This document shows, piece by piece, positions 1-64,000 of a DNA stretch of 64,000 nucleotides (within the stretch, counting starts at the first letter, position 1; the number at the start of each line of letters is the position of its first letter). The translations under genes were made by a program, and so were the position numbers. The notes under the pieces are model-generated. The model saw nothing but the letters and a program-made list of their open reading frames with translations, was not told where the DNA came from and searched no databases. The stretch is from an uncultured delta proteobacterium (GTDB taxonomy: Bacteria; Desulfobacterota; Desulfobacteria; Desulfobacterales; B30-G6): the NCBI GenBank assembly GCA_963823335.1, contig CAWGLD010000003.1:64001-128000 (forward strand). The letters run 5' to 3'.

Positions 1-1193
1 AAGAGAACAGCGCCGATAGCGCAAAAGACAGGCAGTGTTTTAAATGCTGTGGTCAAGTCATATCTGTCCGACATCATACCCACAAAGAGCGGTCCCAGGG
101 AGCTACCTAATGTGTGTTGAATGACAATGTTGATGCTCAATGAAATGGCACGAAGACCGGGATGGACAACATCCTGGGTTACGGCCACAGCTGCAGGGAC
201 AAACATGATAATGGTGACACCCAGGCAGAGCAATGTCAGATACTGGATGTCGCCTTCCAGATAACCAAAGGCGACAAAAAGAATCATGGCCGAGACAGCA
301 GAAGATATTGCCGGCAGCAACATCCGTGCACGAGGGGTATGTTTCATCCACCTGTCGCTGAGATAACCACCCAGTGGTGCACCGATAATGGCCAGAAACA
401 TGATCAGCCCGCCTTTGGGGCCGGCCTTGCTCATGGGGAGATCGTGCATACGATGGAAATAGGTCGGCAGCCAGCTTAACAGGGCAGTGGTGACAAATAC
501 ATTGGATGCAAAAGCCAGATTATTGAAAAGGAGCGATTTTTTGCATAGAAAGGTTTTGACAATATCCATAAGGGTCATTCTATTTGATGATTTGTCGGCC
601 TCATGGGGCCTGATTTGCACCAATTCAACGGTTTTGTAGTCCTTTACCTTGAAAAACATCAGCGCCAGGATCATTCCCGGTATGGCAACGATTCCGAAAG
701 CGTGGCGCCAGCCCAGATGCTCTGCAATGATTCCTCCCAGTGCAATACCGATGGCGCTGCCCAGTGGGATCGAGGCATTCCAGATACCGAGAATTCTGGC
801 CCGTTTTTCAGGGGGAAATAGCGCTGAAATCAAAGCAGTTCCACCGGGAGCATATCCTGCCTCACCGATTCCGATGGCAATCCTGGCACTGAAAAGCTGT
901 TTGAAATTTTTGGCAAAAACACATAGCAGTGTGGCTAAGCTCCATAGGATAGCCATGAGTCCTATGGCCTTCTTTCTGCTCCAGCGGTCAACGATGATGG
1001 AGACCGGAAAGGAGAAAAGGAGGATGGACCAATAGACCGACGACACGAGGAGGCCGCATTGGGTGTCGGTCAATCCCCAGTCTTGCTGAAGAAAAGGGAA
1101 GAGGGATACGATAATCAGCCTGTCAATGTAGTCGAACATGTAGAGCAGAAACAGGAGACCAAAAGTATAGTAGGCATTGTTGTATGTTTTCAT
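1..1193 (-). CDS. MFS transporter (spinster/ACS-like), 3' end runs off the window
   Basis: Not in the ORF track; manual translation from ATG at 1193 gives MKTYNNAYYTFGLLFLLYMFDYIDR...IVDRWSRKK...RIAIGIGEAGY, with MFS motif A and many hydrophobic helices, open to position 1. Confidence 0.9.
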   Translation of the reverse strand, partial: MKTYNNAYYTFGLLFLLYMFDYIDRLIIVSLFPFLQQDWGLTDTQCGLLVSSVYWSILLFSFPVSIIVDRWSRKKAIGLMAILWSLATLLCVFAKNFKQLFSARIAIGIGEAGYAPGGTALISALFPPEKRARILGIWNASIPLGSAIGIALGGIIAEHLGWRHAFGIVAIPGMILALMFFKVKDYKTVELVQIRPHEADKSSNRMTLMDIVKTFLCKKSLLFNNLAFASNVFVTTALLSWLPTYFHRMHDLPMSKAGPKGGLIMFLAIIGAPLGGYLSDRWMKHTPRARMLLPAISSAVSAMILFVAFGYLEGDIQYLTLLCLGVTIIMFVPAAVAVTQDVVHPGLRAISLSINIVIQHTLGSSLGPLFVGMMSDRYDLTTAFKTLPVFCAIGAVL

Positions 1194-1290
1194 GGCATCA
1201 TTTGAATATCTATGCTATTTCACGAGAAAAGACAACCTGTTCAATCTCGAATTGTGTTTCATATGGTATTTTCCCCAGGCTGGATTAATC

Positions 1291-2334
1291 ATGATATTTC
1301 AAAATAGTTGCTGTCTGCCGGTCAGCAAAGGAAGGCAGTTGTTTTTGGTGACTTTTCTGGTATCTCTTCTGATTATCCTCCAGGTTTCCGTGTTATCGGC
1401 AGCACCCGCCATGGATCCAGAAAATGCTTCCGATAAAAAACAGACAAAAAGCAACGGTCAGAAATCCATTGAAATTGAAGCGGGTTACGGTTATCGACAG
1501 GACAGTTTCGATTGGAATATTTCCGGGGATCTCCAGGGGAAAAACCCCAATGTCTTATCCGAGTTGGAATGGAAGGATCTGCTCATCCACGAGGCCTATC
1601 TGGAGTTGCGGGCCAACCTGAGAAATTCTATTGTGTTGAAAGGATCCATTGGCTACGGTAGGATTGTCTCCGGTTCTAACCAGGATTCGGACTATTCTGC
1701 TGACAACCGCGAACTGGAATTTTCCCGGTCAGTCAACGATGCAGACAAAGGACACACCCTGGACGGACAGCTGGGAGCCGGTTACAGATTCCAGCTCATT
1801 TCGGAAGTCATCAGTGTCATACCGATAGCAGGATATTCATACCACCGACAATATCTCAGCATGACGGACGGATACCAGGCTAAGACCTGGCTGGGAGGGC
1901 CGCCCCTGGGATCATTTGAGGGTCTGGACAGTTCCTACGATGCCGAGTGGAAGGGTCCATGGGTAGGGATTGAGATGACCCTGGATGCGGAAAGGTTAAC
2001 GAAGAACCTGCCGCCGATGTCGTTTTACGCGGCCTGGGAGTATCACTGGGCAGACTACTATGCAGAGGCGGACTGGAATCTTCGTGATGACTTCAAGCAC
2101 CCCAAGAGCTTTGAACATGAAGCCGATGGAACTGGTATGGTTGCCAGCCTGGGTGTTTGTGTACGCCTGAGCGACAGGTGGTCGCTAAACCTTGAATATG
2201 AAAAAGAGGAATGGTCAACCGAACGAGGTGTCGATCGCGTTTTCCTGGAAAACAATACCACTATAGAAACCCGCCTGAACGAGGTTAACTGGCGCTCGGA
2301 TGTTATTCATTTTGGTTGCTCGGTCAGCTTCTAA
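1291..2334 (+). CDS. Omptin-like outer-membrane beta-barrel protein
   Basis: Hydrophobic N-terminal signal, LSELEW and DSDY segments resembling omptins, amphipathic strands, C-terminal Phe; start uncertain (ORF is open from 1177). Confidence 0.6.
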   Translation: MIFQNSCCLPVSKGRQLFLVTFLVSLLIILQVSVLSAAPAMDPENASDKKQTKSNGQKSIEIEAGYGYRQDSFDWNISGDLQGKNPNVLSELEWKDLLIHEAYLELRANLRNSIVLKGSIGYGRIVSGSNQDSDYSADNRELEFSRSVNDADKGHTLDGQLGAGYRFQLISEVISVIPIAGYSYHRQYLSMTDGYQAKTWLGGPPLGSFEGLDSSYDAEWKGPWVGIEMTLDAERLTKNLPPMSFYAAWEYHWADYYAEADWNLRDDFKHPKSFEHEADGTGMVASLGVCVRLSDRWSLNLEYEKEEWSTERGVDRVFLENNTTIETRLNEVNWRSDVIHFGCSVSF

Positions 2335-2411
2335 GAGAGGGCCTCATAAAATACTTCCCGCTGTTTTATTCGGGTTGCATTCTGGTGTCTTCTGCCATAT
2401 TCTTAGACATT

Positions 2412-3332
2412 ATGCCTCATCCTATTCGACAGGTTATGATACTGGTTGGCTCGTTCGTTTGTATTTGGCCGGCTGCTGCTCTGGCAAAAATGCCTGTATT
2501 TGTCAGTATTCTTCCCCAGCGGTATTTTGTGGAACAGATCGGAGGGGAGCATGTGGAGGTTCAGGTTATGGTGTTGCCGGGGGCTAGCCCGACCACATAT
2601 GAACCCAAGTCCCGCCAAATGGCAGCCATTGCAAAAGCAAAGATCTATTTCTCCATAGGGGTCCCGTTTGAAGCGGTCTGGCTGGAGAAAATCATATCAT
2701 CCAATAAAAGCCTGCGTGTCGTTCAGATGGATCGTGATATACAAAAACGGACCATGACCTCCTCTCATTCCCATGATGACGCAGAACAACGTGCCAGAGG
2801 TCAAACTCTTTCGCATGGCGGCCAAGAGACCATGCCGCATGGTATTCCTGATCCCCATGTATGGTTGTCGCCGCCCCTGGTGATATTGCAGGCGCGTACC
2901 GTTTTAGTTGCTTTACAGGACATCGATCCAGAAAATGCTTCAGCCTATGAAGCGAATTTTCAAACGTTTATTTTACAAGTCCTGGCCTTGGACAAAGAAC
3001 TGCGGCACCTGCTTGAACCGTATCAGGGACAGCGCTTCATGGTGTTTCACCCAGCCTGGGGTTATTTTGCCGACACCTATCGTCTGGAACAGATACCTGT
3101 GGAAATGGAGGGCAAAACGCCCAAACCGGCTCAGCTCAAGGCACTGATAACAAATGCACGCCGGGATCGTATAAAAGTTCTGTTTTTGCAGCCGCAGATA
3201 TCTTTAAAAATTGCTGAGCAGGTGGCCAGAGAAATCGGTGCACAGGTGGCATGGGCCGATCCACTTGCCATGGATTGGGCGGCAAATCTTCGGGATGTCG
3301 CCGGTAAATTTCAGCAGTCGATGGAGCGGTGA
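2412..3332 (+). CDS. znuA: Zinc/metal ABC transporter substrate-binding protein
   Basis: PGASPTTYEP, His-rich loop, DPHVWLSP and VFHPAWGYF motifs; signal peptide after Met at 2412. Confidence 0.9.
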   Translation: MPHPIRQVMILVGSFVCIWPAAALAKMPVFVSILPQRYFVEQIGGEHVEVQVMVLPGASPTTYEPKSRQMAAIAKAKIYFSIGVPFEAVWLEKIISSNKSLRVVQMDRDIQKRTMTSSHSHDDAEQRARGQTLSHGGQETMPHGIPDPHVWLSPPLVILQARTVLVALQDIDPENASAYEANFQTFILQVLALDKELRHLLEPYQGQRFMVFHPAWGYFADTYRLEQIPVEMEGKTPKPAQLKALITNARRDRIKVLFLQPQISLKIAEQVAREIGAQVAWADPLAMDWAANLRDVAGKFQQSMER

Positions 3333-3334
3333 AG

Positions 3335-3510
3335 AGGGTTGGAGGGTTTGAGGGGGATACAAGGGTTGGCGGGTGGCTGAGGGCTGGTAGCGAAAGGCAC
3401 CTAACAGCCTACAGTCTAAACAGCTAAAGGGCTAATAAGGGTCCGAGGGTAGCTGACAGCTACAAGCAGACAGCAGCATCCCAGCTTCCAGACATTCGAA
3501 CGTCCCAGCA
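3335..3510 (+). repeat. Repeat family C copy (octamer-rich arm plus CAGCAGCATCCCAGC core)
   Basis: GAGGGTAGCTGACAGCTACAAGCAGACAGCAGCATCCCAGC matches the reverse complement of the ~4410-4480 region and the copy at ~59630-59700; boundaries approximate. Confidence 0.7.
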
Positions 3511-3530
3511 AACAAGAGCCCGGGGATTGG

Positions 3531-4316
3531 ATGTGTTATATGACATCGTTGATTGCAGATATTGAACAGGTGGCATTTTCTTACAACGATCAGGTGGTTC
3601 TGGAAAATGTGAACCTGAAGATATTCGAGAGGGATTTTGTTGCCGTGATCGGTCCCAACGGTGGTGGGAAGACCACACTGTTGAAACTGATCCTGGGTCT
3701 TCTGCCGCCTTCCAAAGGGAAGATACACATATTTGACCGGCCGCCACAAAACGCCTCTTATCTTATCGGTTATGTGCCGCAGGATGTTCATATCAATCAG
3801 AACTTTCCCATTACAGCCATTGATGTGGTATTGATGGGCAAGCTGTTGCCGGGAAAACGATGGCAGCGAAATGCATTAAAGGATCGACAAGAGGCGCTAG
3901 CAGCTTTAGGCCACATGGAAATGGAATCATTTGCCGACAAAAAGATCGGGGAATTGTCGGGTGGACAACGGCAGCGGATATTTATTGCGCGAGCGCTTGT
4001 CACCAGACCCCGGCTGCTACTTCTGGACGAACCCACCGCCAGTATCGACTCCAAAGGTCAAGCTGATTTTTTCAGACTCCTGGAGGCACTTAACAAAGAG
4101 ATGACAATCCTGATGGTCAGCCATGATCTGCTGGCAATTTCGAGGCATGTTAAAAGTGTGGCGTGTGTTAACAGGCATCTGCACTATCACAATCACGCTG
4201 AAATTACCGGTGATATGCTGGAAATCATGTATCCATGCACAGTGGAGGAGGTTTGTCCTGTGGAACTGGTAGCCCATGGGCTGCCGCATCGGGTATTGAA
4301 GGATCACCAACAATAG
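3531..4316 (+). CDS. znuC: Zinc/metal ABC transporter ATP-binding protein
   Basis: Walker A GPNGGGKTT, signature LSGGQRQR, Walker B LLLLDEP, SHD switch. Confidence 0.92.
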   Translation: MCYMTSLIADIEQVAFSYNDQVVLENVNLKIFERDFVAVIGPNGGGKTTLLKLILGLLPPSKGKIHIFDRPPQNASYLIGYVPQDVHINQNFPITAIDVVLMGKLLPGKRWQRNALKDRQEALAALGHMEMESFADKKIGELSGGQRQRIFIARALVTRPRLLLLDEPTASIDSKGQADFFRLLEALNKEMTILMVSHDLLAISRHVKSVACVNRHLHYHNHAEITGDMLEIMYPCTVEEVCPVELVAHGLPHRVLKDHQQ

Positions 4317-4319
4317 CTT

Positions 4320-4520
4320 GATAGACTGTTAGACTTTAGGCTGTAGGAGCAGTTTAGCAGGGATTACGGTTAACTAATGAGCTATGTTTGGAGGTATGGA
4401 GATCGCTCCATTATGCTGGGAAGCGAGGATGCTCGAAGGCTGGAATGCTGCTGTCTGCTTATCGCTCTCAACCACCCTCGAATCCTTGACTCCTCGGACC
4501 CTTCCTCCAAACGAATTGGG
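4320..4520 (-). repeat. Repeat family C copy, inverted relative to 3335-3510
   Basis: Reverse complement contains GAGGGTGGTTGAGAGCGATAAGCAGACAGCAGCATTCCAGCC and CTACAGCCTAAAGTCTAACAG; boundaries approximate. Confidence 0.7.
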
Positions 4521-4573
4521 GGCAGAGCTGAAGTTATTAAGCTAAGTCATAAGGTTAGTAAGAGAAAGTAAAT

Positions 4574-5407
4574 ATGATCGAAGCCCTGCAGTTTGAATTT
4601 ATGCGTCATGCACTAATGGCCGGTCTGCTGGCCAGCATCATCTGTGGTGTCATGGGCACTCTGGTCGTTGTAAACCGTATCGCCTTTTTATCCGGCGGCA
4701 TTGCCCATGCTGCATACGGCGGAATTGGACTGGCTTTTTATCTGGGATGGAACTACCTGATCTGTACCATCGGGTTTTCACTTGGTGCCGCCATGCTTAT
4801 GGCCCTGGTCAGCTTTAAGCTAAAGCATCGTTCCGACACCATTATCGGTGTTATCTGGGCACTGGGTATGGCTTTTGGCATTATTTTGATTGACCTGACT
4901 CCGGGGTACAATGTCGATTTGATGAGTTACCTGTTTGGCAGCATCCTCACGGTACCTGCCTTTGATTTGACGATCATGCTGGTGATCTGTCTCGTGACCA
5001 TCGGTTTTGTGACGTTCTATTATCAGGGGCTGATTGCCTTTTCATACGATGAAGAATTTGCACAGATCAGAGGGGTGCCAGTCAAAGCGCTCTATTTCGT
5101 CTTGATCGGTATACTGGCTGTTGCAATTGTCATGCTGATCCAGGTCGTAGGACTTATCCTGGTGATTGCCCTTTTGACGATTCCTCCCTTTATTGTGGAG
5201 AAATATACCAGCTCCCTGGTTCAGATGATGTTGGCATCGAGTCTGCTGGGAGTGGTATTTACGGTCAGTGGTCTTTGGTTGGCATATTCTTTTAACCTGA
5301 CCTCCGGCGCTTCCATCATCCTGGTTGCAGGGGGTGTATTTATTTTGGATTTCCTGTTCGACCTCGGCAAAAAACGATTTCACCGGGTCGTCGTTGGGGA
5401 GAATTGA
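4574..5407 (+). CDS. znuB: Zinc/metal ABC transporter permease
   Basis: ABC-3 permease motifs GIAHAAYGG and DLMSYLFGSIL; multiple TM helices; follows znuA and znuC. Confidence 0.92.
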   Translation: MIEALQFEFMRHALMAGLLASIICGVMGTLVVVNRIAFLSGGIAHAAYGGIGLAFYLGWNYLICTIGFSLGAAMLMALVSFKLKHRSDTIIGVIWALGMAFGIILIDLTPGYNVDLMSYLFGSILTVPAFDLTIMLVICLVTIGFVTFYYQGLIAFSYDEEFAQIRGVPVKALYFVLIGILAVAIVMLIQVVGLILVIALLTIPPFIVEKYTSSLVQMMLASSLLGVVFTVSGLWLAYSFNLTSGASIILVAGGVFILDFLFDLGKKRFHRVVVGEN

Positions 5408-5479
5408 AGAACCTCGCAGCATGCGAAGCACTGCCGAACGGCAGAACCTACGGGGCAATGCGCTCGCTGTTGCGGTTCA
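5404..5479 (+). repeat. Repeat family A (~76 bp palindromic element)
   Basis: TTGAAGAACCTCGCAGCATGCGAAGCACTGCCGAACGGCAGAACCTACGGGGCAATGCGCTCGC...GGTTCA, near-identical to five other copies. Confidence 0.9.
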
Positions 5480-5609
5480 TCTGGAACCTGACATCAAATG
5501 GAAATCTCATGAAAATAGGCGGGTAATGCTATTAAACCTTTTCAATCTGGAAAAAGACCATAAGCGTTTTCATGATAGCACCTGTTTCCCATGCTGGCGC
5601 TTTCGATGG

Positions 5610-5990
5610 ATGTTATGTTCATACCTGATTGTCTTTTGGGTGAGTTTTTTAGTTGGCTGTGCACCTCACTCCGTAACGCAACCGGACCCATCCCCATATG
5701 AAGATTTACTCGGTATCTATCGCGAGCCTTTGAATCACCTGGACGCGGTCAGACGCGGTGCCTGCCCCATGCACCCGTCCTGTTCCGAGTACAGTCGCCA
5801 GGCTGTCAAGAAGCATGGTTTTGTTCTAGGGTGGGCCATGGCAATGGATCGTCTGTTGCGATGCGGCCGTGATGAATTGAGGCGTGCCCCCACAATCCTT
5901 GTCCATGGCCAATGGAAGTTCTACGATCCGCTCGTGGCAAACGATAACTGGTGGTATTCCACTGGTGAAGAAATCGATCCAGATTCATGA
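5610..5990 (+). CDS. YidD-family (membrane protein insertion efficiency/haemolytic domain) protein, possible lipoprotein
   Basis: CPMHPSCSEY...KKHG...RLLRC motif; hydrophobic stretch ending LVGC; start uncertain (5526 or 5610). Confidence 0.75.
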   Translation: MLCSYLIVFWVSFLVGCAPHSVTQPDPSPYEDLLGIYREPLNHLDAVRRGACPMHPSCSEYSRQAVKKHGFVLGWAMAMDRLLRCGRDELRRAPTILVHGQWKFYDPLVANDNWWYSTGEEIDPDS

Positions 5991-6061
5991 CAATATACTG
6001 AAATACTAAGGCATAAAAAATATTTACAGTTGAGTCGCATGAAATATTCGGGCTAAATGGG

Positions 6062-6090
6062 TTGACAAATGCATCCCTGTCTCATAATAT
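6062..6090 (+). promoter_or_regulatory. Sigma-70-type promoter
   Basis: TTGACA, 17 nt spacer, TAATAT upstream of the gene at 6236. Confidence 0.55.
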
Positions 6091-6235
6091 CAATCATTAT
6101 CCTCTCGGTTAAAGCGTCAGTGTAAGTACCCAGGAGTTTTTTACCTACCCTATAAAGCAGACGCTCAACCCACCCGATACGAACTTATAAATCGATGTAA
6201 AAACATCCAGTTGTATACATCAAAGGAGTGGTCAC

Positions 6236-6604
6236 ATGCGACATAAATTTATGATCAAGAGAAATGAAACTAAAAAGGAACTTCGCATCAGGGAGTACGC
6301 CAATTTGGAGAGAGAGCCTAAGAACGAATGGCAACGATCCGACGTAGCGGCATTTTCACTCATTGGTGAAGAAACCTATGGCAAAAGGGCAGTCACGATG
6401 GCTATTGAAAAGGGTAAGAGGCATCTTATTTCAGTGTTGCGTACCCACAACATGTATCCTATCGGGATATATGCGGAAGAAATCGCCGTATCCGTTATGG
6501 GGTTGTATGCATCGGACAACAAGCGCTTGGTGGAATTGTCCTTTGATGACAAAGCCTATTTTGAACATCAAGATATTCTTCAAAAAACGTCAACAACCGC
6601 ATGA
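6236..6604 (+). CDS. Hypothetical protein
   Basis: AAGGAG RBS, upstream promoter motif, protein-like composition. Confidence 0.75.
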   Translation: MRHKFMIKRNETKKELRIREYANLEREPKNEWQRSDVAAFSLIGEETYGKRAVTMAIEKGKRHLISVLRTHNMYPIGIYAEEIAVSVMGLYASDNKRLVELSFDDKAYFEHQDILQKTSTTA

Positions 6605-6640
6605 GCGAACCGTTGAACACAAGGATTTGACCCCTTCCAA

Positions 6641-6735
6641 TTGAAGACCCACCCAGCAAGTTACCGGAAATTCTCCTCCGTGGGCTAGTGCTTTACAGCA
6701 GCGCCAAGGGATTAGCCATTGCTGTTGTGGTTCAA
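6641..6735 (+). repeat. Degenerate family A-like element
   Basis: TTGAAG...CAGCAAGTTACCGGAAAT...GCTGTTGTGGTTCAA with the same TTGAA/TTCAA termini. Confidence 0.5.
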
Positions 6736-6879
6736 ACCTCAGGTATTGCCGCAGCGATGCTCTTGCCATGCAACCGGCATCAACCGGATCGACAGGTAAG
6801 GGCTTGACTATCTTGTCGATGCCAAATAAGTTGCACGCTATATTCTATCTCAACAGGCGGTTTATTTAAGGAGCGATGC

Positions 6880-7635
6880 ATGGGTTGGTTAGGTAAAATG
6901 GTGGGGGGCGCCATCGGGTTTGCCCTGGGGGGACCATTAGGTGGCATTGCGGGCGCTGTTTTCGGGCATGCCTTCGACCGTAGTGAAGAAAGAACATTTA
7001 CCGAAGAGCGGCAGCGTCTGTCACCAGGAGAGGAATCCCAGTTTGCCTTTTTTATCGGTGCCTTTTCCATGCTGGCCAAATTGTCACAAGCCGATGGCCG
7101 TGTTTCCCGGGAAGAGGTCACATCGATTGAAAAATTCATGGTGCGCGACCTCAATTTGAACCAGCAAAGTCAAGCCGTGGCCATGAATATTTTTCAGGCC
7201 GCCATGTCCTCTCCGGGAACCTTTCAGGATTTTGCGGCCCAGTTCTACGATCGGTTCAGGTTTCAGCCCCAGCTTCTGGGTGTCATGCTCGACATCTTGT
7301 TACGCGTGTCAATTGCAGACGGGGCTCTCAGTGAGGTTGAGGAGCGGCTGATTCTCGCGGCCAAATCCATATTTAGTATCAACGACCATCAATACAATGC
7401 CATCAAGTCCAGATACATCAAAGATGACGACAAATATTATACCATATTGGGGGTTAGCCGGAGCGATACCAACGAGACTATCCGGACGCGGTACCGCAAG
7501 CTTGTGAAGGAATACCATCCCGACATGATCGCCTCCAAAGGGCTTCCCGAAGAATTTACGAAACTGGCAGAAGACAAATTTCGAGAAATCCAGGAGGCGT
7601 ATGATCGTGTCCGCAAGGAGCGTAACGTACACTAG
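6880..7635 (+). CDS. djlA: Co-chaperone DjlA (TM-TerB-like-J domain)
   Basis: Gly-rich N-terminal anchor, ADGRVS, C-terminal J domain with HPD. Confidence 0.9.
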   Translation: MGWLGKMVGGAIGFALGGPLGGIAGAVFGHAFDRSEERTFTEERQRLSPGEESQFAFFIGAFSMLAKLSQADGRVSREEVTSIEKFMVRDLNLNQQSQAVAMNIFQAAMSSPGTFQDFAAQFYDRFRFQPQLLGVMLDILLRVSIADGALSEVEERLILAAKSIFSINDHQYNAIKSRYIKDDDKYYTILGVSRSDTNETIRTRYRKLVKEYHPDMIASKGLPEEFTKLAEDKFREIQEAYDRVRKERNVH

Positions 7636-7711
7636 GCGTCATCTCAAAACTGTCTTTTGACCCATGTCTGTGTCAGTCTTTCACTTCAATTCATAGCAAG
7701 CAACGCTATGA

Positions 7712-9073
7712 TCACGACAAAACACGACCGATGAGTGACTTCTTGTTGTGAATTTCTTCGATTCGGACATTCTGGAACGTATTTTCAACACCCGCACTTC
7801 TATCCAGGAGTACCTTGATGTAATTGGACGTCACGCCCGTGAGCCGACCGGTTTTTGCGTCGGGAGTTGTTTCAACCAGAACTTCTACTTCGGAATGCAT
7901 GTGCCTTTCGAGAAAGACCAGCCTTTTTTGCTGCCCCAACGCCCTTACTTCCCGGCATCTCTGCTTGACAATGTCTGATGGCACCCGGTCAGAAAACGTG
8001 TACGCCGGAGTTCCCTTTCTGGGCGAGAACGGGAATACATGCAGATAAGCGAGGGGGAGGCTCCTGATGAAGGAGACAGTGTTTTGGTATGCTTTTTCGG
8101 TTTCACCGGGAAATCCAATCATCACATCCACACCAATGGCAGCCTCTGGCAGAGTCTGGTGTATTGCTCCGATACGGTCACGAAAATCTTTTTGCCGATA
8201 AGGTCGGCGCATCCGTTTTAGAATGTCGTCATCACCGTTCTGCATGGGAATATGAAAATGGCGGCAGATGTGCCCAGGTCGTGGGGACGATGCAGATACC
8301 AGGTCGATGAGTTTGTCTGTAACCTCGAGGGGTTCGATGGAGCTGAGACGGATTCTGTCCATGGCTTTTTGCTCTCGCAAAACGGTCAGGAGTTCGGTTA
8401 AATGACTTGCTGGAGAAAGGTCTGTGCCATAACATCCCAGGTGAATGCCGGTCAAGACGACCTCGTGAAAACCGGCCTTCTGGAGGATTCGAACAGACGC
8501 TAGCACATCCTTAAACGGCATGCTGTGGTGACGACCCCTTGCATAGGGAACGATGCAATAGGAACAGAAGGTATCGCAACCATCCTGAATTTTCAGGAAA
8601 GGACGGGTTTTGTTTTCAAAAGGAGAAAGCATCGCTTTATCAGGCGGGTTGGGCTGGAAACGCTTTACAGCCGGCTTGGACAACATGCGCGTCAGGCAGG
8701 CAGATTGGACTATTTCAGGAATCCGGCTTTTTTCAGCATGTCCCACGACCTGGTGGACACCTATGATTTTTCGGATATTGTCGGGGTCTATTTGTGCAAG
8801 ACACCCTGTGACGATGATGGTGGCATCCGGGTTGGACCGGATGGCTTGTCGGATGGCCTGTCGCGACTGCATGGAGGCTTTGTGGGTGACGGTGCAGGTA
8901 TTGATGATACAGGTGTCGGTTCCGCCATCACCGGGTGGCTTGTTTTTATTGATTCTGTGAAATCCCGATTGCTTCAATTCTTGGGCTATGGTCTCTGATT
9001 CAAACTGGTTGACCTTGCAACCGAGGGTGATGATAGAAAATGAATTTTTATTTTTTGTCTTGGCCATGGTCAA
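7712..9073 (-). CDS. mtaB: tRNA ms2t6A37 methylthiotransferase
   Basis: TLGCKVNQFES, INTCTVT, radical SAM motif KIQDGCDTFCSYC, LTGIHLG, HVFPFSPR. Confidence 0.92.
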   Translation of the reverse strand: MTMAKTKNKNSFSIITLGCKVNQFESETIAQELKQSGFHRINKNKPPGDGGTDTCIINTCTVTHKASMQSRQAIRQAIRSNPDATIIVTGCLAQIDPDNIRKIIGVHQVVGHAEKSRIPEIVQSACLTRMLSKPAVKRFQPNPPDKAMLSPFENKTRPFLKIQDGCDTFCSYCIVPYARGRHHSMPFKDVLASVRILQKAGFHEVVLTGIHLGCYGTDLSPASHLTELLTVLREQKAMDRIRLSSIEPLEVTDKLIDLVSASSPRPGHICRHFHIPMQNGDDDILKRMRRPYRQKDFRDRIGAIHQTLPEAAIGVDVMIGFPGETEKAYQNTVSFIRSLPLAYLHVFPFSPRKGTPAYTFSDRVPSDIVKQRCREVRALGQQKRLVFLERHMHSEVEVLVETTPDAKTGRLTGVTSNYIKVLLDRSAGVENTFQNVRIEEIHNKKSLIGRVLS

Positions 9074-9288
9074 TATTTATGAAACTATCGGGTTAACCTT
9101 ATGTATAGTGAAAGATGAGATATTGATTAATAACATACTGTAAAAATAAAAAAATAAATTATTCAGTTAGCAGCTTATTAAACCCCTAATCGTAATTATT
9201 CTTCCCTATGTTCCTTCGCTTCCTGATTTTAACATATTTGTGAATCATGTGCGCATCCAATTCTATCGTATCGAACAATAACACGGTG

Positions 9289-9536
9289 AAAAAAACGAAT
9301 GAACATCGAACATCGAACGCCCAACATCGAATGTTGAATTTAAAATATGAAGAAACAGACATCGGTATTGAACGGCAATAGCGAGCACATTCCCCATAGT
9401 GACTCGACTTGAGGCCTTCGACGGAACCTCAGCCGAACTCCTCCCCGTCAAGTCTTGTTGTAGGGCACCCTTTACTATTCGTTTTCATTCAATGTTCGAT
9501 GTTCAGCGTTCGATGTTGGATGTTCATCTTTATGAA
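9289..9536 (+). repeat. Repeat family B composite element (heptamer-repeat inverted arms enclosing an A-type core)
   Basis: Left arm GAACATCGAACATCGAACGCCCAACATCGAAT, right arm ATGTTCGATGTTCAGCGTTCGATGTTGGATGTTCATC. Confidence 0.85.
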
Positions 9537-9613
9537 ATGATTCCGGCTGAGACAATTATCTTTGACCATGCCCAAAGGACATGGGTTTCTATGGCAAACT
9601 AAAACCGCTTGGT

Positions 9614-10789
9614 TCAAGCCACGATCCAGCCCCCGCCCAGAACTTCGTCTTTGTCGTAAAAAACAGCTGCCTGACCCGGTGTAATGGCGGATTGAGGTTT
9701 TTCAAAGTGAATAAGGGCTGCATGTTGGCCCAGGGGTGCAAGTTGAGACGGTGCGGCTTGGTGCCGATAACGTATGCGTGTCATCACGCTGATGGGTTGC
9801 GATGGTGGTCCATGAATCCACTGAATATCTTCCACACGGCTGGTATCTGAAAAAGCATCCTGCTTGAATCCTACTACCAGTCGATTTTTTTCAGCATCGA
9901 TGCGGATGACATAATAGGGTTCGGATGCCGGGATATTGATGCCCCGCCGCTGGCCAATGGTATAGTGATGAAGACCCTGATGTTCACCGATGACATGGCC
10001 GTAAATATCCTGGACAGGTCCTTTCTGGCTGTTGAATCCAGGTTGCTGCGCCAGAAATTCACCGTAGGTGCCGTCGTTGATGAAACAGATGTCCTGACTT
10101 TCCTTGGGAACCACAGGTCTTATACCCAACTTTCGGGACAGTGCAATGGTTTCTGCTTTGCTAAACGCTCCCAGGGGAAATACAGCCTTTGACAGCATCT
10201 GCTGGTTCAGTCTCGCCAGGAAATAAGACTGATCTTTTTTGTGATCTTTGCCGCACAAAAGGTGGAAAGTACCACTGCGGTCTTCTGTGACACGAGCATA
10301 ATGACCTGTCGCCAGATGGGAGGCGCCCTGTTTTGTCGCAAGTGCCAGACAGGCATTGAATTTAATGACTGGATTGCAGACCATGCAGGGATTCGGTGTG
10401 CGACCTTCCTGGTACGTGTGAACAAAATAATCTACGACAAGCGATTGAAACGCCTTACGGGCATCGAATATTTCAATGGGAATCTCTAATTGCTCGTGCA
10501 GACGAGAGACGATATTGACAGCGGCTTCCCTGGAATCGATGGCCGGAGTCGTTGAAGACGATTTTTTATCCGGGCGTCCGGTACTGGCTTGTGTTTGAGG
10601 CGCCTCTTCGTCGGCGACGGGAATCGTTCCACCGTGCGGCGTTGTTTCGCAGCGACCCAAATGAACCCTGTCTGATTCATACCCCGTAAAAAAATGGATT
10701 CCGAAAATGGCATGCCCCTGATCTTTGAGGATGCGTGCTGTGACCAGGGAATCGACGCCACCACTGAGCAGAACGGCAATTTTTTTCAT
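9614..10789 (-). CDS. mnmA: tRNA 2-thiouridine(34) synthase
   Basis: SGGVDS, TPNPCMVCN, ATGHYA, KDQSYFL, ESQDICF, YTIGQRRG, TPGQAAVFY; start at MKKIAV overlaps the upstream stop. Confidence 0.95.
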   Translation of the reverse strand: MKKIAVLLSGGVDSLVTARILKDQGHAIFGIHFFTGYESDRVHLGRCETTPHGGTIPVADEEAPQTQASTGRPDKKSSSTTPAIDSREAAVNIVSRLHEQLEIPIEIFDARKAFQSLVVDYFVHTYQEGRTPNPCMVCNPVIKFNACLALATKQGASHLATGHYARVTEDRSGTFHLLCGKDHKKDQSYFLARLNQQMLSKAVFPLGAFSKAETIALSRKLGIRPVVPKESQDICFINDGTYGEFLAQQPGFNSQKGPVQDIYGHVIGEHQGLHHYTIGQRRGINIPASEPYYVIRIDAEKNRLVVGFKQDAFSDTSRVEDIQWIHGPPSQPISVMTRIRYRHQAAPSQLAPLGQHAALIHFEKPQSAITPGQAAVFYDKDEVLGGGWIVA

Positions 10790-11214
10790 TCGAAAAAGAT
10801 TGTGTTGGTTGGACGAATCTGCATTGCACGCGTGGGGCAGGCCGGGACGCATAGTTCGCAGATACTGCATTTTTTCTGGTCAAATTCAACGCTCATTTCC
10901 GGCCGTACCACCGCCAATGCACCCGTGGGGCATACAGCCGTACACGCGCCGCAGTGGGTGCATTGTTTTGTGATGCGTTTTATTTCCTGGGATGCGTTCT
11001 GGACCTGGACCCCCATGTCTTTCAGATATTGGAGACCTTCAGAAAAATTCTTTTTGGGTCCGGTCAGTTCCAGAACCATGACGCCTTCTCTTTGGGGTAA
11101 AATGGCGGCATTCAGGATATTGAATGTCAGGTCATGGTTTTTGACCAGATTGCAGACGATGGGTTTTTCGACCACGGTTTTGGAAAATTTCAGTATGAGA
11201 ATCTTGGAATGCAC
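10786..11214 (-). CDS. NIL-domain 2x[4Fe-4S] ferredoxin
   Basis: FNILNA NIL motif plus two CxxCxxCxxxCP motifs. Confidence 0.9.
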   Translation of the reverse strand: MHSKILILKFSKTVVEKPIVCNLVKNHDLTFNILNAAILPQREGVMVLELTGPKKNFSEGLQYLKDMGVQVQNASQEIKRITKQCTHCGACTAVCPTGALAVVRPEMSVEFDQKKCSICELCVPACPTRAMQIRPTNTIFFE

Positions 11215-11303
11215 AGATACCTCCGAAAATTGATTTGCCCTAAATTGAGTGGGTTAACTGTTGGGCATGTTCAATTTAGGCTTTATTTTTTTTAAAATGC
11301 AGC

Positions 11304-11359
11304 ATAAAATCGTTTTGCGATTTTGTGGGACGCGACCTTGTCGCATTTTTACCGAAGCC
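11304..11359 (-). repeat. Repeat family D (two-hairpin ~55 bp element)
   Basis: Reverse complement GGCTTCGGTAAAAATGCGACAAGGTCGCGTCCCACAAAATCGCAAAACGATTTTAT aligns with 57417-57472 and 61312-61360. Confidence 0.75.
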
Positions 11360-11491
11360 CTTTTCAATTAAAATTACTCATTTCAATAAAAATCTAACCT
11401 GCTCAGCTGTAAGCAATCAGCCCGCTGCTTGCAGTTTTCATGTAGCAGTTATCAAGCTACTCTAAGGGTTATTTGGAGCAATGTCAACACA

Positions 11492-13645
11492 ATGAACCGC
11501 TTTGCCTACCGCACAACCGGACTGTTTGTGAAGGTGCTCGAAAACCTCTCCCGGGCTCATGTAAACCTGCATGGTACGGAAAACATTCCCGGCGGCAACA
11601 ACATTTTTGTGGTCAACCATTTTACGAGGATTGAGACATTTGTCTTGCCTACCCATCTTTTTCGATTGACACAGACACCCATCTGGTCTCTCGCGGCAGC
11701 TGAATTCTTCAAGGGTGCTTTTGGCAGTTATATGGACAACATCGGAGCAGTTTCAATAAAAAATCCGGATCGGGATCATTTGATAGTGAAAACGCTTCTC
11801 ACCGGCGAAGCCATGTGGATCATATTTCCGGAAGGCCGCATGGTCAAAAATAAAAAGATCATAGAAAAGGGACGCTTCATGATCTCTTCAGCCGGTGGAA
11901 AGCACCCACCACACACCGGTGCGGCCACACTGGCAATGCGTACCGAGTTTTACCGTCAGCGTCTTTTTGCCATGGACAAGTCAAACCCGCAAGAAGCCAG
12001 GCGTCTCCTAAATCTCTTTCGGATAAAATCCATGGCAGATGTTTCCAGGACTGGTACCCGGCTGGTACCCGTCAACATCACCTATTATCCGGTGAGGGCC
12101 AGAGAAAACGCCTTGAGCAATATCGCTAAAAGTCTGCTTGAAAATATATCCGAACGTTTGACCGAAGAGCTCATGACCGAAGGGCATATGCTACTGTCCG
12201 GTGTCGACATGGATATTCGTTTCGGGAAACCCATAGAGGTCGACGCATACCTGGACCAAGCAGTTATCCAGCAGGACATCCAGTCCAAGAGATCGTTTCA
12301 GTTCGATGACCTGTTGCCCTCAAAGGCAAAAATGCGTAAATCCGCTTTGCAAATCATGCAGCGATATATGACCGACATCTATGGTTTGACGACATTAAAC
12401 CATGATCACATCTTTGCATGCATGCTGAAACTATTTCCATTCAGCAGCATCAAGACACAGGACCTGAAAAGACGCGTTTTTCTGGCGGCATCTTCACCAC
12501 TCCAGAAGATGAACGTCCATTGTCACAGCAGCCTCAACGAAGATCAGGCCCACATGCTGGTGGATGATGAATACGGCAAGTACCGGGATTTCATCTCCCT
12601 GGCAAAGGAACAGGGCTTTGTCAGGGAGCAGGGCGACAGTCTGGTGAAACTTAACCCTATCGGTGCGGTGTTGAATTTTCACCTCGCGCGGGTTCAGAAC
12701 CTGGTTTCGGTGATCGCCAATGAGGTCGAGCCCTTGATCAAATTCCAACGATTTGTCCGGAAAATTGCATGGACGCCATCTTTTATTGTTCGCAGAAACG
12801 TTGTGCGCAGCCTTCTCAAGAAAGCCATGAATGAGTTCGCCACAGACTACAAGACCTTTTTTGTCGAAGGGGAAACCAAGGATCAGGCGGTGGGAAAGCC
12901 GGTCCTGTTCAAGGGCGGATCAAAGCGTGTCGGTATCGTTCTTTCCCATGGGTACATGGCGGCGCCTCTTGAAGTTGAGGGATTGGCCAAGTACCTTCAG
13001 CATAAGGGATACTGGGTTTATACACCGCGTCTGAAGGGGCACGGAACCTCCCCGGAAGATTTAGCGCAGCGAACATACAAGGACTGGCTCGCTTCTGTTG
13101 AAGAAGGCTATGCTTTGGTCAGCAGCATCTGTGAGAGGGTTGTTATCGGCGGTTTTTCAACGGGTGCGGGTCTGGCTCTCCATATCGCCGCCCGGGCAAA
13201 GAAATTATCCGGTGTGTTTGCCATTGCGGCACCTCTACGGCTTCAGGATCTCGGGGCGCGCTTTGCATCGACGCTGGATGTATGGAACCATCTGATGGAC
13301 AAAATCGCGAAAGGGGTTGCCAAAAAAGAATTTGTCAACAACACGCCTGAAAACCCGCATATCAATTATTTTCGAAACCCCATTTCAGGTGTCAGTGAAA
13401 TAGAGAAATTGATGGAATCCCTCTATCCTCTTTTGGAGAACATCACCGTGCCTGCCTTAATTGTTCAATCGGAGAACGACCCGGTTGTAAACCCGAAAGG
13501 ATCGCGAAAGATATTCAGGCGCCTGGGGTCGGTGGATAAAAGATATACCCTTTTCAACTTCGACCGGCATGGGATTCTCCTGGGTCAAGGGGCAGACAGG
13601 GTGTACCGGACCATCGCGGAGTTCATGGATCACCTGAGGGAGTAA
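11492..13645 (+). CDS. Glycerolipid acyltransferase / alpha-beta hydrolase fusion protein
   Basis: NHFTRIE, IFPEG and LVPVNITY acyltransferase blocks; C-terminal HG, GFSTG, DPVV and His esterase motifs. Confidence 0.85.
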   Translation: MNRFAYRTTGLFVKVLENLSRAHVNLHGTENIPGGNNIFVVNHFTRIETFVLPTHLFRLTQTPIWSLAAAEFFKGAFGSYMDNIGAVSIKNPDRDHLIVKTLLTGEAMWIIFPEGRMVKNKKIIEKGRFMISSAGGKHPPHTGAATLAMRTEFYRQRLFAMDKSNPQEARRLLNLFRIKSMADVSRTGTRLVPVNITYYPVRARENALSNIAKSLLENISERLTEELMTEGHMLLSGVDMDIRFGKPIEVDAYLDQAVIQQDIQSKRSFQFDDLLPSKAKMRKSALQIMQRYMTDIYGLTTLNHDHIFACMLKLFPFSSIKTQDLKRRVFLAASSPLQKMNVHCHSSLNEDQAHMLVDDEYGKYRDFISLAKEQGFVREQGDSLVKLNPIGAVLNFHLARVQNLVSVIANEVEPLIKFQRFVRKIAWTPSFIVRRNVVRSLLKKAMNEFATDYKTFFVEGETKDQAVGKPVLFKGGSKRVGIVLSHGYMAAPLEVEGLAKYLQHKGYWVYTPRLKGHGTSPEDLAQRTYKDWLASVEEGYALVSSICERVVIGGFSTGAGLALHIAARAKKLSGVFAIAAPLRLQDLGARFASTLDVWNHLMDKIAKGVAKKEFVNNTPENPHINYFRNPISGVSEIEKLMESLYPLLENITVPALIVQSENDPVVNPKGSRKIFRRLGSVDKRYTLFNFDRHGILLGQGADRVYRTIAEFMDHLRE

Positions 13646-13927
13646 CTGCCGGCGGGTCTTGCTCGAATCCACCATTTCGCCTCATTTTGGCAAAACCCGG
13701 AAGTTGGGTTGTTACGCACTGATAATCAATTTTTTTATTTCCTTTTGGGCTTGCACCGCCCCTTGGCAATACCTATACTTAAATCATCTGGATGTAGACG
13801 GGCCCAAGGGTTTTTTTGTCAGTTTAGGCCGAGCAATTTATGAAATTTGACGAAGAATGCCTTGTGCCAGAACCGATCGGGTACGTTAAACGGTTAACAC
13901 GATCCACATAAAAAGGAGAAAAGAAAT

Positions 13928-15010
13928 ATGCGAAAATTTGTGATGATGTTTCTACTGATAAGTGCATTGGCGGTGTGGGGTTTCGGCACGGCGGGTGCTG
14001 TTGAGATCATTACCGAAGATATGATTCGAGGTGAAATCTTGACCGAGGTCGATTTTATTAAAAATGCCGACAATTTTATTATCTTGTTCGATTCTTCCAA
14101 AACCATGCAGGAAACGCTTCCGGGCACGACCCAATCGAAGTTGGAAGTGGCCAAACAGATGTTAAGATTGAGAAATGAACTGCTGCCGGACCTGGGATTC
14201 AATGCCGGTCTGTACCTGTACACGAATCCGTTTAGGGCTGTTTACAGTGCGCAACGATATGATCGGGCACGCTTTCGCGAGGCCATCGATCAACTGCCCG
14301 ACGAAGCCAACGGGGGGACCGACCTGAAAAAAGCACTCGGCGAGCTGCGAACGATTATCGCAGGGCTATCCGGGAAGACTGTGGTGTTTCTTTTCAGTGA
14401 CGGCAAGCTTGTCATGAACACCGTCGGTAATATGCCCAAAGAGATTGCCAGACAAATTGCCGAAAAAAATGATGTTTCTTTCTATGTGATCAGCAGCGCT
14501 ACCGGCGAGGCCGAAAATAAACTTCTCGAGGCTGTCTCTTCTATCAATGCCAGTTCACGGGTCGTTCCAATTGAAGCATTTTTACGCAACCCAGGATACA
14601 TATCGGGGGCCTTGTTTGACATCGTGGAAACAGCAACCGTGAAGCTCAGTCTGGTTAAAAAAGTTGTAGGGTTTGTCATGGATGATATCCTGTTTGATTT
14701 TAACAGCGCGGACATCAAACCGGAATATGTCGCTCAGCTCGACAAACTGGGCCAATTTTTAAAGGCCAATCCGTCCGCTTTTGTCGCCATGGACGGCTAC
14801 ACGGACAGTGTCGGGTCTGAGGAAGCCAACCTGTGGGTGTCGCGGCACAGGGTCATGAGTGTGGCGGATTACCTGGTTGAACACTTTGACATCGATCCGC
14901 TGAGGATGGTGCCCATGTGGTATGGAGAACGCAACCCAACCGCTGACAACGGCAGGGCAGATGGACGTGCACTGAACCGACGTGTTGAAAGTGCCGTGGG
15001 CGGACTGTAA
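13928..15010 (+). CDS. vWA-domain OmpA-family protein
   Basis: Signal peptide, LFDSSKTM/GGTDL/FSDG MIDAS-like motifs, FDFNS...GYTD...NRRVE OmpA C-terminal domain. Confidence 0.88.
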   Translation: MRKFVMMFLLISALAVWGFGTAGAVEIITEDMIRGEILTEVDFIKNADNFIILFDSSKTMQETLPGTTQSKLEVAKQMLRLRNELLPDLGFNAGLYLYTNPFRAVYSAQRYDRARFREAIDQLPDEANGGTDLKKALGELRTIIAGLSGKTVVFLFSDGKLVMNTVGNMPKEIARQIAEKNDVSFYVISSATGEAENKLLEAVSSINASSRVVPIEAFLRNPGYISGALFDIVETATVKLSLVKKVVGFVMDDILFDFNSADIKPEYVAQLDKLGQFLKANPSAFVAMDGYTDSVGSEEANLWVSRHRVMSVADYLVEHFDIDPLRMVPMWYGERNPTADNGRADGRALNRRVESAVGGL

Positions 15011-15366
15011 GAAAACGCCCGGCAACCCAAGGCAGCGTCAGGTATCACCCTTTCCTGATTCTGCCGCCCAGATGATTCCCAACCGCTCCATTGGATGTCG
15101 TTTAATTTATGTGTTGGATAACCTGTTGCGGTTTAATGGAATACTGTATATGTTTAATATAAATGATGCTATTCGAAATGAAACATTTCAATATTCAATT
15201 AATTTCGGTATAGTACAGGGTGGTTTCAAGTTCAGGTTGTGATGCCTCGTGACCGAACCGAGCAGGATCGCGAGATATCCGGGCTAGGCTTTTGGGTGCC
15301 TTGTTTCAAATGAAAGTGGACGGAGTTGAGTGCTGCATATGAGACGGAATTGCAGGATTTTAAAAA

Positions 15367-16581
15367 ATGGCCCTGAAGAGCAAACCCTATAACATCGTCA
15401 TGTACTCGCATGACACCTACGGTCTTGGGCACATTCGGCGAACCATGGCCATCGCGTCTCAATTGCGAAACCCAAATACCAATGTCCTCATCCTGACGGG
15501 CTCACCCATTGTGGGCCGCTTTTCCTTCCCGGAACAGGTCGATTTTGTGCGCATCCCGGGAATGATAAAGAAAACCAATGAAGAATACCTGCCCTTGTCC
15601 ATCAAAATCAATGCCGGACATGCCCTGGATATCCGGAAAAAAATCATTATCGCAACGGTCAAAGCGTTTCAGCCCCATCTGTTTATCGTGGACAAAGAAC
15701 CCCTGGGTTTGAAAAAGGAAATATTGCCCACACTCAAATGGCTGCGGAAGTGCTGTCCCAATACACGCACGGTATTAGGGCTTCGGGACATCATGGATGA
15801 TGCCGAAACCGTAAAAGATAACTGGAATAAAAAGGGGATTTATCAAGCCCTGGACACCTATTACGGTGAAATATGGACCTATGGCATCCAGGATTTTTAT
15901 GATCCCATCAAAGAATACAGTATCCCTGAGAATATCAGTCGGAAAATTCTATTTACCGGCTATATACCCCGTGAGATCAAATCCAGAAAAGATGCCATAC
16001 GAGAGAGAAAAAGACACAAAATCAGAAAAGAAGACAAGTTGGTCGTTGTTACCACCGGTGGCGGGGGGGATGGTTATCCAGTGATGAATGCATATCTATC
16101 CATGCTGGAGCATAAGAGCTATGACATACCTTATCGAAGCATTCTGATCACAGGTCCTTTCATGCCTAAAGTCCAACGCAAAGAAATTTTTAAGCGATCC
16201 AAGAAACTGAACGTCAAGGTTTTCCATTTTTATCGACAAATGGAAAAAATTCTTGCAGCGGCAGACCTGGTGATCAGCATGGGAGGGTACAATACGGTCT
16301 GCGAGTTGATGAGCCAGAAAACGGTTTCACTTCTTATCCCCCGTGACACACCCCGCCTGGAACAAACCCTGCGCGCGCAATGCTTTACCCAGAGAAATCT
16401 GATGGACTACATTCCCTGGAAGCAGGTTTCTCCTGAACTGCTTCATGAAAAGGTCGACCATCTCATGCGAAAGCCGGAGATTTTCCAGGATGCCATGTCA
16501 AAATTCAAAATGACAGGCTTTGATATCATGCGTGAACGCATTCAGGAATTCAGAAAGCAGAATTGGGAGAACACTTGTTAA
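15367..16581 (+). CDS. Predicted GT-B glycosyltransferase (GT28 C-terminal-like)
   Basis: YSHDTYGLGHIRR, TTGGGGDG, SMGGYNT, EQ motifs. Confidence 0.85.
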   Translation: MALKSKPYNIVMYSHDTYGLGHIRRTMAIASQLRNPNTNVLILTGSPIVGRFSFPEQVDFVRIPGMIKKTNEEYLPLSIKINAGHALDIRKKIIIATVKAFQPHLFIVDKEPLGLKKEILPTLKWLRKCCPNTRTVLGLRDIMDDAETVKDNWNKKGIYQALDTYYGEIWTYGIQDFYDPIKEYSIPENISRKILFTGYIPREIKSRKDAIRERKRHKIRKEDKLVVVTTGGGGDGYPVMNAYLSMLEHKSYDIPYRSILITGPFMPKVQRKEIFKRSKKLNVKVFHFYRQMEKILAAADLVISMGGYNTVCELMSQKTVSLLIPRDTPRLEQTLRAQCFTQRNLMDYIPWKQVSPELLHEKVDHLMRKPEIFQDAMSKFKMTGFDIMRERIQEFRKQNWENTC

Positions 16582-16585
16582 AACC

Positions 16586-16626
16586 TGAACCGCAACAGCG
16601 AGCGCATTTCCCGTGACTTACTGCAA
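16586..16626 (-). repeat. Family A base-form partial copy
   Basis: TGAACCGCAACAGCGAGCGCATTTCCCGTGACTTACTGCAA. Confidence 0.65.
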
Positions 16627-16665
16627 GTTTAGCGAACGAATCATGATAATTCCGGCTTGAAAGCG

Positions 16666-17373
16666 CTATTCACTTTCAGTCACCATCAGCATGGTCGAAG
16701 GATCTATAATCAAGCCGGAAGTCGATATGTTTTCGCTCCCGCCTTTGGTGGCCTTAACATGGATATTCTTTCCCTCGGGCTGAAGCTGAAGTGTTACTTC
16801 GAACAAATCGTCGATCTCTGCAAGCTGGGGCGGAATTCCATCAGAGAGGGGCTCCTGGTGACGGTGTGTCCGGACCGAAAACCAGATACGGAGATCATGG
16901 ACCTCTGCAAAGGTTTTTAGCTGTTTCAGAGAGGTTTCGACATCTTCATCAAAGGGGAATCCATCGATCACGATCATGTCCGGGGAAAAAATGTTCTGCT
17001 CCGTGAGGTCGGCCAGGCGCTCTTCAAATTTGGGAACGCTGAAGCCCTCTACCTTGAAGGTCATGATGAATCGGTGGTGGAGTATGGATTCCCACAGCTG
17101 GTTGATCTGCTGGGCATTGTACTGATTTGCCAGATTGTGAAAAACTTCCTTGTACCACAAACTGACTTTGTTCACCGGATCACTCAGACTGACATGCAGA
17201 ACGTTTTTGCCCCGTAAGAGGGTTTCCAGAGACAACTGGACCATAATGGCGGTTTTGCCGACACCTGCCCGTGCCAGGACCGCACCAAAGCCACCCTTGG
17301 AAAGAATATCCTGATTTTCTTTTCCCAGGAGTCTTAGGGGGTTCCGAAGCGTGAGATCTTTTTTTAACATCAT
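16666..17373 (-). CDS. KaiC/RecA-superfamily ATPase-like protein
   Basis: Walker A ARAGVGKT, VLHVSL strand, degenerate Walker B IVIDG; AGGAG RBS before MMLKK. Confidence 0.75.
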   Translation of the reverse strand: MMLKKDLTLRNPLRLLGKENQDILSKGGFGAVLARAGVGKTAIMVQLSLETLLRGKNVLHVSLSDPVNKVSLWYKEVFHNLANQYNAQQINQLWESILHHRFIMTFKVEGFSVPKFEERLADLTEQNIFSPDMIVIDGFPFDEDVETSLKQLKTFAEVHDLRIWFSVRTHRHQEPLSDGIPPQLAEIDDLFEVTLQLQPEGKNIHVKATKGGSENISTSGLIIDPSTMLMVTESE

Positions 17374-17452
17374 AAAGCTCCTCTCCTTGAGGTTGATAAT
17401 ATTTTTACAGGGTGGAAGCCCATGACCTTTCAACCCGAAATTTGCACCAGCC

Positions 17453-19537
17453 CTAAGCAACGTTTTTTTTCTCTTCCTGGGCCTTTTTAATCAATTCTTC
17501 GGCAATGGATTGCGGTACCTGTTTGTAGTCTGAAAATTCCATGGTAAACTGCGCTTTTCCCTGTGTGGAGCTACGCAGTACCGTGGAGTATCCAAACATG
17601 TCCGCCAGGGGCACCCGTGCTTCGATAACGCACATGACCCCCTCATCCTGAGATCCCAGAATCATTCCTCGGCGCTGGTTCAGTGAGCCCATGACAGCAC
17701 CTTGAAATTCCGTCGGTGTTTCCACTACCACGGTCATGATCGGTTCCTGGATGACAGCCTTCGCCCTGGCGTAGCCTTCAAGAAAGGCTCCCCGTGCGGC
17801 TGCTTGAAAAGCCATTTCAGATGAATCCACCGCATGGGATGCACCATCGTTGATCAGCACCCGGATCCCGGTTACGGGTAGTTCCATTTTGGGCCCCTTA
17901 TCAAGACAGGCTCTGAATCCTTTTTCGCAGGCGGAGATAAACTGGGTGGGTATGGAGCCACCGGTTACTTTATTCTCGAATTCGAAATCATTCTCGGCTG
18001 TCGGTTCCAGGTAACCTGCAACCCGACCATACTGGCCTGAACCACCGGTCTGTTTCTTGTGGGTGTAATTGAATTCACCGCGCTGGGTAATGGTTTCCCG
18101 GTATGCAACCCGTGGCATGCCTGTTTCCACATTCGCATTGTACTCTCTTCGCATTCGTTCGATATAGACATCGAGATGAAGCTCCCCCATGCCCGATACA
18201 ATGGTGTCGCCTGTTTCATCGTTGACATAGGTTTTAAAGGTCGGATCTTCCTTGGTAAACCGATTGAGAGCTTTTGACATATTGTTTTGAGAAACTTTGT
18301 CTTTGGGAACAATGGCCAGCGAGATAACCGGCTCCGGAACATACATGGAGGTCATACTCAGATGCATTCCCTGAGCGGTAAACGTATCCCCTGAGGCACA
18401 CTCGATCCCAAAGAGGGCCCCGATATATCCGGCGGAGATGGTGTCGATGTCTTCCATTTGGTCGGCGTGCATACGAACCAGTCTGCCGACCTTTACCTTC
18501 TTGCCTGAACGGGCATTCACGATGGTACTCCCTTTGGATACAGATCCCTGATAGACGCGAATGTAAGTAAGCTGGCCGTATTTTCCATCTTCAAGTTTGA
18601 AAGCAAGCGCAACCAATGGTTTGCTTGAATCGGATACAAGGGTCACCACGTTTTCCGTGTTATCCATGTCCAGGGCCTGGTTTTCGATATCGGAAGGGCA
18701 GGGCAACAAATTGGTGACAGCATCCAGGAGGGGTTGCACACCTTTGTTTTTATAGGCTGAACCCATGAAGACCGGTGTCAGCTCACGGGTAAGCGTTCCT
18801 TTGCGGATAGCCCCTATGAGCAGGTCTTCTGTAACGTCGCCGTCTAGAGCGGCTTCCATGAGGTCATCTGAAAACATGGAGGCCGAGTCGATGAGTATTT
18901 CCCGCTTTTCTTCTGCCTCTGCCAGAAGAGCATCTGGTATGCTTTCCTCGCGGATCAGTTCGCCGTTATCACCGTCAAAGTAAAGGGCTTTCATGGACAC
19001 CAGGTCCACGACACCTTGCATGTCGGCTTCGAGACCTATGGGGATTTGCAAGGCAACGGCATTGTGACCCAGTTTTCTTTTGAGCTGTTCCATTACCCGG
19101 AACGGGTTTGCACCACTGCGATCACATTTGTTGATAAAGGCGATACAGGGAACTTTGTAGCGTTTCATCTGACGATCAACAGTGATAGACTGGGACTGGA
19201 CACCGCCCACTGAACACAAAACCAGGACTGCACCATCCAAGACCCGTAAGGATCGCTCGACCTCTATGGTAAAGTCGACATGCCCAGGCGTGTCGATGAT
19301 ATTGATCTGGTGATCGCGCCACTGGCAATAGGTGGCAGCCGAAGCAATGGTAATACCACGCTCTTTTTCAAGTTCCATGGAATCCATGGTGGCTCCGACA
19401 CCGTCTTTGCCCTTGACATCATGAATAGTATGGATCCTGTTGGTATAGAACAAGATTCTTTCCGTCAATGTTGTTTTGCCCGAATCGATATGGGCACTGA
19501 TACCGATATTGCGGACATTTGTTAAGCCGTTAATCAT
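17453..19537 (-). CDS. fusA: Elongation factor G (stand-alone copy)
   Basis: [53 protein letters not shown]. Confidence 0.97.
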
Positions 19538-19714
19538 TTTTTGTTCTTCCTTCTCAGAGGTTCCTCGACTGACCTATTTAAAACGTATATGCTTTTGAAA
19601 CACAAAAACACAAAAACACGAAAAAGTGATAAAATTTTCGTAGGTTCGATAACGGGTATCTATTTATTTGGGAAAATTCAGTGCAGGAAAACCCGGTCTG
19701 AAAGTCATAAAATA

Positions 19715-19739
19715 ACGCCATCTCTCTTAGAGATGGCGT
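19715..19739 (-). terminator. Hairpin with T-rich tail in the fusA leader (possible attenuator)
   Basis: Perfect 11 bp stem ACGCCATCTCT/AGAGATGGCGT, followed on the minus strand by TATTTTAT. Confidence 0.5.
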
Positions 19740-19763
19740 CATGATACCACAAAAAAGTGCACA

Positions 19764-19792
19764 AATATAGGGATGAGAATCGGTATTGTCAA
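19764..19792 (-). promoter_or_regulatory. Sigma-70-type promoter for fusA
   Basis: Minus strand TTGACA, 17 nt spacer, TATATT. Confidence 0.65.
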
Positions 19793-19861
19793 CATAAATT
19801 TTCATGTTCAACTATTCGTAACGTAGCATGAAACTCATATTTTAGGAAAATATCTATTCTC

Positions 19862-19936
19862 TGAACCGAAAAAGCGAGCGCATTCCCCGTAGGTTCTGCC
19901 GTTCGGCAGTGCTTCGCACGCTGCGAGGTTCTTCAA
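19862..19936 (-). repeat. Repeat family A copy
   Basis: TGAACCGAAAAAGCGAGCGCATTCCCCGTAGGTTCTGCCGTTCGGCAGTGCTTCGCACGCTGCGAGGTTCTTCAA. Confidence 0.92.
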
Positions 19937-20118
19937 TAACGGGCATGATAACTTATGAATAAAATCTGTTGAAGCGACCGTCAGTATTTACTATGTAAGC
20001 AAGGCAGGTTGAACGCCATTGCCCAACTTCTGGTTTTCACCTGAGAATGCTGCAGGGCGCTCTTCAATGTAGAAAAATGGGGCAGTAACCCATGAAAAAA
20101 GTGAGAGACACATAAACA

Positions 20119-20820
20119 ATGCTCAAAAATTCGATTCTGCCGGGTGTTAAAGCTGCCTGGCCCATCTGCCTGGGGTATATCCCCATAGGTCTGGCGTTTG
20201 GCGTCTTGGCACAGAAAGCCGGTATGACATGGCTTCAAATTGTCTTGATGTCATCCATCGTGTTTGCAGGGAGTTCACAATTTATTGCTGTCTCCATGCT
20301 GGCGAATGGATCTGCGGCCCTGGCCGTGATAATAACTGCATTTTTCGTAAACCTCAGGCACCTGCTCATGAGCTCCTCTTTGGCCACTCTGCTGCAAAAC
20401 GAGCACCGGGGCAAGCTCTCTGTTTTTGCATACGGGGTCACCGATGAAAGCTTTGCTATCAATTATACGCGTCTCCTGGCCGGGGACTGGGACCTGAACA
20501 GGTCTCTGGTGCTAAACCATACGGCCAATGCCTGCTGGATCCTGAGTACGGTTGCCGGTGGATTTTTCGGTCACCTTATTCCTGCTCACAGCCTGGGTAT
20601 CGATTATGCCCTGATTGCCATGTTTATCTGTCTTCTTGTTTTTCAACTCAGCAGCCGTCTGATTGTTTTGACGGCAATTATTGCCGGTGTGCTGTCGGTG
20701 GCCCTGGCGCTTTGGGTTCCGGGCAATTCCTATATTGTTCTGGCTTCTGTGATTGCCGCAACCATCGGGATAGGTATCGGGAAGTTTTCTCGCACATTTC
20801 CAGCAGGGAAGGGGGATTGA
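20119..20820 (+). CDS. azlC: AzlC-family branched-chain amino acid exporter permease
   Basis: FAGSSQF, NLRHLLMS, GVTDESFA motifs. Confidence 0.9.
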   Translation: MLKNSILPGVKAAWPICLGYIPIGLAFGVLAQKAGMTWLQIVLMSSIVFAGSSQFIAVSMLANGSAALAVIITAFFVNLRHLLMSSSLATLLQNEHRGKLSVFAYGVTDESFAINYTRLLAGDWDLNRSLVLNHTANACWILSTVAGGFFGHLIPAHSLGIDYALIAMFICLLVFQLSSRLIVLTAIIAGVLSVALALWVPGNSYIVLASVIAATIGIGIGKFSRTFPAGKGD

Positions 20821-20822
20821 GC

Positions 20823-21143
20823 ATGCCCGATACCTATGTCTTTATCATTGCCGCCATGGGGCTGGTGACCTATATTCCCCGGTGGCTGCCCCTGTTTATC
20901 TTGACGAAATATACATTGCCGGGGTGGTTCAAGGAATGGCTGGCCCTTATCCCGGCCTCTGTCCTTAGTGCCTTACTGCTGCCGGCCCTTGTGACCGGAG
21001 GCGATCCACGCCACCTTGATATCCTGCGGCCTGAAATGTGGGTGGCGGTTCCCACTTTTGTATTTGCCCTGGTAACCAAATCTCTGGGTGGCACGGTGGT
21101 GGTGGGGATGGTGCTGTTCTGGCTAGGCGGGAAGCTTTTTTAA
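20823..21143 (+). CDS. azlD: AzlD-family protein
   Basis: MGLVTYIPRWLP, IPASVLSALL; directly follows azlC. Confidence 0.85.
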   Translation: MPDTYVFIIAAMGLVTYIPRWLPLFILTKYTLPGWFKEWLALIPASVLSALLLPALVTGGDPRHLDILRPEMWVAVPTFVFALVTKSLGGTVVVGMVLFWLGGKLF

Positions 21144-21187
21144 GGGCCACATTCAATCCTACTCATGGCGACAGAATTACCTGGAGT

Positions 21188-21410
21188 AAAAAAACGAATG
21201 AACATCGAACATCGAACGCCCAACATCGAATGTTGAATTTGAGATATGAAGAAACAGACGTCGGTGTTGCTATTGAAGAACCTCGCAGCATGCGAAGCAC
21301 TGCCGAACGGCAGAACCTACGGGGAATGCGCTCGCTTTTTCGGTTCAACATTTTTTTCATTCGATGTTCGATGTTCAGCGTTCGATGTTGGACGTTCATC
21401 TTTAGGAAAT
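21188..21410 (+). repeat. Repeat family B composite enclosing a full family A copy (21273-21348)
   Basis: Same heptamer arms as 9289-9536; inner A copy is in plus orientation. Confidence 0.9.
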
Positions 21411-21432
21411 CATCATATATGATAAACCGAAT

Positions 21433-21783
21433 TTATAATTCCGGTGGCCCGGATGGTATCATACAGGCAAATTGCAGGGTTTCGTTTCCACTGTTTCGGA
21501 TCTGGTGTTCTTCGTTGCCGGGGATGAATGCGGTGGTTCCGCTGGATACCGGAATCCATCTACCTTCTGAATAAACCTCTCCATTTCCTGAGAAAAAAAG
21601 AATTTCATGTTCCCAGGCGTGAGCGTGGCGTGGTGTGTATCCTTCCGGTTCAACTTCGAATATTCTCATGCAGAAGTTGTCGGCACCGTCGTTCTTCCCA
21701 ATGGCCACGCGGCCCTTGACACCCTTTACAGCATCACCGTCAAAAGTTGTAGGTTCGATATCTGAATAGTGAGTTATTTTCAT
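21433..21783 (-). CDS. Cupin-domain protein
   Basis: TPRHAHAWEHE and FIPGNEEHQ cupin motifs. Confidence 0.9.
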   Translation of the reverse strand: MKITHYSDIEPTTFDGDAVKGVKGRVAIGKNDGADNFCMRIFEVEPEGYTPRHAHAWEHEILFFSGNGEVYSEGRWIPVSSGTTAFIPGNEEHQIRNSGNETLQFACMIPSGPPEL

Positions 21784-22001
21784 TTATTGTTCTCCAGTGC
21801 TAATGGGTTGTTTCGATATAACTAAATTAAATCGGATCAGGTGACGTGTCAACCGGCAATCTCAGGTTGGTTAGTCTACAGCCTGATATGATTGACAGGC
21901 TCATATCATAAAATCATTACACGATATTATTTCTGTCTTGTCTGGTTCCTGCCGATAGTTTATGGTCATAGGTGATAATAAATCATGTGCCCCGGGGAGC
22001 T

Positions 22002-23873
22002 ATGAAAATGGATCTGAAAAAATACTGCCCTACAAAGCTGATGTCTGCCGAGAACGCCGTTGGGTTAATCAAGCGGGGAAGCCGTGTGTTCATAGGGACC
22101 GGATGTGGAGAGCCGCAGCATTTGATCCGATCGCTGGTTGAGAACGATCAGCTTCAAGATATTATGATATATCAAATGCTGTCACACACACTGGCAAAAT
22201 ATGTGGACAATCCTTCCTTTTTGCGACGTTTTTCCTTGAAGCTTTTTTTTATCAGTCAGGATATGCGCAAAGCGGCATTCGAAGGCAAGATCGATTATCT
22301 GCCCATGTATCTGTCCCAGATCCCACGATACTTTTCAAGTCAGCGGATTGGTCTTGACGTGGCGCTTATACAGGTCGCTCCTCCAGACAAATTCGGATAC
22401 TGCAGCCTCGGGGTGTCTGTGGATATCACTCGCTCCGGGATGGAAAACGCCAAGTTAGTGATCGCCCAGATAAATCCCCGAATGCCCAGAACATGGGGCG
22501 ACAGTTTCGTGCATGTAGATGAATTGGATTTTCTGGTATGGCATGAGGAACCCCTGGTGGAATCGGTGCCCAATGTCAAAGACAACGAAGTTGCCCAGCG
22601 AATCGGGTTTTATGTCAACCAGCTGGTGGATGATGGCGCAACGCTCCAGATCGGGTTCGGTCAACTTCCTTTTGCTATCCTGGGGCATCTCGAAGATAAA
22701 AAGGATCTCGGTATTCACACCCAGCTGATTACCGACGGATTTATACCGCTGCTGGAAAAACGGGTTATCACCAACAAGAAAAAAACATTGTTGCCGGGAC
22801 GGGTGGTGGCCTCTCTGTGCATGGGATCTGAGAAGCTTTATCAATATGTGGACAACAATCCTGTTTTCTATTTTCGTTCCTCGGAATTTGTCAATGACCC
22901 AACGGTCATTGCGAGGAACAACAATCTTATTTCCATCAGTTCGGCACTCGAGGTTGATTTGACCGGTCAGGTGTGTTCGGACTCAACCGGCTACCTGTTC
23001 TACAGTGGTATTGGAGATCAGGTCGATTTTCTCAGGGGCAGCGCCATGTCCAAAGGTGGGTTCTCCATCATTGCTCTGCCATCCACAGCCCAAAATGGAA
23101 ATGTATCCCGTATCGTTCCTCATCTCAGCGAGGGGGCCGGTGTCGCCACGACCCGTGGTGACGTCAACTTTATCATCACCGAATATGGGATTGCCGAGCT
23201 TCAGGGCAAGGGTATTTATCAACGCGTCATGGAACTGGCGCAGATCGCCCATCCCAAGTTCAGGGACGATCTCATCGAGGTTGCCAAAAAACGCCATTAT
23301 ATCTTTTCAGACCAGCTGCCACCATCCAGTGAGGACCTCCATTTTCTGGAAGCCTATAAAAGCATGTTTCTACTACCCAATGGCAAAACCATGGAAATCC
23401 GGCCTCTGCAGCCATCCGATGAATTTGCCTACAGGAATTTTTTCTATTCCCTTCGCGAGGAAACCATCTATTTTAGATTCTTTTACAAGATGAAGCTTTT
23501 TTCTCACGAGGTTGTCCAGAAACAGTGGGCGAGTGTCGACTACCGTAAGAACATGTCTTTGATCGGCATGGTTCAAAAAGGGGGGCACAAGGAGATCATG
23601 GCCATTGGCTCCTATGCAGATGATGGGGATAGGGCTGAGGTCGCGTTTGTGGTGAGGGAGGATTTTCAAAGTATGGGCGTGGCATCTCATTTCCTTACAA
23701 AGCTGGAAGCGATTGCCAGGGAAAACGATTACAAGGGATTCACCGCCACTGTCTTGAAAGAAAATAGTGCCATGCTGAGGGTGTTCAAAAGAAGGTATCC
23801 CAACGCGAAAGTGACGATGAGCGGCGGCAGCGACATATCGGTGGTCATGGACTTCACCGAAGCTGAACCATAG
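22002..23873 (+). CDS. Acetyl-CoA hydrolase/CoA-transferase fused to a C-terminal GNAT domain
   Basis: DGATLQIG, EVDLTGQV, SGIGDQVDF, TEYGIAEL; GNAT part AEVAFVVREDFQSMGVA...ENSAM; GGAG RBS. Confidence 0.9.
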   Translation: MKMDLKKYCPTKLMSAENAVGLIKRGSRVFIGTGCGEPQHLIRSLVENDQLQDIMIYQMLSHTLAKYVDNPSFLRRFSLKLFFISQDMRKAAFEGKIDYLPMYLSQIPRYFSSQRIGLDVALIQVAPPDKFGYCSLGVSVDITRSGMENAKLVIAQINPRMPRTWGDSFVHVDELDFLVWHEEPLVESVPNVKDNEVAQRIGFYVNQLVDDGATLQIGFGQLPFAILGHLEDKKDLGIHTQLITDGFIPLLEKRVITNKKKTLLPGRVVASLCMGSEKLYQYVDNNPVFYFRSSEFVNDPTVIARNNNLISISSALEVDLTGQVCSDSTGYLFYSGIGDQVDFLRGSAMSKGGFSIIALPSTAQNGNVSRIVPHLSEGAGVATTRGDVNFIITEYGIAELQGKGIYQRVMELAQIAHPKFRDDLIEVAKKRHYIFSDQLPPSSEDLHFLEAYKSMFLLPNGKTMEIRPLQPSDEFAYRNFFYSLREETIYFRFFYKMKLFSHEVVQKQWASVDYRKNMSLIGMVQKGGHKEIMAIGSYADDGDRAEVAFVVREDFQSMGVASHFLTKLEAIARENDYKGFTATVLKENSAMLRVFKRRYPNAKVTMSGGSDISVVMDFTEAEP

Positions 23874-23973
23874 CCGATAATACCGCATCTACGGTGTCAG
23901 AGGCCGTCCCGCATGGTTAGGCTATGGCGGAACAGCCTCTTCCTTGTATCTGCGGCATTCTCGGCTATGGTTC
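23865..23973. repeat. Long imperfect inverted-repeat element overlapping the upstream stop codon
   Basis: GAACCATAGCCGATAATACCGCATCTAC ... GTATCTGCGGCATTCTCGGCTATGGTTC. Confidence 0.7.
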
Positions 23974-24064
23974 GGTTTTGGTTCTTACCTAGATAAATAG
24001 ATTCAAACCTGGGGGTAAGCCATAAGCGCTAAGCTGCTTACAGCTAAAAGCTGGACTGGAAAAT

Positions 24065-24754
24065 ATGGAAATCGGCTCACCAGAATGGAAGGAAATGATT
24101 GTTGACGGGGCCCGGGGTTTGGGCATTGATGTCCAGCCGGGTCAGGCAGATCAATTTGCTGCACATGCGCTCATCCTCAAGGAATGGAATCAGAAGATAA
24201 ACCTGACTGCCATTGATTCCCCCATGGACATGGCCGTCAAGCACTTCCTTGATTCCATTCTTTCTTCCCGTTACATCAAGCCCGGCAGCAAGCTGCTGGA
24301 TGTCGGTTCTGGTGCCGGTTTTCCCGGGATCCCCCTCAAGATCATGATACAATCCCTGGATGTGATTCTGGTGGATGCCACCCGCAAAAAGGTCAGTTTT
24401 TTGAATCATGTCATTCGACGGCTTCGTCTCAGTCACATTACGGCCATACATTCCCGCATAGAGGATCTGCAGCAGGAATGGGAAGACAGGTTTGACGTTG
24501 TCGTATGTAGGGCCTTTTCGAACCTGGCCGACTTTGTTGAAAAGAGCTTGCCGTTGCTGGCGCCGGGCGGTCTGCTGCTGGCTTTCAAAGGCAGGGAGCT
24601 TGCGACCGATATGGTTCAAGTATCAACGAAGAATGGTGGTGAGGTATTCCGTGTTGCAGGAAAGAGTGTCGACACAGAGCTTCAGATGAAATGGGTGAGT
24701 TTCAAACTGCCGTTTCTGAACTTGTCGAGAACACTTGTCATGCTGACCCGCTGA
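24065..24754 (+). CDS. rsmG: 16S rRNA m7G527 methyltransferase
   Basis: WNQKINLTAI, HFLDS, DVGSGAGFPGIPL, CRAF motifs. Confidence 0.95.
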   Translation: MEIGSPEWKEMIVDGARGLGIDVQPGQADQFAAHALILKEWNQKINLTAIDSPMDMAVKHFLDSILSSRYIKPGSKLLDVGSGAGFPGIPLKIMIQSLDVILVDATRKKVSFLNHVIRRLRLSHITAIHSRIEDLQQEWEDRFDVVVCRAFSNLADFVEKSLPLLAPGGLLLAFKGRELATDMVQVSTKNGGEVFRVAGKSVDTELQMKWVSFKLPFLNLSRTLVMLTR

Positions 24755-24826
24755 CCCGCAACAGCGGGCACATTCCTCGTAGGTTCTTCCGTTCGGCAGT
24801 GCTTCGCATGCTGCGAGGTTCTTCAA
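24752..24826 (-). repeat. Repeat family A copy
   Basis: TGACCCGCAACAGCGGGCACATTCCTCGTAGGTTCTTCCGTTCGGCAGTGCTTCGCATGCTGCGAGGTTCTTCAA. Confidence 0.88.
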
Positions 24827-24853
24827 TCTGCTTCCGGCTGCTGCTGTTTCGAA

Positions 24854-25714
24854 TTACACCAAGCGGACGTGTTCGAAGGTATGCTCCTTGAGATCGAGGA
24901 TGAGAAGCCGGTTTCGCAGGCTGGAGTTTTTGTTAAGCAGGATGTTGACAACTTCAGCACATTCCAGGGACGCAACCAGGGACACGGTAAAGGCGAGATT
25001 ACCCAGAGCTGTTTCAGCACCTCTAGTGGCGGAAAGACTTTCTTCGGGACCGTATATCAGTTCGAGCCCCTTATCTTCGGGAAAAATGGCTGTTATCTGA
25101 CCCGAAAATCCTGCAACTGCCGCAGATACCATGGGAATTTCGGCATTTTTTGCGGCTTTTTCTAGAACAAAACGAGAATGGATATTGTCCAGGCAATCGA
25201 TTGCGATATCCGTATGTTCCAGAAAATTAGCAGCATTTTCCTGATCCATTTTTTCGGTATGGTCTTGGAGCAGTATCGAGGAGTTAATGGTCAGAATACT
25301 TTCCAGGGCAGCTGCAGTTTTGGTTTGTGAGAGGTTCTGCTCGGTGCTGAGTGCTTGTCTATTGAGATTGCTTTCATCGAAGGTGTCGCAGTCGACCACT
25401 GTCATGGCACCTACGCCTATTCTGGCCAGTGTTTCGACCACGGCGCCTCCTAGACCACCCAGACCGACCACGCAGACCCGGGACTGAAGAAGCATGATCT
25501 GGTCCTTAATGGAAAGGGCATCCATGTTGCGAATATAGCGTTCCGGAATGATGTCGTGTTCCAGGGCCAGAATATCGATTTCTTTTCGGGTTCTTCCTGA
25601 GCGCTGGGCAATATCGGCGGTGTCCAGGAGGGAGATGGTGCTGCGCTTGGAGCCGTCCGCTAGCGTCAGAAGGCGTGATGCTTCCGATAGCATGTCCGTG
25701 AGGTAGGGTTTCAA
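24854..25714 (-). CDS. HesA/MoeB/ThiF-family adenylyltransferase
   Basis: RYIRN, VVGLGGLG, DCDTFDESNLNRQ, DCLDN; probable TTG start with GGAGG RBS just after the MoaD stop. Confidence 0.88.
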   Translation of the reverse strand: MKPYLTDMLSEASRLLTLADGSKRSTISLLDTADIAQRSGRTRKEIDILALEHDIIPERYIRNMDALSIKDQIMLLQSRVCVVGLGGLGGAVVETLARIGVGAMTVVDCDTFDESNLNRQALSTEQNLSQTKTAAALESILTINSSILLQDHTEKMDQENAANFLEHTDIAIDCLDNIHSRFVLEKAAKNAEIPMVSAAVAGFSGQITAIFPEDKGLELIYGPEESLSATRGAETALGNLAFTVSLVASLECAEVVNILLNKNSSLRNRLLILDLKEHTFEHVRLV

Positions 25715-25715
25715 A

Positions 25716-25949
25716 CTATCCACCTCCCACCGGCGGAAAGATCCCCAGGCGGTCACCGTCTTTCAAGACTGTATCCAACGACACCTTGAAATTATTGATA
25801 AAGATGAGTTTTGCTTTTGTTTCTGGAATTCCAAGTTGCTGAACAAGCGTGCGTACACTTGTCCCCGCTTCAATGGTGTGAGCACCCGATGCCTGGGGGG
25901 CAAATTCTTGAAGTGTCACAAAAAGTTTTAAATCGATGGAGATTGACAT
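25716..25949 (-). CDS. MoaD/ThiS-family sulfur carrier
   Basis: 77 aa ending LKDGDRLGIFPPVGGG. Confidence 0.9.
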   Translation of the reverse strand: MSISIDLKLFVTLQEFAPQASGAHTIEAGTSVRTLVQQLGIPETKAKLIFINNFKVSLDTVLKDGDRLGIFPPVGGG

Positions 25950-26261
25950 GACAATTTACCTTGACTTTATTATCAATCCATCTGCGATATTCGACAAAAG
26001 GATTTATCACACCAGGGCAATATGATATATATGCCACGCTAACGTTTTCCGATCAAGTTATAAAATTGTGCGTGATCTTTTTCGTGATTTCAACCTTTCG
26101 TGATTTTGTGATAAAAGATCCTTTATTTCGACAAGCCGAGAGTTCACTATACTTCAAGATACATATCCGATTATTCTATAAAATAAGAGTTTTAAATATA
26201 AAAATATAAAGTAAGTTATTAACTTAAAAGGTAACTACTAAGGTTGCTCCAGGAGAAACAA

Positions 26262-27284
26262 ATGACATATCAATACAAAAACGTTCTGGTTACCGGTGTG
26301 GCTGGTTTTATTGGATTTAATCTGGCAATGCGCCTGCTCGGGGACGGTTGTCATGTGACGGGCATTGACAATCTCAACGCCTACTACGATGTCAACCTAA
26401 AAAAAGACCGGCTCAAACAGCTGGAAATCCATGACAACTTTACTTTTATCAAAATAGATCTGGCTGATAAAGACGCTATGCAGGCAGTTTTTCGACGCAC
26501 CTCCTTCGATGTCGTGGTGAACCTGGCAGCCCAGGCAGGTGTCCGATATTCGTTGAAAAACCCCCAGGCTTACGTTGATGCCAACATTGTCGGATTCACC
26601 AACATCCTGGAAAACTGCCGGCATACTTCTGTGCAGCATCTGGTCTATGCATCATCCAGTTCGGTCTATGGTGCCAACACCAAAATGCCTTTTTCGGTTC
26701 ACGACAACATCGATCACCCTGTTTCCCTTTACGCGGCTTCCAAAAAATGCAATGAACTCATGGCCCACGCATACAGCCATCTGTTTGGTCTGCCCTGCAC
26801 CGGTCTTCGGTTTTTTACAGTATACGGTCCCTGGGGCAGACCTGACATGGCCCTGTTTCTATTTACCCGGGCAATTCTGGAAGACAAACCCATCAAGGTT
26901 TTCAACCACGGAAAAATGCAGCGGGATTTCACTTATATCGACGATATTATCGAAGGGGTTGTGCGGGTCATGGGTCATCTCCCGGTTCCGAATCAAGAAT
27001 GGAACGGGGACATGCCGGACCCTGGAACGTCCTATGCACCCTACAAGATTTACAATATTGGAAACAACCAGCCCGTTGAATTGACGCAATTCATCACCGA
27101 AATCGAAAAGGCCCTGGGAAAAGAAGCCAAAAAATCCTACATGGATTTACAGCCGGGGGATGTGGTGGCAACCTATGCCGATGTGGATGACCTCATCAAG
27201 GATGTGGGATTCAAACCTGCGACACCCATCGATGTCGGTATCCAGCGGTTTGTTGCGTGGTACCGGGATTACTACGGGACCTAA
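26262..27284 (+). CDS. NAD-dependent epimerase (UDP-glucuronate 4-epimerase-like)
   Basis: [47 protein letters not shown]. Confidence 0.93.
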
Positions 27285-27346
27285 AAAGCTTCTACAGATA
27301 TTTCTATCCCATTGTCGCATAAAATATATTACTGGAGAAGACTGCC

Positions 27347-28036
27347 ATGCAAAAGCTTAAAGTAATAATCATATTAACCGGTTTTTTTATCTTAGCCGGT
27401 CTTTCAGGAGCTGTGTCCGATACCGGCATTGAAAACGAGCCCGCCTCCGGCATCCTTGTGCAAGGTTATCGGATCCTACCGATTGAACCTACCGTTGACG
27501 ACGTCAACCTGGTTGTTTACCGTGGGGATTACATCATATTCGATTTCAAAAATACCGTTGGGGATCCAATCCTGAAGATACCCGATTTATCCGTCAATCA
27601 GGAATTGCCCATGGGTCTGGATGGGGCGCCTTATTTCAAGATGAAAACCATGGGTCGTTTTCGTTTTTCACTGGGTGGTGTTGCCGGCCATATCCAGGTC
27701 ATCGAATACAAACAACCGCAATACAAAGAGGTCGATGCCGGAGAGGCTGCTGAACTTCTGCAAAATCTGGGTCCACTGCTGTTGGACGTCCGTACTCCTG
27801 CGGAATTTAACAATGGTCATATAAAAAACGCGATCCTGATACCTGTTCAGGAACTGCAAAAACGCGTGGGTGAGCTATCGGAATATAAACATCACGATAT
27901 TCTGATTTACTGCGCCACAGGTAACCGCAGCACGGTTGCATCCAAAATTCTTATCGACAATGGATTCAAACGGATCATCAATATGCGTTATGGCATCTAT
28001 GGATGGTCAAAAAACCAGTATCCAGTTACGAAGTAG
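27347..28036 (+). CDS. Exported rhodanese-domain protein
   Basis: Signal peptide; LLDVRTPAEF..GHI and IYCATGNRS active loop. Confidence 0.85.
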   Translation: MQKLKVIIILTGFFILAGLSGAVSDTGIENEPASGILVQGYRILPIEPTVDDVNLVVYRGDYIIFDFKNTVGDPILKIPDLSVNQELPMGLDGAPYFKMKTMGRFRFSLGGVAGHIQVIEYKQPQYKEVDAGEAAELLQNLGPLLLDVRTPAEFNNGHIKNAILIPVQELQKRVGELSEYKHHDILIYCATGNRSTVASKILIDNGFKRIINMRYGIYGWSKNQYPVTK

Positions 28037-28219
28037 CATCACCCATCATACTTTCCATTTTGCAATTCCGTAAAGGCTGTTAACGCTTCCATCTCTAAAC
28101 TGTCTGCATCATTCGGATACCGGGGAGAAAACGGATAAACAGGGATAGGTCTTCGAATGGCCTGTTAACGAGTCGGGGGAGTGGGGAGGGGCGCATGATC
28201 GAGATGTTAAAACAAGCGG

Positions 28220-28639
28220 TTATGGCAAATATTTTTTAACTTGCCTATGGATACACAGGTAAATTTCCTCGTCGGATCCGAAGATATCCACTGTGTCTTT
28301 ATGATTGATCAATTTTTCGATAACAAATGAAGTTACGTAAATGCTTACGATGTGCGGCTGATGGATGAGTTCCCTAAGCGGTGCCACCTGATAGTCGATA
28401 TCGAAATCATCAGCGCGGTGCAGTTTGTCGAGACATTTGTTGATCTGTGCTTCCAGAGAGTTTTTGCTGGTGGTTTCAACGAGGTTGGTTTCAACAAGTT
28501 TTGTGGCAATCGCGTTGCTTAACGGGTCTATGCAGTCAACGATGCCTTTCAATGCCATCCGACGCGCGTGTTCTTTGGAGGATTCGATTTTAGACAGAAT
28601 ACTCGATTCACGGTTGCTGGTCCGAAAAACTTTGGCCAT
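28220..28639 (-). CDS. Hypothetical protein
   Basis: 139 aa ORF with AAGGTG RBS filling the gap between flanking genes. Confidence 0.75.
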   Translation of the reverse strand: MAKVFRTSNRESSILSKIESSKEHARRMALKGIVDCIDPLSNAIATKLVETNLVETTSKNSLEAQINKCLDKLHRADDFDIDYQVAPLRELIHQPHIVSIYVTSFVIEKLINHKDTVDIFGSDEEIYLCIHRQVKKYLP

Positions 28640-28908
28640 CTTTGATCACCTTTTTAAGTGAATTTCACTAATTTTTTTTTCACCGAATATTAATGACTGT
28701 GGCGCCATATTGCAAGGAAAATATTTAAAGGAATGGTATTTACAATAAATAGGCTATCGATTATAATCAATTGTTTAAAAATAAAAAATGAAATTTCTAC
28801 TGCGATCTGGTTATCAGGGGGAGTGGTGCCATCGGGCAGAACGGTTTTCCGAGAATCCCCACATGGCATGGCCATTAACCCGAAATATCCACAGAGTGAT
28901 GATTTGAA

Positions 28909-30135
28909 ATGCCGGTATATGAATATACAGCACTGGACATCAAGGGCAAAAACACCACGGGTATTGTGGATGCGGAAAGTGCATCTATGGCTCGCCAGAA
29001 ACTTCGTGCAATGCAGAAATATCCCGTTTCGATCGATGAAGTGGCAGACATTTCTAAACAGAAAACCAAAAAGACCCCATCTATCGCCTCTGTTTTTTAT
29101 CGTGTCAAGCAGACCGACATTGCGGCCATGACACGCCAACTCTCGACATTGATTGGCGCCGGATTTCCCCTCGTATCAGCTATTGATGCGTTGATCCCCC
29201 AGACAGCCTCAAAAGCCTTCAAACCGATTCTGGCCCAGATCAAGGAAGCCATTGTCGAAGGAAACAGCTTTGCCGGCGCATTAACCAATTATCCGGGTGC
29301 CTTTACTTCTCTGTACACAAACATGGTCCGGGCAGGGGAGTCCTCTGGAACGCTTGAGATTGTCCTGGAGCAACTGGCTGATATCACCGAAAAACAGCAG
29401 GCCCTCAAAACGCGGATTCGGTCAGCCATGGCATACCCCATCCTGATGGCAGGTGTCGGCATTCTGGTGCTTTTTCTGCTCATTACGTTCATCGTTCCGA
29501 ACATCACCTCCATATTCGAAGACATGCAACAGATTCTACCGCTACCCACCATTATTTTGATCGATATCAGCGATTTTTTCAAAAATTTCTGGTGGGGATT
29601 GCTCGTGGTTCTGATTGTAATCTGGTTCGGCTTGCGAAGTTTCATAAAAACTGCCACCGGGCGTCATGTGGTCGACAAAGCGAAATTAAAGCTACCCCTT
29701 TTGGGACCGATATTTCAGAAACTGGCCGTGGCACGTTTTGCCAGAACATTGGGGTCACTTCTGGAAAACAGCGTTACCCTGCTGACTTCTCTCGAAATTG
29801 TCAGGAATATTGCCGGTAACACACAGATTGCCATGGCCATTGAACACGCCGCCGATGAAGTTAGCAAAGGGCAGGGCCTGGGTACATCTTTAGCGGCATC
29901 AACGGCTTTCCCCCAGTTGTCTCTGCAGATGATTCAGGTGGGTGAGCAGAGTGGAGAACTGGAGAATCTGCTGTTGAAAATAGCGACAATGTATGAAAAT
30001 GAGGTTGAATCGAGAGTGATGAGCGTGACCTCACTCCTGGAACCGGTAATGATTCTCGTCATGGGTATCGTTCTGGGATTCGTCGTTTTGTCCATCTGTC
30101 TGCCCATCTTCGAGATGAACCAGCTGATCATGTGA
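28909..30135 (+). CDS. gspF: Type II secretion inner membrane platform protein F
   Basis: TRQLSTLIGAG, AGESSGTL, AMAYP, GEQSGEL, LLEP. Confidence 0.95.
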   Translation: MPVYEYTALDIKGKNTTGIVDAESASMARQKLRAMQKYPVSIDEVADISKQKTKKTPSIASVFYRVKQTDIAAMTRQLSTLIGAGFPLVSAIDALIPQTASKAFKPILAQIKEAIVEGNSFAGALTNYPGAFTSLYTNMVRAGESSGTLEIVLEQLADITEKQQALKTRIRSAMAYPILMAGVGILVLFLLITFIVPNITSIFEDMQQILPLPTIILIDISDFFKNFWWGLLVVLIVIWFGLRSFIKTATGRHVVDKAKLKLPLLGPIFQKLAVARFARTLGSLLENSVTLLTSLEIVRNIAGNTQIAMAIEHAADEVSKGQGLGTSLAASTAFPQLSLQMIQVGEQSGELENLLLKIATMYENEVESRVMSVTSLLEPVMILVMGIVLGFVVLSICLPIFEMNQLIM

Positions 30136-30183
30136 GTTGTGGGAATCGCGGATACAGATCACGTGCAGAACCAAGGAGGGATC

Positions 30184-30639
30184 ATGTGTTTATCGATAAG
30201 GAAAATTGTTAGAAGCGATCGCGGTTTCACCTTGATTGAATTGATGGTAGTCATTGTTATTCTCGGTATCCTGGCCGGTTTGATCGTACCCAGGATTATG
30301 GGGCGCCCGGAGGAGGCTAAACAGCTCAAGGCTAAATTGACCATCGAAAGTATTGAAACGAGTCTTCGATTGTACAAGCTGGACAATGGCGCCTATCCTA
30401 CCACGGAGCAGGGGCTGGATGCGCTCATAGCCGCTCCGGATACCGGTAATGTATCAAACAGCTATCGCGAAGGCGGTTATATCGAAAAGGGTAAAATGCC
30501 GAAAGACTCCTGGGGCAATGAGTTTGTCTACCTGAGCCCAGGCGTTCACGGGGAATACGATATTATTTCATATGGTTCGGATGGAGTTCCAGGAGGTGAG
30601 GGAAAGGATATGGATATAAACTCCTGGGAAATTGATTAG
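30184..30639 (+). CDS. gspG: Type II secretion major pseudopilin G
   Basis: [38 protein letters not shown]. Confidence 0.95.
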
Positions 30640-30680
30640 CGAAGTCGCATCTTTCTCGTAGATAGGGCAAACCGGGCAAT

Positions 30681-30738
30681 TATTGAAGCGTATCCCGCAC
30701 AAAGCCATGGGGAATGCGCTCGCTATCTTGCTTCAATA
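30681..30738 (+). repeat. Family A base-form copy
   Basis: TATTGAAGC...CCCGCACAAAGCCATGGGGAATGCGCTCGC...GCTTCAATA with a 9 bp terminal inverted repeat. Confidence 0.75.
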
Positions 30739-30759
30739 CAGGTTCCGTATGGGCCGCTA

Positions 30760-31320
30760 ATGTTACGATTAAAGCAGAAAATAAGGCTATATCAGACTGC
30801 CATAAAGAGCATGGACAGCCTGTCGTTCCTTAGGGGATTCACCCTTATCGAACTCACGGTGGTTATGGCATTGATCAGCATTATGTTTCTTGTGACGTTG
30901 CCCAGAATCAAGAACGATATTTTTGTCGACCAGACCAAAAAGACGTCCCGATGGCTTTTGGCCAGCGTTCGATATCTGAAGGAAGCCTCCATTCGGGACC
31001 AAAAGGATCATACGCTTCATGTGGACATGGACAATGGGAAATTCTGGATAACCCATATCTTGATGACCGAAGAAATGCTTGAAAAACCGGAGACAGGCGG
31101 TTTAACACTTGCAGATGGTATCCGTATTCTCGATGTTTCATTTGCCGGCCACAGAAAAACGACGACTGGCGTGGCACAGATTCAATTTTATGCCAAGGGA
31201 TATTCAGATAATGCCATGATTCACGTGGTGAATGAGAACGATAGGCAATTGTCGTACCACATACCCCCATTTCTGCCACACATGAAAATCATTAAGGACT
31301 ATGTCGAATTGGAAAAATAG
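30760..31320 (+). CDS. gspH: Type II secretion minor pseudopilin H
   Basis: GFTLIEL prepilin motif; position in operon; start uncertain. Confidence 0.8.
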   Translation: MLRLKQKIRLYQTAIKSMDSLSFLRGFTLIELTVVMALISIMFLVTLPRIKNDIFVDQTKKTSRWLLASVRYLKEASIRDQKDHTLHVDMDNGKFWITHILMTEEMLEKPETGGLTLADGIRILDVSFAGHRKTTTGVAQIQFYAKGYSDNAMIHVVNENDRQLSYHIPPFLPHMKIIKDYVELEK

Positions 31321-31375
31321 TGTGGCGTTCCAGGTTTCAGAACACCCCTTTAGGTCTTGAGGGTTCTGTCTGCAG

Positions 31376-31789
31376 ATGAACCCAATACGATTATCAATGA
31401 AACAGCAGCCCAAACAGCCAGCAAGATCCGGGTTTACCCTCCTGGAAATACTCGTGGCCATGTCGATTATCACCTTTGCCCTCATCGCCATATTCCGGTT
31501 GTATGCCCAAACCATATCCATGAACCATCTGCTGTCCTTCAATACCACGGCACCGTTTCTGGCGCAGAAGAAAATGTCTGAGCAGACATCCCTGCCGGGA
31601 GATGACTTGAGTGATAACACAGGAGATTTTGGTGAAGGATTTCCAGGGTATGCCTGGACGGTTTCTGTTGAAGACGTTATCTCTGAGGTACTGGAAACCG
31701 AAGACTTGAAAAGAATCGATGTTCGGGTATCGATGAACGGTGATGAACATATATATCTTCTTAGACGATACCGGTTTTTGAGAGACTGA
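31376..31789 (+). CDS. gspI: Type II secretion minor pseudopilin I
   Basis: SGFTLLEILVAM; position in operon. Confidence 0.82.
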   Translation: MNPIRLSMKQQPKQPARSGFTLLEILVAMSIITFALIAIFRLYAQTISMNHLLSFNTTAPFLAQKKMSEQTSLPGDDLSDNTGDFGEGFPGYAWTVSVEDVISEVLETEDLKRIDVRVSMNGDEHIYLLRRYRFLRD

Positions 31790-31790
31790 C

Positions 31791-32492
31791 ATGCATGCAC
31801 CTCCCTTAGAGTTTAAGCAGAAGACCGGGTTTACCCTGCTGGAGATTATGATCTCGATCTTTATTTTCAGCATCATCATCACAACTGTCTTCGCTTCTTA
31901 TCGGTCCGTTTTTTTCAGCGCAGAAAAAATTAATGCAGGTCTTGATTTGTACGGTATGACCGGTAGTTGCCTGAACCGGATTTCTCTCGATCTAAACGGG
32001 ATAGCCATTTCCCACCTTCCCGAGTATACAAAACCGGAATTCGATTCAATACCGGATCCTTACCGGGTCGTCGGAGACCGGTCAGACATGTCAGGTGCGG
32101 ATTTTCCACGCCTCAGGTTCTCCTCGCGATCCCATGTGCCTCTGGATGGATCCGTTTATGAGAGTGTTGCGGAGATCGTTTACTATGTTTCGGAAGATGA
32201 GGGGAGCGGTTATATGCTTCGCCGGTCGGACCGTTTGTACCCATATGGACCGCCCGAAGAACAGGCCGATGATCCGGTATTGTGTGAAAAACTGAAATCA
32301 TTGGTATTTACCTATTACGATACCGAGGGCGAGTCCTACGACAGCTGGAATTCCGAGTCGGAAGACGTTTCCTATGCGACACCGAAATCCATCAATATCC
32401 TGTTGGAAGTCGGTGGCGAGGGGGTGGTATCCAAGTTGTTTGAAACCATGGTGATGCTTCCGGTGGTCAGGGAAGCAATTGATAAAAAGTGA
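31791..32492 (+). CDS. gspJ: Type II secretion minor pseudopilin J
   Basis: TGFTLLEIMI; position in operon. Confidence 0.82.
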   Translation: MHAPPLEFKQKTGFTLLEIMISIFIFSIIITTVFASYRSVFFSAEKINAGLDLYGMTGSCLNRISLDLNGIAISHLPEYTKPEFDSIPDPYRVVGDRSDMSGADFPRLRFSSRSHVPLDGSVYESVAEIVYYVSEDEGSGYMLRRSDRLYPYGPPEEQADDPVLCEKLKSLVFTYYDTEGESYDSWNSESEDVSYATPKSINILLEVGGEGVVSKLFETMVMLPVVREAIDKK

Positions 32493-32516
32493 TGCCTAAA
32501 AAAAATAAAGAGCTAA

Positions 32517-33587
32517 ATGTCAAAGATGTGTAATAATAACCGGGGTATTGCCCTGATCATCACACTCTCCATTATTGCCGTGCTGGTTGTTACGACGCTG
32601 GAACTGAATCGCAAAGCCCGTTCATCCGTATACGTGTCAGGCGCTTTTCGGGAAAGAATCCAGTTAAAGCAGATGAGCATGTCCGGCGTACACACCGCCA
32701 TAGCGATCCTGATCAAAGATAAGGAGAATACCGATATCGACTCTATTCAGGAAGATTGGGCCAACCCGGAAAAAATGGAAGAACTTCTTCTTGAAATGCC
32801 GTTTGATTACGGAAGGGTGCGGGTGTCGATTGTGGATGAGCTGGGAAAAATTCAGGTGAATTCACTGGTGAAATATCCGGACGGCCGGGAGTTCAACGAA
32901 TCTCAGCGCCAGATGTGGGAGCACTTTCTGAACCTTGCTATTCCTGTGCTCGACAGAACCGATGACACAGCACCCATACCGATTATCAACTCACTTAAGG
33001 ACTGGCTCGATCGTGGGGATGACGACCTGATTACAGGGTTGAGCGGGGCTGAGTCAGAATATTACCGCGACCGGTCACCGTCCTATGAATGTCAAAATGG
33101 ACCGTTTCATCACCTGGGAGAACTCCTGTTGGTCAAGGGCATCACCCCCGATTTATTTGAAGGTGTGGGAGGTGTTCCCGGTATTGCAGACTACATGACG
33201 GTTTGGGGTATGACGGAATCGGGAGAGAATCAATTCACCTTCAAGGGGGCTATCAACATCAATACCGCGGATCTGGCTGTCATTGCAGCCCTACTACCTG
33301 TGGAGAGCGAGCATCTGGCGCAATCGATATTCGAGTACCGGGCGGAACTGTCGGATGATAAATATGTCCATGATCTTTCCAATCCTAAATGGTACACGGA
33401 AGCACCCGGTTGTAGCGATCTCGAAATAGACCCCAAGCTTATCCAGACGAATAGCGATCTCTTTCGTGTGCGTGCAGAAGCCCAGGCAAAAGGTATGACC
33501 CTCACGGCTGAGGTGGTTGTAAAACGCACCTTAGAAAGTAAAACAGGCAAATGGCATGCTGAAATCTTGAGTTTTCAGGAAAAATAG
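32517..33587 (+). CDS. gspK: Type II secretion minor pseudopilin K
   Basis: RGIALIITL, DELGKIQVN, DWLD, ELLLVKGIT, ININTA. Confidence 0.9.
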   Translation: MSKMCNNNRGIALIITLSIIAVLVVTTLELNRKARSSVYVSGAFRERIQLKQMSMSGVHTAIAILIKDKENTDIDSIQEDWANPEKMEELLLEMPFDYGRVRVSIVDELGKIQVNSLVKYPDGREFNESQRQMWEHFLNLAIPVLDRTDDTAPIPIINSLKDWLDRGDDDLITGLSGAESEYYRDRSPSYECQNGPFHHLGELLLVKGITPDLFEGVGGVPGIADYMTVWGMTESGENQFTFKGAININTADLAVIAALLPVESEHLAQSIFEYRAELSDDKYVHDLSNPKWYTEAPGCSDLEIDPKLIQTNSDLFRVRAEAQAKGMTLTAEVVVKRTLESKTGKWHAEILSFQEK

Positions 33588-33647
33588 GATATATATATTA
33601 TCTTATGCCATGTGTTTGGTAATTTTATCGGGTGAGCGTTTTAACTT

Positions 33648-35102
33648 ATGAGCAGAAAAATACTGGGTCTTGATATTCACTACGATGCGGTTTCGGCCGT
33701 TATAGTGAAGAGCGGCATGAGCGGCAGCTGGATAGAGAGCCATGCCCGTGTTCCCATTTCAGTGAAGGAGACCTCCTTTGAAGAGGAATTGAAACGGTCT
33801 CTCAACACTATCTGCGGGCAGCTCGATACCAGCGATACCGTCTGCATCGTGGCACTGCCGGCCGTTGATGTGACCTACCGTAACCTGAAGGCCCCCTTTA
33901 AAGAAATCAAGAAAGTGCGGCAGATACTCCCCTTTGAACTTGAAACAGACCTTCCTTACCAGGCTGAAGATATTGTCTTCGATTTCAATATGCTCGATAT
34001 TTCTTTGGAAACAGACGCGCCGCAGCTTTTTGCTGCGGCAATAGAGAAGCAGACCATTGCCGTCCTGATCGATATTCTGAAACCGTTTAATCTTGAACCG
34101 GATGTATTGACGATCGGCGGATACGCCATGGGACAATGCCTGTCCCGGTTGTCCGGAGAAAAGCACTGCCAGATGTTTCTGGATATCGGAGACGTCTACA
34201 CAACCATGGTCCTGTCCTTGTCAGGTGATGTCTGCCTGGTTCGCACCTTTTCGATCGTGGTTTCAGACAATTCAATACTCCGCTCGATCTGCTCTCAGAT
34301 AAACCGGACCCTGCTGGCATTTGAGAAGAAGTCCGGGTTGGCTTGTGAGCTAGATGAGATTCGAATTACTGGCTCATATTTGGCAAAGACTGACGTGGAT
34401 CAGGACCTTGAGACCTTTTTTGGTGCGCCAGTTACCCGTGCCGATCTCATGCAGAATTCAGGAAAGATCGCACTGTCTTCAAAAGAGGAAACCTGGGAAT
34501 CGCATCTGATGGATGGCGCTTTATCTCTGGTGTTGAACGAATTGTCAGGGTTCGGGACCTTGAATTTCAGAAGGGGCCGGATGGGGATGGAAAAGGCCTG
34601 GCTTGAGAACAAAAAAGATATACTCAAGACGTGCTGCCTGGGGGGTGTTGTCGCTCTGCTGTTTCTGGGTAACAGTATCGTAAATTACTATACACTGAAA
34701 CAGCGGGTTGAAACCAAGCATGCCGAAATTCTGGAAATATTTCAGAAGACTTTTCCGGAGGTGACCCAAATTGTGGACCCTGTTCACCAGATGCGGGTGA
34801 AATTGGAAGCCGCCGGGAAAGGTGTCTCGCAACCAGGTGAATTTGTGACATCGGTAAAGACGATCGACATTTTGAACGACATGAGTCGTTTCATACCGGA
34901 AAAACAGGATGTGGAGCTGGTGAGTATTATTGTGGGTTCGGATACTGTCATGGTTTCAGGCAATACCGATACGTTCAACGCTGTTGACGACATGAAGAGC
35001 GGATTGGAAAGGGCGGACATATTTAAAAGCGTATCCATCAGTTCGGCAAACATGAATCAGTCCGGCACGCGCGTGCGGTTTAAATTGAAGGTTGTCCTAT
35101 GA
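33648..35102 (+). CDS. gspL: Type II secretion protein L (PilM/PilN-like domains)
   Basis: ILGLDI actin-like N-terminus, LPFELE, LNFRRG, single TM helix then periplasmic domain. Confidence 0.85.
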   Translation: MSRKILGLDIHYDAVSAVIVKSGMSGSWIESHARVPISVKETSFEEELKRSLNTICGQLDTSDTVCIVALPAVDVTYRNLKAPFKEIKKVRQILPFELETDLPYQAEDIVFDFNMLDISLETDAPQLFAAAIEKQTIAVLIDILKPFNLEPDVLTIGGYAMGQCLSRLSGEKHCQMFLDIGDVYTTMVLSLSGDVCLVRTFSIVVSDNSILRSICSQINRTLLAFEKKSGLACELDEIRITGSYLAKTDVDQDLETFFGAPVTRADLMQNSGKIALSSKEETWESHLMDGALSLVLNELSGFGTLNFRRGRMGMEKAWLENKKDILKTCCLGGVVALLFLGNSIVNYYTLKQRVETKHAEILEIFQKTFPEVTQIVDPVHQMRVKLEAAGKGVSQPGEFVTSVKTIDILNDMSRFIPEKQDVELVSIIVGSDTVMVSGNTDTFNAVDDMKSGLERADIFKSVSISSANMNQSGTRVRFKLKVVL

Positions 35103-35647
35103 TAAAAAGACTTCGCCCATTTTTAGCCAAACTGAGCAATCGAGAGAAGATAGCTCTCAGCATCGGTGTTGGTTTTGTGGGTATTTTTGTCCTCGTTCAA
35201 CTCACTGTTTTTCCGTTTGTAGATGCCAGGGAAAGGCTTCAGCGAAGACTGGCATTGCATACCAGAAGTTATGATGAGATCAAGCAGTTACGGTTAAAAT
35301 ACCTGGAGTTACAGAATCGTGCCGACAATTCAAAAATACAGTTTAACCGGCGACAAAGGGGGTTTACGTTATTCTCCTTTCTCGACAAGCTTGCTGGGCA
35401 GGTGGGTATTAAAGAACGCATCACCTATATGAAACCATCGTCAACCAAACAGAAAGACACGCCCTACAGCCTGTCGCTCGTCGAGATGAAACTGAATGGC
35501 ATTACCATGGAGCAAATTACCAGGTTTCTATATCGCATCGAAACATCACCAAACATGATTCATGTTCGGAGATTGTCCCTCAACAAGAAGGAAGAAAAAG
35601 AAGGGCTGTTGGATGTGATACTGCAGGTAGAAACATTTGAAGTTTAG
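35099..35647 (+). CDS. gspM: Type II secretion protein M
   Basis: LSNREK followed by a TM helix; FLYRIE; overlaps the gspL stop. Confidence 0.82.
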   Translation: MIKRLRPFLAKLSNREKIALSIGVGFVGIFVLVQLTVFPFVDARERLQRRLALHTRSYDEIKQLRLKYLELQNRADNSKIQFNRRQRGFTLFSFLDKLAGQVGIKERITYMKPSSTKQKDTPYSLSLVEMKLNGITMEQITRFLYRIETSPNMIHVRRLSLNKKEEKEGLLDVILQVETFEV

Positions 35648-35650
35648 TTT

Positions 35651-36517
35651 ATGAATAACTATAAGAAATCACTATTGTACATCGCCTATACCTTTGTTGC
35701 AATTGGATGCTTTCTCTATTTTCTGTTTCCATCGCAAACATTCAAGGGCGTGGTGTCCACCTATCTTCTGAAAATGTTACCAGACTATCAGATCCGGTTC
35801 GAGCGTCTGAAGCCGGTTTTGCCCCTGGGACTCGGGTTTGAGACGCTAAGCGTCTTGCAGAACGACCACACGAGAGCTCAAATCGACAGTCTGAGTGTGA
35901 CACCCCGGATTACATCATTATTGTCATCCCGGAAAACGATCAATTATCGTGGCAGGGCCTATCAGGGGTTCCTGAGGGGGCACATGGATGTAAACACTGC
36001 TGAAAAAAGCACCCAGACGGATATATTTCTCAAACTGGCTGATATACAGTTATCCGATATTGCCTACCTGCAGGAGAGATTGGGGAGAAAAGTGTCCGGG
36101 TTCCTGAATGCAGACATGGACCTCATCGACAACAATGGACCAAGAAGAAGTGTAAAAGGCAAACTGGATTTTGCGGATGTGCGCATCGAGTTGGCGAATC
36201 CCATCATCAACATTCAGGAGGTGGTGCTCAACCTCGTTGAGGCTGAGTTTAATGTGAATAAACAGGTTTTTTCACTGAAACGTCTGGAGGCCAAGGGCGG
36301 GCAGGTGGAAGGCAGTCTGACAGGTACGGTTATGATTCGAAAACCCATGGGCAATAGCCGCATTAATCTGAGGGGTACGATTTTTCCGCAGGAGGTATTG
36401 CTGGCGGGTATTAAGGATTTTTTACCTGGAAACTTTTTCAAGCAGCAGACGGGCGGCAACGGGTTGCCCATCCGTATATTCGGGACCATCGAAAAACCGA
36501 AATTTTCATTCCGGTAA
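35651..36517 (+). CDS. gspN: Type II secretion protein N
   Basis: N-terminal TM ending YFLFP, beta-rich body, C-terminal IFGTIEKP. Confidence 0.8.
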   Translation: MNNYKKSLLYIAYTFVAIGCFLYFLFPSQTFKGVVSTYLLKMLPDYQIRFERLKPVLPLGLGFETLSVLQNDHTRAQIDSLSVTPRITSLLSSRKTINYRGRAYQGFLRGHMDVNTAEKSTQTDIFLKLADIQLSDIAYLQERLGRKVSGFLNADMDLIDNNGPRRSVKGKLDFADVRIELANPIINIQEVVLNLVEAEFNVNKQVFSLKRLEAKGGQVEGSLTGTVMIRKPMGNSRINLRGTIFPQEVLLAGIKDFLPGNFFKQQTGGNGLPIRIFGTIEKPKFSFR

Positions 36518-36542
36518 TGGGTCCTTACACCTTAAGGTATTT

Positions 36543-37412
36543 ATGAGAACCTATTTGATACTCATCAATCTACTTCTTCTGACCGGGGCGTCCTACCTCG
36601 GTGTCAGCACCTTTTACCAGGTGGTCGGCACCAGATTCGAGGTCACCAGCCCTTCCATTGAGGATAGTGAAACGAAAACAGTCCCCACCGGGGGATCCGT
36701 TAAACTTCTGTCTGAGTACATAGCCATAGAAGAGCGTAACCTGTTCAGGCTTGCTGACAAGCAGGCACTGGTGACGGAGCCGGCCAAGGTCGATATCGAA
36801 GCATTGGAAAAGACCAAACTGCAGCTGAAGCTCTGGGGTACGGTAACCGGGAATGGTCAGAATGATTATGCCGTTATAGAGGATGTCAAACAACGTTTGC
36901 AACAGCTGTATCACAGGGAGGATGCCATACAGAATGCCATCGTCAAGGAGATACACCGGGAGAAGGTCATTCTGGAAGTGAATGGCGGTTTTGAAGTACT
37001 GCAGATGGAGGATATTCAAGGAACCGCCGCTGGAGGTAATGTTGCCAGCCGAGCAAACGGTAAGATACCGGAAGAATCCAGAACGTCTGAACCTAAAAAA
37101 ATTTCATTAAAGCGGGAACGGATCGATGCGGCGGTGAACGATCTGGGCAGCCTGATGAAACAGGTACGCATACGTCCTCATTTCAAGGATGGCCAATCCG
37201 ACGGGCTGACGCTTTCCGGTATTCGATCCAATTCCATATTTGGCGAGATGGGCTTCAGAAACGGTGATACCATTGTCGGAGTGGATGGCAAGAAGATCGA
37301 ATCTGTGGACGATGCTCTGAGTCTTTACGGAAACTTACAGACAGCAGAGAATGTACGGGTTGAGATCAGGAGAAGAGGGCGGTTGCAGACCATAGATTAT
37401 TCGGTGGAGTGA
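36543..37412 (+). CDS. gspC: Type II secretion protein C with PDZ domain
   Basis: TM helix, ERNLF, LKLWGTV..AVIED HR domain, GFRNGD PDZ. Confidence 0.87.
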   Translation: MRTYLILINLLLLTGASYLGVSTFYQVVGTRFEVTSPSIEDSETKTVPTGGSVKLLSEYIAIEERNLFRLADKQALVTEPAKVDIEALEKTKLQLKLWGTVTGNGQNDYAVIEDVKQRLQQLYHREDAIQNAIVKEIHREKVILEVNGGFEVLQMEDIQGTAAGGNVASRANGKIPEESRTSEPKKISLKRERIDAAVNDLGSLMKQVRIRPHFKDGQSDGLTLSGIRSNSIFGEMGFRNGDTIVGVDGKKIESVDDALSLYGNLQTAENVRVEIRRRGRLQTIDYSVE

Positions 37413-37419
37413 TCTATTG

Positions 37420-37458
37420 AAGGGTCCAAGGGGTCGAGGATTCCAGGGTCCGAGTGAA
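37420..37458 (+). repeat. Family C octamer arm fragment
   Basis: AAGGGTCCAAGGGGTCGAGGATTCCAGGGTCCGAGTGAA. Confidence 0.65.
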
Positions 37459-37517
37459 AAAAAGTTAAGCATTAGCGCTAACTGTTCAAAAGTTATATGG
37501 GGATGAATGGTAACTTT

Positions 37518-39488
37518 ATGAAAACATATCAAAATTTATTGAAAATTGTCGTGGTTTTTTCAATGTTGCTTCTGCTGTTGCAACCTGCAGTTGGTGCTGA
37601 AAACAAGATCGGCCAGAATGGTAGATTGGTATCGATCGATTTCAACAGTGTCGATCTCAATGTTCTGATCAAATTCATCAGTGAGCTCACCGGCAAGAAT
37701 TTTGTTATCGACCAACGCGTGAAGGGGAAAGCCACCATCATTTCACCTTCCAAGATATCTGTTGCCGAGGCGTACAAGGTATTTGAGTCGGTTCTCGAAG
37801 TCCATGGATTTACCACCATACAGGCAGGCAAGATCATCAAGATTGTTCCGTCTCCAGATGCGCGATCAAAAAATATCGAAACACGACTCAGGGAGGAGTC
37901 CGGTGTAGCCGCAGACAAAGTTGTAACCCAGCTCATCCCTCTGAAATATGCCGCTGCATCTGAAATCAAGAAACTGTTTGCCCCTCTGGTATCCAAAAGC
38001 AGTATCATTCTCGATTATCCGCCTACCAATACCCTGATCGTGACGGATGTCTATTCGAATATCCAGCGCCTGACCAAGATTCTGGACGCCATCGATATTT
38101 TGAAGTCCGGTCTGGAATTAAGCATTGTGTCACTGGCTTACGCGGATGCCAAGGAGATGGTAAAAACACTCGATTCCATCTATAACGTTGCGGCGTCGAA
38201 GTCCAAAAAAGATGCCGACCAGACCAATATTATCAAGTTTGTTGCCGATGATCGCACGAACATACTCATCATCCTGGCCAGTGAAGGGAATACCGTTAAA
38301 ATCAAGGAACTTCTCACGCTTCTTGACACGGCCACCCCCAAAGGCAAGGAAAGCATTCATGTGTATTATCTTGAAAATGCCATCGCAGAAGATCTTGCCG
38401 CCGTTCTGGAGGCCATACCCAGCAAGAAAACGGATACTGGATCGGCCAAAACAGCGCCCGTGGTATCGTCAAAGGCGCGGATCACGGCGGACAAGGCCAC
38501 CAACAGTCTGATCATCACGGCTGAAAAAGAAGACTACCAGGCACTGGAGGCGGTGATTCGCAAACTCGATATTCCCCGGGCCATGGTCTATATCGAATGC
38601 CTCATCATGGAGGTCGATGTCGAAAAGGATTTTCTCCTGGGGACCGAATGGATTATTGGTGAAAAGTTTCGTTTTAACGGGGACTCCTACGGTGGCACGG
38701 GTGGTTTCAGCGGGGGCGATCCAGGATATTCCAACCTGCGGGGTCTTTCCGGAGGCCTTACGGGAATCGCGTCCTATCCCCCAGGCTATTCCATGGGGGT
38801 GTTTGGGGAATCCATCAGTGTGGGTGGTGTAACCTTTCCGAGTCTGGGAGCCGTTGTCCAGGCTTACAAAAGAGACAAGGACGTCAACATCCTTTCGACA
38901 CCACAGATTTTGACAACGGATAACCAAGAAGCCACCATCAATGTGGGCAAAAATGTTCCCTACCAGACACGATCTGCGGCTGAATCCGGCACCGAAACAT
39001 ACAGCTCCTATGAATACAAAGACGTGGGAATCATACTGAAAATCACACCCCACATCAGCCAGGACAGATTTGTGCGTCTCACCATCAACCAGGAGGTGAC
39101 ACAGCTCGATGATTTGGCTACGACCACGGCGGACCGACCCACCACATTCAAACGGACCATCGATACCACGGTGATTGTCAAGGACAAAGAAACGGTGGTC
39201 ATCGGTGGTCTCATCGATGACAAGGCGACAGGAACGACGTACGGGGTGCCTTGCCTGGGAGATATTCCCATTATCGGGTGGATGTTCAAGACAGATAATG
39301 ATGCCATGGAAAAAACGAATCTTTTTGTATTTCTGACACCCCGGGTGGTGGCCAACCCGGCCGAGGCCCAAGCATTATACGAGATGAAAAAAGAACTGAT
39401 CGAAGAAGCCGAAAGAAATCAAGAAGGAAAGACGATGGAGGAGGAGCATCAGGAAGACGTGGATGCAATTGATGCACTTAAAGAATGA
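37518..39488 (+). CDS. gspD: Type II secretion secretin D
   Basis: Signal peptide, repeated TNxLI N-domains, LDIPRAMVYIE, STPQILT, VIGGLI, LFVFLTPRVV. Confidence 0.95.
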   Translation: MKTYQNLLKIVVVFSMLLLLLQPAVGAENKIGQNGRLVSIDFNSVDLNVLIKFISELTGKNFVIDQRVKGKATIISPSKISVAEAYKVFESVLEVHGFTTIQAGKIIKIVPSPDARSKNIETRLREESGVAADKVVTQLIPLKYAAASEIKKLFAPLVSKSSIILDYPPTNTLIVTDVYSNIQRLTKILDAIDILKSGLELSIVSLAYADAKEMVKTLDSIYNVAASKSKKDADQTNIIKFVADDRTNILIILASEGNTVKIKELLTLLDTATPKGKESIHVYYLENAIAEDLAAVLEAIPSKKTDTGSAKTAPVVSSKARITADKATNSLIITAEKEDYQALEAVIRKLDIPRAMVYIECLIMEVDVEKDFLLGTEWIIGEKFRFNGDSYGGTGGFSGGDPGYSNLRGLSGGLTGIASYPPGYSMGVFGESISVGGVTFPSLGAVVQAYKRDKDVNILSTPQILTTDNQEATINVGKNVPYQTRSAAESGTETYSSYEYKDVGIILKITPHISQDRFVRLTINQEVTQLDDLATTTADRPTTFKRTIDTTVIVKDKETVVIGGLIDDKATGTTYGVPCLGDIPIIGWMFKTDNDAMEKTNLFVFLTPRVVANPAEAQALYEMKKELIEEAERNQEGKTMEEEHQEDVDAIDALKE

Positions 39489-39501
39489 TCAGAAGAGTCA
39501 T

Positions 39502-41262
39502 ATGAGAACACCACTTACCCAAATTCTGAAACTACACTGCCATGTCACCGATAGTGACATTCAGGACGCCCTCAGGATCCAGGCAGAAAAAGGCGGCGAC
39601 ATCGGCAGCATACTTAAGATGAAAAAGGTGATCTCTGAAAAGCAGCTTTTGAAGGCCATTGGCCTCCAGTATGATATCCCTTTCTGGGCAAAACTGCCTC
39701 TGGAGGCCATTGGCAAAGATTTTGCCGAGCAGGTACCAAGCCCTTTCTTGAAAAAGCATCAGATCGTACCCCTGGAGAAAAGGCGCCAAAATCTTGTGGA
39801 CATCGCATCCGGTGAGTTTCCGGACGTCTTGGACATTGATGCGGACTCAGGCAGTGACGGCATTATTATCGCCACCAACGATCCCGACAATTTTCAGCCC
39901 ATGGACGATCTTGCCCGGCTTCTCGGCATCGATACCTATGACATTGTACTGGCACCAAAAGATGAAATCATCTCCGCCATCAACCTTTCCTACGATTTCA
40001 GCAGAGATTCTGCAGAACAGCTTGTTCAGAACATGGAAGAAAGCGGCAGCATGATTATCAGTGAAATAGAAGATACTGCTGATCTTCTGGACGATACCAG
40101 TGATGCACCCATCATTAAGCTCGTCAACCATATTATCTCGCAGTCCATCAAGGCCAGAGCCAGCGATATTCACATCGAACCTTATCAGGATAGTTTTAAA
40201 GTCCGATACCGGGTCGATGGTATTCTGTATGACCTGCTCACGCCACCCAAATGGATTCAGGCCTCCCTTATTTCCAGAATCAAGGTGATGGCCAAAATGA
40301 ACATTGCCGAGAAACGGCTTCCACAGGATGGGCGCATTAATCTGAAGATCGGGAATCAGGAAATTGATGTGCGTGTGTCCACGATTCCAACCTCATTCGG
40401 CGAAAGGGTTGTCATGCGGTTGCTGAACAAGACGAGTTCCCTGATGAGGCTCAGCGACCTGGGGCTGGATACGGAAATGCTCGCGATGTTGAAAAAGCTT
40501 GTAGCCTCGCCCAACGGCATGATTCTGATGACCGGGCCCACAGGGAGCGGCAAGACCACAACCTTATACGCGGTGCTTTCCTCCATTAATTCTCCGGATA
40601 TCAACATCATCACCATCGAGGACCCCATTGAGTATCAAATCAACGGTATCAGCCAGATCCAGGTGAACCCCAAAATTGACCTGACCTTTGCCAGGGGGCT
40701 GCGCTCCATTGTCCGACAGGATCCGGATGTGGTGCTGGTGGGTGAAATTCGTGATTATGAAACCGCCGAAATCGCGGTCCAGTCCGCCCTGACAGGACAC
40801 CTTGTGTTTTCGACACTCCACACAAACGATTCGGCCGGTGCCATCACGCGGCTGGTGGACATCGGTATCGAACCGTTTTTGATTTCATCATCCATCATTG
40901 CCGTTGCCGCCCAGCGGCTGGTAAGGGTGCTCTGCGAAGACTGTAAGGAGTTACACCATCCGGATGAGGTCATGCTCATGACCATCGGTATTCCAAGCTC
41001 AACAACTAATGGCACCGAGATTTACAAGGCAGTTGGTTGTGAGAAATGCTTCCACACGGGCTACCGGGGACGTATCGGTATCTATGAGTTGATGCTGATG
41101 GGCCAGGAATTAAAAGGCCTTATTCTCAAATCGTATGATGCGAACCGTATTATGGAAGAAGCCAGAAAACTGAACATGGTCAGCCTGCGGCAGGACGGTA
41201 TCCAAAAAGTGCTAAGGGGTATCACCACAATTGAAGAGGTTCTCAGGGTGACACAGAAGTGA
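39502..41262 (+). CDS. gspE: Type II secretion ATPase E
   Basis: ASDIHIEP, GPTGSGKTT, RQDPDVVLVGEIRD, TGHLVFSTLHTND, CxxC..CxxC; start uncertain (ORF open from 39463). Confidence 0.96.
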   Translation: MRTPLTQILKLHCHVTDSDIQDALRIQAEKGGDIGSILKMKKVISEKQLLKAIGLQYDIPFWAKLPLEAIGKDFAEQVPSPFLKKHQIVPLEKRRQNLVDIASGEFPDVLDIDADSGSDGIIIATNDPDNFQPMDDLARLLGIDTYDIVLAPKDEIISAINLSYDFSRDSAEQLVQNMEESGSMIISEIEDTADLLDDTSDAPIIKLVNHIISQSIKARASDIHIEPYQDSFKVRYRVDGILYDLLTPPKWIQASLISRIKVMAKMNIAEKRLPQDGRINLKIGNQEIDVRVSTIPTSFGERVVMRLLNKTSSLMRLSDLGLDTEMLAMLKKLVASPNGMILMTGPTGSGKTTTLYAVLSSINSPDINIITIEDPIEYQINGISQIQVNPKIDLTFARGLRSIVRQDPDVVLVGEIRDYETAEIAVQSALTGHLVFSTLHTNDSAGAITRLVDIGIEPFLISSSIIAVAAQRLVRVLCEDCKELHHPDEVMLMTIGIPSSTTNGTEIYKAVGCEKCFHTGYRGRIGIYELMLMGQELKGLILKSYDANRIMEEARKLNMVSLRQDGIQKVLRGITTIEEVLRVTQK

Positions 41263-41274
41263 TGAATTCGTAAA

Positions 41275-41442
41275 GATGAACGTCCAACATCGAACGCTTA
41301 ACATCGAACATCGAATGAAAAAGAATATTGAACCCACGGGGAATGCGCTCGCTGCTGCTGTTCAATACCGACGTCTGTTTCTTCATCTTTCAAATTCAGC
41401 ATTCGATGTTGGACGTTCGATGTTCGATGTTCATTCTTTTTT
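41275..41442 (-). repeat. Repeat family B composite with a shortened A core
   Basis: Reverse complement matches the arms of 9289-9536 and 21188-21410. Confidence 0.88.
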
Positions 41443-41458
41443 CAGCACTGGTGGGTTA

Positions 41459-42403
41459 TTGTATCGACAAGATAGGATTGGGCGCAGGATCGTCTTTTTG
41501 CTGGCGATGACCCTGCTTCCCATTTTTGCCAATTTATCCTCTGCGGAAACAACCGTTAGCATAGATGCGGATATGCAGTTTCAGTATGCGGAACAGCTGT
41601 ATTCCCAGAAAAAATATATGATTGCCGTCATCGAATACGAACGGTTTGTCTACCTGTTTCCAGGGGATGAGCGTGTGTCTGAATCCAGATATCAAATGGG
41701 CATGGCCTACTACTCAGAAAGGCGGTATATAGAGGCCATCCAGTCTTTCAGTGCTTTGATGGAGACAGAAGATGTGGGGCTGGCCTATCATTCCCGGGCT
41801 TTCTTCATGACCGCGGAGAGTCAGTTGAGGCTGGGGCGGCGCTCATCAGCGCTGACAACCCTTTACAACCTTGTGACTTTCTCAAAGGATACGGATGTGC
41901 AGGACGAGGCCAATTATCGTATCGGCTGGATTTTCCTCGAAACGGCTGACTGGGAAAAAGCCCGAACCTATTTTCAAGAGATCAGCGATCGGAATCATGT
42001 AAAATACCGCCTGGCCGATCTGCTCAGAGGTCTTGAGAGTGCCGGCGACATCCATCACAAAAGCCCGGGCATGGCCGGTGCCCTGGCCATCCTTCCCGGA
42101 GGAGGTTATCTCTACTGCAACCGGCCCCGGGATGCCCTGATCTCCTTTCTGTTGAACGGCGGCCTCATCTATGCTGCTTATGAAGCCTTTGACAATGAGA
42201 TGTACGCCCTCGGCGGCGTTATCTCTTTTGTGGAAATCGGGTTTTATTCCGGCAGTATCTACGGTTCCATCTCCAGCGCCCACAAATACAACCGGGATCA
42301 GGACAGGCGGTTTATCGATGGTCTCAAGCAAAACCTGAAGATCAACCTGTCTTCACGGCCCGAAAACAAGGGGCTCGAACTGTCGCTTCGGTATTGTTTT
42401 TAA
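41459..42403 (+). CDS. Exported tetratricopeptide-repeat protein with a C-terminal membrane segment
   Basis: TPR-like helices, KSPGMAGALAILPGGGYLY followed by TM helices; the first ~60 codons of the called ORF derive from repeat B, so the start is placed at TTG 41459 (uncertain). Confidence 0.75.
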   Translation: MYRQDRIGRRIVFLLAMTLLPIFANLSSAETTVSIDADMQFQYAEQLYSQKKYMIAVIEYERFVYLFPGDERVSESRYQMGMAYYSERRYIEAIQSFSALMETEDVGLAYHSRAFFMTAESQLRLGRRSSALTTLYNLVTFSKDTDVQDEANYRIGWIFLETADWEKARTYFQEISDRNHVKYRLADLLRGLESAGDIHHKSPGMAGALAILPGGGYLYCNRPRDALISFLLNGGLIYAAYEAFDNEMYALGGVISFVEIGFYSGSIYGSISSAHKYNRDQDRRFIDGLKQNLKINLSSRPENKGLELSLRYCF

Positions 42404-42612
42404 TTGCCGAGGACACGCAGACAGTCCTGGGGCAGGCGGTGGGTACCTTTGTCTTCCAGACTCACTTCCACCAGGGCCTCTGGGTCGTTGATTGCGGTGT
42501 CCGGATCCGTGATGATGCCGTGGCAGCCGATATAATCGTCCATGTAGCTTTCCCAGCCTTCATCATCGGATTTACGGAAGACTTCCACGTGCTGACCCCT
42601 TCGAAATATCAT
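42400..42612 (-). CDS. Small acidic hypothetical protein
   Basis: AAGGAG RBS; 70 aa with an SH3/KOW-like beta pattern. Confidence 0.65.
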   Translation of the reverse strand: MIFRRGQHVEVFRKSDDEGWESYMDDYIGCHGIITDPDTAINDPEALVEVSLEDKGTHRLPQDCLRVLGN

Positions 42613-42642
42613 TGGCGGTCTCCTTGATACAATTCCTTCTAG

Positions 42643-42718
42643 TTGAACCGAAAAAGCGAGCGCATTCCCCGTAGGTTCTGCCGTTCGGCAGTGCTTCGCA
42701 TGCTGCGAGGTTCTTCAA
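42643..42718 (-). repeat. Repeat family A copy
   Basis: Exact reverse complement of 21273-21348 by eye. Confidence 0.92.
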
Positions 42719-42736
42719 AAACCCTGTTTCATCAAG

Positions 42737-44893
42737 TCAGATGTGTGAAACGGGCATGCCGGTTTGAGTGCCCGTTTTTCGGGCGCACATTTTACAAAGT
42801 GTCTGCACAGATGCTACCTGCCCGGTTGTTTTAAACCTGTTACCGATATAATCCAGATACTTGGCAGGGCCGACCACGGCGCCACACGAACTGCAGAGGA
42901 TCAGTTCCTGGCGGTTCAAGACAGTACCGCAGAGCGAGAGAATCCTTTCACCATCTTTGTCCTCTATCTGCATGGCGTCGTTGGGGCAGTTTTCCGCGCA
43001 GGCCCCGCAGGCGATACAGCGTTCCTGGGTCAACCTGAAATCTGTTTTTACAGGATGATCAAAGTCATAGTAGCCCATCTGCAGTGCATCGATTTTCATC
43101 TTGTCCCGGCAGACACTTACACAATCCCCACATCGCCGGCAGATATCACAGCGAAGGCATCTGCGGGCCTCCTCCCTGGCCACGCTCTCGGAATAGCCCA
43201 ATTCGACCTGCTGATAGGTGGTACGCCGTCTTTCGATATTCAACAGTGGCATTTCAGGTCGTTTCAGGATCATTTTCGTGGTGGCAGGGACCTCGATAAA
43301 ATCGGTATTTGCACGGCGAACCGGTACCGGCGGCATCTTCGGCTGTGGTAAGCCTGAAAGGTAGCGGTCGATAGCATTGGCTGCCCGTTTCCCGCCACCA
43401 ATGGCTTCGATGACCGTGGCCGGGCCGCTTACAGCATCACCCACGGCAAAAATGTCGGGCTGAGACGTGGTCATGTTGGCCATATTGACATGAATGGTGC
43501 CGCGGCGGGTCCATTCAATTTCACCAAGTGATTCCATACAGTCCCGGTCTACATACTGTCCAATGGCAGGGATGATCACATCGGCTTCGATATCGTGGTC
43601 ACTCCCTTCAACGGGTGTGGGGTACATCCTGTCGCTGTCCTTTTTTTTAACCAGTTTGGCCCGAATGCAGCGCAGGGTGTTGATCCTGTCGCCCTCACCC
43701 ATGATTTCCACTGGAATGGTCAGCAATGCCAGGTGGACACCTTCTTCCTCGGCCTGCTCCACTTCCTCCTCATCTGCGGGCATTTCCCGGCGTGTCCGCC
43801 GGTAGGCGATGGTCACCTCCTTGCATCCGAGCCTCAGGCAGGTTCGGGCCGCATCGATGGCAACATTACCCCCGCCGATGATCACGGCTTTCTTGCCGGG
43901 GGCGTGCCGATGGCCCATGGCTACGTTTTTGAGCAGATCGATGGCGTCTATGACCTGGGGGAACGTATTCTCTCCGGGGATGTTCAGTTTGAAAGCTTTG
44001 TGAGCACCGATGGCAAAGAGGAAAGCCGAAAAATCCTCCTTTTTCAAATCTTCGAAGGACACATCATGCCCAAAACGGGTATTATATACAAATTCGACCC
44101 CCAGGTCTTCGATCATGGCAACTTCCCTGTCAATCACCTCTCGGGGGAGTCTGTAACGCGGTATTCCCACCATGGTCATGCCACCGGCCATGGACAATGC
44201 CTCGAGCACTCTCACACTGTAGCCTTTGAGCGCCAGATAGTAGGCGGCACTCATGCCGCCGGGGCCGGCACCGATGATACAGACCTTTTGATGTTTGTCC
44301 GGCGCCTTTTCAGGGTTTTGGTACTGCCCGTCAGACAGGGCTTTCTCTGCCGCGAATGCTTTAAGAAATTTGATGGAGACCGGCGTATCGATGCGGCCCC
44401 GCACGCACATGAATTCGCAGGGTCGCGTGCACACCAGGCCACACACCCAGGGGAAGGGATTGTCCTTGCGTATGACCTCTATAGCCTCTGCATCTCTGCC
44501 CATGCCGATCAGGGTGACATATGTCGGCACGTCAATTCCTGCCGGGCAGGCCATTTGGCAGGGTGCCGGGGTAAGCTTGATGCAATCCCCGGTGGCGCAG
44601 TTACGGGTCTTGATATGACTTTGGAATATCTCGGCGTGTTTTTCCAGTGTGGTGCCGATCTTGTTTTTGATCTCGATACCCACCGGATCCGCCCTGTTTT
44701 GATCCAGTTCATCCAGGCGGCTGTTGACTGCCGGTATGTGGTCACGGCCTGCCATGCCCCAGGCAACTTCCCGTAGCAAATTCAATATATCTTCCAGGAT
44801 ACGACGGGTCCTGGGTTCTTTGACACTACCGGAGTCAAGGGATGCTTTTATCTCTATTATGGTGCCGTGCACGGGGCAGGCTTTTGCACTCAT
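42737..44893 (-). CDS. GltD-like FAD/NAD(P)H oxidoreductase with extra Fe-S domains
   Basis: CQMACPAG...CGLVCTRPCEFMC, IIGAGPGG, GIPRYRLP, GGGNVAID, YRR, EARRCLRC, C-terminal ferredoxin motifs. Confidence 0.9.
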   Translation of the reverse strand: MSAKACPVHGTIIEIKASLDSGSVKEPRTRRILEDILNLLREVAWGMAGRDHIPAVNSRLDELDQNRADPVGIEIKNKIGTTLEKHAEIFQSHIKTRNCATGDCIKLTPAPCQMACPAGIDVPTYVTLIGMGRDAEAIEVIRKDNPFPWVCGLVCTRPCEFMCVRGRIDTPVSIKFLKAFAAEKALSDGQYQNPEKAPDKHQKVCIIGAGPGGMSAAYYLALKGYSVRVLEALSMAGGMTMVGIPRYRLPREVIDREVAMIEDLGVEFVYNTRFGHDVSFEDLKKEDFSAFLFAIGAHKAFKLNIPGENTFPQVIDAIDLLKNVAMGHRHAPGKKAVIIGGGNVAIDAARTCLRLGCKEVTIAYRRTRREMPADEEEVEQAEEEGVHLALLTIPVEIMGEGDRINTLRCIRAKLVKKKDSDRMYPTPVEGSDHDIEADVIIPAIGQYVDRDCMESLGEIEWTRRGTIHVNMANMTTSQPDIFAVGDAVSGPATVIEAIGGGKRAANAIDRYLSGLPQPKMPPVPVRRANTDFIEVPATTKMILKRPEMPLLNIERRRTTYQQVELGYSESVAREEARRCLRCDICRRCGDCVSVCRDKMKIDALQMGYYDFDHPVKTDFRLTQERCIACGACAENCPNDAMQIEDKDGERILSLCGTVLNRQELILCSSCGAVVGPAKYLDYIGNRFKTTGQVASVQTLCKMCARKTGTQTGMPVSHI

Positions 44894-44905
44894 TGTTTCA
44901 CCTAT

Positions 44906-45694
44906 TTATGTCACCGGTTTGTTTCCATACATTTTTGCAAGCTTGGGCGCAGTCAATCTCAGATTTTTCCGGTAGTAGAGTTTGCTGCAGGTCGGGCAGT
45001 GCCGGTGTTCTTCTTTTTCCTCTGGATGTTGATCGTCAACATGTTTGACGTGTTCCAGGAATTTTGTGGTGGTATACAATTTGCCACAGATCTGACAAGG
45101 CTCGAGTGTGTGTCTACCCACGATTTCATCCCTGACCATAACCGTTCTTATGTTGCCATCGTCTTCATACCGGATGGCTTTGGTGGGGCAGACGTTGGTG
45201 CAGGTCAGACAGCCAATGCATTCGTCCGTTCCTGATGGACTGACATAGCTTCGTCCCTCTGTTTTGATCATTTTCAGCGCTTTTGCCCCGATGATTTCAG
45301 AGCAAACCCGGATACAGAGCCTGCAGCGGATACATCCGTCGGGTATGATTCCTGTTGTCAAGCCGAATTCCCGGCCGACCTTATGGATGGCTTCGGAATG
45401 GGGTGCCAGTTTCAAGAGGTCTCCGATGGCGGTATTTCTCATCTGGTGCACCATGGCACTTTCCGTGGTGATTTGCAGACCTTGCACTACCTTGATGGCG
45501 CATGAGAGCCTGGTGCGTATGGGTTTGTCCTTTTCTCTTACCTCCACGACGCAAAGCTTGCATGCTGCTGCCGGTGTGAGGGAGTGATGGAAGCAGAGAT
45601 GTGGCACCCGGATGCCATTGTCACTGAGCACGAGCAGGAGCCGTTTCCCTTCTTCAGCCTTGTGTTCCACACCGTTGATGATTATTTGAACCAT
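44906..45694 (-). CDS. [2Fe-2S]/[4Fe-4S] protein (NuoG/hydrogenase N-terminal-like)
   Basis: PHLC...ACKLCVVE...LSC, CIRCRLCIRVC, CIGCLTCTNVCP, CQIC..CPTC; start at MVQIIING. Confidence 0.88.
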   Translation of the reverse strand: MVQIIINGVEHKAEEGKRLLLVLSDNGIRVPHLCFHHSLTPAAACKLCVVEVREKDKPIRTRLSCAIKVVQGLQITTESAMVHQMRNTAIGDLLKLAPHSEAIHKVGREFGLTTGIIPDGCIRCRLCIRVCSEIIGAKALKMIKTEGRSYVSPSGTDECIGCLTCTNVCPTKAIRYEDDGNIRTVMVRDEIVGRHTLEPCQICGKLYTTTKFLEHVKHVDDQHPEEKEEHRHCPTCSKLYYRKNLRLTAPKLAKMYGNKPVT

Positions 45695-45708
45695 GATGTT
45701 TCCTGGTC

Positions 45709-46230
45709 TTACCCTAACGTGGCCGCGCCCTTGGTGGAGGCCATGGCATGGGCATAGCGTGTGCGTTTCATGGCCGGCATTTTTTCCGTGACATTGAAGG
45801 TGAGACAGTGCGTGGTGCAGACGGTCACACAGGCGGGTTTGAGACCCTGGTCGATCCGATCCATGCAGTAATCGCATTTGACGACTTTTCCCTTTTCCGG
45901 ATTCCATTGCGGGGCGCCCCAGGGACAGGCGGAGATACATGTTTTGCAGCCCACACAGAGATTGTGGTCAACGAAAACAATGCCGTCCTTTTCACGGCGC
46001 TGCATGGCACCGGTGGGGCATGCAGAGACACACCACGGGTTTTCGCAATGAAAACAAGGCATAAAAATAAAGGACGCCCTTGGTTTGCCGTTAAAAAATT
46101 CGGGTCCCACCGTAATGATCTGGCAGGGCCGGGTTTCCGGCGGAAGTGTTTTGTTTATTTTGCACTGAATTTCACATGAATGGCAGCCGATACACTTTTG
46201 CTGGTCTTGCAGTAAAAAGTACTTGCTCAT
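45709..46230 (-). CDS. DmsB/PhsB-type four-cluster Fe-S subunit
   Basis: CIGCHSCEIQC, CFHCENPWCVSACP, CVGCKTCISACPW, KCDYC..PACVTVC. Confidence 0.92.
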   Translation of the reverse strand: MSKYFLLQDQQKCIGCHSCEIQCKINKTLPPETRPCQIITVGPEFFNGKPRASFIFMPCFHCENPWCVSACPTGAMQRREKDGIVFVDHNLCVGCKTCISACPWGAPQWNPEKGKVVKCDYCMDRIDQGLKPACVTVCTTHCLTFNVTEKMPAMKRTRYAHAMASTKGAATLG

Positions 46231-46302
46231 TATTTTCCTCCCTGATCCAAATCGCTTTTCAGGACAATTATATTTTTATGATGGTTCCTGTTTGAGGTGA
46301 TG

Positions 46303-48387
46303 TTATACCGGCGTCACCTTGACGAATGTGTCATGCAATGCCGGGCTGCCGCCGATTGTATCCATCAGACTTTCCTGAAGCAGGGCGTCGCTGACACCTT
46401 TCCGGCAGCTTCGTGACGCGTTGCCGGCTTCATGTCCAAAACCGTGCAGCATGAATACGGTTTCCTGGTGTATCAGATCGGTTGCCTTAACCGTGATTTG
46501 CCCCTTGCCCACACTGGATGTCACTTCCACCTTGTCACCATTGCTGATACCGAGTTCAGCAGCACGCACGTTGTTCATCCAGAGAACATTTTCAGCACAC
46601 AGTTCGTTCAGATAGGGGTTGTTCTGTGTGGACACATGGGTGTGCAGGGCGATGCGACCCACCACGAGCCGGAAACGATCTTGCGGCGGTCTTGGTACAG
46701 GCGTATAGGCAGGGAAAGATTCAAACCCGGCATCCTCTAGGAGGGAAGATTTGAATTCAATCTTTCCAGACGGTGTTTTAAATTTGAGTCCCTCTTTTCG
46801 ATCCCAGAAAATCTGCTTTTTCCCGTATGCCACAAAGCCTTTGGCATTGAAATCCTCTGTTTTGAAGCCAGTACCTTCCAGTTGCCATTCCAGCAGTTCA
46901 TCCATGCTTTGATAGGGGAAAAATTTGTCTGTCCCCAGGCGTTCTGCTATCTGTTTCAGAATCATGGCGCCGTCCCTTGTATCGTAACGGGGTGCAACAG
47001 CCTGTTTGCGCAGAAACATCTGCGGTTTTAAGCCGTTGGCCTGTTGGATGCAGTCGGTTCTTTCGAGATAGGTGGATTCGGGAAGAACAACGTCCGCGTA
47101 CCAGGCGATATCGCTGTAATTGATGTCGATGGCCACGATCAGATCTAGTTTGTCCAGGGCCTTTTTGGTCAGGGTGGCATCCGGAATCGACCCGATCGGG
47201 TCGAAGCGATAGGCGATAAAGGCTTTGATAGGGTAGGGATCCTGATTCAATATGGCTTGCGGAAGCATCTGGCCGACACCATGGTTGGGGTCCGGCAGGG
47301 GAAATTCTTTGGTTCCCACCTTGTCGAATCGAGGCACGTCAATTTTAGGAAACTTCTGCTCGGTGAGCTTCCGGGCTGGCTTCCCGCCTTCTTCACCAGG
47401 GCCTTTCTTGAAGAAAACACCACCTTTGGTTTCAAGACTGCCCATGAGGGCGTTTAATATCAAAATGGAACGTCGGAAATAAATTTCGTTTTGATGACTG
47501 GCGCCACGGTACCCATAATGGAAAACCACCGAGGGTTTCTCTTTGGCAACTTCTCTGGCCAGTTCTCTGATCGCCGAAGCGGAAATGCCGGTTTCGTCCT
47601 GTGCCCATTCAGGGGAGTAGGGGTTGACAAAGTCCTGCAGCTCTTTCAAGCCAACCACCCACCTGTCCACAAAGGCAGCGTCGTAGAGCCTTTCATTCAA
47701 AATGACATGAATCAGGGCATAGTTCAGGGCCAGATCCGTTCCCGGACGTATCATCCAGTAACGATGCGCTTTGGTGGCCGTGACGGTTACCCGGGGATCT
47801 ATGTAGGTCAGCTTGGCACCCTGTTCCAGAGCATACATCAGGTTGTTGACCTCTTTAACAGAAATCGACTCAAAAATATTTCGGCCATACAGGACAATCT
47901 GCTTTGTATTCTTGTAGTCCACGCCCACCTGCCCATCTGCAAAACCGAACAATGAGCGACAGGCCGTATTTACGGACCCTTTGCAGAGCGCATCATGGGT
48001 AAAGTGATTCGGTGATCCGATGGCTTTCAGAAATGTCTTGCTGACATGGGTGGCCAGCTGGGTCCGTTCGCCGAGTACGACACTGTGCCCGCCGTGCTTG
48101 TCAATAATGGATGAAAGTTTTTTGCCTACCATGTCCAGCGCTTCATCCCAGCTTGCTTTGCGCCATTTACCTTCCCCGCGTTTACCCACCCTGATCAACG
48201 GTGACTGCAGCCGCTGGTCATCATAGAGCAGACTGGTACCGGCCGCCCCCCTGGGGCAGAGACTACCTTCCATACCGGCCACATGCGGATTACCCTCTAT
48301 CCAGGTTACCTGCCCATCTTTGACTTTAACTTTGATGGGACAACGAATCGAGCACATAAAGCAGAGACTGTATACCTCTTTTTCCAT
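46303..48387 (-). CDS. Molybdopterin oxidoreductase catalytic subunit, PhsA/PsrA-like, no Tat signal
   Basis: CFMCSIRC...GSLCPRG, SWDEAL, GSPNHFTHDALC, RPGTDLAL, ADVVLPESTYLER, C-terminal HGFGH; GGAGG RBS. Confidence 0.9.
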   Translation of the reverse strand: MEKEVYSLCFMCSIRCPIKVKVKDGQVTWIEGNPHVAGMEGSLCPRGAAGTSLLYDDQRLQSPLIRVGKRGEGKWRKASWDEALDMVGKKLSSIIDKHGGHSVVLGERTQLATHVSKTFLKAIGSPNHFTHDALCKGSVNTACRSLFGFADGQVGVDYKNTKQIVLYGRNIFESISVKEVNNLMYALEQGAKLTYIDPRVTVTATKAHRYWMIRPGTDLALNYALIHVILNERLYDAAFVDRWVVGLKELQDFVNPYSPEWAQDETGISASAIRELAREVAKEKPSVVFHYGYRGASHQNEIYFRRSILILNALMGSLETKGGVFFKKGPGEEGGKPARKLTEQKFPKIDVPRFDKVGTKEFPLPDPNHGVGQMLPQAILNQDPYPIKAFIAYRFDPIGSIPDATLTKKALDKLDLIVAIDINYSDIAWYADVVLPESTYLERTDCIQQANGLKPQMFLRKQAVAPRYDTRDGAMILKQIAERLGTDKFFPYQSMDELLEWQLEGTGFKTEDFNAKGFVAYGKKQIFWDRKEGLKFKTPSGKIEFKSSLLEDAGFESFPAYTPVPRPPQDRFRLVVGRIALHTHVSTQNNPYLNELCAENVLWMNNVRAAELGISNGDKVEVTSSVGKGQITVKATDLIHQETVFMLHGFGHEAGNASRSCRKGVSDALLQESLMDTIGGSPALHDTFVKVTPV

Positions 48388-48484
48388 AATATTCCTCCAA
48401 GCGATCTAAATTCGAATTTATTCCTTTGTTACTACATTGCAACCAAATATGTCCAATAGTAAACGTATCAGAAAATGCCAAATG

Positions 48485-48500
48485 AGCAATTATCATACCA
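48485..48500 (-). promoter_or_regulatory. Sigma-54 promoter (-24/-12) for the molybdoenzyme operon
   Basis: Minus strand TGGTATGATAATTGCT with correct GG-N10-GC spacing, ~100 nt upstream of the start. Confidence 0.7.
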
Positions 48501-48639
48501 CCATTGGTGTTTTCTTTAGAAAGGGAGATATATTTTAAAAATACGATTAAATACAGTAATATCAGCTATATTAAAGAGATTCTACCCCAAGCCGCCAGCG
48601 ATGTAAGCTTAGAAAAAATCACCATATCCGCCCAAGATC

Positions 48640-48655
48640 GCAGTAAATTTATTGC
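48640..48655. promoter_or_regulatory. Candidate enhancer (activator binding) palindrome
   Basis: GCAGTAAATTTATTGC, a near-perfect dyad between the two sigma-54 motifs. Confidence 0.4.
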
Positions 48656-48888
48656 ACCGAAATAAAAAAACGGCACCTTGCTATCCTACTGAATATATTT
48701 GTAATATGATAATCCATATCCCTGTGTGGTATCCTGTCATGCGCCAATACGTGCACTTAGTTATCCGAAAGTCTTCTGCAGGTATGAGACGCTACTATTG
48801 TTGAAAAATATCATAATACACTGAAAAGATAGCAATAAATAAATTCAAAAGACTGGTGATATCCAAGTATTGGAATAAATCGGCATCG

Positions 48889-48904
48889 TGGCATATTGCT
48901 TGCT
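48889..48904 (+). promoter_or_regulatory. Sigma-54 promoter (-24/-12) for the tauE operon
   Basis: TGGCATATTGCTTGCT, 80 nt upstream of the ATG. Confidence 0.75.
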
Positions 48905-48983
48905 TCTAAATTTCACGTTATCGGTATAGGGTAAAATCTAAAATGACGTACCATTATTCAACATTTAGTTAGGAGGTAAAAAA

Positions 48984-50129
48984 ATGGCAAAAAAAATTTT
49001 TAGTGTGTTACCGATCCTTTTGATGGTCCTGACGCTTTCAATGCCGTTTGTCACGGCAAATGATGTATTTGCGGACAAGCTGTCAGATGCCATCGCCAAG
49101 ACGCCCCAGGGCAGTGATAAGGGTCAGATCGACCCTGAGGCCCAACCCGGGTTTCTTGGAATACCCGGCGCGCCGAGTATCAACATGATCATCGGTCTGG
49201 TGTGGGCGATCTGGGTGGGGTGGATTTTTTCAACAGTTGGCGCTTTTGGCGGAATCATGGCCGGCGTGGGACATATGACCATCTATGGCCTGGGGGCCTA
49301 TGCAAAAACCTTCAAGGACACGTCGCCGCAAATGAACAAATTCGTCACCGACAGTATCCGTGTATCCAACCAGTGGCTTGTGGGTCTTTCGGCCCTGGTG
49401 TCCAGCGTCAATTATTACCGGCAAAAGCGACTGGTGCCTGCCCTGGGTTTGTTTCTGGGCAGCGGTGCGCTCTTTGCGACACTCCTGGTGGTGTTTACAA
49501 CGGCCGGTAAACTCAAATTTTCCCAGTACCAGGGGTGGTTTGGATTGTGTGTTTTCGTCATCGGCGGTTTTATGATCTACGAAATGTCGCCCAAGGGTCA
49601 GGCTACCAAAAAAGCAGCCGCAGAAGCAGCCAAGGCTTTCGAAGGTACCATCAAAGGCAAAGGCAAGATTGAAGACCAGGGTGTAAAAACGTTGAGCTGG
49701 AGTCTGAAAAAAGTCGAAATCTCTTTTTTCGGTCAGACCTTCAGTTTCAGTCCTATTTGGGCCTTTGTGGGCGGTTTCTTTATCTCGGCCCTGGCGTCAT
49801 TTCTGGGTATCGGCGGTGGGTTTCTTTATGTGCCCTTTTTGACCAGCGTTGTCGGACTTCCCATGTTTGTGGTTGCAGGAACGTCGGCGCTCTCTGTTTT
49901 GATCGGCATGATCTTCGCCATTTTCAACTTTATGGTTTTAAAAGGGGTCATGGTATACTGGCCCATGATCGGCGCCGAGTTGATCGGTATATTTATCGGA
50001 TCCATGATCGGGCCCAGAACGGGTAAATACATCCCGGCCAAGGTCCTGAAGGGCATTTTCATCGCTCTGGCGATCTACATCGGACTTCGCTATACCATGA
50101 GAGGCTTTTTCGGGATCGCCATGCTGTAA
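48984..50129 (+). CDS. TauE/SafE-family sulfur-compound transporter (long form)
   Basis: STVGAFGG, FLGIGGGFLYVPFL, AGTSA motifs; AGGAGG RBS. Confidence 0.87.
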   Translation: MAKKIFSVLPILLMVLTLSMPFVTANDVFADKLSDAIAKTPQGSDKGQIDPEAQPGFLGIPGAPSINMIIGLVWAIWVGWIFSTVGAFGGIMAGVGHMTIYGLGAYAKTFKDTSPQMNKFVTDSIRVSNQWLVGLSALVSSVNYYRQKRLVPALGLFLGSGALFATLLVVFTTAGKLKFSQYQGWFGLCVFVIGGFMIYEMSPKGQATKKAAAEAAKAFEGTIKGKGKIEDQGVKTLSWSLKKVEISFFGQTFSFSPIWAFVGGFFISALASFLGIGGGFLYVPFLTSVVGLPMFVVAGTSALSVLIGMIFAIFNFMVLKGVMVYWPMIGAELIGIFIGSMIGPRTGKYIPAKVLKGIFIALAIYIGLRYTMRGFFGIAML

Positions 50130-50189
50130 AAGCAGAATCCCCATTTCCCTGAAAATACCTGCCAGGGTTGTCAAGGGGATCATACAACA

Positions 50190-50232
50190 ACCCGAATATG
50201 CCACGAGATTGACTTTCGTGGCATATTCGGGT
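50190..50232. repeat. Perfect 17 bp inverted repeat (REP-like hairpin)
   Basis: ACCCGAATATGCCACGA, 9 nt loop, TCGTGGCATATTCGGGT. Confidence 0.75.
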
Positions 50233-50284
50233 AAACAGCCGTATACGAATCGCGGCATAAAGTACCTAGCAGACGGGGTGAGGC

Positions 50285-50851
50285 ATGCAGCCTTTTTATG
50301 ACAACTTTCTATATCATGCAGATGGATTTCTAATCGGTTTTTACCGCTTTACCGGCCATCCGTTTCTGGACTATTTGGTGGGAACCATGTGTCTGGCCCT
50401 GTTATGTGTATTGGTGGGGGAAGTAACGGTTTCCCTGGCCATTCGGTTCAACCAGCGCTACATCGATGAAATGGCTCAAGAAATGAATCAGAAAGAAAAA
50501 ATGTCCATGGCAGCCTACCAGGCAGGCGACAAGCCCGGCTACAAGGCGCTGAACAAGCAGGCCACCGATGCGTGGGGCAAGCATTTTTTCACCATGGTCG
50601 GTTATTCGGCCGGCATGTTGTGGCCCATACCCTTTGCACTGGGATGGATGCAAACCCGTTTTCATGGCGTAGATTTTGACCTGGCCTTTCCACTGTCACT
50701 CCTTTTTGGAAAAACAGTCGGCTATCTTTTCACATTCATTCCAATATATATTCTCTCCAGAATTGTTTTTAAATACATGCGCCCATATTTACCATATTTC
50801 AGGGGGGTTCAGAAGAAACTCGACCAATGCGCGTCCAGAAACGCTTCTTGA
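50285..50851 (+). CDS. Hypothetical membrane protein
   Basis: TM helix, helical soluble segment, two further hydrophobic segments; GAGG RBS. Confidence 0.78.
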   Translation: MQPFYDNFLYHADGFLIGFYRFTGHPFLDYLVGTMCLALLCVLVGEVTVSLAIRFNQRYIDEMAQEMNQKEKMSMAAYQAGDKPGYKALNKQATDAWGKHFFTMVGYSAGMLWPIPFALGWMQTRFHGVDFDLAFPLSLLFGKTVGYLFTFIPIYILSRIVFKYMRPYLPYFRGVQKKLDQCASRNAS

Positions 50852-50893
50852 TGTTTGGACCCAGCCTTATTATACGCAGACTGATTCGCTTTA

Positions 50894-51019
50894 ATTGTTC
50901 TACAAACCGCGTGCTAAGCACGCGGTTCCGAACCTAAACGTCCGGGGACGTGCCGTCTCCTGATCTTTTACCGCTTTGCGGAAAAATGAAAGCCACCCGT
51001 TTCACGGGTGGTCGTTTAC
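50894..51019 (-). repeat. Repeat family E (IS200/IS605-end-like multi-hairpin element), copy 1
   Basis: Aligns over ~126 nt with 61632-61758; terminal CCACCCGTGAAACGGGTGG hairpin. Confidence 0.8.
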
Positions 51020-51030
51020 TCGAAAATTCC

Positions 51031-51522
51031 ATGAGAAAAACGCCCTTCATTCAAATCAGATCGATTCTGTTGATTGTCTGGCTGGTCGTAATAATGTTCC
51101 CCGTCCCGGTTGCCGCCACCCAGGGGCACAGCGGTGTCGAAGGGGTGTACGTGCACCAGCTGGCGCATCTTTATTTCATTTTTTCCATGGGAACCCTGAT
51201 TTACTGGATACGCAGACGGGATCTGGTCCGTGAGAAAGGCTGGCGTTACATCCAGTATTCAGCCCTCTTTTTTATTCTGTGGAATATCGATGCATTTGCA
51301 GTGCATTTCCTCGATGAGCAGATCAGCGCCGCGGTGGTGACCAAGCAGGATCTTTTTCATATTCAAATATCCACCGACGAGGGCTTGGAGTGGATCAGAT
51401 ATTTCTATTATCTGGCCAAGCTGGACCATTTGCTCTGTGTTCCTGCCATGATTTTTCTTTATCTTGCACTTAAGAGCCTTCTGAGCGAATCTCCAACGGG
51501 CGATAAAAGGAGCCTGTCGTGA
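51031..51522 (+). CDS. Hypothetical membrane protein coupled to the histidine kinase
   Basis: Signal-like N-terminus plus about 3 TM helices with His residues; GTGA overlap with the kinase start. Confidence 0.72.
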   Translation: MRKTPFIQIRSILLIVWLVVIMFPVPVAATQGHSGVEGVYVHQLAHLYFIFSMGTLIYWIRRRDLVREKGWRYIQYSALFFILWNIDAFAVHFLDEQISAAVVTKQDLFHIQISTDEGLEWIRYFYYLAKLDHLLCVPAMIFLYLALKSLLSESPTGDKRSLS

Positions 51523-53039
51523 ATGTGTTTCCTTTTTTACCTGTCGTTCTGGTGGACATGGCCGGTTCTTTTCTGATGATCGTCTTGTCGATAATGTGCG
51601 TTCATCTGTCTCGGAAACTCAGGAGACGTGATACGGGAAACATTTTATGGAACTTTCTTCAGTACGTCAGTTATGCCTTGATGGTGTTCGCTGTTTCCCG
51701 CTCGGCCGGGCACATCCTCAAACAGGTATTGGTTCTGTATTCTTATCAACACATATGGCAGAAAATCAGTCCGTTCAGCGGTGCCATCAATACGTTCACC
51801 TTTATTGTGGTGGGCTCTTTCACGCTGTTTTTTGAAAGAACCTGGAGTATCTATCAGAAAATTGCCGAAGATAAACAGGCCCTGGTGTCCGCTCATGCGG
51901 AGTTGTTGTATCTCAACCAGAAGCTTGAAAAATTAGCTGACATTAGAACCCGGGAACTAGTTCGTTCGGATCAGAAATACCGCCGGATATTTGAGGTATC
52001 AAAGGATACGATCCTGGTAACGAAAAAAGACGGCATGATCCTGAATCTGAATCCCTCGGGATACAAACTGCTAGGTCTTGATGGAAATCGGGAAGATGGA
52101 ACACTGCAGGAGAAGTATTTTCAAGATTGGCTGGCCATGGATGATGCTTGGAAAAGACTTTCTCAGGCCATCGCTGATGAAGGTTTTATCGAAGGTGAAG
52201 AGCTCGATTTGAGGGTCGGTAAGGGGCAATCGAAAAAGGTTCTGCTGAGCGCCAGTGTGGCAGAGGCTTCTATGGAGGATGGGGAGACCATTCATTTTCT
52301 GATAAAGGATATCGAACGGCAGCACCAGATGAAAGAACAAATGATGCAAGCGGACAAACTTGCATCGATCGGTGAACTGTCATCCGGGATCGCCCATGAA
52401 ATAAACAACCCCCTGAATGTGATTCTTGGTTATACCCAGTTGCTGTTGCGTAGCGAAGTCAAAGCGTCCGATCGCCATGCCGATCTCAAAACCATTGAAA
52501 AACACGTCAGAAACTGCAAATCAATTGTAGAGGATTTATTGAGTTTTGCCAGGAAATCGAAAACGAGAAAAGACAGGGTTCATATCGAGAGCATTGTTGA
52601 GAATGTTATTAAGTTTGTCCAGCAGCATTCAAATTTTGAAGACATTAGGATGGAAGGTACCTACGATCGAAACATACCGCCGATGATGCTCGATGAAAAG
52701 AAAATCAAACAGGTTCTGATAAACCTGCTAATGAACGCGATTCACGCGGTGGACCGCAAGGGATGCATACGAATATCCACTGAATTGGACGTGGATTCGA
52801 ACAGGATATTTGTCCAGATTTCCGACGACGGATATGGTATCGAAAAAAATAACATATCGAAGATTTTTGACCCCTTTTTCACGACCAAGCCCACCGGAGA
52901 GGGCACAGGATTGGGGCTGTCGGTGAGCTATGGCATCATCAAGGATCATGGCGGAGATATCCTCGTGGATAGTGAACCGGGAAAAGGTTCGATCTTTACG
53001 ATTGTGCTGCCCATGGAAGGAAAGGATCAAGGGAGATAG
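51519..53039 (+). CDS. Membrane-bound PAS sensor histidine kinase (NtrB-like)
   Basis: 3 TM helices, PAS domain, IAHEINNPL, NLLMNA, DDGYG, FDPFFTTK, GTGLGL. Confidence 0.93.
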   Translation: MNVFPFLPVVLVDMAGSFLMIVLSIMCVHLSRKLRRRDTGNILWNFLQYVSYALMVFAVSRSAGHILKQVLVLYSYQHIWQKISPFSGAINTFTFIVVGSFTLFFERTWSIYQKIAEDKQALVSAHAELLYLNQKLEKLADIRTRELVRSDQKYRRIFEVSKDTILVTKKDGMILNLNPSGYKLLGLDGNREDGTLQEKYFQDWLAMDDAWKRLSQAIADEGFIEGEELDLRVGKGQSKKVLLSASVAEASMEDGETIHFLIKDIERQHQMKEQMMQADKLASIGELSSGIAHEINNPLNVILGYTQLLLRSEVKASDRHADLKTIEKHVRNCKSIVEDLLSFARKSKTRKDRVHIESIVENVIKFVQQHSNFEDIRMEGTYDRNIPPMMLDEKKIKQVLINLLMNAIHAVDRKGCIRISTELDVDSNRIFVQISDDGYGIEKNNISKIFDPFFTTKPTGEGTGLGLSVSYGIIKDHGGDILVDSEPGKGSIFTIVLPMEGKDQGR

Positions 53040-53042
53040 TCG

Positions 53043-54458
53043 ATGGTTGGAAATATACTTGTAGTAGATGACGAGCTGGACATGCTTGCCCTCCTGAAGA
53101 GGAGTTTGGCACCTGATCTGGACTGTCATGTGGATACTGCATCATCTGCAGACACGGCCCTGGAAATGATCGAAAGTGCATCATACGATCTGATTCTGGT
53201 GGATATTAAAATGCCGGGTATGAGCGGCCTGAAACTTCTTGAAATCATGAAGCGCAAAAGACCCGAACTCACCGCGGTCATGATGACCGCCTATGGCCAT
53301 ATCGATATGGCGGTTGAGGCCATGAAGTTCGGTGCCTATGATTTTATCACCAAGCCCTTTGAGCACGAAACCCTGATCATCCGCTTGCAGAAGGCCCTCG
53401 AGAGGAGTCGCCTTCTCAGGGAAAATCTCAGACTTCAGCAGCAATGCATGGGCGGTGACACGTTTCAGAACCTGGTGGGCAAGAGTCCCAAGATGCAACG
53501 GGTATACGAAACGATTCAGATGGTGTCCAAAACGGATTTGACGGTGCTGATCACCGGTGAATCCGGGACCGGCAAGGATATTGCGGCCAGGGCGGTCCAT
53601 GCCTTGAGCGATCGGTGCAAGCAGCCGTTTGTTGCCGTAAACTGCCCGACAGTCCCGGAAAATATTCTGGAAAGTGAGCTTTTTGGCTACAGAAAGGGTG
53701 CTTTTACCCATGCCACCCAGGATAGAAAAGGAATGTTTCAGACGGCTCAAACCGGAACCATATTTCTCGATGAAATTGGCGATATCAACCCGACCATTCA
53801 AACCAAACTACTTCGCGTACTGCAGGAAAAGGAAATCAAACCGCTCGGCGATTCACGGACCATAAAAGTGGATGTCCGCATTGTCGCTTCCACGAATCAG
53901 CACCTGGAAGAGAAGATCAGAAGAGGGGAGTTCAGAGAGGATTTTTTCTATCGTTTGAATGTACTTCCTATCAAGATGCCGGCACTGAGAGAACACCCGG
54001 AAGATATTCCCCTTATCGCCAGCCATCTTCTGGAAAAGCACTGCCGGAAACTGAAAAAGCCTTTGAGAAAACTGTCACCCGAACTCATCAATATCTTTCG
54101 GACCATGCATTGGGAGGGCAATGTCAGAGAGATGGAAAATCTGATCATGCAGGGCATATTATTTTCCTCCTCCGACGAGATCAAACTCCAGGAAATCGAT
54201 ATCGACGGCGTCATTCAACCAGCTTCGATGGTTACCCACAGTTATAGAGAGCTGTCTTACAAAGAAGCCAAGGAAAAAACGCTGAAGGATTTCAATGATG
54301 CCTATATCGGCAGTATTTTGAAAGAAAGTGATGGTAATGTCACCCAGGCAGCAAAACGATGTGGTATGGAACGGCAAACACTTCAGCAGATTATGAGACG
54401 TTACGGGATCAGGGGTTCGGAGTTTAGAAATGATCCCAATGGCGATCAAATGCCATGA
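53043..54458 (+). CDS. Sigma-54-dependent response regulator (NtrC-like)
   Basis: Receiver DD/DIKMP, GESGTGKD, ESELFG, GAFTHA, FLDEIG, C-terminal HTH. Confidence 0.95.
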   Translation: MVGNILVVDDELDMLALLKRSLAPDLDCHVDTASSADTALEMIESASYDLILVDIKMPGMSGLKLLEIMKRKRPELTAVMMTAYGHIDMAVEAMKFGAYDFITKPFEHETLIIRLQKALERSRLLRENLRLQQQCMGGDTFQNLVGKSPKMQRVYETIQMVSKTDLTVLITGESGTGKDIAARAVHALSDRCKQPFVAVNCPTVPENILESELFGYRKGAFTHATQDRKGMFQTAQTGTIFLDEIGDINPTIQTKLLRVLQEKEIKPLGDSRTIKVDVRIVASTNQHLEEKIRRGEFREDFFYRLNVLPIKMPALREHPEDIPLIASHLLEKHCRKLKKPLRKLSPELINIFRTMHWEGNVREMENLIMQGILFSSSDEIKLQEIDIDGVIQPASMVTHSYRELSYKEAKEKTLKDFNDAYIGSILKESDGNVTQAAKRCGMERQTLQQIMRRYGIRGSEFRNDPNGDQMP

Positions 54459-54564
54459 GCTGTTTTTTCGTCATTGAAAACCTGGTCTTTTGGGTCAGGT
54501 CAGAGATGTTGGCTATGCCGATGGCGGTAGTTACTCCTGGGATAAATAGGGTATCTAAGATATC

Positions 54565-55317
54565 ATGTCACTCACGCTGCTTTTGGTAGTCATATTTTGT
54601 GCTTCCTTTGTCTTGACCATGGTGGGCCTGGGCGGGGGGCTTGTATTTTCACCCCTGTTTATTCTGTTAGGATTTCCAGTGACAACCGCGGTATCGGCAT
54701 CCCTTTTCTTAAACGGTATTGCCGCACTTTCCGCCGCCGTTACCTACTTTCGTAAAAAGATGGTCGATGTAAAAACGGCTCTCCCTCTACTCGTAACATC
54801 GACCCTTGCGGCGCCGTTCGGCGCAATGCTGACCAACGTCATCAACATCAAGGTTTTTTCCGGAATACTGGCCCTGGTAATATTGCTTGCCGCCATACGC
54901 ATGGTATTTTCCGGAAAAACCGAGACCAAGGAGACGGAAGCAGGTGTAAAGAGCAGGGTCATCGGCGGCGGCGCGATTGGAATTGCCGTGGGGTTCATGG
55001 CCGGGTTGCTGGGTATCGGCGGCGGCGTCTTTATCGTGCCGCTGCTAATATATATGCTCAGGATGCCTGCCAAAACCGCCGCAGCAACGTCTATTTTCAT
55101 TGTCGTATTTTCTTCTTTTTCCGGCTTTGTGACCCATATCTCTCTTGCAGGCACAAACTGGAAATTTATCGTGCTTGCGGCTATTTTTTCATTTGCCGGA
55201 GGGCACTTCGGTTCACGGATCATGTCCGAAAAACTTAAGGGAAGGGGAATTCGTCGAATTTTCGGTATTTTTCTATTCTTGTTTTTTTTAAAATTGATGC
55301 ACAAGGCTCTGCTGTGA
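54565..55317 (+). CDS. TauE/SafE-family transporter (short form)
   Basis: GLGGGLVFSP and GLLGIGGGVFIVP repeats. Confidence 0.9.
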   Translation: MSLTLLLVVIFCASFVLTMVGLGGGLVFSPLFILLGFPVTTAVSASLFLNGIAALSAAVTYFRKKMVDVKTALPLLVTSTLAAPFGAMLTNVINIKVFSGILALVILLAAIRMVFSGKTETKETEAGVKSRVIGGGAIGIAVGFMAGLLGIGGGVFIVPLLIYMLRMPAKTAAATSIFIVVFSSFSGFVTHISLAGTNWKFIVLAAIFSFAGGHFGSRIMSEKLKGRGIRRIFGIFLFLFFLKLMHKALL

Positions 55318-55501
55318 ACCCAATTCAGTAGCTATGTGCTGTTTGCCGTCACCCGCCGAAGCGTTAGTCGAAAGCCAAACGGAATCAGTGCCGGGCCCTC
55401 TGGACCGGGGTATCTGCTAGAAACAGCTATCGATCACATACAGCTGGGCTGCTTCTGAGGCACCCACTTTGTTCGGGTTGAGTGTTTCCGAAAACTGTGC
55501 A

Positions 55502-57226
55502 CTAGGGGGATTGGGCATCACTGAGCACCAGCTGAATGGACTTATTGCCATTCCATTGATTCCATTGAAGGTGGTAGGCAATTTTTAAGAAATGGTTCCG
55601 GTTGATGTATTGCGGGTCCATATTGAATGCAATGGCCCACAGCGCCTTGGTGCTTTTTTCAGTGGAGGATGACAAAAGCATGCGCCTGTGGGTGCTGCCA
55701 ACGATTTTCGATGTATGAACATACACATCGTTGGCCAGGAAAACGGGTTCGGAATTCTGGACGCCGAAGGGACCCAGAGAAGTGATCTCATCAACAAGTT
55801 TAGGTGTAATATCAGATAGCTCCAGTACATAATCGATGGTCGTTTTTGCTAAGAAGTCCTCGGGTGAAGCTGTCCGGCCGATCTCCTGGTGCAAACAATC
55901 CCCAAAAGGTTCTATCTGGTCAGCCGGGAGCTGTAATCCTGCTGCCATGGGGTGGCCGCCGAAGCCATGCAGCATATGCGCACAGGCTGTCAGAGCGGAC
56001 CGGATGTCGACACCGGGAATACTGCGGGCAGAACCTTTTCCCAGACCTTTTTTTACGGATATGAGAATGGCCGGCTTGGAATATAGTCGGGTCAGCCGGG
56101 CAGCGACAATACCTATCACGCCCTCATGCCAGTCCGGGCTTGAAAAAACCATGCAGTTCCTTTGTGCAAGGCTCGGATCTCTGTCCAGTCGTGCTGAAAT
56201 ATCGGCCAGAACGCTTTCTTCTTCCTGCTGCCTTCGGGAATTGAACTCACTGAGCAGCGCTGCATCCTGTCTGGCTTTTTCAGGGTTAGGGGTCATCAGG
56301 AGTCGCGCCGCGATTCCGGCATGGTCCATTCTGCCGGCCGCATTGATGCGAGGACCGAATCGAAAGGAAATATCCTGTGCATCGATATGGCGGTGATCGA
56401 CGCCGCAGGTATCTGCCAGAGCTTTGATACCGGGTCTGTGGGCCGATCTGAGAATTTCGATTCCTGTACATGTCAAAATACGATTCTCATTTACCAGGGG
56501 CACCATATCGGATACCGTTCCCAGGGCTACGAGGTCGCAGCTTTTTTTTAGATTGGGTTCTTTTCTTTTTTGGAAAAACCCCTGGTCGCGAAGGTGTTTT
56601 CGCAGAGCCAGGGCCAGATAAAAAGCGAGCCCCACACCGGACAGCTTTTCCAGACTGGATTGACAGTCGTCTCTTTTGGGGTTGATAACAGCCAGTGCGT
56701 CAGGCAATTGTGAAGGAATGTCGTGATGATCCGTGATAATAACGGCAATATCCTTTTCCTTGGCCAGAGACACGGCTTCATGACTTGACACACCGCAATC
56801 CACGGTTATGATAAGCTTTACTCCTCCCGGGATGGCGATATTTGTGATGTGAGATGCCTTCAGACCATATCCTTCGGTGACGCGGTGCGGAATATAACAG
56901 GAGATCTCTGCATTTATTTCTTTGAGGAATTGATACAACAGGGTTGTGGCTGTCACACCATCCACGTCATAATCCCCAAAAATGAGAATCTTCTCTTTAT
57001 GCAGTAGGGCAGTGCTGATGCGTGCCACTGCCTCGGTCATACCGGTCATTTCAAAGGGCGGACTCAGGTGGTGCAGGGATGGCTTTATAAAAGCCTGGAT
57101 GTCTTTTTCGAAAACCAGTCCCCGTTGAACCAATATTGCCGCTGTTGCAGGATGACAGCCCAAAAAGGCGATTACCCGTGCTGCCGCTTCAGTATCTGTT
57201 GTTTGAATCTCCCAGGTCTTCTGCAT
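55502..57226 (-). CDS. recJ: Single-stranded DNA exonuclease RecJ
   Basis: GDYDVDG, EGYG, TVDCG, TDHH, GPRINAAGR, GSARS, GGHPMAAG. Confidence 0.96.
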   Translation of the reverse strand: MQKTWEIQTTDTEAAARVIAFLGCHPATAAILVQRGLVFEKDIQAFIKPSLHHLSPPFEMTGMTEAVARISTALLHKEKILIFGDYDVDGVTATTLLYQFLKEINAEISCYIPHRVTEGYGLKASHITNIAIPGGVKLIITVDCGVSSHEAVSLAKEKDIAVIITDHHDIPSQLPDALAVINPKRDDCQSSLEKLSGVGLAFYLALALRKHLRDQGFFQKRKEPNLKKSCDLVALGTVSDMVPLVNENRILTCTGIEILRSAHRPGIKALADTCGVDHRHIDAQDISFRFGPRINAAGRMDHAGIAARLLMTPNPEKARQDAALLSEFNSRRQQEEESVLADISARLDRDPSLAQRNCMVFSSPDWHEGVIGIVAARLTRLYSKPAILISVKKGLGKGSARSIPGVDIRSALTACAHMLHGFGGHPMAAGLQLPADQIEPFGDCLHQEIGRTASPEDFLAKTTIDYVLELSDITPKLVDEITSLGPFGVQNSEPVFLANDVYVHTSKIVGSTHRRMLLSSSTEKSTKALWAIAFNMDPQYINRNHFLKIAYHLQWNQWNGNKSIQLVLSDAQSP

Positions 57227-57416
57227 GCAGCAGGCTATATCACAAGAAGCGTTGAGACGCCATCCATAAGGAAATCTGCTATTGCAAAAAAAGAGAGGAT
57301 GATGATAATCTAACTCAAGTTTCGGGGTTCAGGGAACGTGAAAGGAATAATCCCCTGGCGCTTTACGAACTTGCCGAAAGGGCTCCTAACATCAGCGCTG
57401 GCCATAAAGTTAAACA

Positions 57417-57472
57417 GGTTTCGATAAAAAAGCGACAAGGTCGCGTCACATAAAATCGTGAAACGATTTTAT
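57417..57472 (+). repeat. Repeat family D copy
   Basis: AAAAAAGCGACAAGGTCGCGTCACATAAAATCGTGAAACGATTTTAT, ending just before the ATG at 57474. Confidence 0.75.
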
Positions 57473-57473
57473 T

Positions 57474-57689
57474 ATGGAATCAACGATTCAATATTACAGG
57501 GTAGACAGAAGACAAATCGGCTTTCTGAAGTTTATTCTTGAGGCCTGTGACGGAATTGTGACCATGTCAACGAAGGATGCAGCGCTTGGCTTGGTTTCCT
57601 TTCAGATCCCACCGGGATGCGAAGGAGAAGTGGCAGGTATCGTGAAAGACCTGCAGAAGGATGTATTCATGGAACCACATGTTAAATGA
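57474..57689 (+). CDS. Small conserved protein (DUF4911-like)
   Basis: IGFLKFILEACDG motif; ATGA overlap with miaB. Confidence 0.75.
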   Translation: MESTIQYYRVDRRQIGFLKFILEACDGIVTMSTKDAALGLVSFQIPPGCEGEVAGIVKDLQKDVFMEPHVK

Positions 57690-59107
57690 AGAATAAAAAA
57701 CTCTATATAAACACCATCGGGTGTCAGATGAATGTCTATGACTCGGAACAGATCGTGGAGCGCTTGCATCGGATTGGATATGTTACGGAAACGCGGGTCG
57801 AGGAAGCCGACCTGGTCATCATAAACACCTGCTCCATAAGGGAAAAAGCAGAGCAGAAAGCCTTCAGTTTTCTGGGCCGTCTTGCCAAAATGAAACATGA
57901 TAAACCCCGCTTGATGGTAGGTGTCTGCGGATGTGTGGCCCAGCAGGAAGGGCAAAAGATTATCCAGCGAATGCCGCATGTGGATTTTGTCCTGGGTACC
58001 CAGGCCATCGAACGCCTGCCCGCTACAATTGAAAAAATCGAGAAGCATCGCTGTCGAATTGTCGATGTGAACATGTCTCAGGAGATCCAGGGAGCCGCGG
58101 ATTTTTCAGCCCCCACAAGAACCCGGGAGATTTCGCGATTTGTGACCATTATGCGCGGGTGTGATAATTATTGTACCTATTGTGTCGTGCCTTATGTTCG
58201 GGGAAGGGAAACGAGTCGGGAACCTGAGAATATTATTAATGAAATCAGGTCGCTCGTTGCAAGTGGTGTCCGGGAAATTACCCTTTTGGGACAAAACGTC
58301 AACAGCTATGGACAAAAACAGGATCTGTGTGATTTCCCGACACTCTTACGGAAGATCAATGGGGTAGAGGGTCTGTTTCGTCTTCGATTCACCACATCGC
58401 ATCCCAAGGATTTATCGGATGATCTGATCGCCGCATTCCAATCGATGGAAAAACTCTGTCATCACATCCATCTGCCTGTGCAATCAGGTTCCAATGACGT
58501 GTTGGCACGAATGAATAGGCGCTATACCCGCGAAAAGTATCTGGAGATGGTTGCAAAGCTCAGAGCAGCATGCCCGGAAATCGCCATTACATCCGATATT
58601 ATCGTAGGGTTTCCGGGTGAAACCAGAACGGATTTTGAGCAGACCAAAGCGCTTATCGAGCAGGTTGAATTCGACAGCCTGTTTGCTTTCATCTATTCAG
58701 ATCGACCCAATGCACCCTCCGGACGCTTTAAGAAAAAAGTTATAGAGGAAGAAAAAAAACAGCGTCTCCAGGAAGTGTTTGATCTTCAGGCAGACATCAC
58801 TCAAAAAATTCATGCCCGTCTGAAGGGGACCGTACAGGACGTTCTTGTGGAAGGTTACAGTAAACAACAGGCCGGTGAAAATCGGGCTATAGCTCCCGAA
58901 GCTGTTCAATGGACCGGCAGAACCAGCGGTAATAAAATCGTTAATTTTTTTCAGAACTCTGTATCACGCATTGACACGGGTATTGCGGTAGGAGAGATGG
59001 TCCGTGTAAGGATTGAAAAAACATTTCCCCATTCATTGTGGGGCAGTGTGGTCACATCCGATTCAGGACACACCCTCGTCAAAGGAGAAGAAAGTTATGC
59101 TGCATAA
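57686..59107 (+). CDS. miaB: tRNA ms2i6A37 methylthiotransferase
   Basis: GCQMNVYDS, NTCSIREKA, IMRGCDNYCTYCVVP, LLGQNVNSYG, FTTSHPKD, TRAM domain. Confidence 0.96.
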   Translation: MKNKKLYINTIGCQMNVYDSEQIVERLHRIGYVTETRVEEADLVIINTCSIREKAEQKAFSFLGRLAKMKHDKPRLMVGVCGCVAQQEGQKIIQRMPHVDFVLGTQAIERLPATIEKIEKHRCRIVDVNMSQEIQGAADFSAPTRTREISRFVTIMRGCDNYCTYCVVPYVRGRETSREPENIINEIRSLVASGVREITLLGQNVNSYGQKQDLCDFPTLLRKINGVEGLFRLRFTTSHPKDLSDDLIAAFQSMEKLCHHIHLPVQSGSNDVLARMNRRYTREKYLEMVAKLRAACPEIAITSDIIVGFPGETRTDFEQTKALIEQVEFDSLFAFIYSDRPNAPSGRFKKKVIEEEKKQRLQEVFDLQADITQKIHARLKGTVQDVLVEGYSKQQAGENRAIAPEAVQWTGRTSGNKIVNFFQNSVSRIDTGIAVGEMVRVRIEKTFPHSLWGSVVTSDSGHTLVKGEESYAA

Positions 59108-59594
59108 AGTGACGATTGCAGGATTAACCATGGATCCAGCGTCCAATACGCCGATTATCATTTTAAAATCAGAAAAAGATGATCACGCGATTCCGATTTG
59201 GATCGGTCTGCTGGAGGCTACATCCATTGCATCGGCCCTCCAGAAGATCGAATTTGATCGCCCCATGACCCATGACCTGTTCAAAAATGTCGCCGACAGG
59301 TTCAAGGCGGATGTGACACGGATCGAAGTCTGTGATCTCAAAGAGAATACATTTTTCGCAAGAATCTACTTTGAATCCGGGGATATATCATTCGATATCG
59401 ATGCCAGACCCAGTGATGCCATTGCCATTGCGCTCCGGTTTGGGGCGCCCATCTATGTGGATGACAAGGTGGTGCAGCGCTCCAAAAGCGGTGAGGCCCA
59501 GCCAGAAGCATTAGACGAGAGCGAAGAGGGTAAAAAATGGGCTGAATATCTCAAAAACCTGTCCCCAGAGGAATTTGGAAAATATAAGGTATAA
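59097..59594 (+). CDS. Bifunctional nuclease family protein (DUF151)
   Basis: IPIWIGLLEA, RPMTHDL, DARPSDAIAIALR. Confidence 0.92.
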   Translation: MLHKVTIAGLTMDPASNTPIIILKSEKDDHAIPIWIGLLEATSIASALQKIEFDRPMTHDLFKNVADRFKADVTRIEVCDLKENTFFARIYFESGDISFDIDARPSDAIAIALRFGAPIYVDDKVVQRSKSGEAQPEALDESEEGKKWAEYLKNLSPEEFGKYKV

Positions 59595-59597
59595 AAA

Positions 59598-59822
59598 AAG
59601 GGTTCGAGGGTCCAAGGGGGATACAAGGGTTCGAGGGTGGCTGAGAGCTACTAGCGGAAAGCAGCATCCCAGCCTCCAAGCATCCTCGCTTCCCGGCATA
59701 CAAGGGTCCAAGGTTCTGGCCTGCAAGTTTCGGAACCGTCAGCCATTTGAAATTATTTAAACTTCACTCGAACCCTTGGATCCTCGACTCCTTGGACCCT
59801 TTCTCCCAACTATTTGGGAGAA
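59598..59822 (+). repeat. Repeat family C full composite with inverted octamer arms and a terminal hairpin
   Basis: GGGTTCGAGGGTCCAAGGG... left arm, CACTCGAACCCTTGGATCCTCGACTCCTTGGACCC right arm, TTCTCCCAA/TTGGGAGAA hairpin. Confidence 0.78.
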
Positions 59823-59826
59823 GAAT

Positions 59827-61026
59827 CTAATATTTAAACTTCCCATTCTCATAGATAACCATTTTCCGGCCATCTTTCAGATATGCTGTCACCTGTTTTT
59901 TCTCCGTATTCACAAGATCCCAGTGCAGGGCAGAGTCGTTGAAACCGAGTTTCGATTTGATTTTCCTGGTGAGTGTTGAGGTGTCACCGTCGTACGTGTC
60001 TGAATACGATGCGCCAAGGGCGATATGGCAGTTACCATAGGCCCCGCCGTAATTTTCGTCAAAAAGGGTGTTGGCCATGAACTGGTTGATTTTGGAGAAT
60101 CGTTTATCCGTTAGAGAGAACTCGCCGACCTTGTTGGCTCCCTGATCCATGGACAGCTGTTTTTTTATAAATTCGAGTCCCTTTTTTGCATTAATCTCAA
60201 TGGCTTTACCTTTTTGAAATCTTATCGTGATGTTTTTCACTAGATTCCCACTTCTATAAGACGGCTGATCTGCGTAGTAAACACCCCGGGTGCCCCGCCA
60301 ATCAGGCGACAGGAAGAGTTCAAAACTGGGTATGTTGTGGCCGGAGATGCCGATCCATTTTCTGCTTTCGCCTGGTGTAATCTCGAGATCCATATGTTGG
60401 GATTCGATATGATAGTGCTGGACCTGCATGCTGTTGAGCCACGCTTTAATTTCAGATGCGTTATGGAAGATGCGTTTCCATTCATCGATGGGTGACCGCC
60501 TGTTCAGAAAACAGCTTTTTATTATCTGGGCTGTATAGGCTTTCTGTGAGAGCCCGGCATGCCTGGCAAGCGCTTTTGTGGGAAACGCGCATAGTGTCCA
60601 GCTGAACAGTGCCTGCTCTTCTCTCTTTTCCAGTATGTCACGGATATACTTTCTGGCGATAGCCGCCTTGGCGATTTTGTTCGAATCTATGTGGCTTAAG
60701 TGGGTAATGGCTTCTGGCGCATGCAGGAAGATACTGCCGTTTAAATGTTGGTAGAGGGTTTTTTCACCGGGAGGCTGAAATACCAGCTGTTGAGGGTCGG
60801 AGAAATTAAAAAAATTCTGTTCCATTGTGGGTGTGGCATCTGCTCGCATTACCGGGTTCATGCCCATGTCTAGAAGTCGGGCGTGAAGCATCTCTGCAAG
60901 CTTTATTGCAGGCAGGTTATAGCGAACCAGAAAAATTTCTCCTTGATTCAGAGGTCCCTTGCGTGCCGTTTCCAGTCCCCACAGCAGCACTTCCGCATAG
61001 CGCTCAATTTGTGATTCTGTGAACAT
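59827..61026 (-). CDS. Aminopeptidase (M29 thermophilic metalloprotease family)
   Basis: NIPSFE, GEFSL, TLFDEN, HIALGASY, NDSALHWDLV. Confidence 0.9.
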   Translation of the reverse strand: MFTESQIERYAEVLLWGLETARKGPLNQGEIFLVRYNLPAIKLAEMLHARLLDMGMNPVMRADATPTMEQNFFNFSDPQQLVFQPPGEKTLYQHLNGSIFLHAPEAITHLSHIDSNKIAKAAIARKYIRDILEKREEQALFSWTLCAFPTKALARHAGLSQKAYTAQIIKSCFLNRRSPIDEWKRIFHNASEIKAWLNSMQVQHYHIESQHMDLEITPGESRKWIGISGHNIPSFELFLSPDWRGTRGVYYADQPSYRSGNLVKNITIRFQKGKAIEINAKKGLEFIKKQLSMDQGANKVGEFSLTDKRFSKINQFMANTLFDENYGGAYGNCHIALGASYSDTYDGDTSTLTRKIKSKLGFNDSALHWDLVNTEKKQVTAYLKDGRKMVIYENGKFKY

Positions 61027-61100
61027 GTTATACCTCATCTGTTATATTAAAAATTATATCATAAATGACTTATAATGTTATATTAAATATAATGTATAAA

Positions 61101-61137
61101 AAGGGTTCCAGGGGTCGAGGATCCAAGGGTTCAAGTG
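61101..61137 (+). repeat. Family C octamer arm fragment
   Basis: AAGGGTTCCAGGGGTCGAGGATCCAAGGGTTCAAGTG. Confidence 0.65.
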
Positions 61138-61170
61138 TTTGTTTCGGGCATTCAGTCATCGGAATTATTC

Positions 61171-61245
61171 TGAACCGAAAAAGCGAGCGCATTCCCCGTA
61201 GGTTCTGCCGTTCGGCAGTGCTTCGCACGCTGCGAGGTTCTTCAA
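61171..61245 (-). repeat. Repeat family A copy
   Basis: Identical by eye to 19862-19936. Confidence 0.92.
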
Positions 61246-61311
61246 TTGGATCATGCATTTCGCCATATCTCTGATGAGACCCGAAAGTTGAGCCAACAAG
61301 ACAAATGCCAG

Positions 61312-61360
61312 AAAAAAAGCGACCTAGTCGCGCCAGATAAATTCGCAAAGCGAATTTATT
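61312..61360 (+). repeat. Repeat family D copy
   Basis: AAAAAAAGCGACCTAGTCGCGCCAGATAAATTCGCAAAGCGAATTTATT. Confidence 0.7.
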
Positions 61361-61604
61361 ATTCTTTTAAAAAAAGATGGTGATATTCTTTTTCCACGAG
61401 ATGGGTCTTCAATAGCCGGGTCAGCAGGGAAAAAATATCGTTCAGATCCTGATCGGTCAATCGTTTGACAAGGGTTTGCATCAACGCGTCATCTGAAAAT
61501 TTCTGAAGATAATAAATGATCGTATGTTCGTCGGTTTCGCGATTGAATCCAAATCCGACAAAACCATCATATTCATCCGTAAATCTGTGAGAGTGCTTTG
61601 ACAT
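61359..61604 (-). CDS. Small hypothetical cytoplasmic protein
   Basis: 81 aa, protein-like composition (YLQKFSDD, EYHHLFLKE), GAAGG RBS. Confidence 0.75.
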   Translation of the reverse strand: MSKHSHRFTDEYDGFVGFGFNRETDEHTIIYYLQKFSDDALMQTLVKRLTDQDLNDIFSLLTRLLKTHLVEKEYHHLFLKE

Positions 61605-61631
61605 GCTAGGCCTTCTATTATTAAAGTATTG

Positions 61632-61758
61632 ATTGTTCTACAAACCGCGTGTTTGGTACGCGTTCCCGAACCTGAACTTACGGAAACGTGCCGTCTCCTT
61701 TGGATTTTTCCCATTTTGGGGGAAATCCAAGCCACCCGTTTCACGGGCGGCAGTTGAC
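61632..61758 (-). repeat. Repeat family E copy 2
   Basis: Minus strand begins GTCAACTGCCGCCCGTGAAACGGGTGGCTTG. Confidence 0.8.
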
Positions 61759-61824
61759 TAACGCTCGACCCTGAATTACAGTATCTGACTTAATGGAAAA
61801 CATAACAAGAATCAATAGACAAAG

Positions 61825-62769
61825 ATGAAAATATTTGACACGCATGACGGTCTGAAAATCCGTTTTGATACCTATAAATGTGGAACAAAGACATGCAGGG
61901 GCCTGGTCGTCCTGCTGGGGGGAAGATCTGAATTTATTGAGAAATATCGGGAAACCGTCGATCAGCTTCTTGTGAGAAAATTGGATGTTGTCACATTCGA
62001 CTGGCGTGGACAGGGATTGTCCGACCGTCTGTTGCCGAATCGCTACAAGGGGCATGTGGCGTCCTACGATGACTATCTGAAAGATCTTATCGGTTTCATG
62101 GACAGACATGTTCTGAAAAAAGCTGACAGGCCGGTGATAATGCTGGCGCACTCCATGGGGGGGCATATTGCCCTTCGGTATCTGCATGATTTTCCCGGCA
62201 GGGTCGATAAGGCTGTTTTGACATCCCCTTTGATCGATATCGCCGGACCTGTCCTTTTGACACGTGCGATAAAAACGATGGTGAAGATTGCCGTCCGAAT
62301 CGGATTTGAAAAATATTATGCTACCCGGGCCAACGATTTCGACCCGTCCAAGAAGGTCTTTACAGGGAATCGTCTCACCAGGGATCGGCATCGTTTTCAG
62401 AAAACAATCCAGATGATAGTCGATAATCCGGATGTTGCCGTAGGGGGTGTCACTTTTGGGTGGCTGGATGCCACGTTTAATTCCATTCAGCATATGATGG
62501 TCGACGGGTATTTTGAGAGCATTGCGACACCCGTGAAAATGATTTCGGCGGGTGGGGATGAAATTGTGTCAGTAACGGCTCATAGGAAGGTCTGCCGAAA
62601 ATTACCAAATTGCGATTTGGTTGTGATTCCAAGTGCATTGCACGAATTGCTCATCGAAAAAGATACCGTCCTGGAGAAATTTTGGGAGGTCTTTGACGCG
62701 TTTGTGCTTGGCCGGCCACAAAACAGGCCGGCAGACACGCCAACCAAAAAACGGGCATGCCTTTCGTGA
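61825..62769 (+). CDS. Alpha/beta hydrolase, lysophospholipase L2-like
   Basis: GRSEFIEKY, DWRGQGLS, AHSMGG, D..V, HELLIE. Confidence 0.9.
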   Translation: MKIFDTHDGLKIRFDTYKCGTKTCRGLVVLLGGRSEFIEKYRETVDQLLVRKLDVVTFDWRGQGLSDRLLPNRYKGHVASYDDYLKDLIGFMDRHVLKKADRPVIMLAHSMGGHIALRYLHDFPGRVDKAVLTSPLIDIAGPVLLTRAIKTMVKIAVRIGFEKYYATRANDFDPSKKVFTGNRLTRDRHRFQKTIQMIVDNPDVAVGGVTFGWLDATFNSIQHMMVDGYFESIATPVKMISAGGDEIVSVTAHRKVCRKLPNCDLVVIPSALHELLIEKDTVLEKFWEVFDAFVLGRPQNRPADTPTKKRACLS

Positions 62770-62779
62770 TCAGAGTGAC

Positions 62780-62899
62780 ATGGACATGTTCGCTAAAATC
62801 GTTCCCGCGATTTTATTTGCGCTTGCAGTTGCATGGTTTTTAAAATACAAGAGGTTCATGCTTTTTATACCGCTTGTCATAATAATGTTCCTAAAATAG
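62780..62899 (+). CDS. Possible 39 aa membrane peptide
   Basis: MDMFAKIVPAILFALAVAWFLKYKRFMLFIPLVIIMFLK; weak RBS. Confidence 0.35.
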   Translation: MDMFAKIVPAILFALAVAWFLKYKRFMLFIPLVIIMFLK

Positions 62900-62911
62900 G
62901 ATGGCGGCATA

Positions 62912-62965
62912 AGGGGTTGTAGCAGAAAAAAGGTCCTCAATCGGAACGTTTTTCTGACAACCCCT
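62912..62965. repeat. Inverted repeat hairpin
   Basis: AGGGGTTGT(AG)CAGAAAAA ... TTTTTCTGACAACCCCT. Confidence 0.55.
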
Positions 62966-62986
62966 ATATAACAGGAGGAAAGAGGG

Positions 62987-63613
62987 ATGAAATGGAAAGA
63001 GTCTAATGAAGGTGTTGAGACAGAGGCTGACAAAGAAGGAACCTTTGAGGAAAATTACTCCCCTTTAAGAACCCAGAAGCTCAATTTTGGTTCAAGACTG
63101 ACTTCGGTTCTCACCCGACCAGGTTCCTGGATGGTTATCATTCCAGTGCTGTTGCTGGCGCTCCTTCTCTTCTCTATGCGTTCCGGCGGTAGCGACAAAG
63201 CCCTGCTGTCCGCAATGGACCAGCGCCTCCAGCACCTCGAAAGCAGGATGGAGGCCCTGGAAGGGATCAACGAGTTGGTGATGGATCTCGACAATAACCG
63301 CCAGGCTGCACAGCCGCTGATGGTAAGACTGGATCACCTGGAAACAGCTTTTGCCAAAAAAATAAGTGAGATGGATCAGCAATTAAAGGAACTGCAAACC
63401 AAGCTCGTAAGGACAGAGACCAAACAGGCTCAGACAGTAGTTATCAAAAGCCAACCATCAAAGCAGGCAGCTAAAATCCATGTGGTGGAAAAAGGGGAGA
63501 CTCTGTACAGCATCAGCAAGAAATATGGGGTGTCGGTGAATCAGTTGATGACCTTCAACAAGCTTTCCAAGGGGTCAATCATTAATCCGGGACAATCATT
63601 GAAAATCAAGTAA
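62987..63613 (+). CDS. Membrane-anchored coiled-coil LysM protein
   Basis: Single TM helix, heptad repeats, C-terminal HVVEKGETLYSISKKYGVS...PGQSLKI. Confidence 0.9.
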   Translation: MKWKESNEGVETEADKEGTFEENYSPLRTQKLNFGSRLTSVLTRPGSWMVIIPVLLLALLLFSMRSGGSDKALLSAMDQRLQHLESRMEALEGINELVMDLDNNRQAAQPLMVRLDHLETAFAKKISEMDQQLKELQTKLVRTETKQAQTVVIKSQPSKQAAKIHVVEKGETLYSISKKYGVSVNQLMTFNKLSKGSIINPGQSLKIK

Positions 63614-64000
63614 TGGATAGAATCAAAGCGGTCATTTTTGATCTGGACGGTACCTTGTTGAACACCCTGGAGGACATCGGGAATGCAGTCAATCAGGTTT
63701 TGTCCAGCAGAGGCTATCCCACGCATCCTGTGGACAGGTACCGGTCTTTTGTTGGCGACGGTTGGGAGTTGCTGATCAAGCGGGCACTTCCTGACCTTGC
63801 ATCTACCCGTGATAAAGTGAAGGCCTGTGTCGAGGAATCCCTGGTGGAATATGGTAAAACCTGGGATGCAACAACAGGCCCCTATACCGGTATTCCTGAG
63901 CTGTTGAATTATTTGACCCATGAGGGTATTCGGCTGGCCGTGCTGTCAAACAAGCCACATGTTTTTGCACAGCAATATGTTGACAAGCTGCTTGCAGAAT
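63613..64000 (+). CDS. HAD-family hydrolase (phosphoglycolate phosphatase-like), truncated by the window end
   Basis: Not in the ORF track; manual translation MDRIKAVIFDLDGTLLNTL...AVLSNKP. Confidence 0.9.
   Translation, partial: MDRIKAVIFDLDGTLLNTLEDIGNAVNQVLSSRGYPTHPVDRYRSFVGDGWELLIKRALPDLASTRDKVKACVEESLVEYGKTWDATTGPYTGIPELLNYLTHEGIRLAVLSNKPHVFAQQYVDKLLAE

Follow-up and report, generated by a model that had tools for sequence, protein, structure and literature searches.

A leaderless PsrA/PhsA-family molybdoenzyme encoded beside a GltD-like flavoprotein: a candidate cytoplasmic, NAD(P)H-linked sulfur reductase

A stretch of 64,000 nucleotides from an uncultured delta proteobacterium (the window) carries an operon whose catalytic product belongs to the PsrA/PhsA family of molybdoenzymes. 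We hold it to be rather probable, if far from assured, that this product is part of a soluble cytoplasmic enzyme that takes its electrons from NAD(P)H, not from quinol, and reduces an imported sulfur compound, most likely thiosulfate. Anchorless cytoplasmic “PhsAB-like” enzymes have been detected by proteomics, and the available portions of these reports call their electron donor unknown (PMC13490349, PMC9751629). The flavoprotein encoded next to the molybdoenzyme suggests an answer to how such reductases are powered. A literature search found neither a description of this flavoprotein link nor a prior characterisation of the complex.

Layout of the operon and of the divergent unit

The operon and the conserved unit that diverges from it (48984-55317 overall) comprise the following features.

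42400-42612, minus strand: conserved protein of 70 aa, last gene of the operon (tblastn; AGGAG ribosome site)
42737-44893, minus strand: GltD/NfnB-like FeS flavoprotein, 718 aa (Fer4_20, Pyr_redox_2, C-terminal Fer4)
44906-45694, minus strand: FeS protein resembling the NuoG N-terminus, 262 aa (Pfam Fer2_4, PDB 9mqx_A)
45709-46230, minus strand: four-cluster [4Fe-4S] PhsB/DmsB-like subunit, 173 aa, without signal peptide (Fer4_11, DmsB)
46303-48387, minus strand: leaderless PhsA/PsrA-like Mo/W-bisPGD catalytic subunit, 694 aa (Pfam, NCBIfam, PDB)
48485-48500, minus strand: sigma-54-type -24/-12 promoter-like site TGGTATGATAATTGCT, 113 nt before the Mo gene
48889-48904, plus strand: sigma-54-type promoter-like site TGGCATATTGCTTGCT, about 95 nt before the TauE gene
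48984-50129, plus strand: TauE/SafE (TSUP) permease, 381 aa (Pfam TauE, E 1.1e-20)
50285-50851, plus strand: small membrane protein, 188 aa, 2 TM segments, no Pfam family
50950-51522, plus strand: small membrane protein, 190 aa, no Pfam family, conserved ahead of the kinase gene
51519-53039, plus strand: membrane sensor histidine kinase, 506 aa (HisKA, HATPase_c), conserved nearby
53043-54458, plus strand: NtrC-type sigma-54-dependent response regulator, 471 aa (Response_reg, Sigma54_activat, HTH_8)
54565-55317, plus strand: second TauE/SafE permease, 250 aa (Pfam TauE, E 1.3e-48)

The four large co-oriented genes of the preliminary description are all found in place on the minus strand, while the fifth operon gene and the divergent TauE/two-component unit are absent from that description. 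The NuoG-like gene, placed between its FeS and flavoprotein neighbours, is separated from them by 14 and 12 nt; its limits follow from the Fer2_4 domain and the orthologues, which begin at MVQIII, and a mechanical open reading frame (44906-45940) was rejected because it overlaps the FeS gene. RNA contigs from four libraries span pieces of all four large genes, which counts as weak support. The G+C content of the operon (0.50-0.55) exceeds that of its flanks (0.45-0.50), which may point to a recent history in this genome.

The arrangement is widespread in sulfate-reducer lineages, with 70-91 % identity across matches, and about 98 of the 401 phylum genomes sampled, counted by hand, hold a homologue at least 40 % identical. 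The FeS gene lies directly downstream of the Mo gene at all 77 close loci with enough flank, and the NuoG-like gene within 8 kb downstream at 52 of 54. The flavoprotein gene, which had been expected to stay beside the Mo/FeS pair, does so at 62 of 65 close loci and is found near 37 of 71 leaderless homologues phylum-wide. The 70-aa gene occurs at 88 loci (tblastn, 59-93 % identity), is present once in the source genome, and comes next after the flavoprotein gene at the two loci whose coordinates were compared (L023, L039). Its product matches no Pfam family; the Atlas offers as a lead only a resemblance to SH3-like small chains such as the variable chain of ferredoxin-thioredoxin reductase (score 0.91).

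On the divergent side, the 381-aa permease has seven predicted TM segments and a signal-like N-terminus. Its gene is kept at 33 of 38 close loci with full flanks and, phylum-wide, in the vicinity of 36 of 71 leaderless homologues, and a homologue of the 188-aa protein adjoins it at many loci, down to 45 % identity of the Mo subunit. A response regulator at least 50 % identical is present at 29 of the 38 full-flank loci, and copies of the second permease, 71-79 % identical, occur at five loci (L001, L002, L003, L013, L018). Of 78 relatives, 67 have a sigma-54-like site in the 450 nt upstream of the Mo gene, where chance would give 0.066 per 450 nt; the site before the TauE gene was sought in the window only. 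Predicted sigma-54 sites beside the gene of a sigma-54 activator point to a common regulon and speak for the reading proposed here.

A catalytic subunit without leader or membrane anchor

The Mo subunit contains GSPNHFTHDALC and the Pfam domains Molybdop_Fe4S4, Molybdopterin and Molydop_binding. Its closest characterised relative is Thermus PsrA (PDB 2vpw, 410 bits over residues 3-691), the next PDB match being acetylene hydratase at 215 bits. The best NCBIfam model is PhsA (NF012032), with 626.9 bits as against 253 for the next family; this score is below the model cut-off of 694, and annotated enterobacterial PhsA is only 34 % identical. The FS0 cysteines (C9, C12, C16 and C44) and the candidate Mo ligand Cys135 are invariant in 82/82 leaderless and 15/15 Tat-type homologues.

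The protein begins with MEKEVYSLCFMC, its start lying 7 nt after GGAGG. The claim that it has no twin-arginine signal is borne out: only six open-frame codons precede the start, and the PhsA profile aligns only from its position 41. Export by hitch-hiking is unlikely because all four large proteins are leaderless. Placement in the Psr/Phs clade, likewise proposed beforehand, held when examined by tree, in which the subunit belongs to a leaderless clade that is sister to the Tat-type Psr/Phs enzymes. The 82 leaderless homologues form a single clade (FastTree, SH-like support 100), as do 35 leaderless rows under a mixture model (IQ-TREE, SH-aLRT 100), and the Tat/anchor clades and enterobacterial PhsABC lie outside it. 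Given the lack of a leader on every subunit and the single leaderless clade, the enzyme appears to be cytoplasmic.

The preliminary description had also reported no NrfD/PsrC/PhsC anchor gene, and a family search finds none on the contig of the window (C3); the four NrfD matches and the sole PhsC-like match in the source genome are all on contig C1. Its expectation that homologues elsewhere do without an anchor stands for the downstream gene run (0 of 71 sampled leaderless homologues) but fails at two loci, L149 and L150, where an NrfD-like gene lies directly upstream; the eight distant loci that precede nuo membrane genes are exceptions as well. Among the Tat-type homologues of the same sample, 10 of 13 by tally have an adjacent gene that is NrfD/PhsC-like or encodes at least seven TM segments, as do both enterobacterial PhsABC loci.

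More distant leaderless relatives carry other candidate input modules: NuoE, NuoF and NuoG-like genes at the Mo/FeS pair (L007, L093), NuoF-GltD fusions (L109, L111), or, at eight loci, a place directly before the nuoA-N membrane genes. The flavoprotein is 45 % identical to a NuoF-GltD fusion over residues 451-1122 of the latter. An input of pyridine-nucleotide or other low-potential electrons thus seems to recur in different forms across the leaderless clade. Some of the 26 sampled homologues (of 71) with no such module in their flank represent short contigs or ORF-picking misses.

Electron input, substrate and competing readings

The putative entry point for electrons is the flavoprotein, which comprises a remnant of the NuoF C-terminal domain, two [4Fe-4S] clusters (Fer4_20), FAD and NAD(P)H folds, and a C-terminal part with two further [4Fe-4S] clusters and a Cys-rich tail. 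It matches PRK12771 (NCBIfam, 503 bits), and in the PDB its GltD-like part matches 9bov_A (389 bits) and 8oh5_C (349 bits), followed by the NfnI bifurcating subunit 5jca_L (253 bits) and 2vdc_G (211 bits). In GltD-like proteins, YRR would indicate NADPH; the motif pair noted beforehand is present as GGGNVA...YRR and is invariant in 27/27 orthologues. The NuoG-like protein has a [2Fe-2S] Fer2_4 domain and two [4Fe-4S] motifs, lacks a MopB domain according to Pfam, and is matched over its full length by a deposited “NuoG-like protein” (9mqx_A, 108 bits). The FeS subunit (Fer4_11; best NCBIfam model DmsB TIGR02951, 138.9 bits) has 16 Cys that are invariant across 34 orthologues.

We infer that these proteins form one complex in which NAD(P)H would be oxidised at the FAD. 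Electrons would then pass through the [4Fe-4S] clusters of the flavoprotein to the NuoG-like protein, the four-cluster subunit, FS0 and finally the Cys135-ligated Mo-bisPGD, where thiosulfate would most likely be split into sulfide and sulfite in the cytoplasm. The divergent permease and its small partner might bring the substrate in or let sulfite out, and the kinase and sigma-54 activator would turn on both operons through the -24/-12 promoters. The thiosulfate/(sulfide + sulfite) couple has a potential near -402 mV, against -320 mV for NAD(P)H, so that the reverse reaction is favoured under standard conditions. Removal of sulfite by the cell's own DsrAB could pull this uphill reaction forward; DsrA is encoded in the source genome (616 bits, cut-off 393).

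In Dissulfuribacter thermophilus growing on thiosulfate, a leaderless PhsAB-like pair is up (log2 fold changes of 2.45 and 3.51) together with a TauE protein and a co-occurring membrane protein (1.56 and 1.79), as given in the available part of PMC13490349. Against this, an anchorless PhsAB is of low abundance in Desulfolithobacter dissulfuricans on thiosulfate (PMC9751629, in the part available), and phsAB mutants of D. alaskensis G20 have only mild thiosulfate defects (PMC4215793). According to the accessible portions of PMC10100899 and PMC12998232, the PsrA/PhsA/SrrA family covers several substrate specificities that are inseparable by sequence. Our best reading would rank thiosulfate first and polysulfide second.

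Alternatively, the soluble NAD(P)H-linked enzyme could be a PsrA-type cytoplasmic sulfur reductase acting on sulfane sulfur (polysulfide, persulfide or intracellular S0), which we consider unlikely. Polysulfide, at about -260 mV, is reducible by NAD(P)H without help, and the closest solved structure, matched over its full length, is that of a polysulfide reductase. Cytoplasmic NAD(P)H-dependent polysulfide reductases do exist, of an unrelated flavoprotein type (PMC9431562, in part). However, the conserved TauE/TSUP partner, from a family linked to sulfite and sulfonates, is not known to carry polysulfide, the window's cluster shows neither a rhodanese nor a TusA gene, and the sole expression data concern thiosulfate (PMC13490349, in part).

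Distinctly doubtful is flavin-based bifurcation or confurcation, with an NfnB-like FAD between NAD(P)H, ferredoxin and the Mo site, and the NuoG-like protein or the C-terminal ferredoxin domain as the port for ferredoxin in either direction. Such a device would allow thiosulfate to be reduced at its low potential, or ferredoxin to be reduced alongside a sulfur acceptor of higher potential. It would suit the kinship of the flavoprotein with NfnI and with the large subunits of Stn/Nfn-Bfu (8oh5_C, 9bov_A, 9n5u_A), and the NuoE, HydB-type NuoF and NuoG-like set at L007 and L093, which is described as the core of Bfu enzymes (PMC12018979, in part). Yet NuoE/NuoF-like genes are missing from the window's operon, their sole homologues being on contig C5, its cluster contains no ferredoxin gene, and the same source, in the part available, treats the GltD-like FAD of Nfn-Bfu enzymes as a remote, non-bifurcating NADPH site.

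We give very little credence to operation in reverse with NAD(P)+ as acceptor (for instance to make thiosulfate from sulfite and sulfide), or to detoxification by reduction of selenite, tellurite, arsenate or tetrathionate. Standard potentials favour thiosulfate formation with NAD(P)+, and the dedicated sensor and permease would be equally consistent with a toxic oxyanion met only from time to time. The family also includes the respiratory selenite reductase SrrA (PMC10100899, in part). Nevertheless, the wide and high conservation of the cluster in sulfate-reducer lineages, together with the rise on thiosulfate in one proteome (PMC13490349, in part), fits core sulfur metabolism better than detoxification.

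Finally, the flavoprotein and NuoG-like protein might make up a separate enzyme, for example an Nfn-like transhydrogenase whose genes only happen to share the transcript, with the PhsAB pair fed by another donor such as ferredoxin, DsrC or Nuo. In favour of this, binding among the five proteins is only presumed, GltD-like proteins are common in this genome (14 tblastn matches) and distant leaderless homologues precede nuoA-N instead. It is most improbable given the gene order kept at 62 of 65 loci over a wide identity range, the single predicted sigma-54 site ahead of the Mo gene and the interposed NuoG-like gene.

Comparison with known systems

With PsrABC of Thermus thermophilus and PhsABC of Salmonella and E. 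coli plasmids, the window's enzyme shares the catalytic family with all three MopB domains, the FS0 Cys4 motif, a candidate Cys ligand of Mo and a four-cluster FeS partner. It differs in having neither Tat leader nor PsrC/PhsC anchor, in its separate leaderless clade, and in its proposed donor, NAD(P)H via a flavoprotein in place of quinol.

The anchorless “PhsAB-like” pairs of the sulfur-disproportionating Desulfobacterota Dissulfuribacter thermophilus and Desulfolithobacter dissulfuricans likewise have no C subunit and no Tat leader, are predicted to be cytoplasmic, and have a TauE protein and a co-occurring membrane protein co-regulated on thiosulfate. In their available portions, these reports do not mention GltD-like, NuoG-like or 70-aa partners and name no donor, although one suggests electrons from sulfite oxidation (PMC13490349, PMC9751629). 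In D. dissulfuricans, phsA-1/phsB-1 are followed by nuoA, nuoB and nuoC, and not by a flavoprotein gene (PMC9751629, supplement, in part).

The Stn/Nfn-Bfu (NfnABC) large subunits unite a NuoG-like [2Fe-2S] N-terminus, a GltD-like FAD/NADPH module, FeS domains and a MopB-type domain within a single chain about 1170 aa long, a precedent for such parts in one protein. Two of them, 8oh5_C and 9bov_A, are deposited as formate dehydrogenase or molybdopterin oxidoreductase chains and are hit by the flavoprotein and the NuoG-like protein alike; among solved structures, these chains are closest to the former and rank second to 9mqx_A for the latter. Their MopB-like domain is not known to hold a Mo cofactor and they need HydB/HydC-like partners, whereas the window has separate genes, complete ligands in the Mo subunit and no NuoE/F-like genes.

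Finally, NfnI, SudAB and GltD share with the flavoprotein the FeS-flavoprotein fold, two N-terminal [4Fe-4S] clusters, FAD and the GGGxxA...YRR nucleotide site. To these, the window's flavoprotein adds an N-terminal NuoF remnant, a C-terminal di-cluster ferredoxin domain and a Cys-rich tail, and its predicted partner is a molybdoenzyme, not NfnA/SudB or GltB.

The operon and its flanks

The Mo subunit, a leaderless PhsA/PsrA-like catalytic protein, is encoded by the first of five tightly spaced genes (42400-48387), and a permease gene is transcribed divergently from them:

46303-48387, minus strand: Mo subunit, 694 aa
45709-46230, minus strand: four-cluster FeS protein (FeS subunit), 173 aa
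44906-45694, minus strand: NuoG N-terminus-like protein, 262 aa
42737-44893, minus strand: GltD/NfnB-like FeS flavoprotein, 718 aa
42400-42612, minus strand: 70-aa gene with its own AGGAG site, single-copy in the genome
48984-50129, plus strand: TauE/TSUP permease

The four co-oriented large genes of the preliminary description are confirmed, and the 70-aa gene is an addition to them. By our estimate the five proteins together amount to roughly 210 kDa. The product of this fifth gene is found with 59-93 % identity in 88 loci of relatives, directly after the flavoprotein gene in the loci for which coordinates were compared (L023, L039). It matches no Pfam family, while a language-model lead points to small SH3-like chains.

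The true start of the NuoG-like gene is at MVQIII rather than at that of a longer ORF overlapping its neighbour. The flavoprotein is of the GltD/NfnB/DPD type, in which a Fer4_20 di-cluster domain precedes the Rossmann folds for FAD and NAD(P)H. Its GGGNVA...YRR motif, which we take to be an indicator of NADPH versus NADH, is invariant in 27/27 orthologues. Because residues 33-706 share 45 % identity with the C-terminal two thirds of 1132-aa NuoF-GltD fusions encoded beside more distant homologues, the N-terminus of the flavoprotein is a NuoF remnant. The prediction of a complex between the FeS subunit and the flavoprotein scored 0.00, which is uninformative and counts for neither side.

Downstream of the divergent TauE gene lie genes for two small membrane proteins without known family, then those for a two-component pair (sensor kinase and NtrC-type sigma-54 activator) and, last, a second TauE permease. 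Both TauE/SafE permeases exceed the PF01925 cut-off of 32.6 (74.8 and 166.2 bits), and the TauE permease is polytopic with 7 predicted TM segments. In many relatives the TauE protein beside the operon has 560-590 aa (e.g., L023:5120-6889 and L039:14722-16416); these long forms carry an N-terminal extension of about 270 aa, of no Pfam family, which is mostly missing in the window copy (381 aa). A -24/-12-type site (TGGTATGATAATTGCT) is found 113 nt upstream of the Mo gene and a second one (TGGCATATTGCTTGCT) about 95 nt upstream of the TauE gene. A like site is present at most 450 nt upstream of the Mo gene in 67/78 relatives, where 0.066 is expected by chance. The NtrC-type activator and these predicted promoters are, as judged from sequence, the components of a sigma-54-dependent two-component regulation.

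On its other side the operon is followed by a pilus/type II secretion-like cluster (33648-41262, plus strand), which encodes a PilM/PilN fusion, a GspC-like PDZ protein, a secretin and a GspE/MshE-type ATPase and appears unrelated. Nested inverted and tandem repeats occupy 41276-41434, at the start of a 375-aa TPR-like ORF, and this ORF is flanked by a 36-nt inverted pair (41330-41365 and 42643-42678, 86 % complementary). RNA-library contigs pile up at these repeats, their summed depth reaching 1216, and have loose ends to either side; one contig runs from 41332 straight to 42655, leaving out the ORF. The region looks like a short dispersed repeat or a mobile element, and the TPR-like ORF may be variable between strains. 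The G+C content is 0.50-0.55 across the operon (42001-48000) versus 0.45-0.50 in the rest of the window, and no Rfam match was found anywhere in the window.

Metagenomes from sediment, estuary, aquatic and soil samples contain near-identical DNA (14 study codes). In four estuary RNA libraries, contigs cover parts of the divergent unit and of each of the four large genes, and one of them (X10 record 3, 45634-46125) spans the junction between the FeS and NuoG-like genes. They are a weak indication of expression, from which no level, strand or operon structure is readable and to which DNA carry-over may have contributed.

The catalytic subunit and its leaderless lineage

In its domains (Molybdop_Fe4S4, Molybdopterin and Molydop_binding in Pfam, all three MopB), its closest characterised relatives, the Cys4 motif of the first [4Fe-4S] cluster, FS0, and its candidate Mo-ligand cysteine, the Mo subunit has the features that define the PsrA/PhsA/SrrA family of Mo/W-bisPGD enzymes. 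The top family model is PhsA (NF012032) with 626.9 bits, which does not reach the curated cut-off of this equivalog (694 bits), and the next family scores 253. The closest solved relative is Thermus PsrA (2vpw_A, 410 bits, residues 3-691); acetylene hydratase (215 bits), the arsenate reductase ArrA (182) and formate dehydrogenase (at most 161) were set aside against this score. The FS0 cysteines C9, C12, C16 and C44 as well as C135 are invariant in the aligned homologues, both leaderless (82/82) and Tat-type (15/15). C135, presumably the Mo ligand, aligns with the cysteine in the GSPN...LC segment of 2vpw. Five alignment columns (R108, R169, G358, H640 and G679) divide all leaderless from all Tat-type homologues; at residue 640 (about 46468-46470), at least 95 % of the 82 leaderless proteins have His, and the Tat-type ones have Arg in 15/15 cases. 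A search for versions of the Mo subunit fused into longer chains (1216-3470 aa) gave none at E <= 1e-100, which is weak evidence.

Unlike the catalytic subunits of the respiratory PsrABC and PhsABC enzymes, the Mo subunit has no twin-arginine leader, as had been read from its start. A GGAGG stands 7 nt before the ATG, the open frame upstream of it comprises six codons only, and the PhsA profile alignment starts at profile position 41, just beyond the expected leader.

Homologues of the Mo subunit number in the thousands, the best 120 being 77-91 % identical and 684-714 aa long. The clade is common: a relative is encoded in 548 stretches of species-representative genomes, and homologues of at least 40 % identity occur in about 98 of 401 sampled phylum genomes (hand count), 139 of which have a match at E <= 1e-100. 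Most of the best 80 of the 548 come from Desulfobacterales MAGs, and two Desulfosarcina strains with complete genomes (L023, L026) are among the carriers. In these 80 loci, with each gene counted only where the flank suffices, the FeS gene directly follows the Mo gene in 77/77 cases. The flavoprotein proved to be conserved beside the pair, as had been proposed: a GltD-like gene of at least 50 % identity lies downstream on the same strand in 62/65 (exceptions L007, L020 and L025). A NuoG-like gene is found downstream in 52/54 (exceptions L004 and L072), and the loci with full flanks contain a TauE gene (33/38) and a sigma-54 activator of at least 50 % identity (29/38). The usual order in relatives is Mo, FeS, flavoprotein, 70-aa gene, CBS-pair protein, NuoG-like; the NuoG-like gene is shifted forward in the window and its nearest kin (L001, L002, L006, L017 and L092), and a CBS-pair orthologue is absent from the window's genome.

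For the survey of the phylum 92 loci were taken, of which 85 yielded a Mo-subunit ORF; seven in which greedy ORF picking gave none were left out (L106, L113, L125, L133, L153, L156 and L173). All homologues of at least 40 % identity begin a few residues from the first cluster cysteine, without a twin-arginine leader, and all sampled homologues of at most 38 % identity have an RRxFLK-type leader. The strict Tat test (motif plus hydrophobic stretch) missed one true leader, identified by eye (L169, SRRGFLSLAAG), and a looser pattern flagged nine leaderless proteins with short N-termini; the tree rows still bear the Tat-test labels. An NrfD-like gene or one with at least 7 TM segments adjoins 10/13 Tat-type homologues (hand tally), and the annotated PhsABC of E. 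coli and Salmonella plasmids, 34 % identical to the Mo subunit, have the leader-plus-anchor pattern too. The 'ANCHOR' labels on the tree rows of L099 and L100 do not stand for NrfD, the gene in L100 being an MFS/ATG22 transporter.

That the complex lacks a membrane anchor holds for the downstream gene run of leaderless homologues (an NrfD/PhsC-like gene in 0/71) and for the window's contig, C3, which has neither NrfD nor PhsC-like matches; but L149 and L150 have an NrfD-like gene immediately upstream, and in L158 one is located three genes upstream. The only PhsC-like match of the genome is on contig C1, where the gene of a Tat-leader Psr/Phs-like molybdoenzyme (C1:1540785-1545345, 27 % identical) precedes that of an NrfD-type anchor. 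This genome therefore appears to have both a membrane-bound form and a soluble one.

In a FastTree phylogeny with 102 rows, all 82 leaderless proteins group in a single clade (support 100), and an IQ-TREE mixture model (54 rows) likewise unites the 35 leaderless rows with an SH-aLRT of 100. The latter tree joins this clade, enterobacterial PhsA and a Tat/anchor clade in an unresolved trifurcation. The placement of the Mo subunit in the Psr/Phs clade is thus retained in the broad sense of the family, within which it belongs to a separate, predicted cytoplasmic lineage.

Electron-input modules across the lineage

Among 71 sampled leaderless homologues of at least 40 % identity, 37 have a GltD-like gene nearby and eight have nuo membrane-complex genes; for 26 no input module was seen in the flank examined. 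With Pfam scans of the neighbours of no assigned family, four arrangements were defined.

Arrangements of the Mo/FeS pair with input modules in loci of relatives
A, window type: GltD-like flavoprotein and NuoG-like protein
B, L007 and L093: NuoE-like, 590-aa HydB-type NuoF-like and NuoG-like proteins after the pair; GltD-like gene near
C, L109:9811-16085 and L111:9727-15726: NuoF-GltD fusions of 1131-1143 aa, then a second GltD-like protein
D, L138, L140, L141, L146, L149, L150 (1795-9100, minus strand, as an example), L158 and L167: pair directly before nuoA/B/C/D/H/I/J

In the fusions of arrangement C (L109, L111), a NuoF-like part (Complex1_51K, NADH_4Fe-4S) is joined to a GltD-like part, and the second GltD-like protein has a CCG (heterodisulfide-reductase-type) domain in L111 but not in L109. 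In a further locus (L135:241-6433), the partner falls in the range of 1000-1143 aa with only its GltD-like part matched by Pfam, and a second GltD-like protein follows. The homologues beside these partners in L109, L111 and L135 are 48-63 % identical to the window Mo subunit. In arrangement D, where identity is 40-49 %, the complex I cluster contains no NuoEFG genes. The supplement of PMC9751629 lists the same arrangement in Desulfolithobacter dissulfuricans (GF1_30490 PhsA-1, 30500 PhsB-1, 30510 NuoA, 30520 NuoB, 30530 NuoC), and according to the accessible text of that paper NuoA and NuoB were detected only under thiosulfate disproportionation.

The wider survey hints at a modular family that includes a possible partner for NuoEFG-less complex I, of which the phsAB-like pair may be an alternative head. 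A broader reading, which we consider rather unlikely, takes the leaderless PhsAB-like pair for a portable 'sulfur-reducing head' in the cytoplasm that different lineages place on interchangeable low-potential electron sources, NuoEFG-less Nuo included. Its sources would, just as tentatively, be four: a GltD-like NADPH module, a NuoE/NuoF/NuoG-like module that is possibly bifurcating, NuoF-GltD fusions with a CCG-domain partner, and the 11-subunit Nuo. In the last case, the most striking of the four, the pair would take the place of the absent N-module, and proton motive force could drive quinol-dependent thiosulfate reduction, or the reverse. If true, this reading would identify the electron donor of anchorless thiosulfate reductases and supply the partner that has long been sought for NuoEFG-less complex I in Desulfobacterota.

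Proposed function

The cytoplasmic catalytic subunit, its intact Mo site, the FeS partner and the low-potential input module lead us to infer a soluble reductase fed by pyridine nucleotides, and the same proposal in the preliminary description has withstood its own tests. In the window, the GltD/NfnB-like flavoprotein would feed the Mo/FeS pair from NAD(P)H.

Thiosulfate is the candidate substrate that we favour, since the family model with the best score is PhsA, an acceptor of low potential fits a donor of low potential, TauE proteins have been linked to sulfite, and on thiosulfate D. thermophilus showed higher levels of a leaderless PhsAB-like pair, of a TauE protein and of the membrane protein co-occurring with the latter (PMC13490349). 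The genome (4.37 Mb, 11 contigs) encodes DsrA, with a score above its cut-off. Thiosulfate reduction by NAD(P)H is uphill at standard potentials; by our estimate it would become feasible if DsrAB holds sulfite very low.

Sulfane sulfur, as polysulfide or in another form, is the main rival to thiosulfate as substrate. The mechanism may also be bifurcating; the HydB/NuoF-like FMN and HydC/NuoE-like [2Fe-2S] subunits, the hallmark of Bfu enzymes (HydABC, StnABC, NfnABC), are absent from the window operon and have homologues only on contig C5. The reaction may run in the reverse direction, and Se or As oxyanions may be the substrates.

The soluble reductase fed by pyridine nucleotides, with an input module of the NAD(P)H type, a permease and a regulator all conserved next to the Mo/FeS pair, is a concrete model that can be tested, and the cultured Desulfosarcina strains in which the cluster occurs (L023, L026) offer a tractable system. 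Both thiosulfate and polysulfide hold central positions in sulfur cycling in sediments, and their cytoplasmic reduction with a low-potential donor would alter the energy yields now assumed for the respiration and disproportionation of thiosulfate. For classic soluble thiosulfate reductases purified from Desulfovibrio no paper was found in the literature searched, and they play no part in the model. PsrA, PhsA and SrrA are listed as periplasmic in reviews (PMC10100899), and anchorless PhsAB are noted in Desulfurella, Desulfolithobacter and Dissulfuribacter. Recent papers on sulfate reducers and sulfur disproportionators (PMC9751629, PMC13490349) describe anchorless PhsAB as never analysed functionally and their electron donor as unknown, a question stated openly in the field to which the model gives a testable answer. 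No description of a GltD-like, NuoG-like or Nuo partner of anchorless PhsAB was found in the literature searched, to which subscription journals and supplements may add.

Among known systems, the large subunits of Stn/Nfn-Bfu transhydrogenases are the top structural relatives of the flavoprotein and of the NuoG-like protein alike. In these subunits a single chain comprises a GltD-like NADPH domain and a MopB-type domain besides its NuoG-like N-terminus (PMC12018979). Such a chain is a precedent for wiring parts of this kind together.
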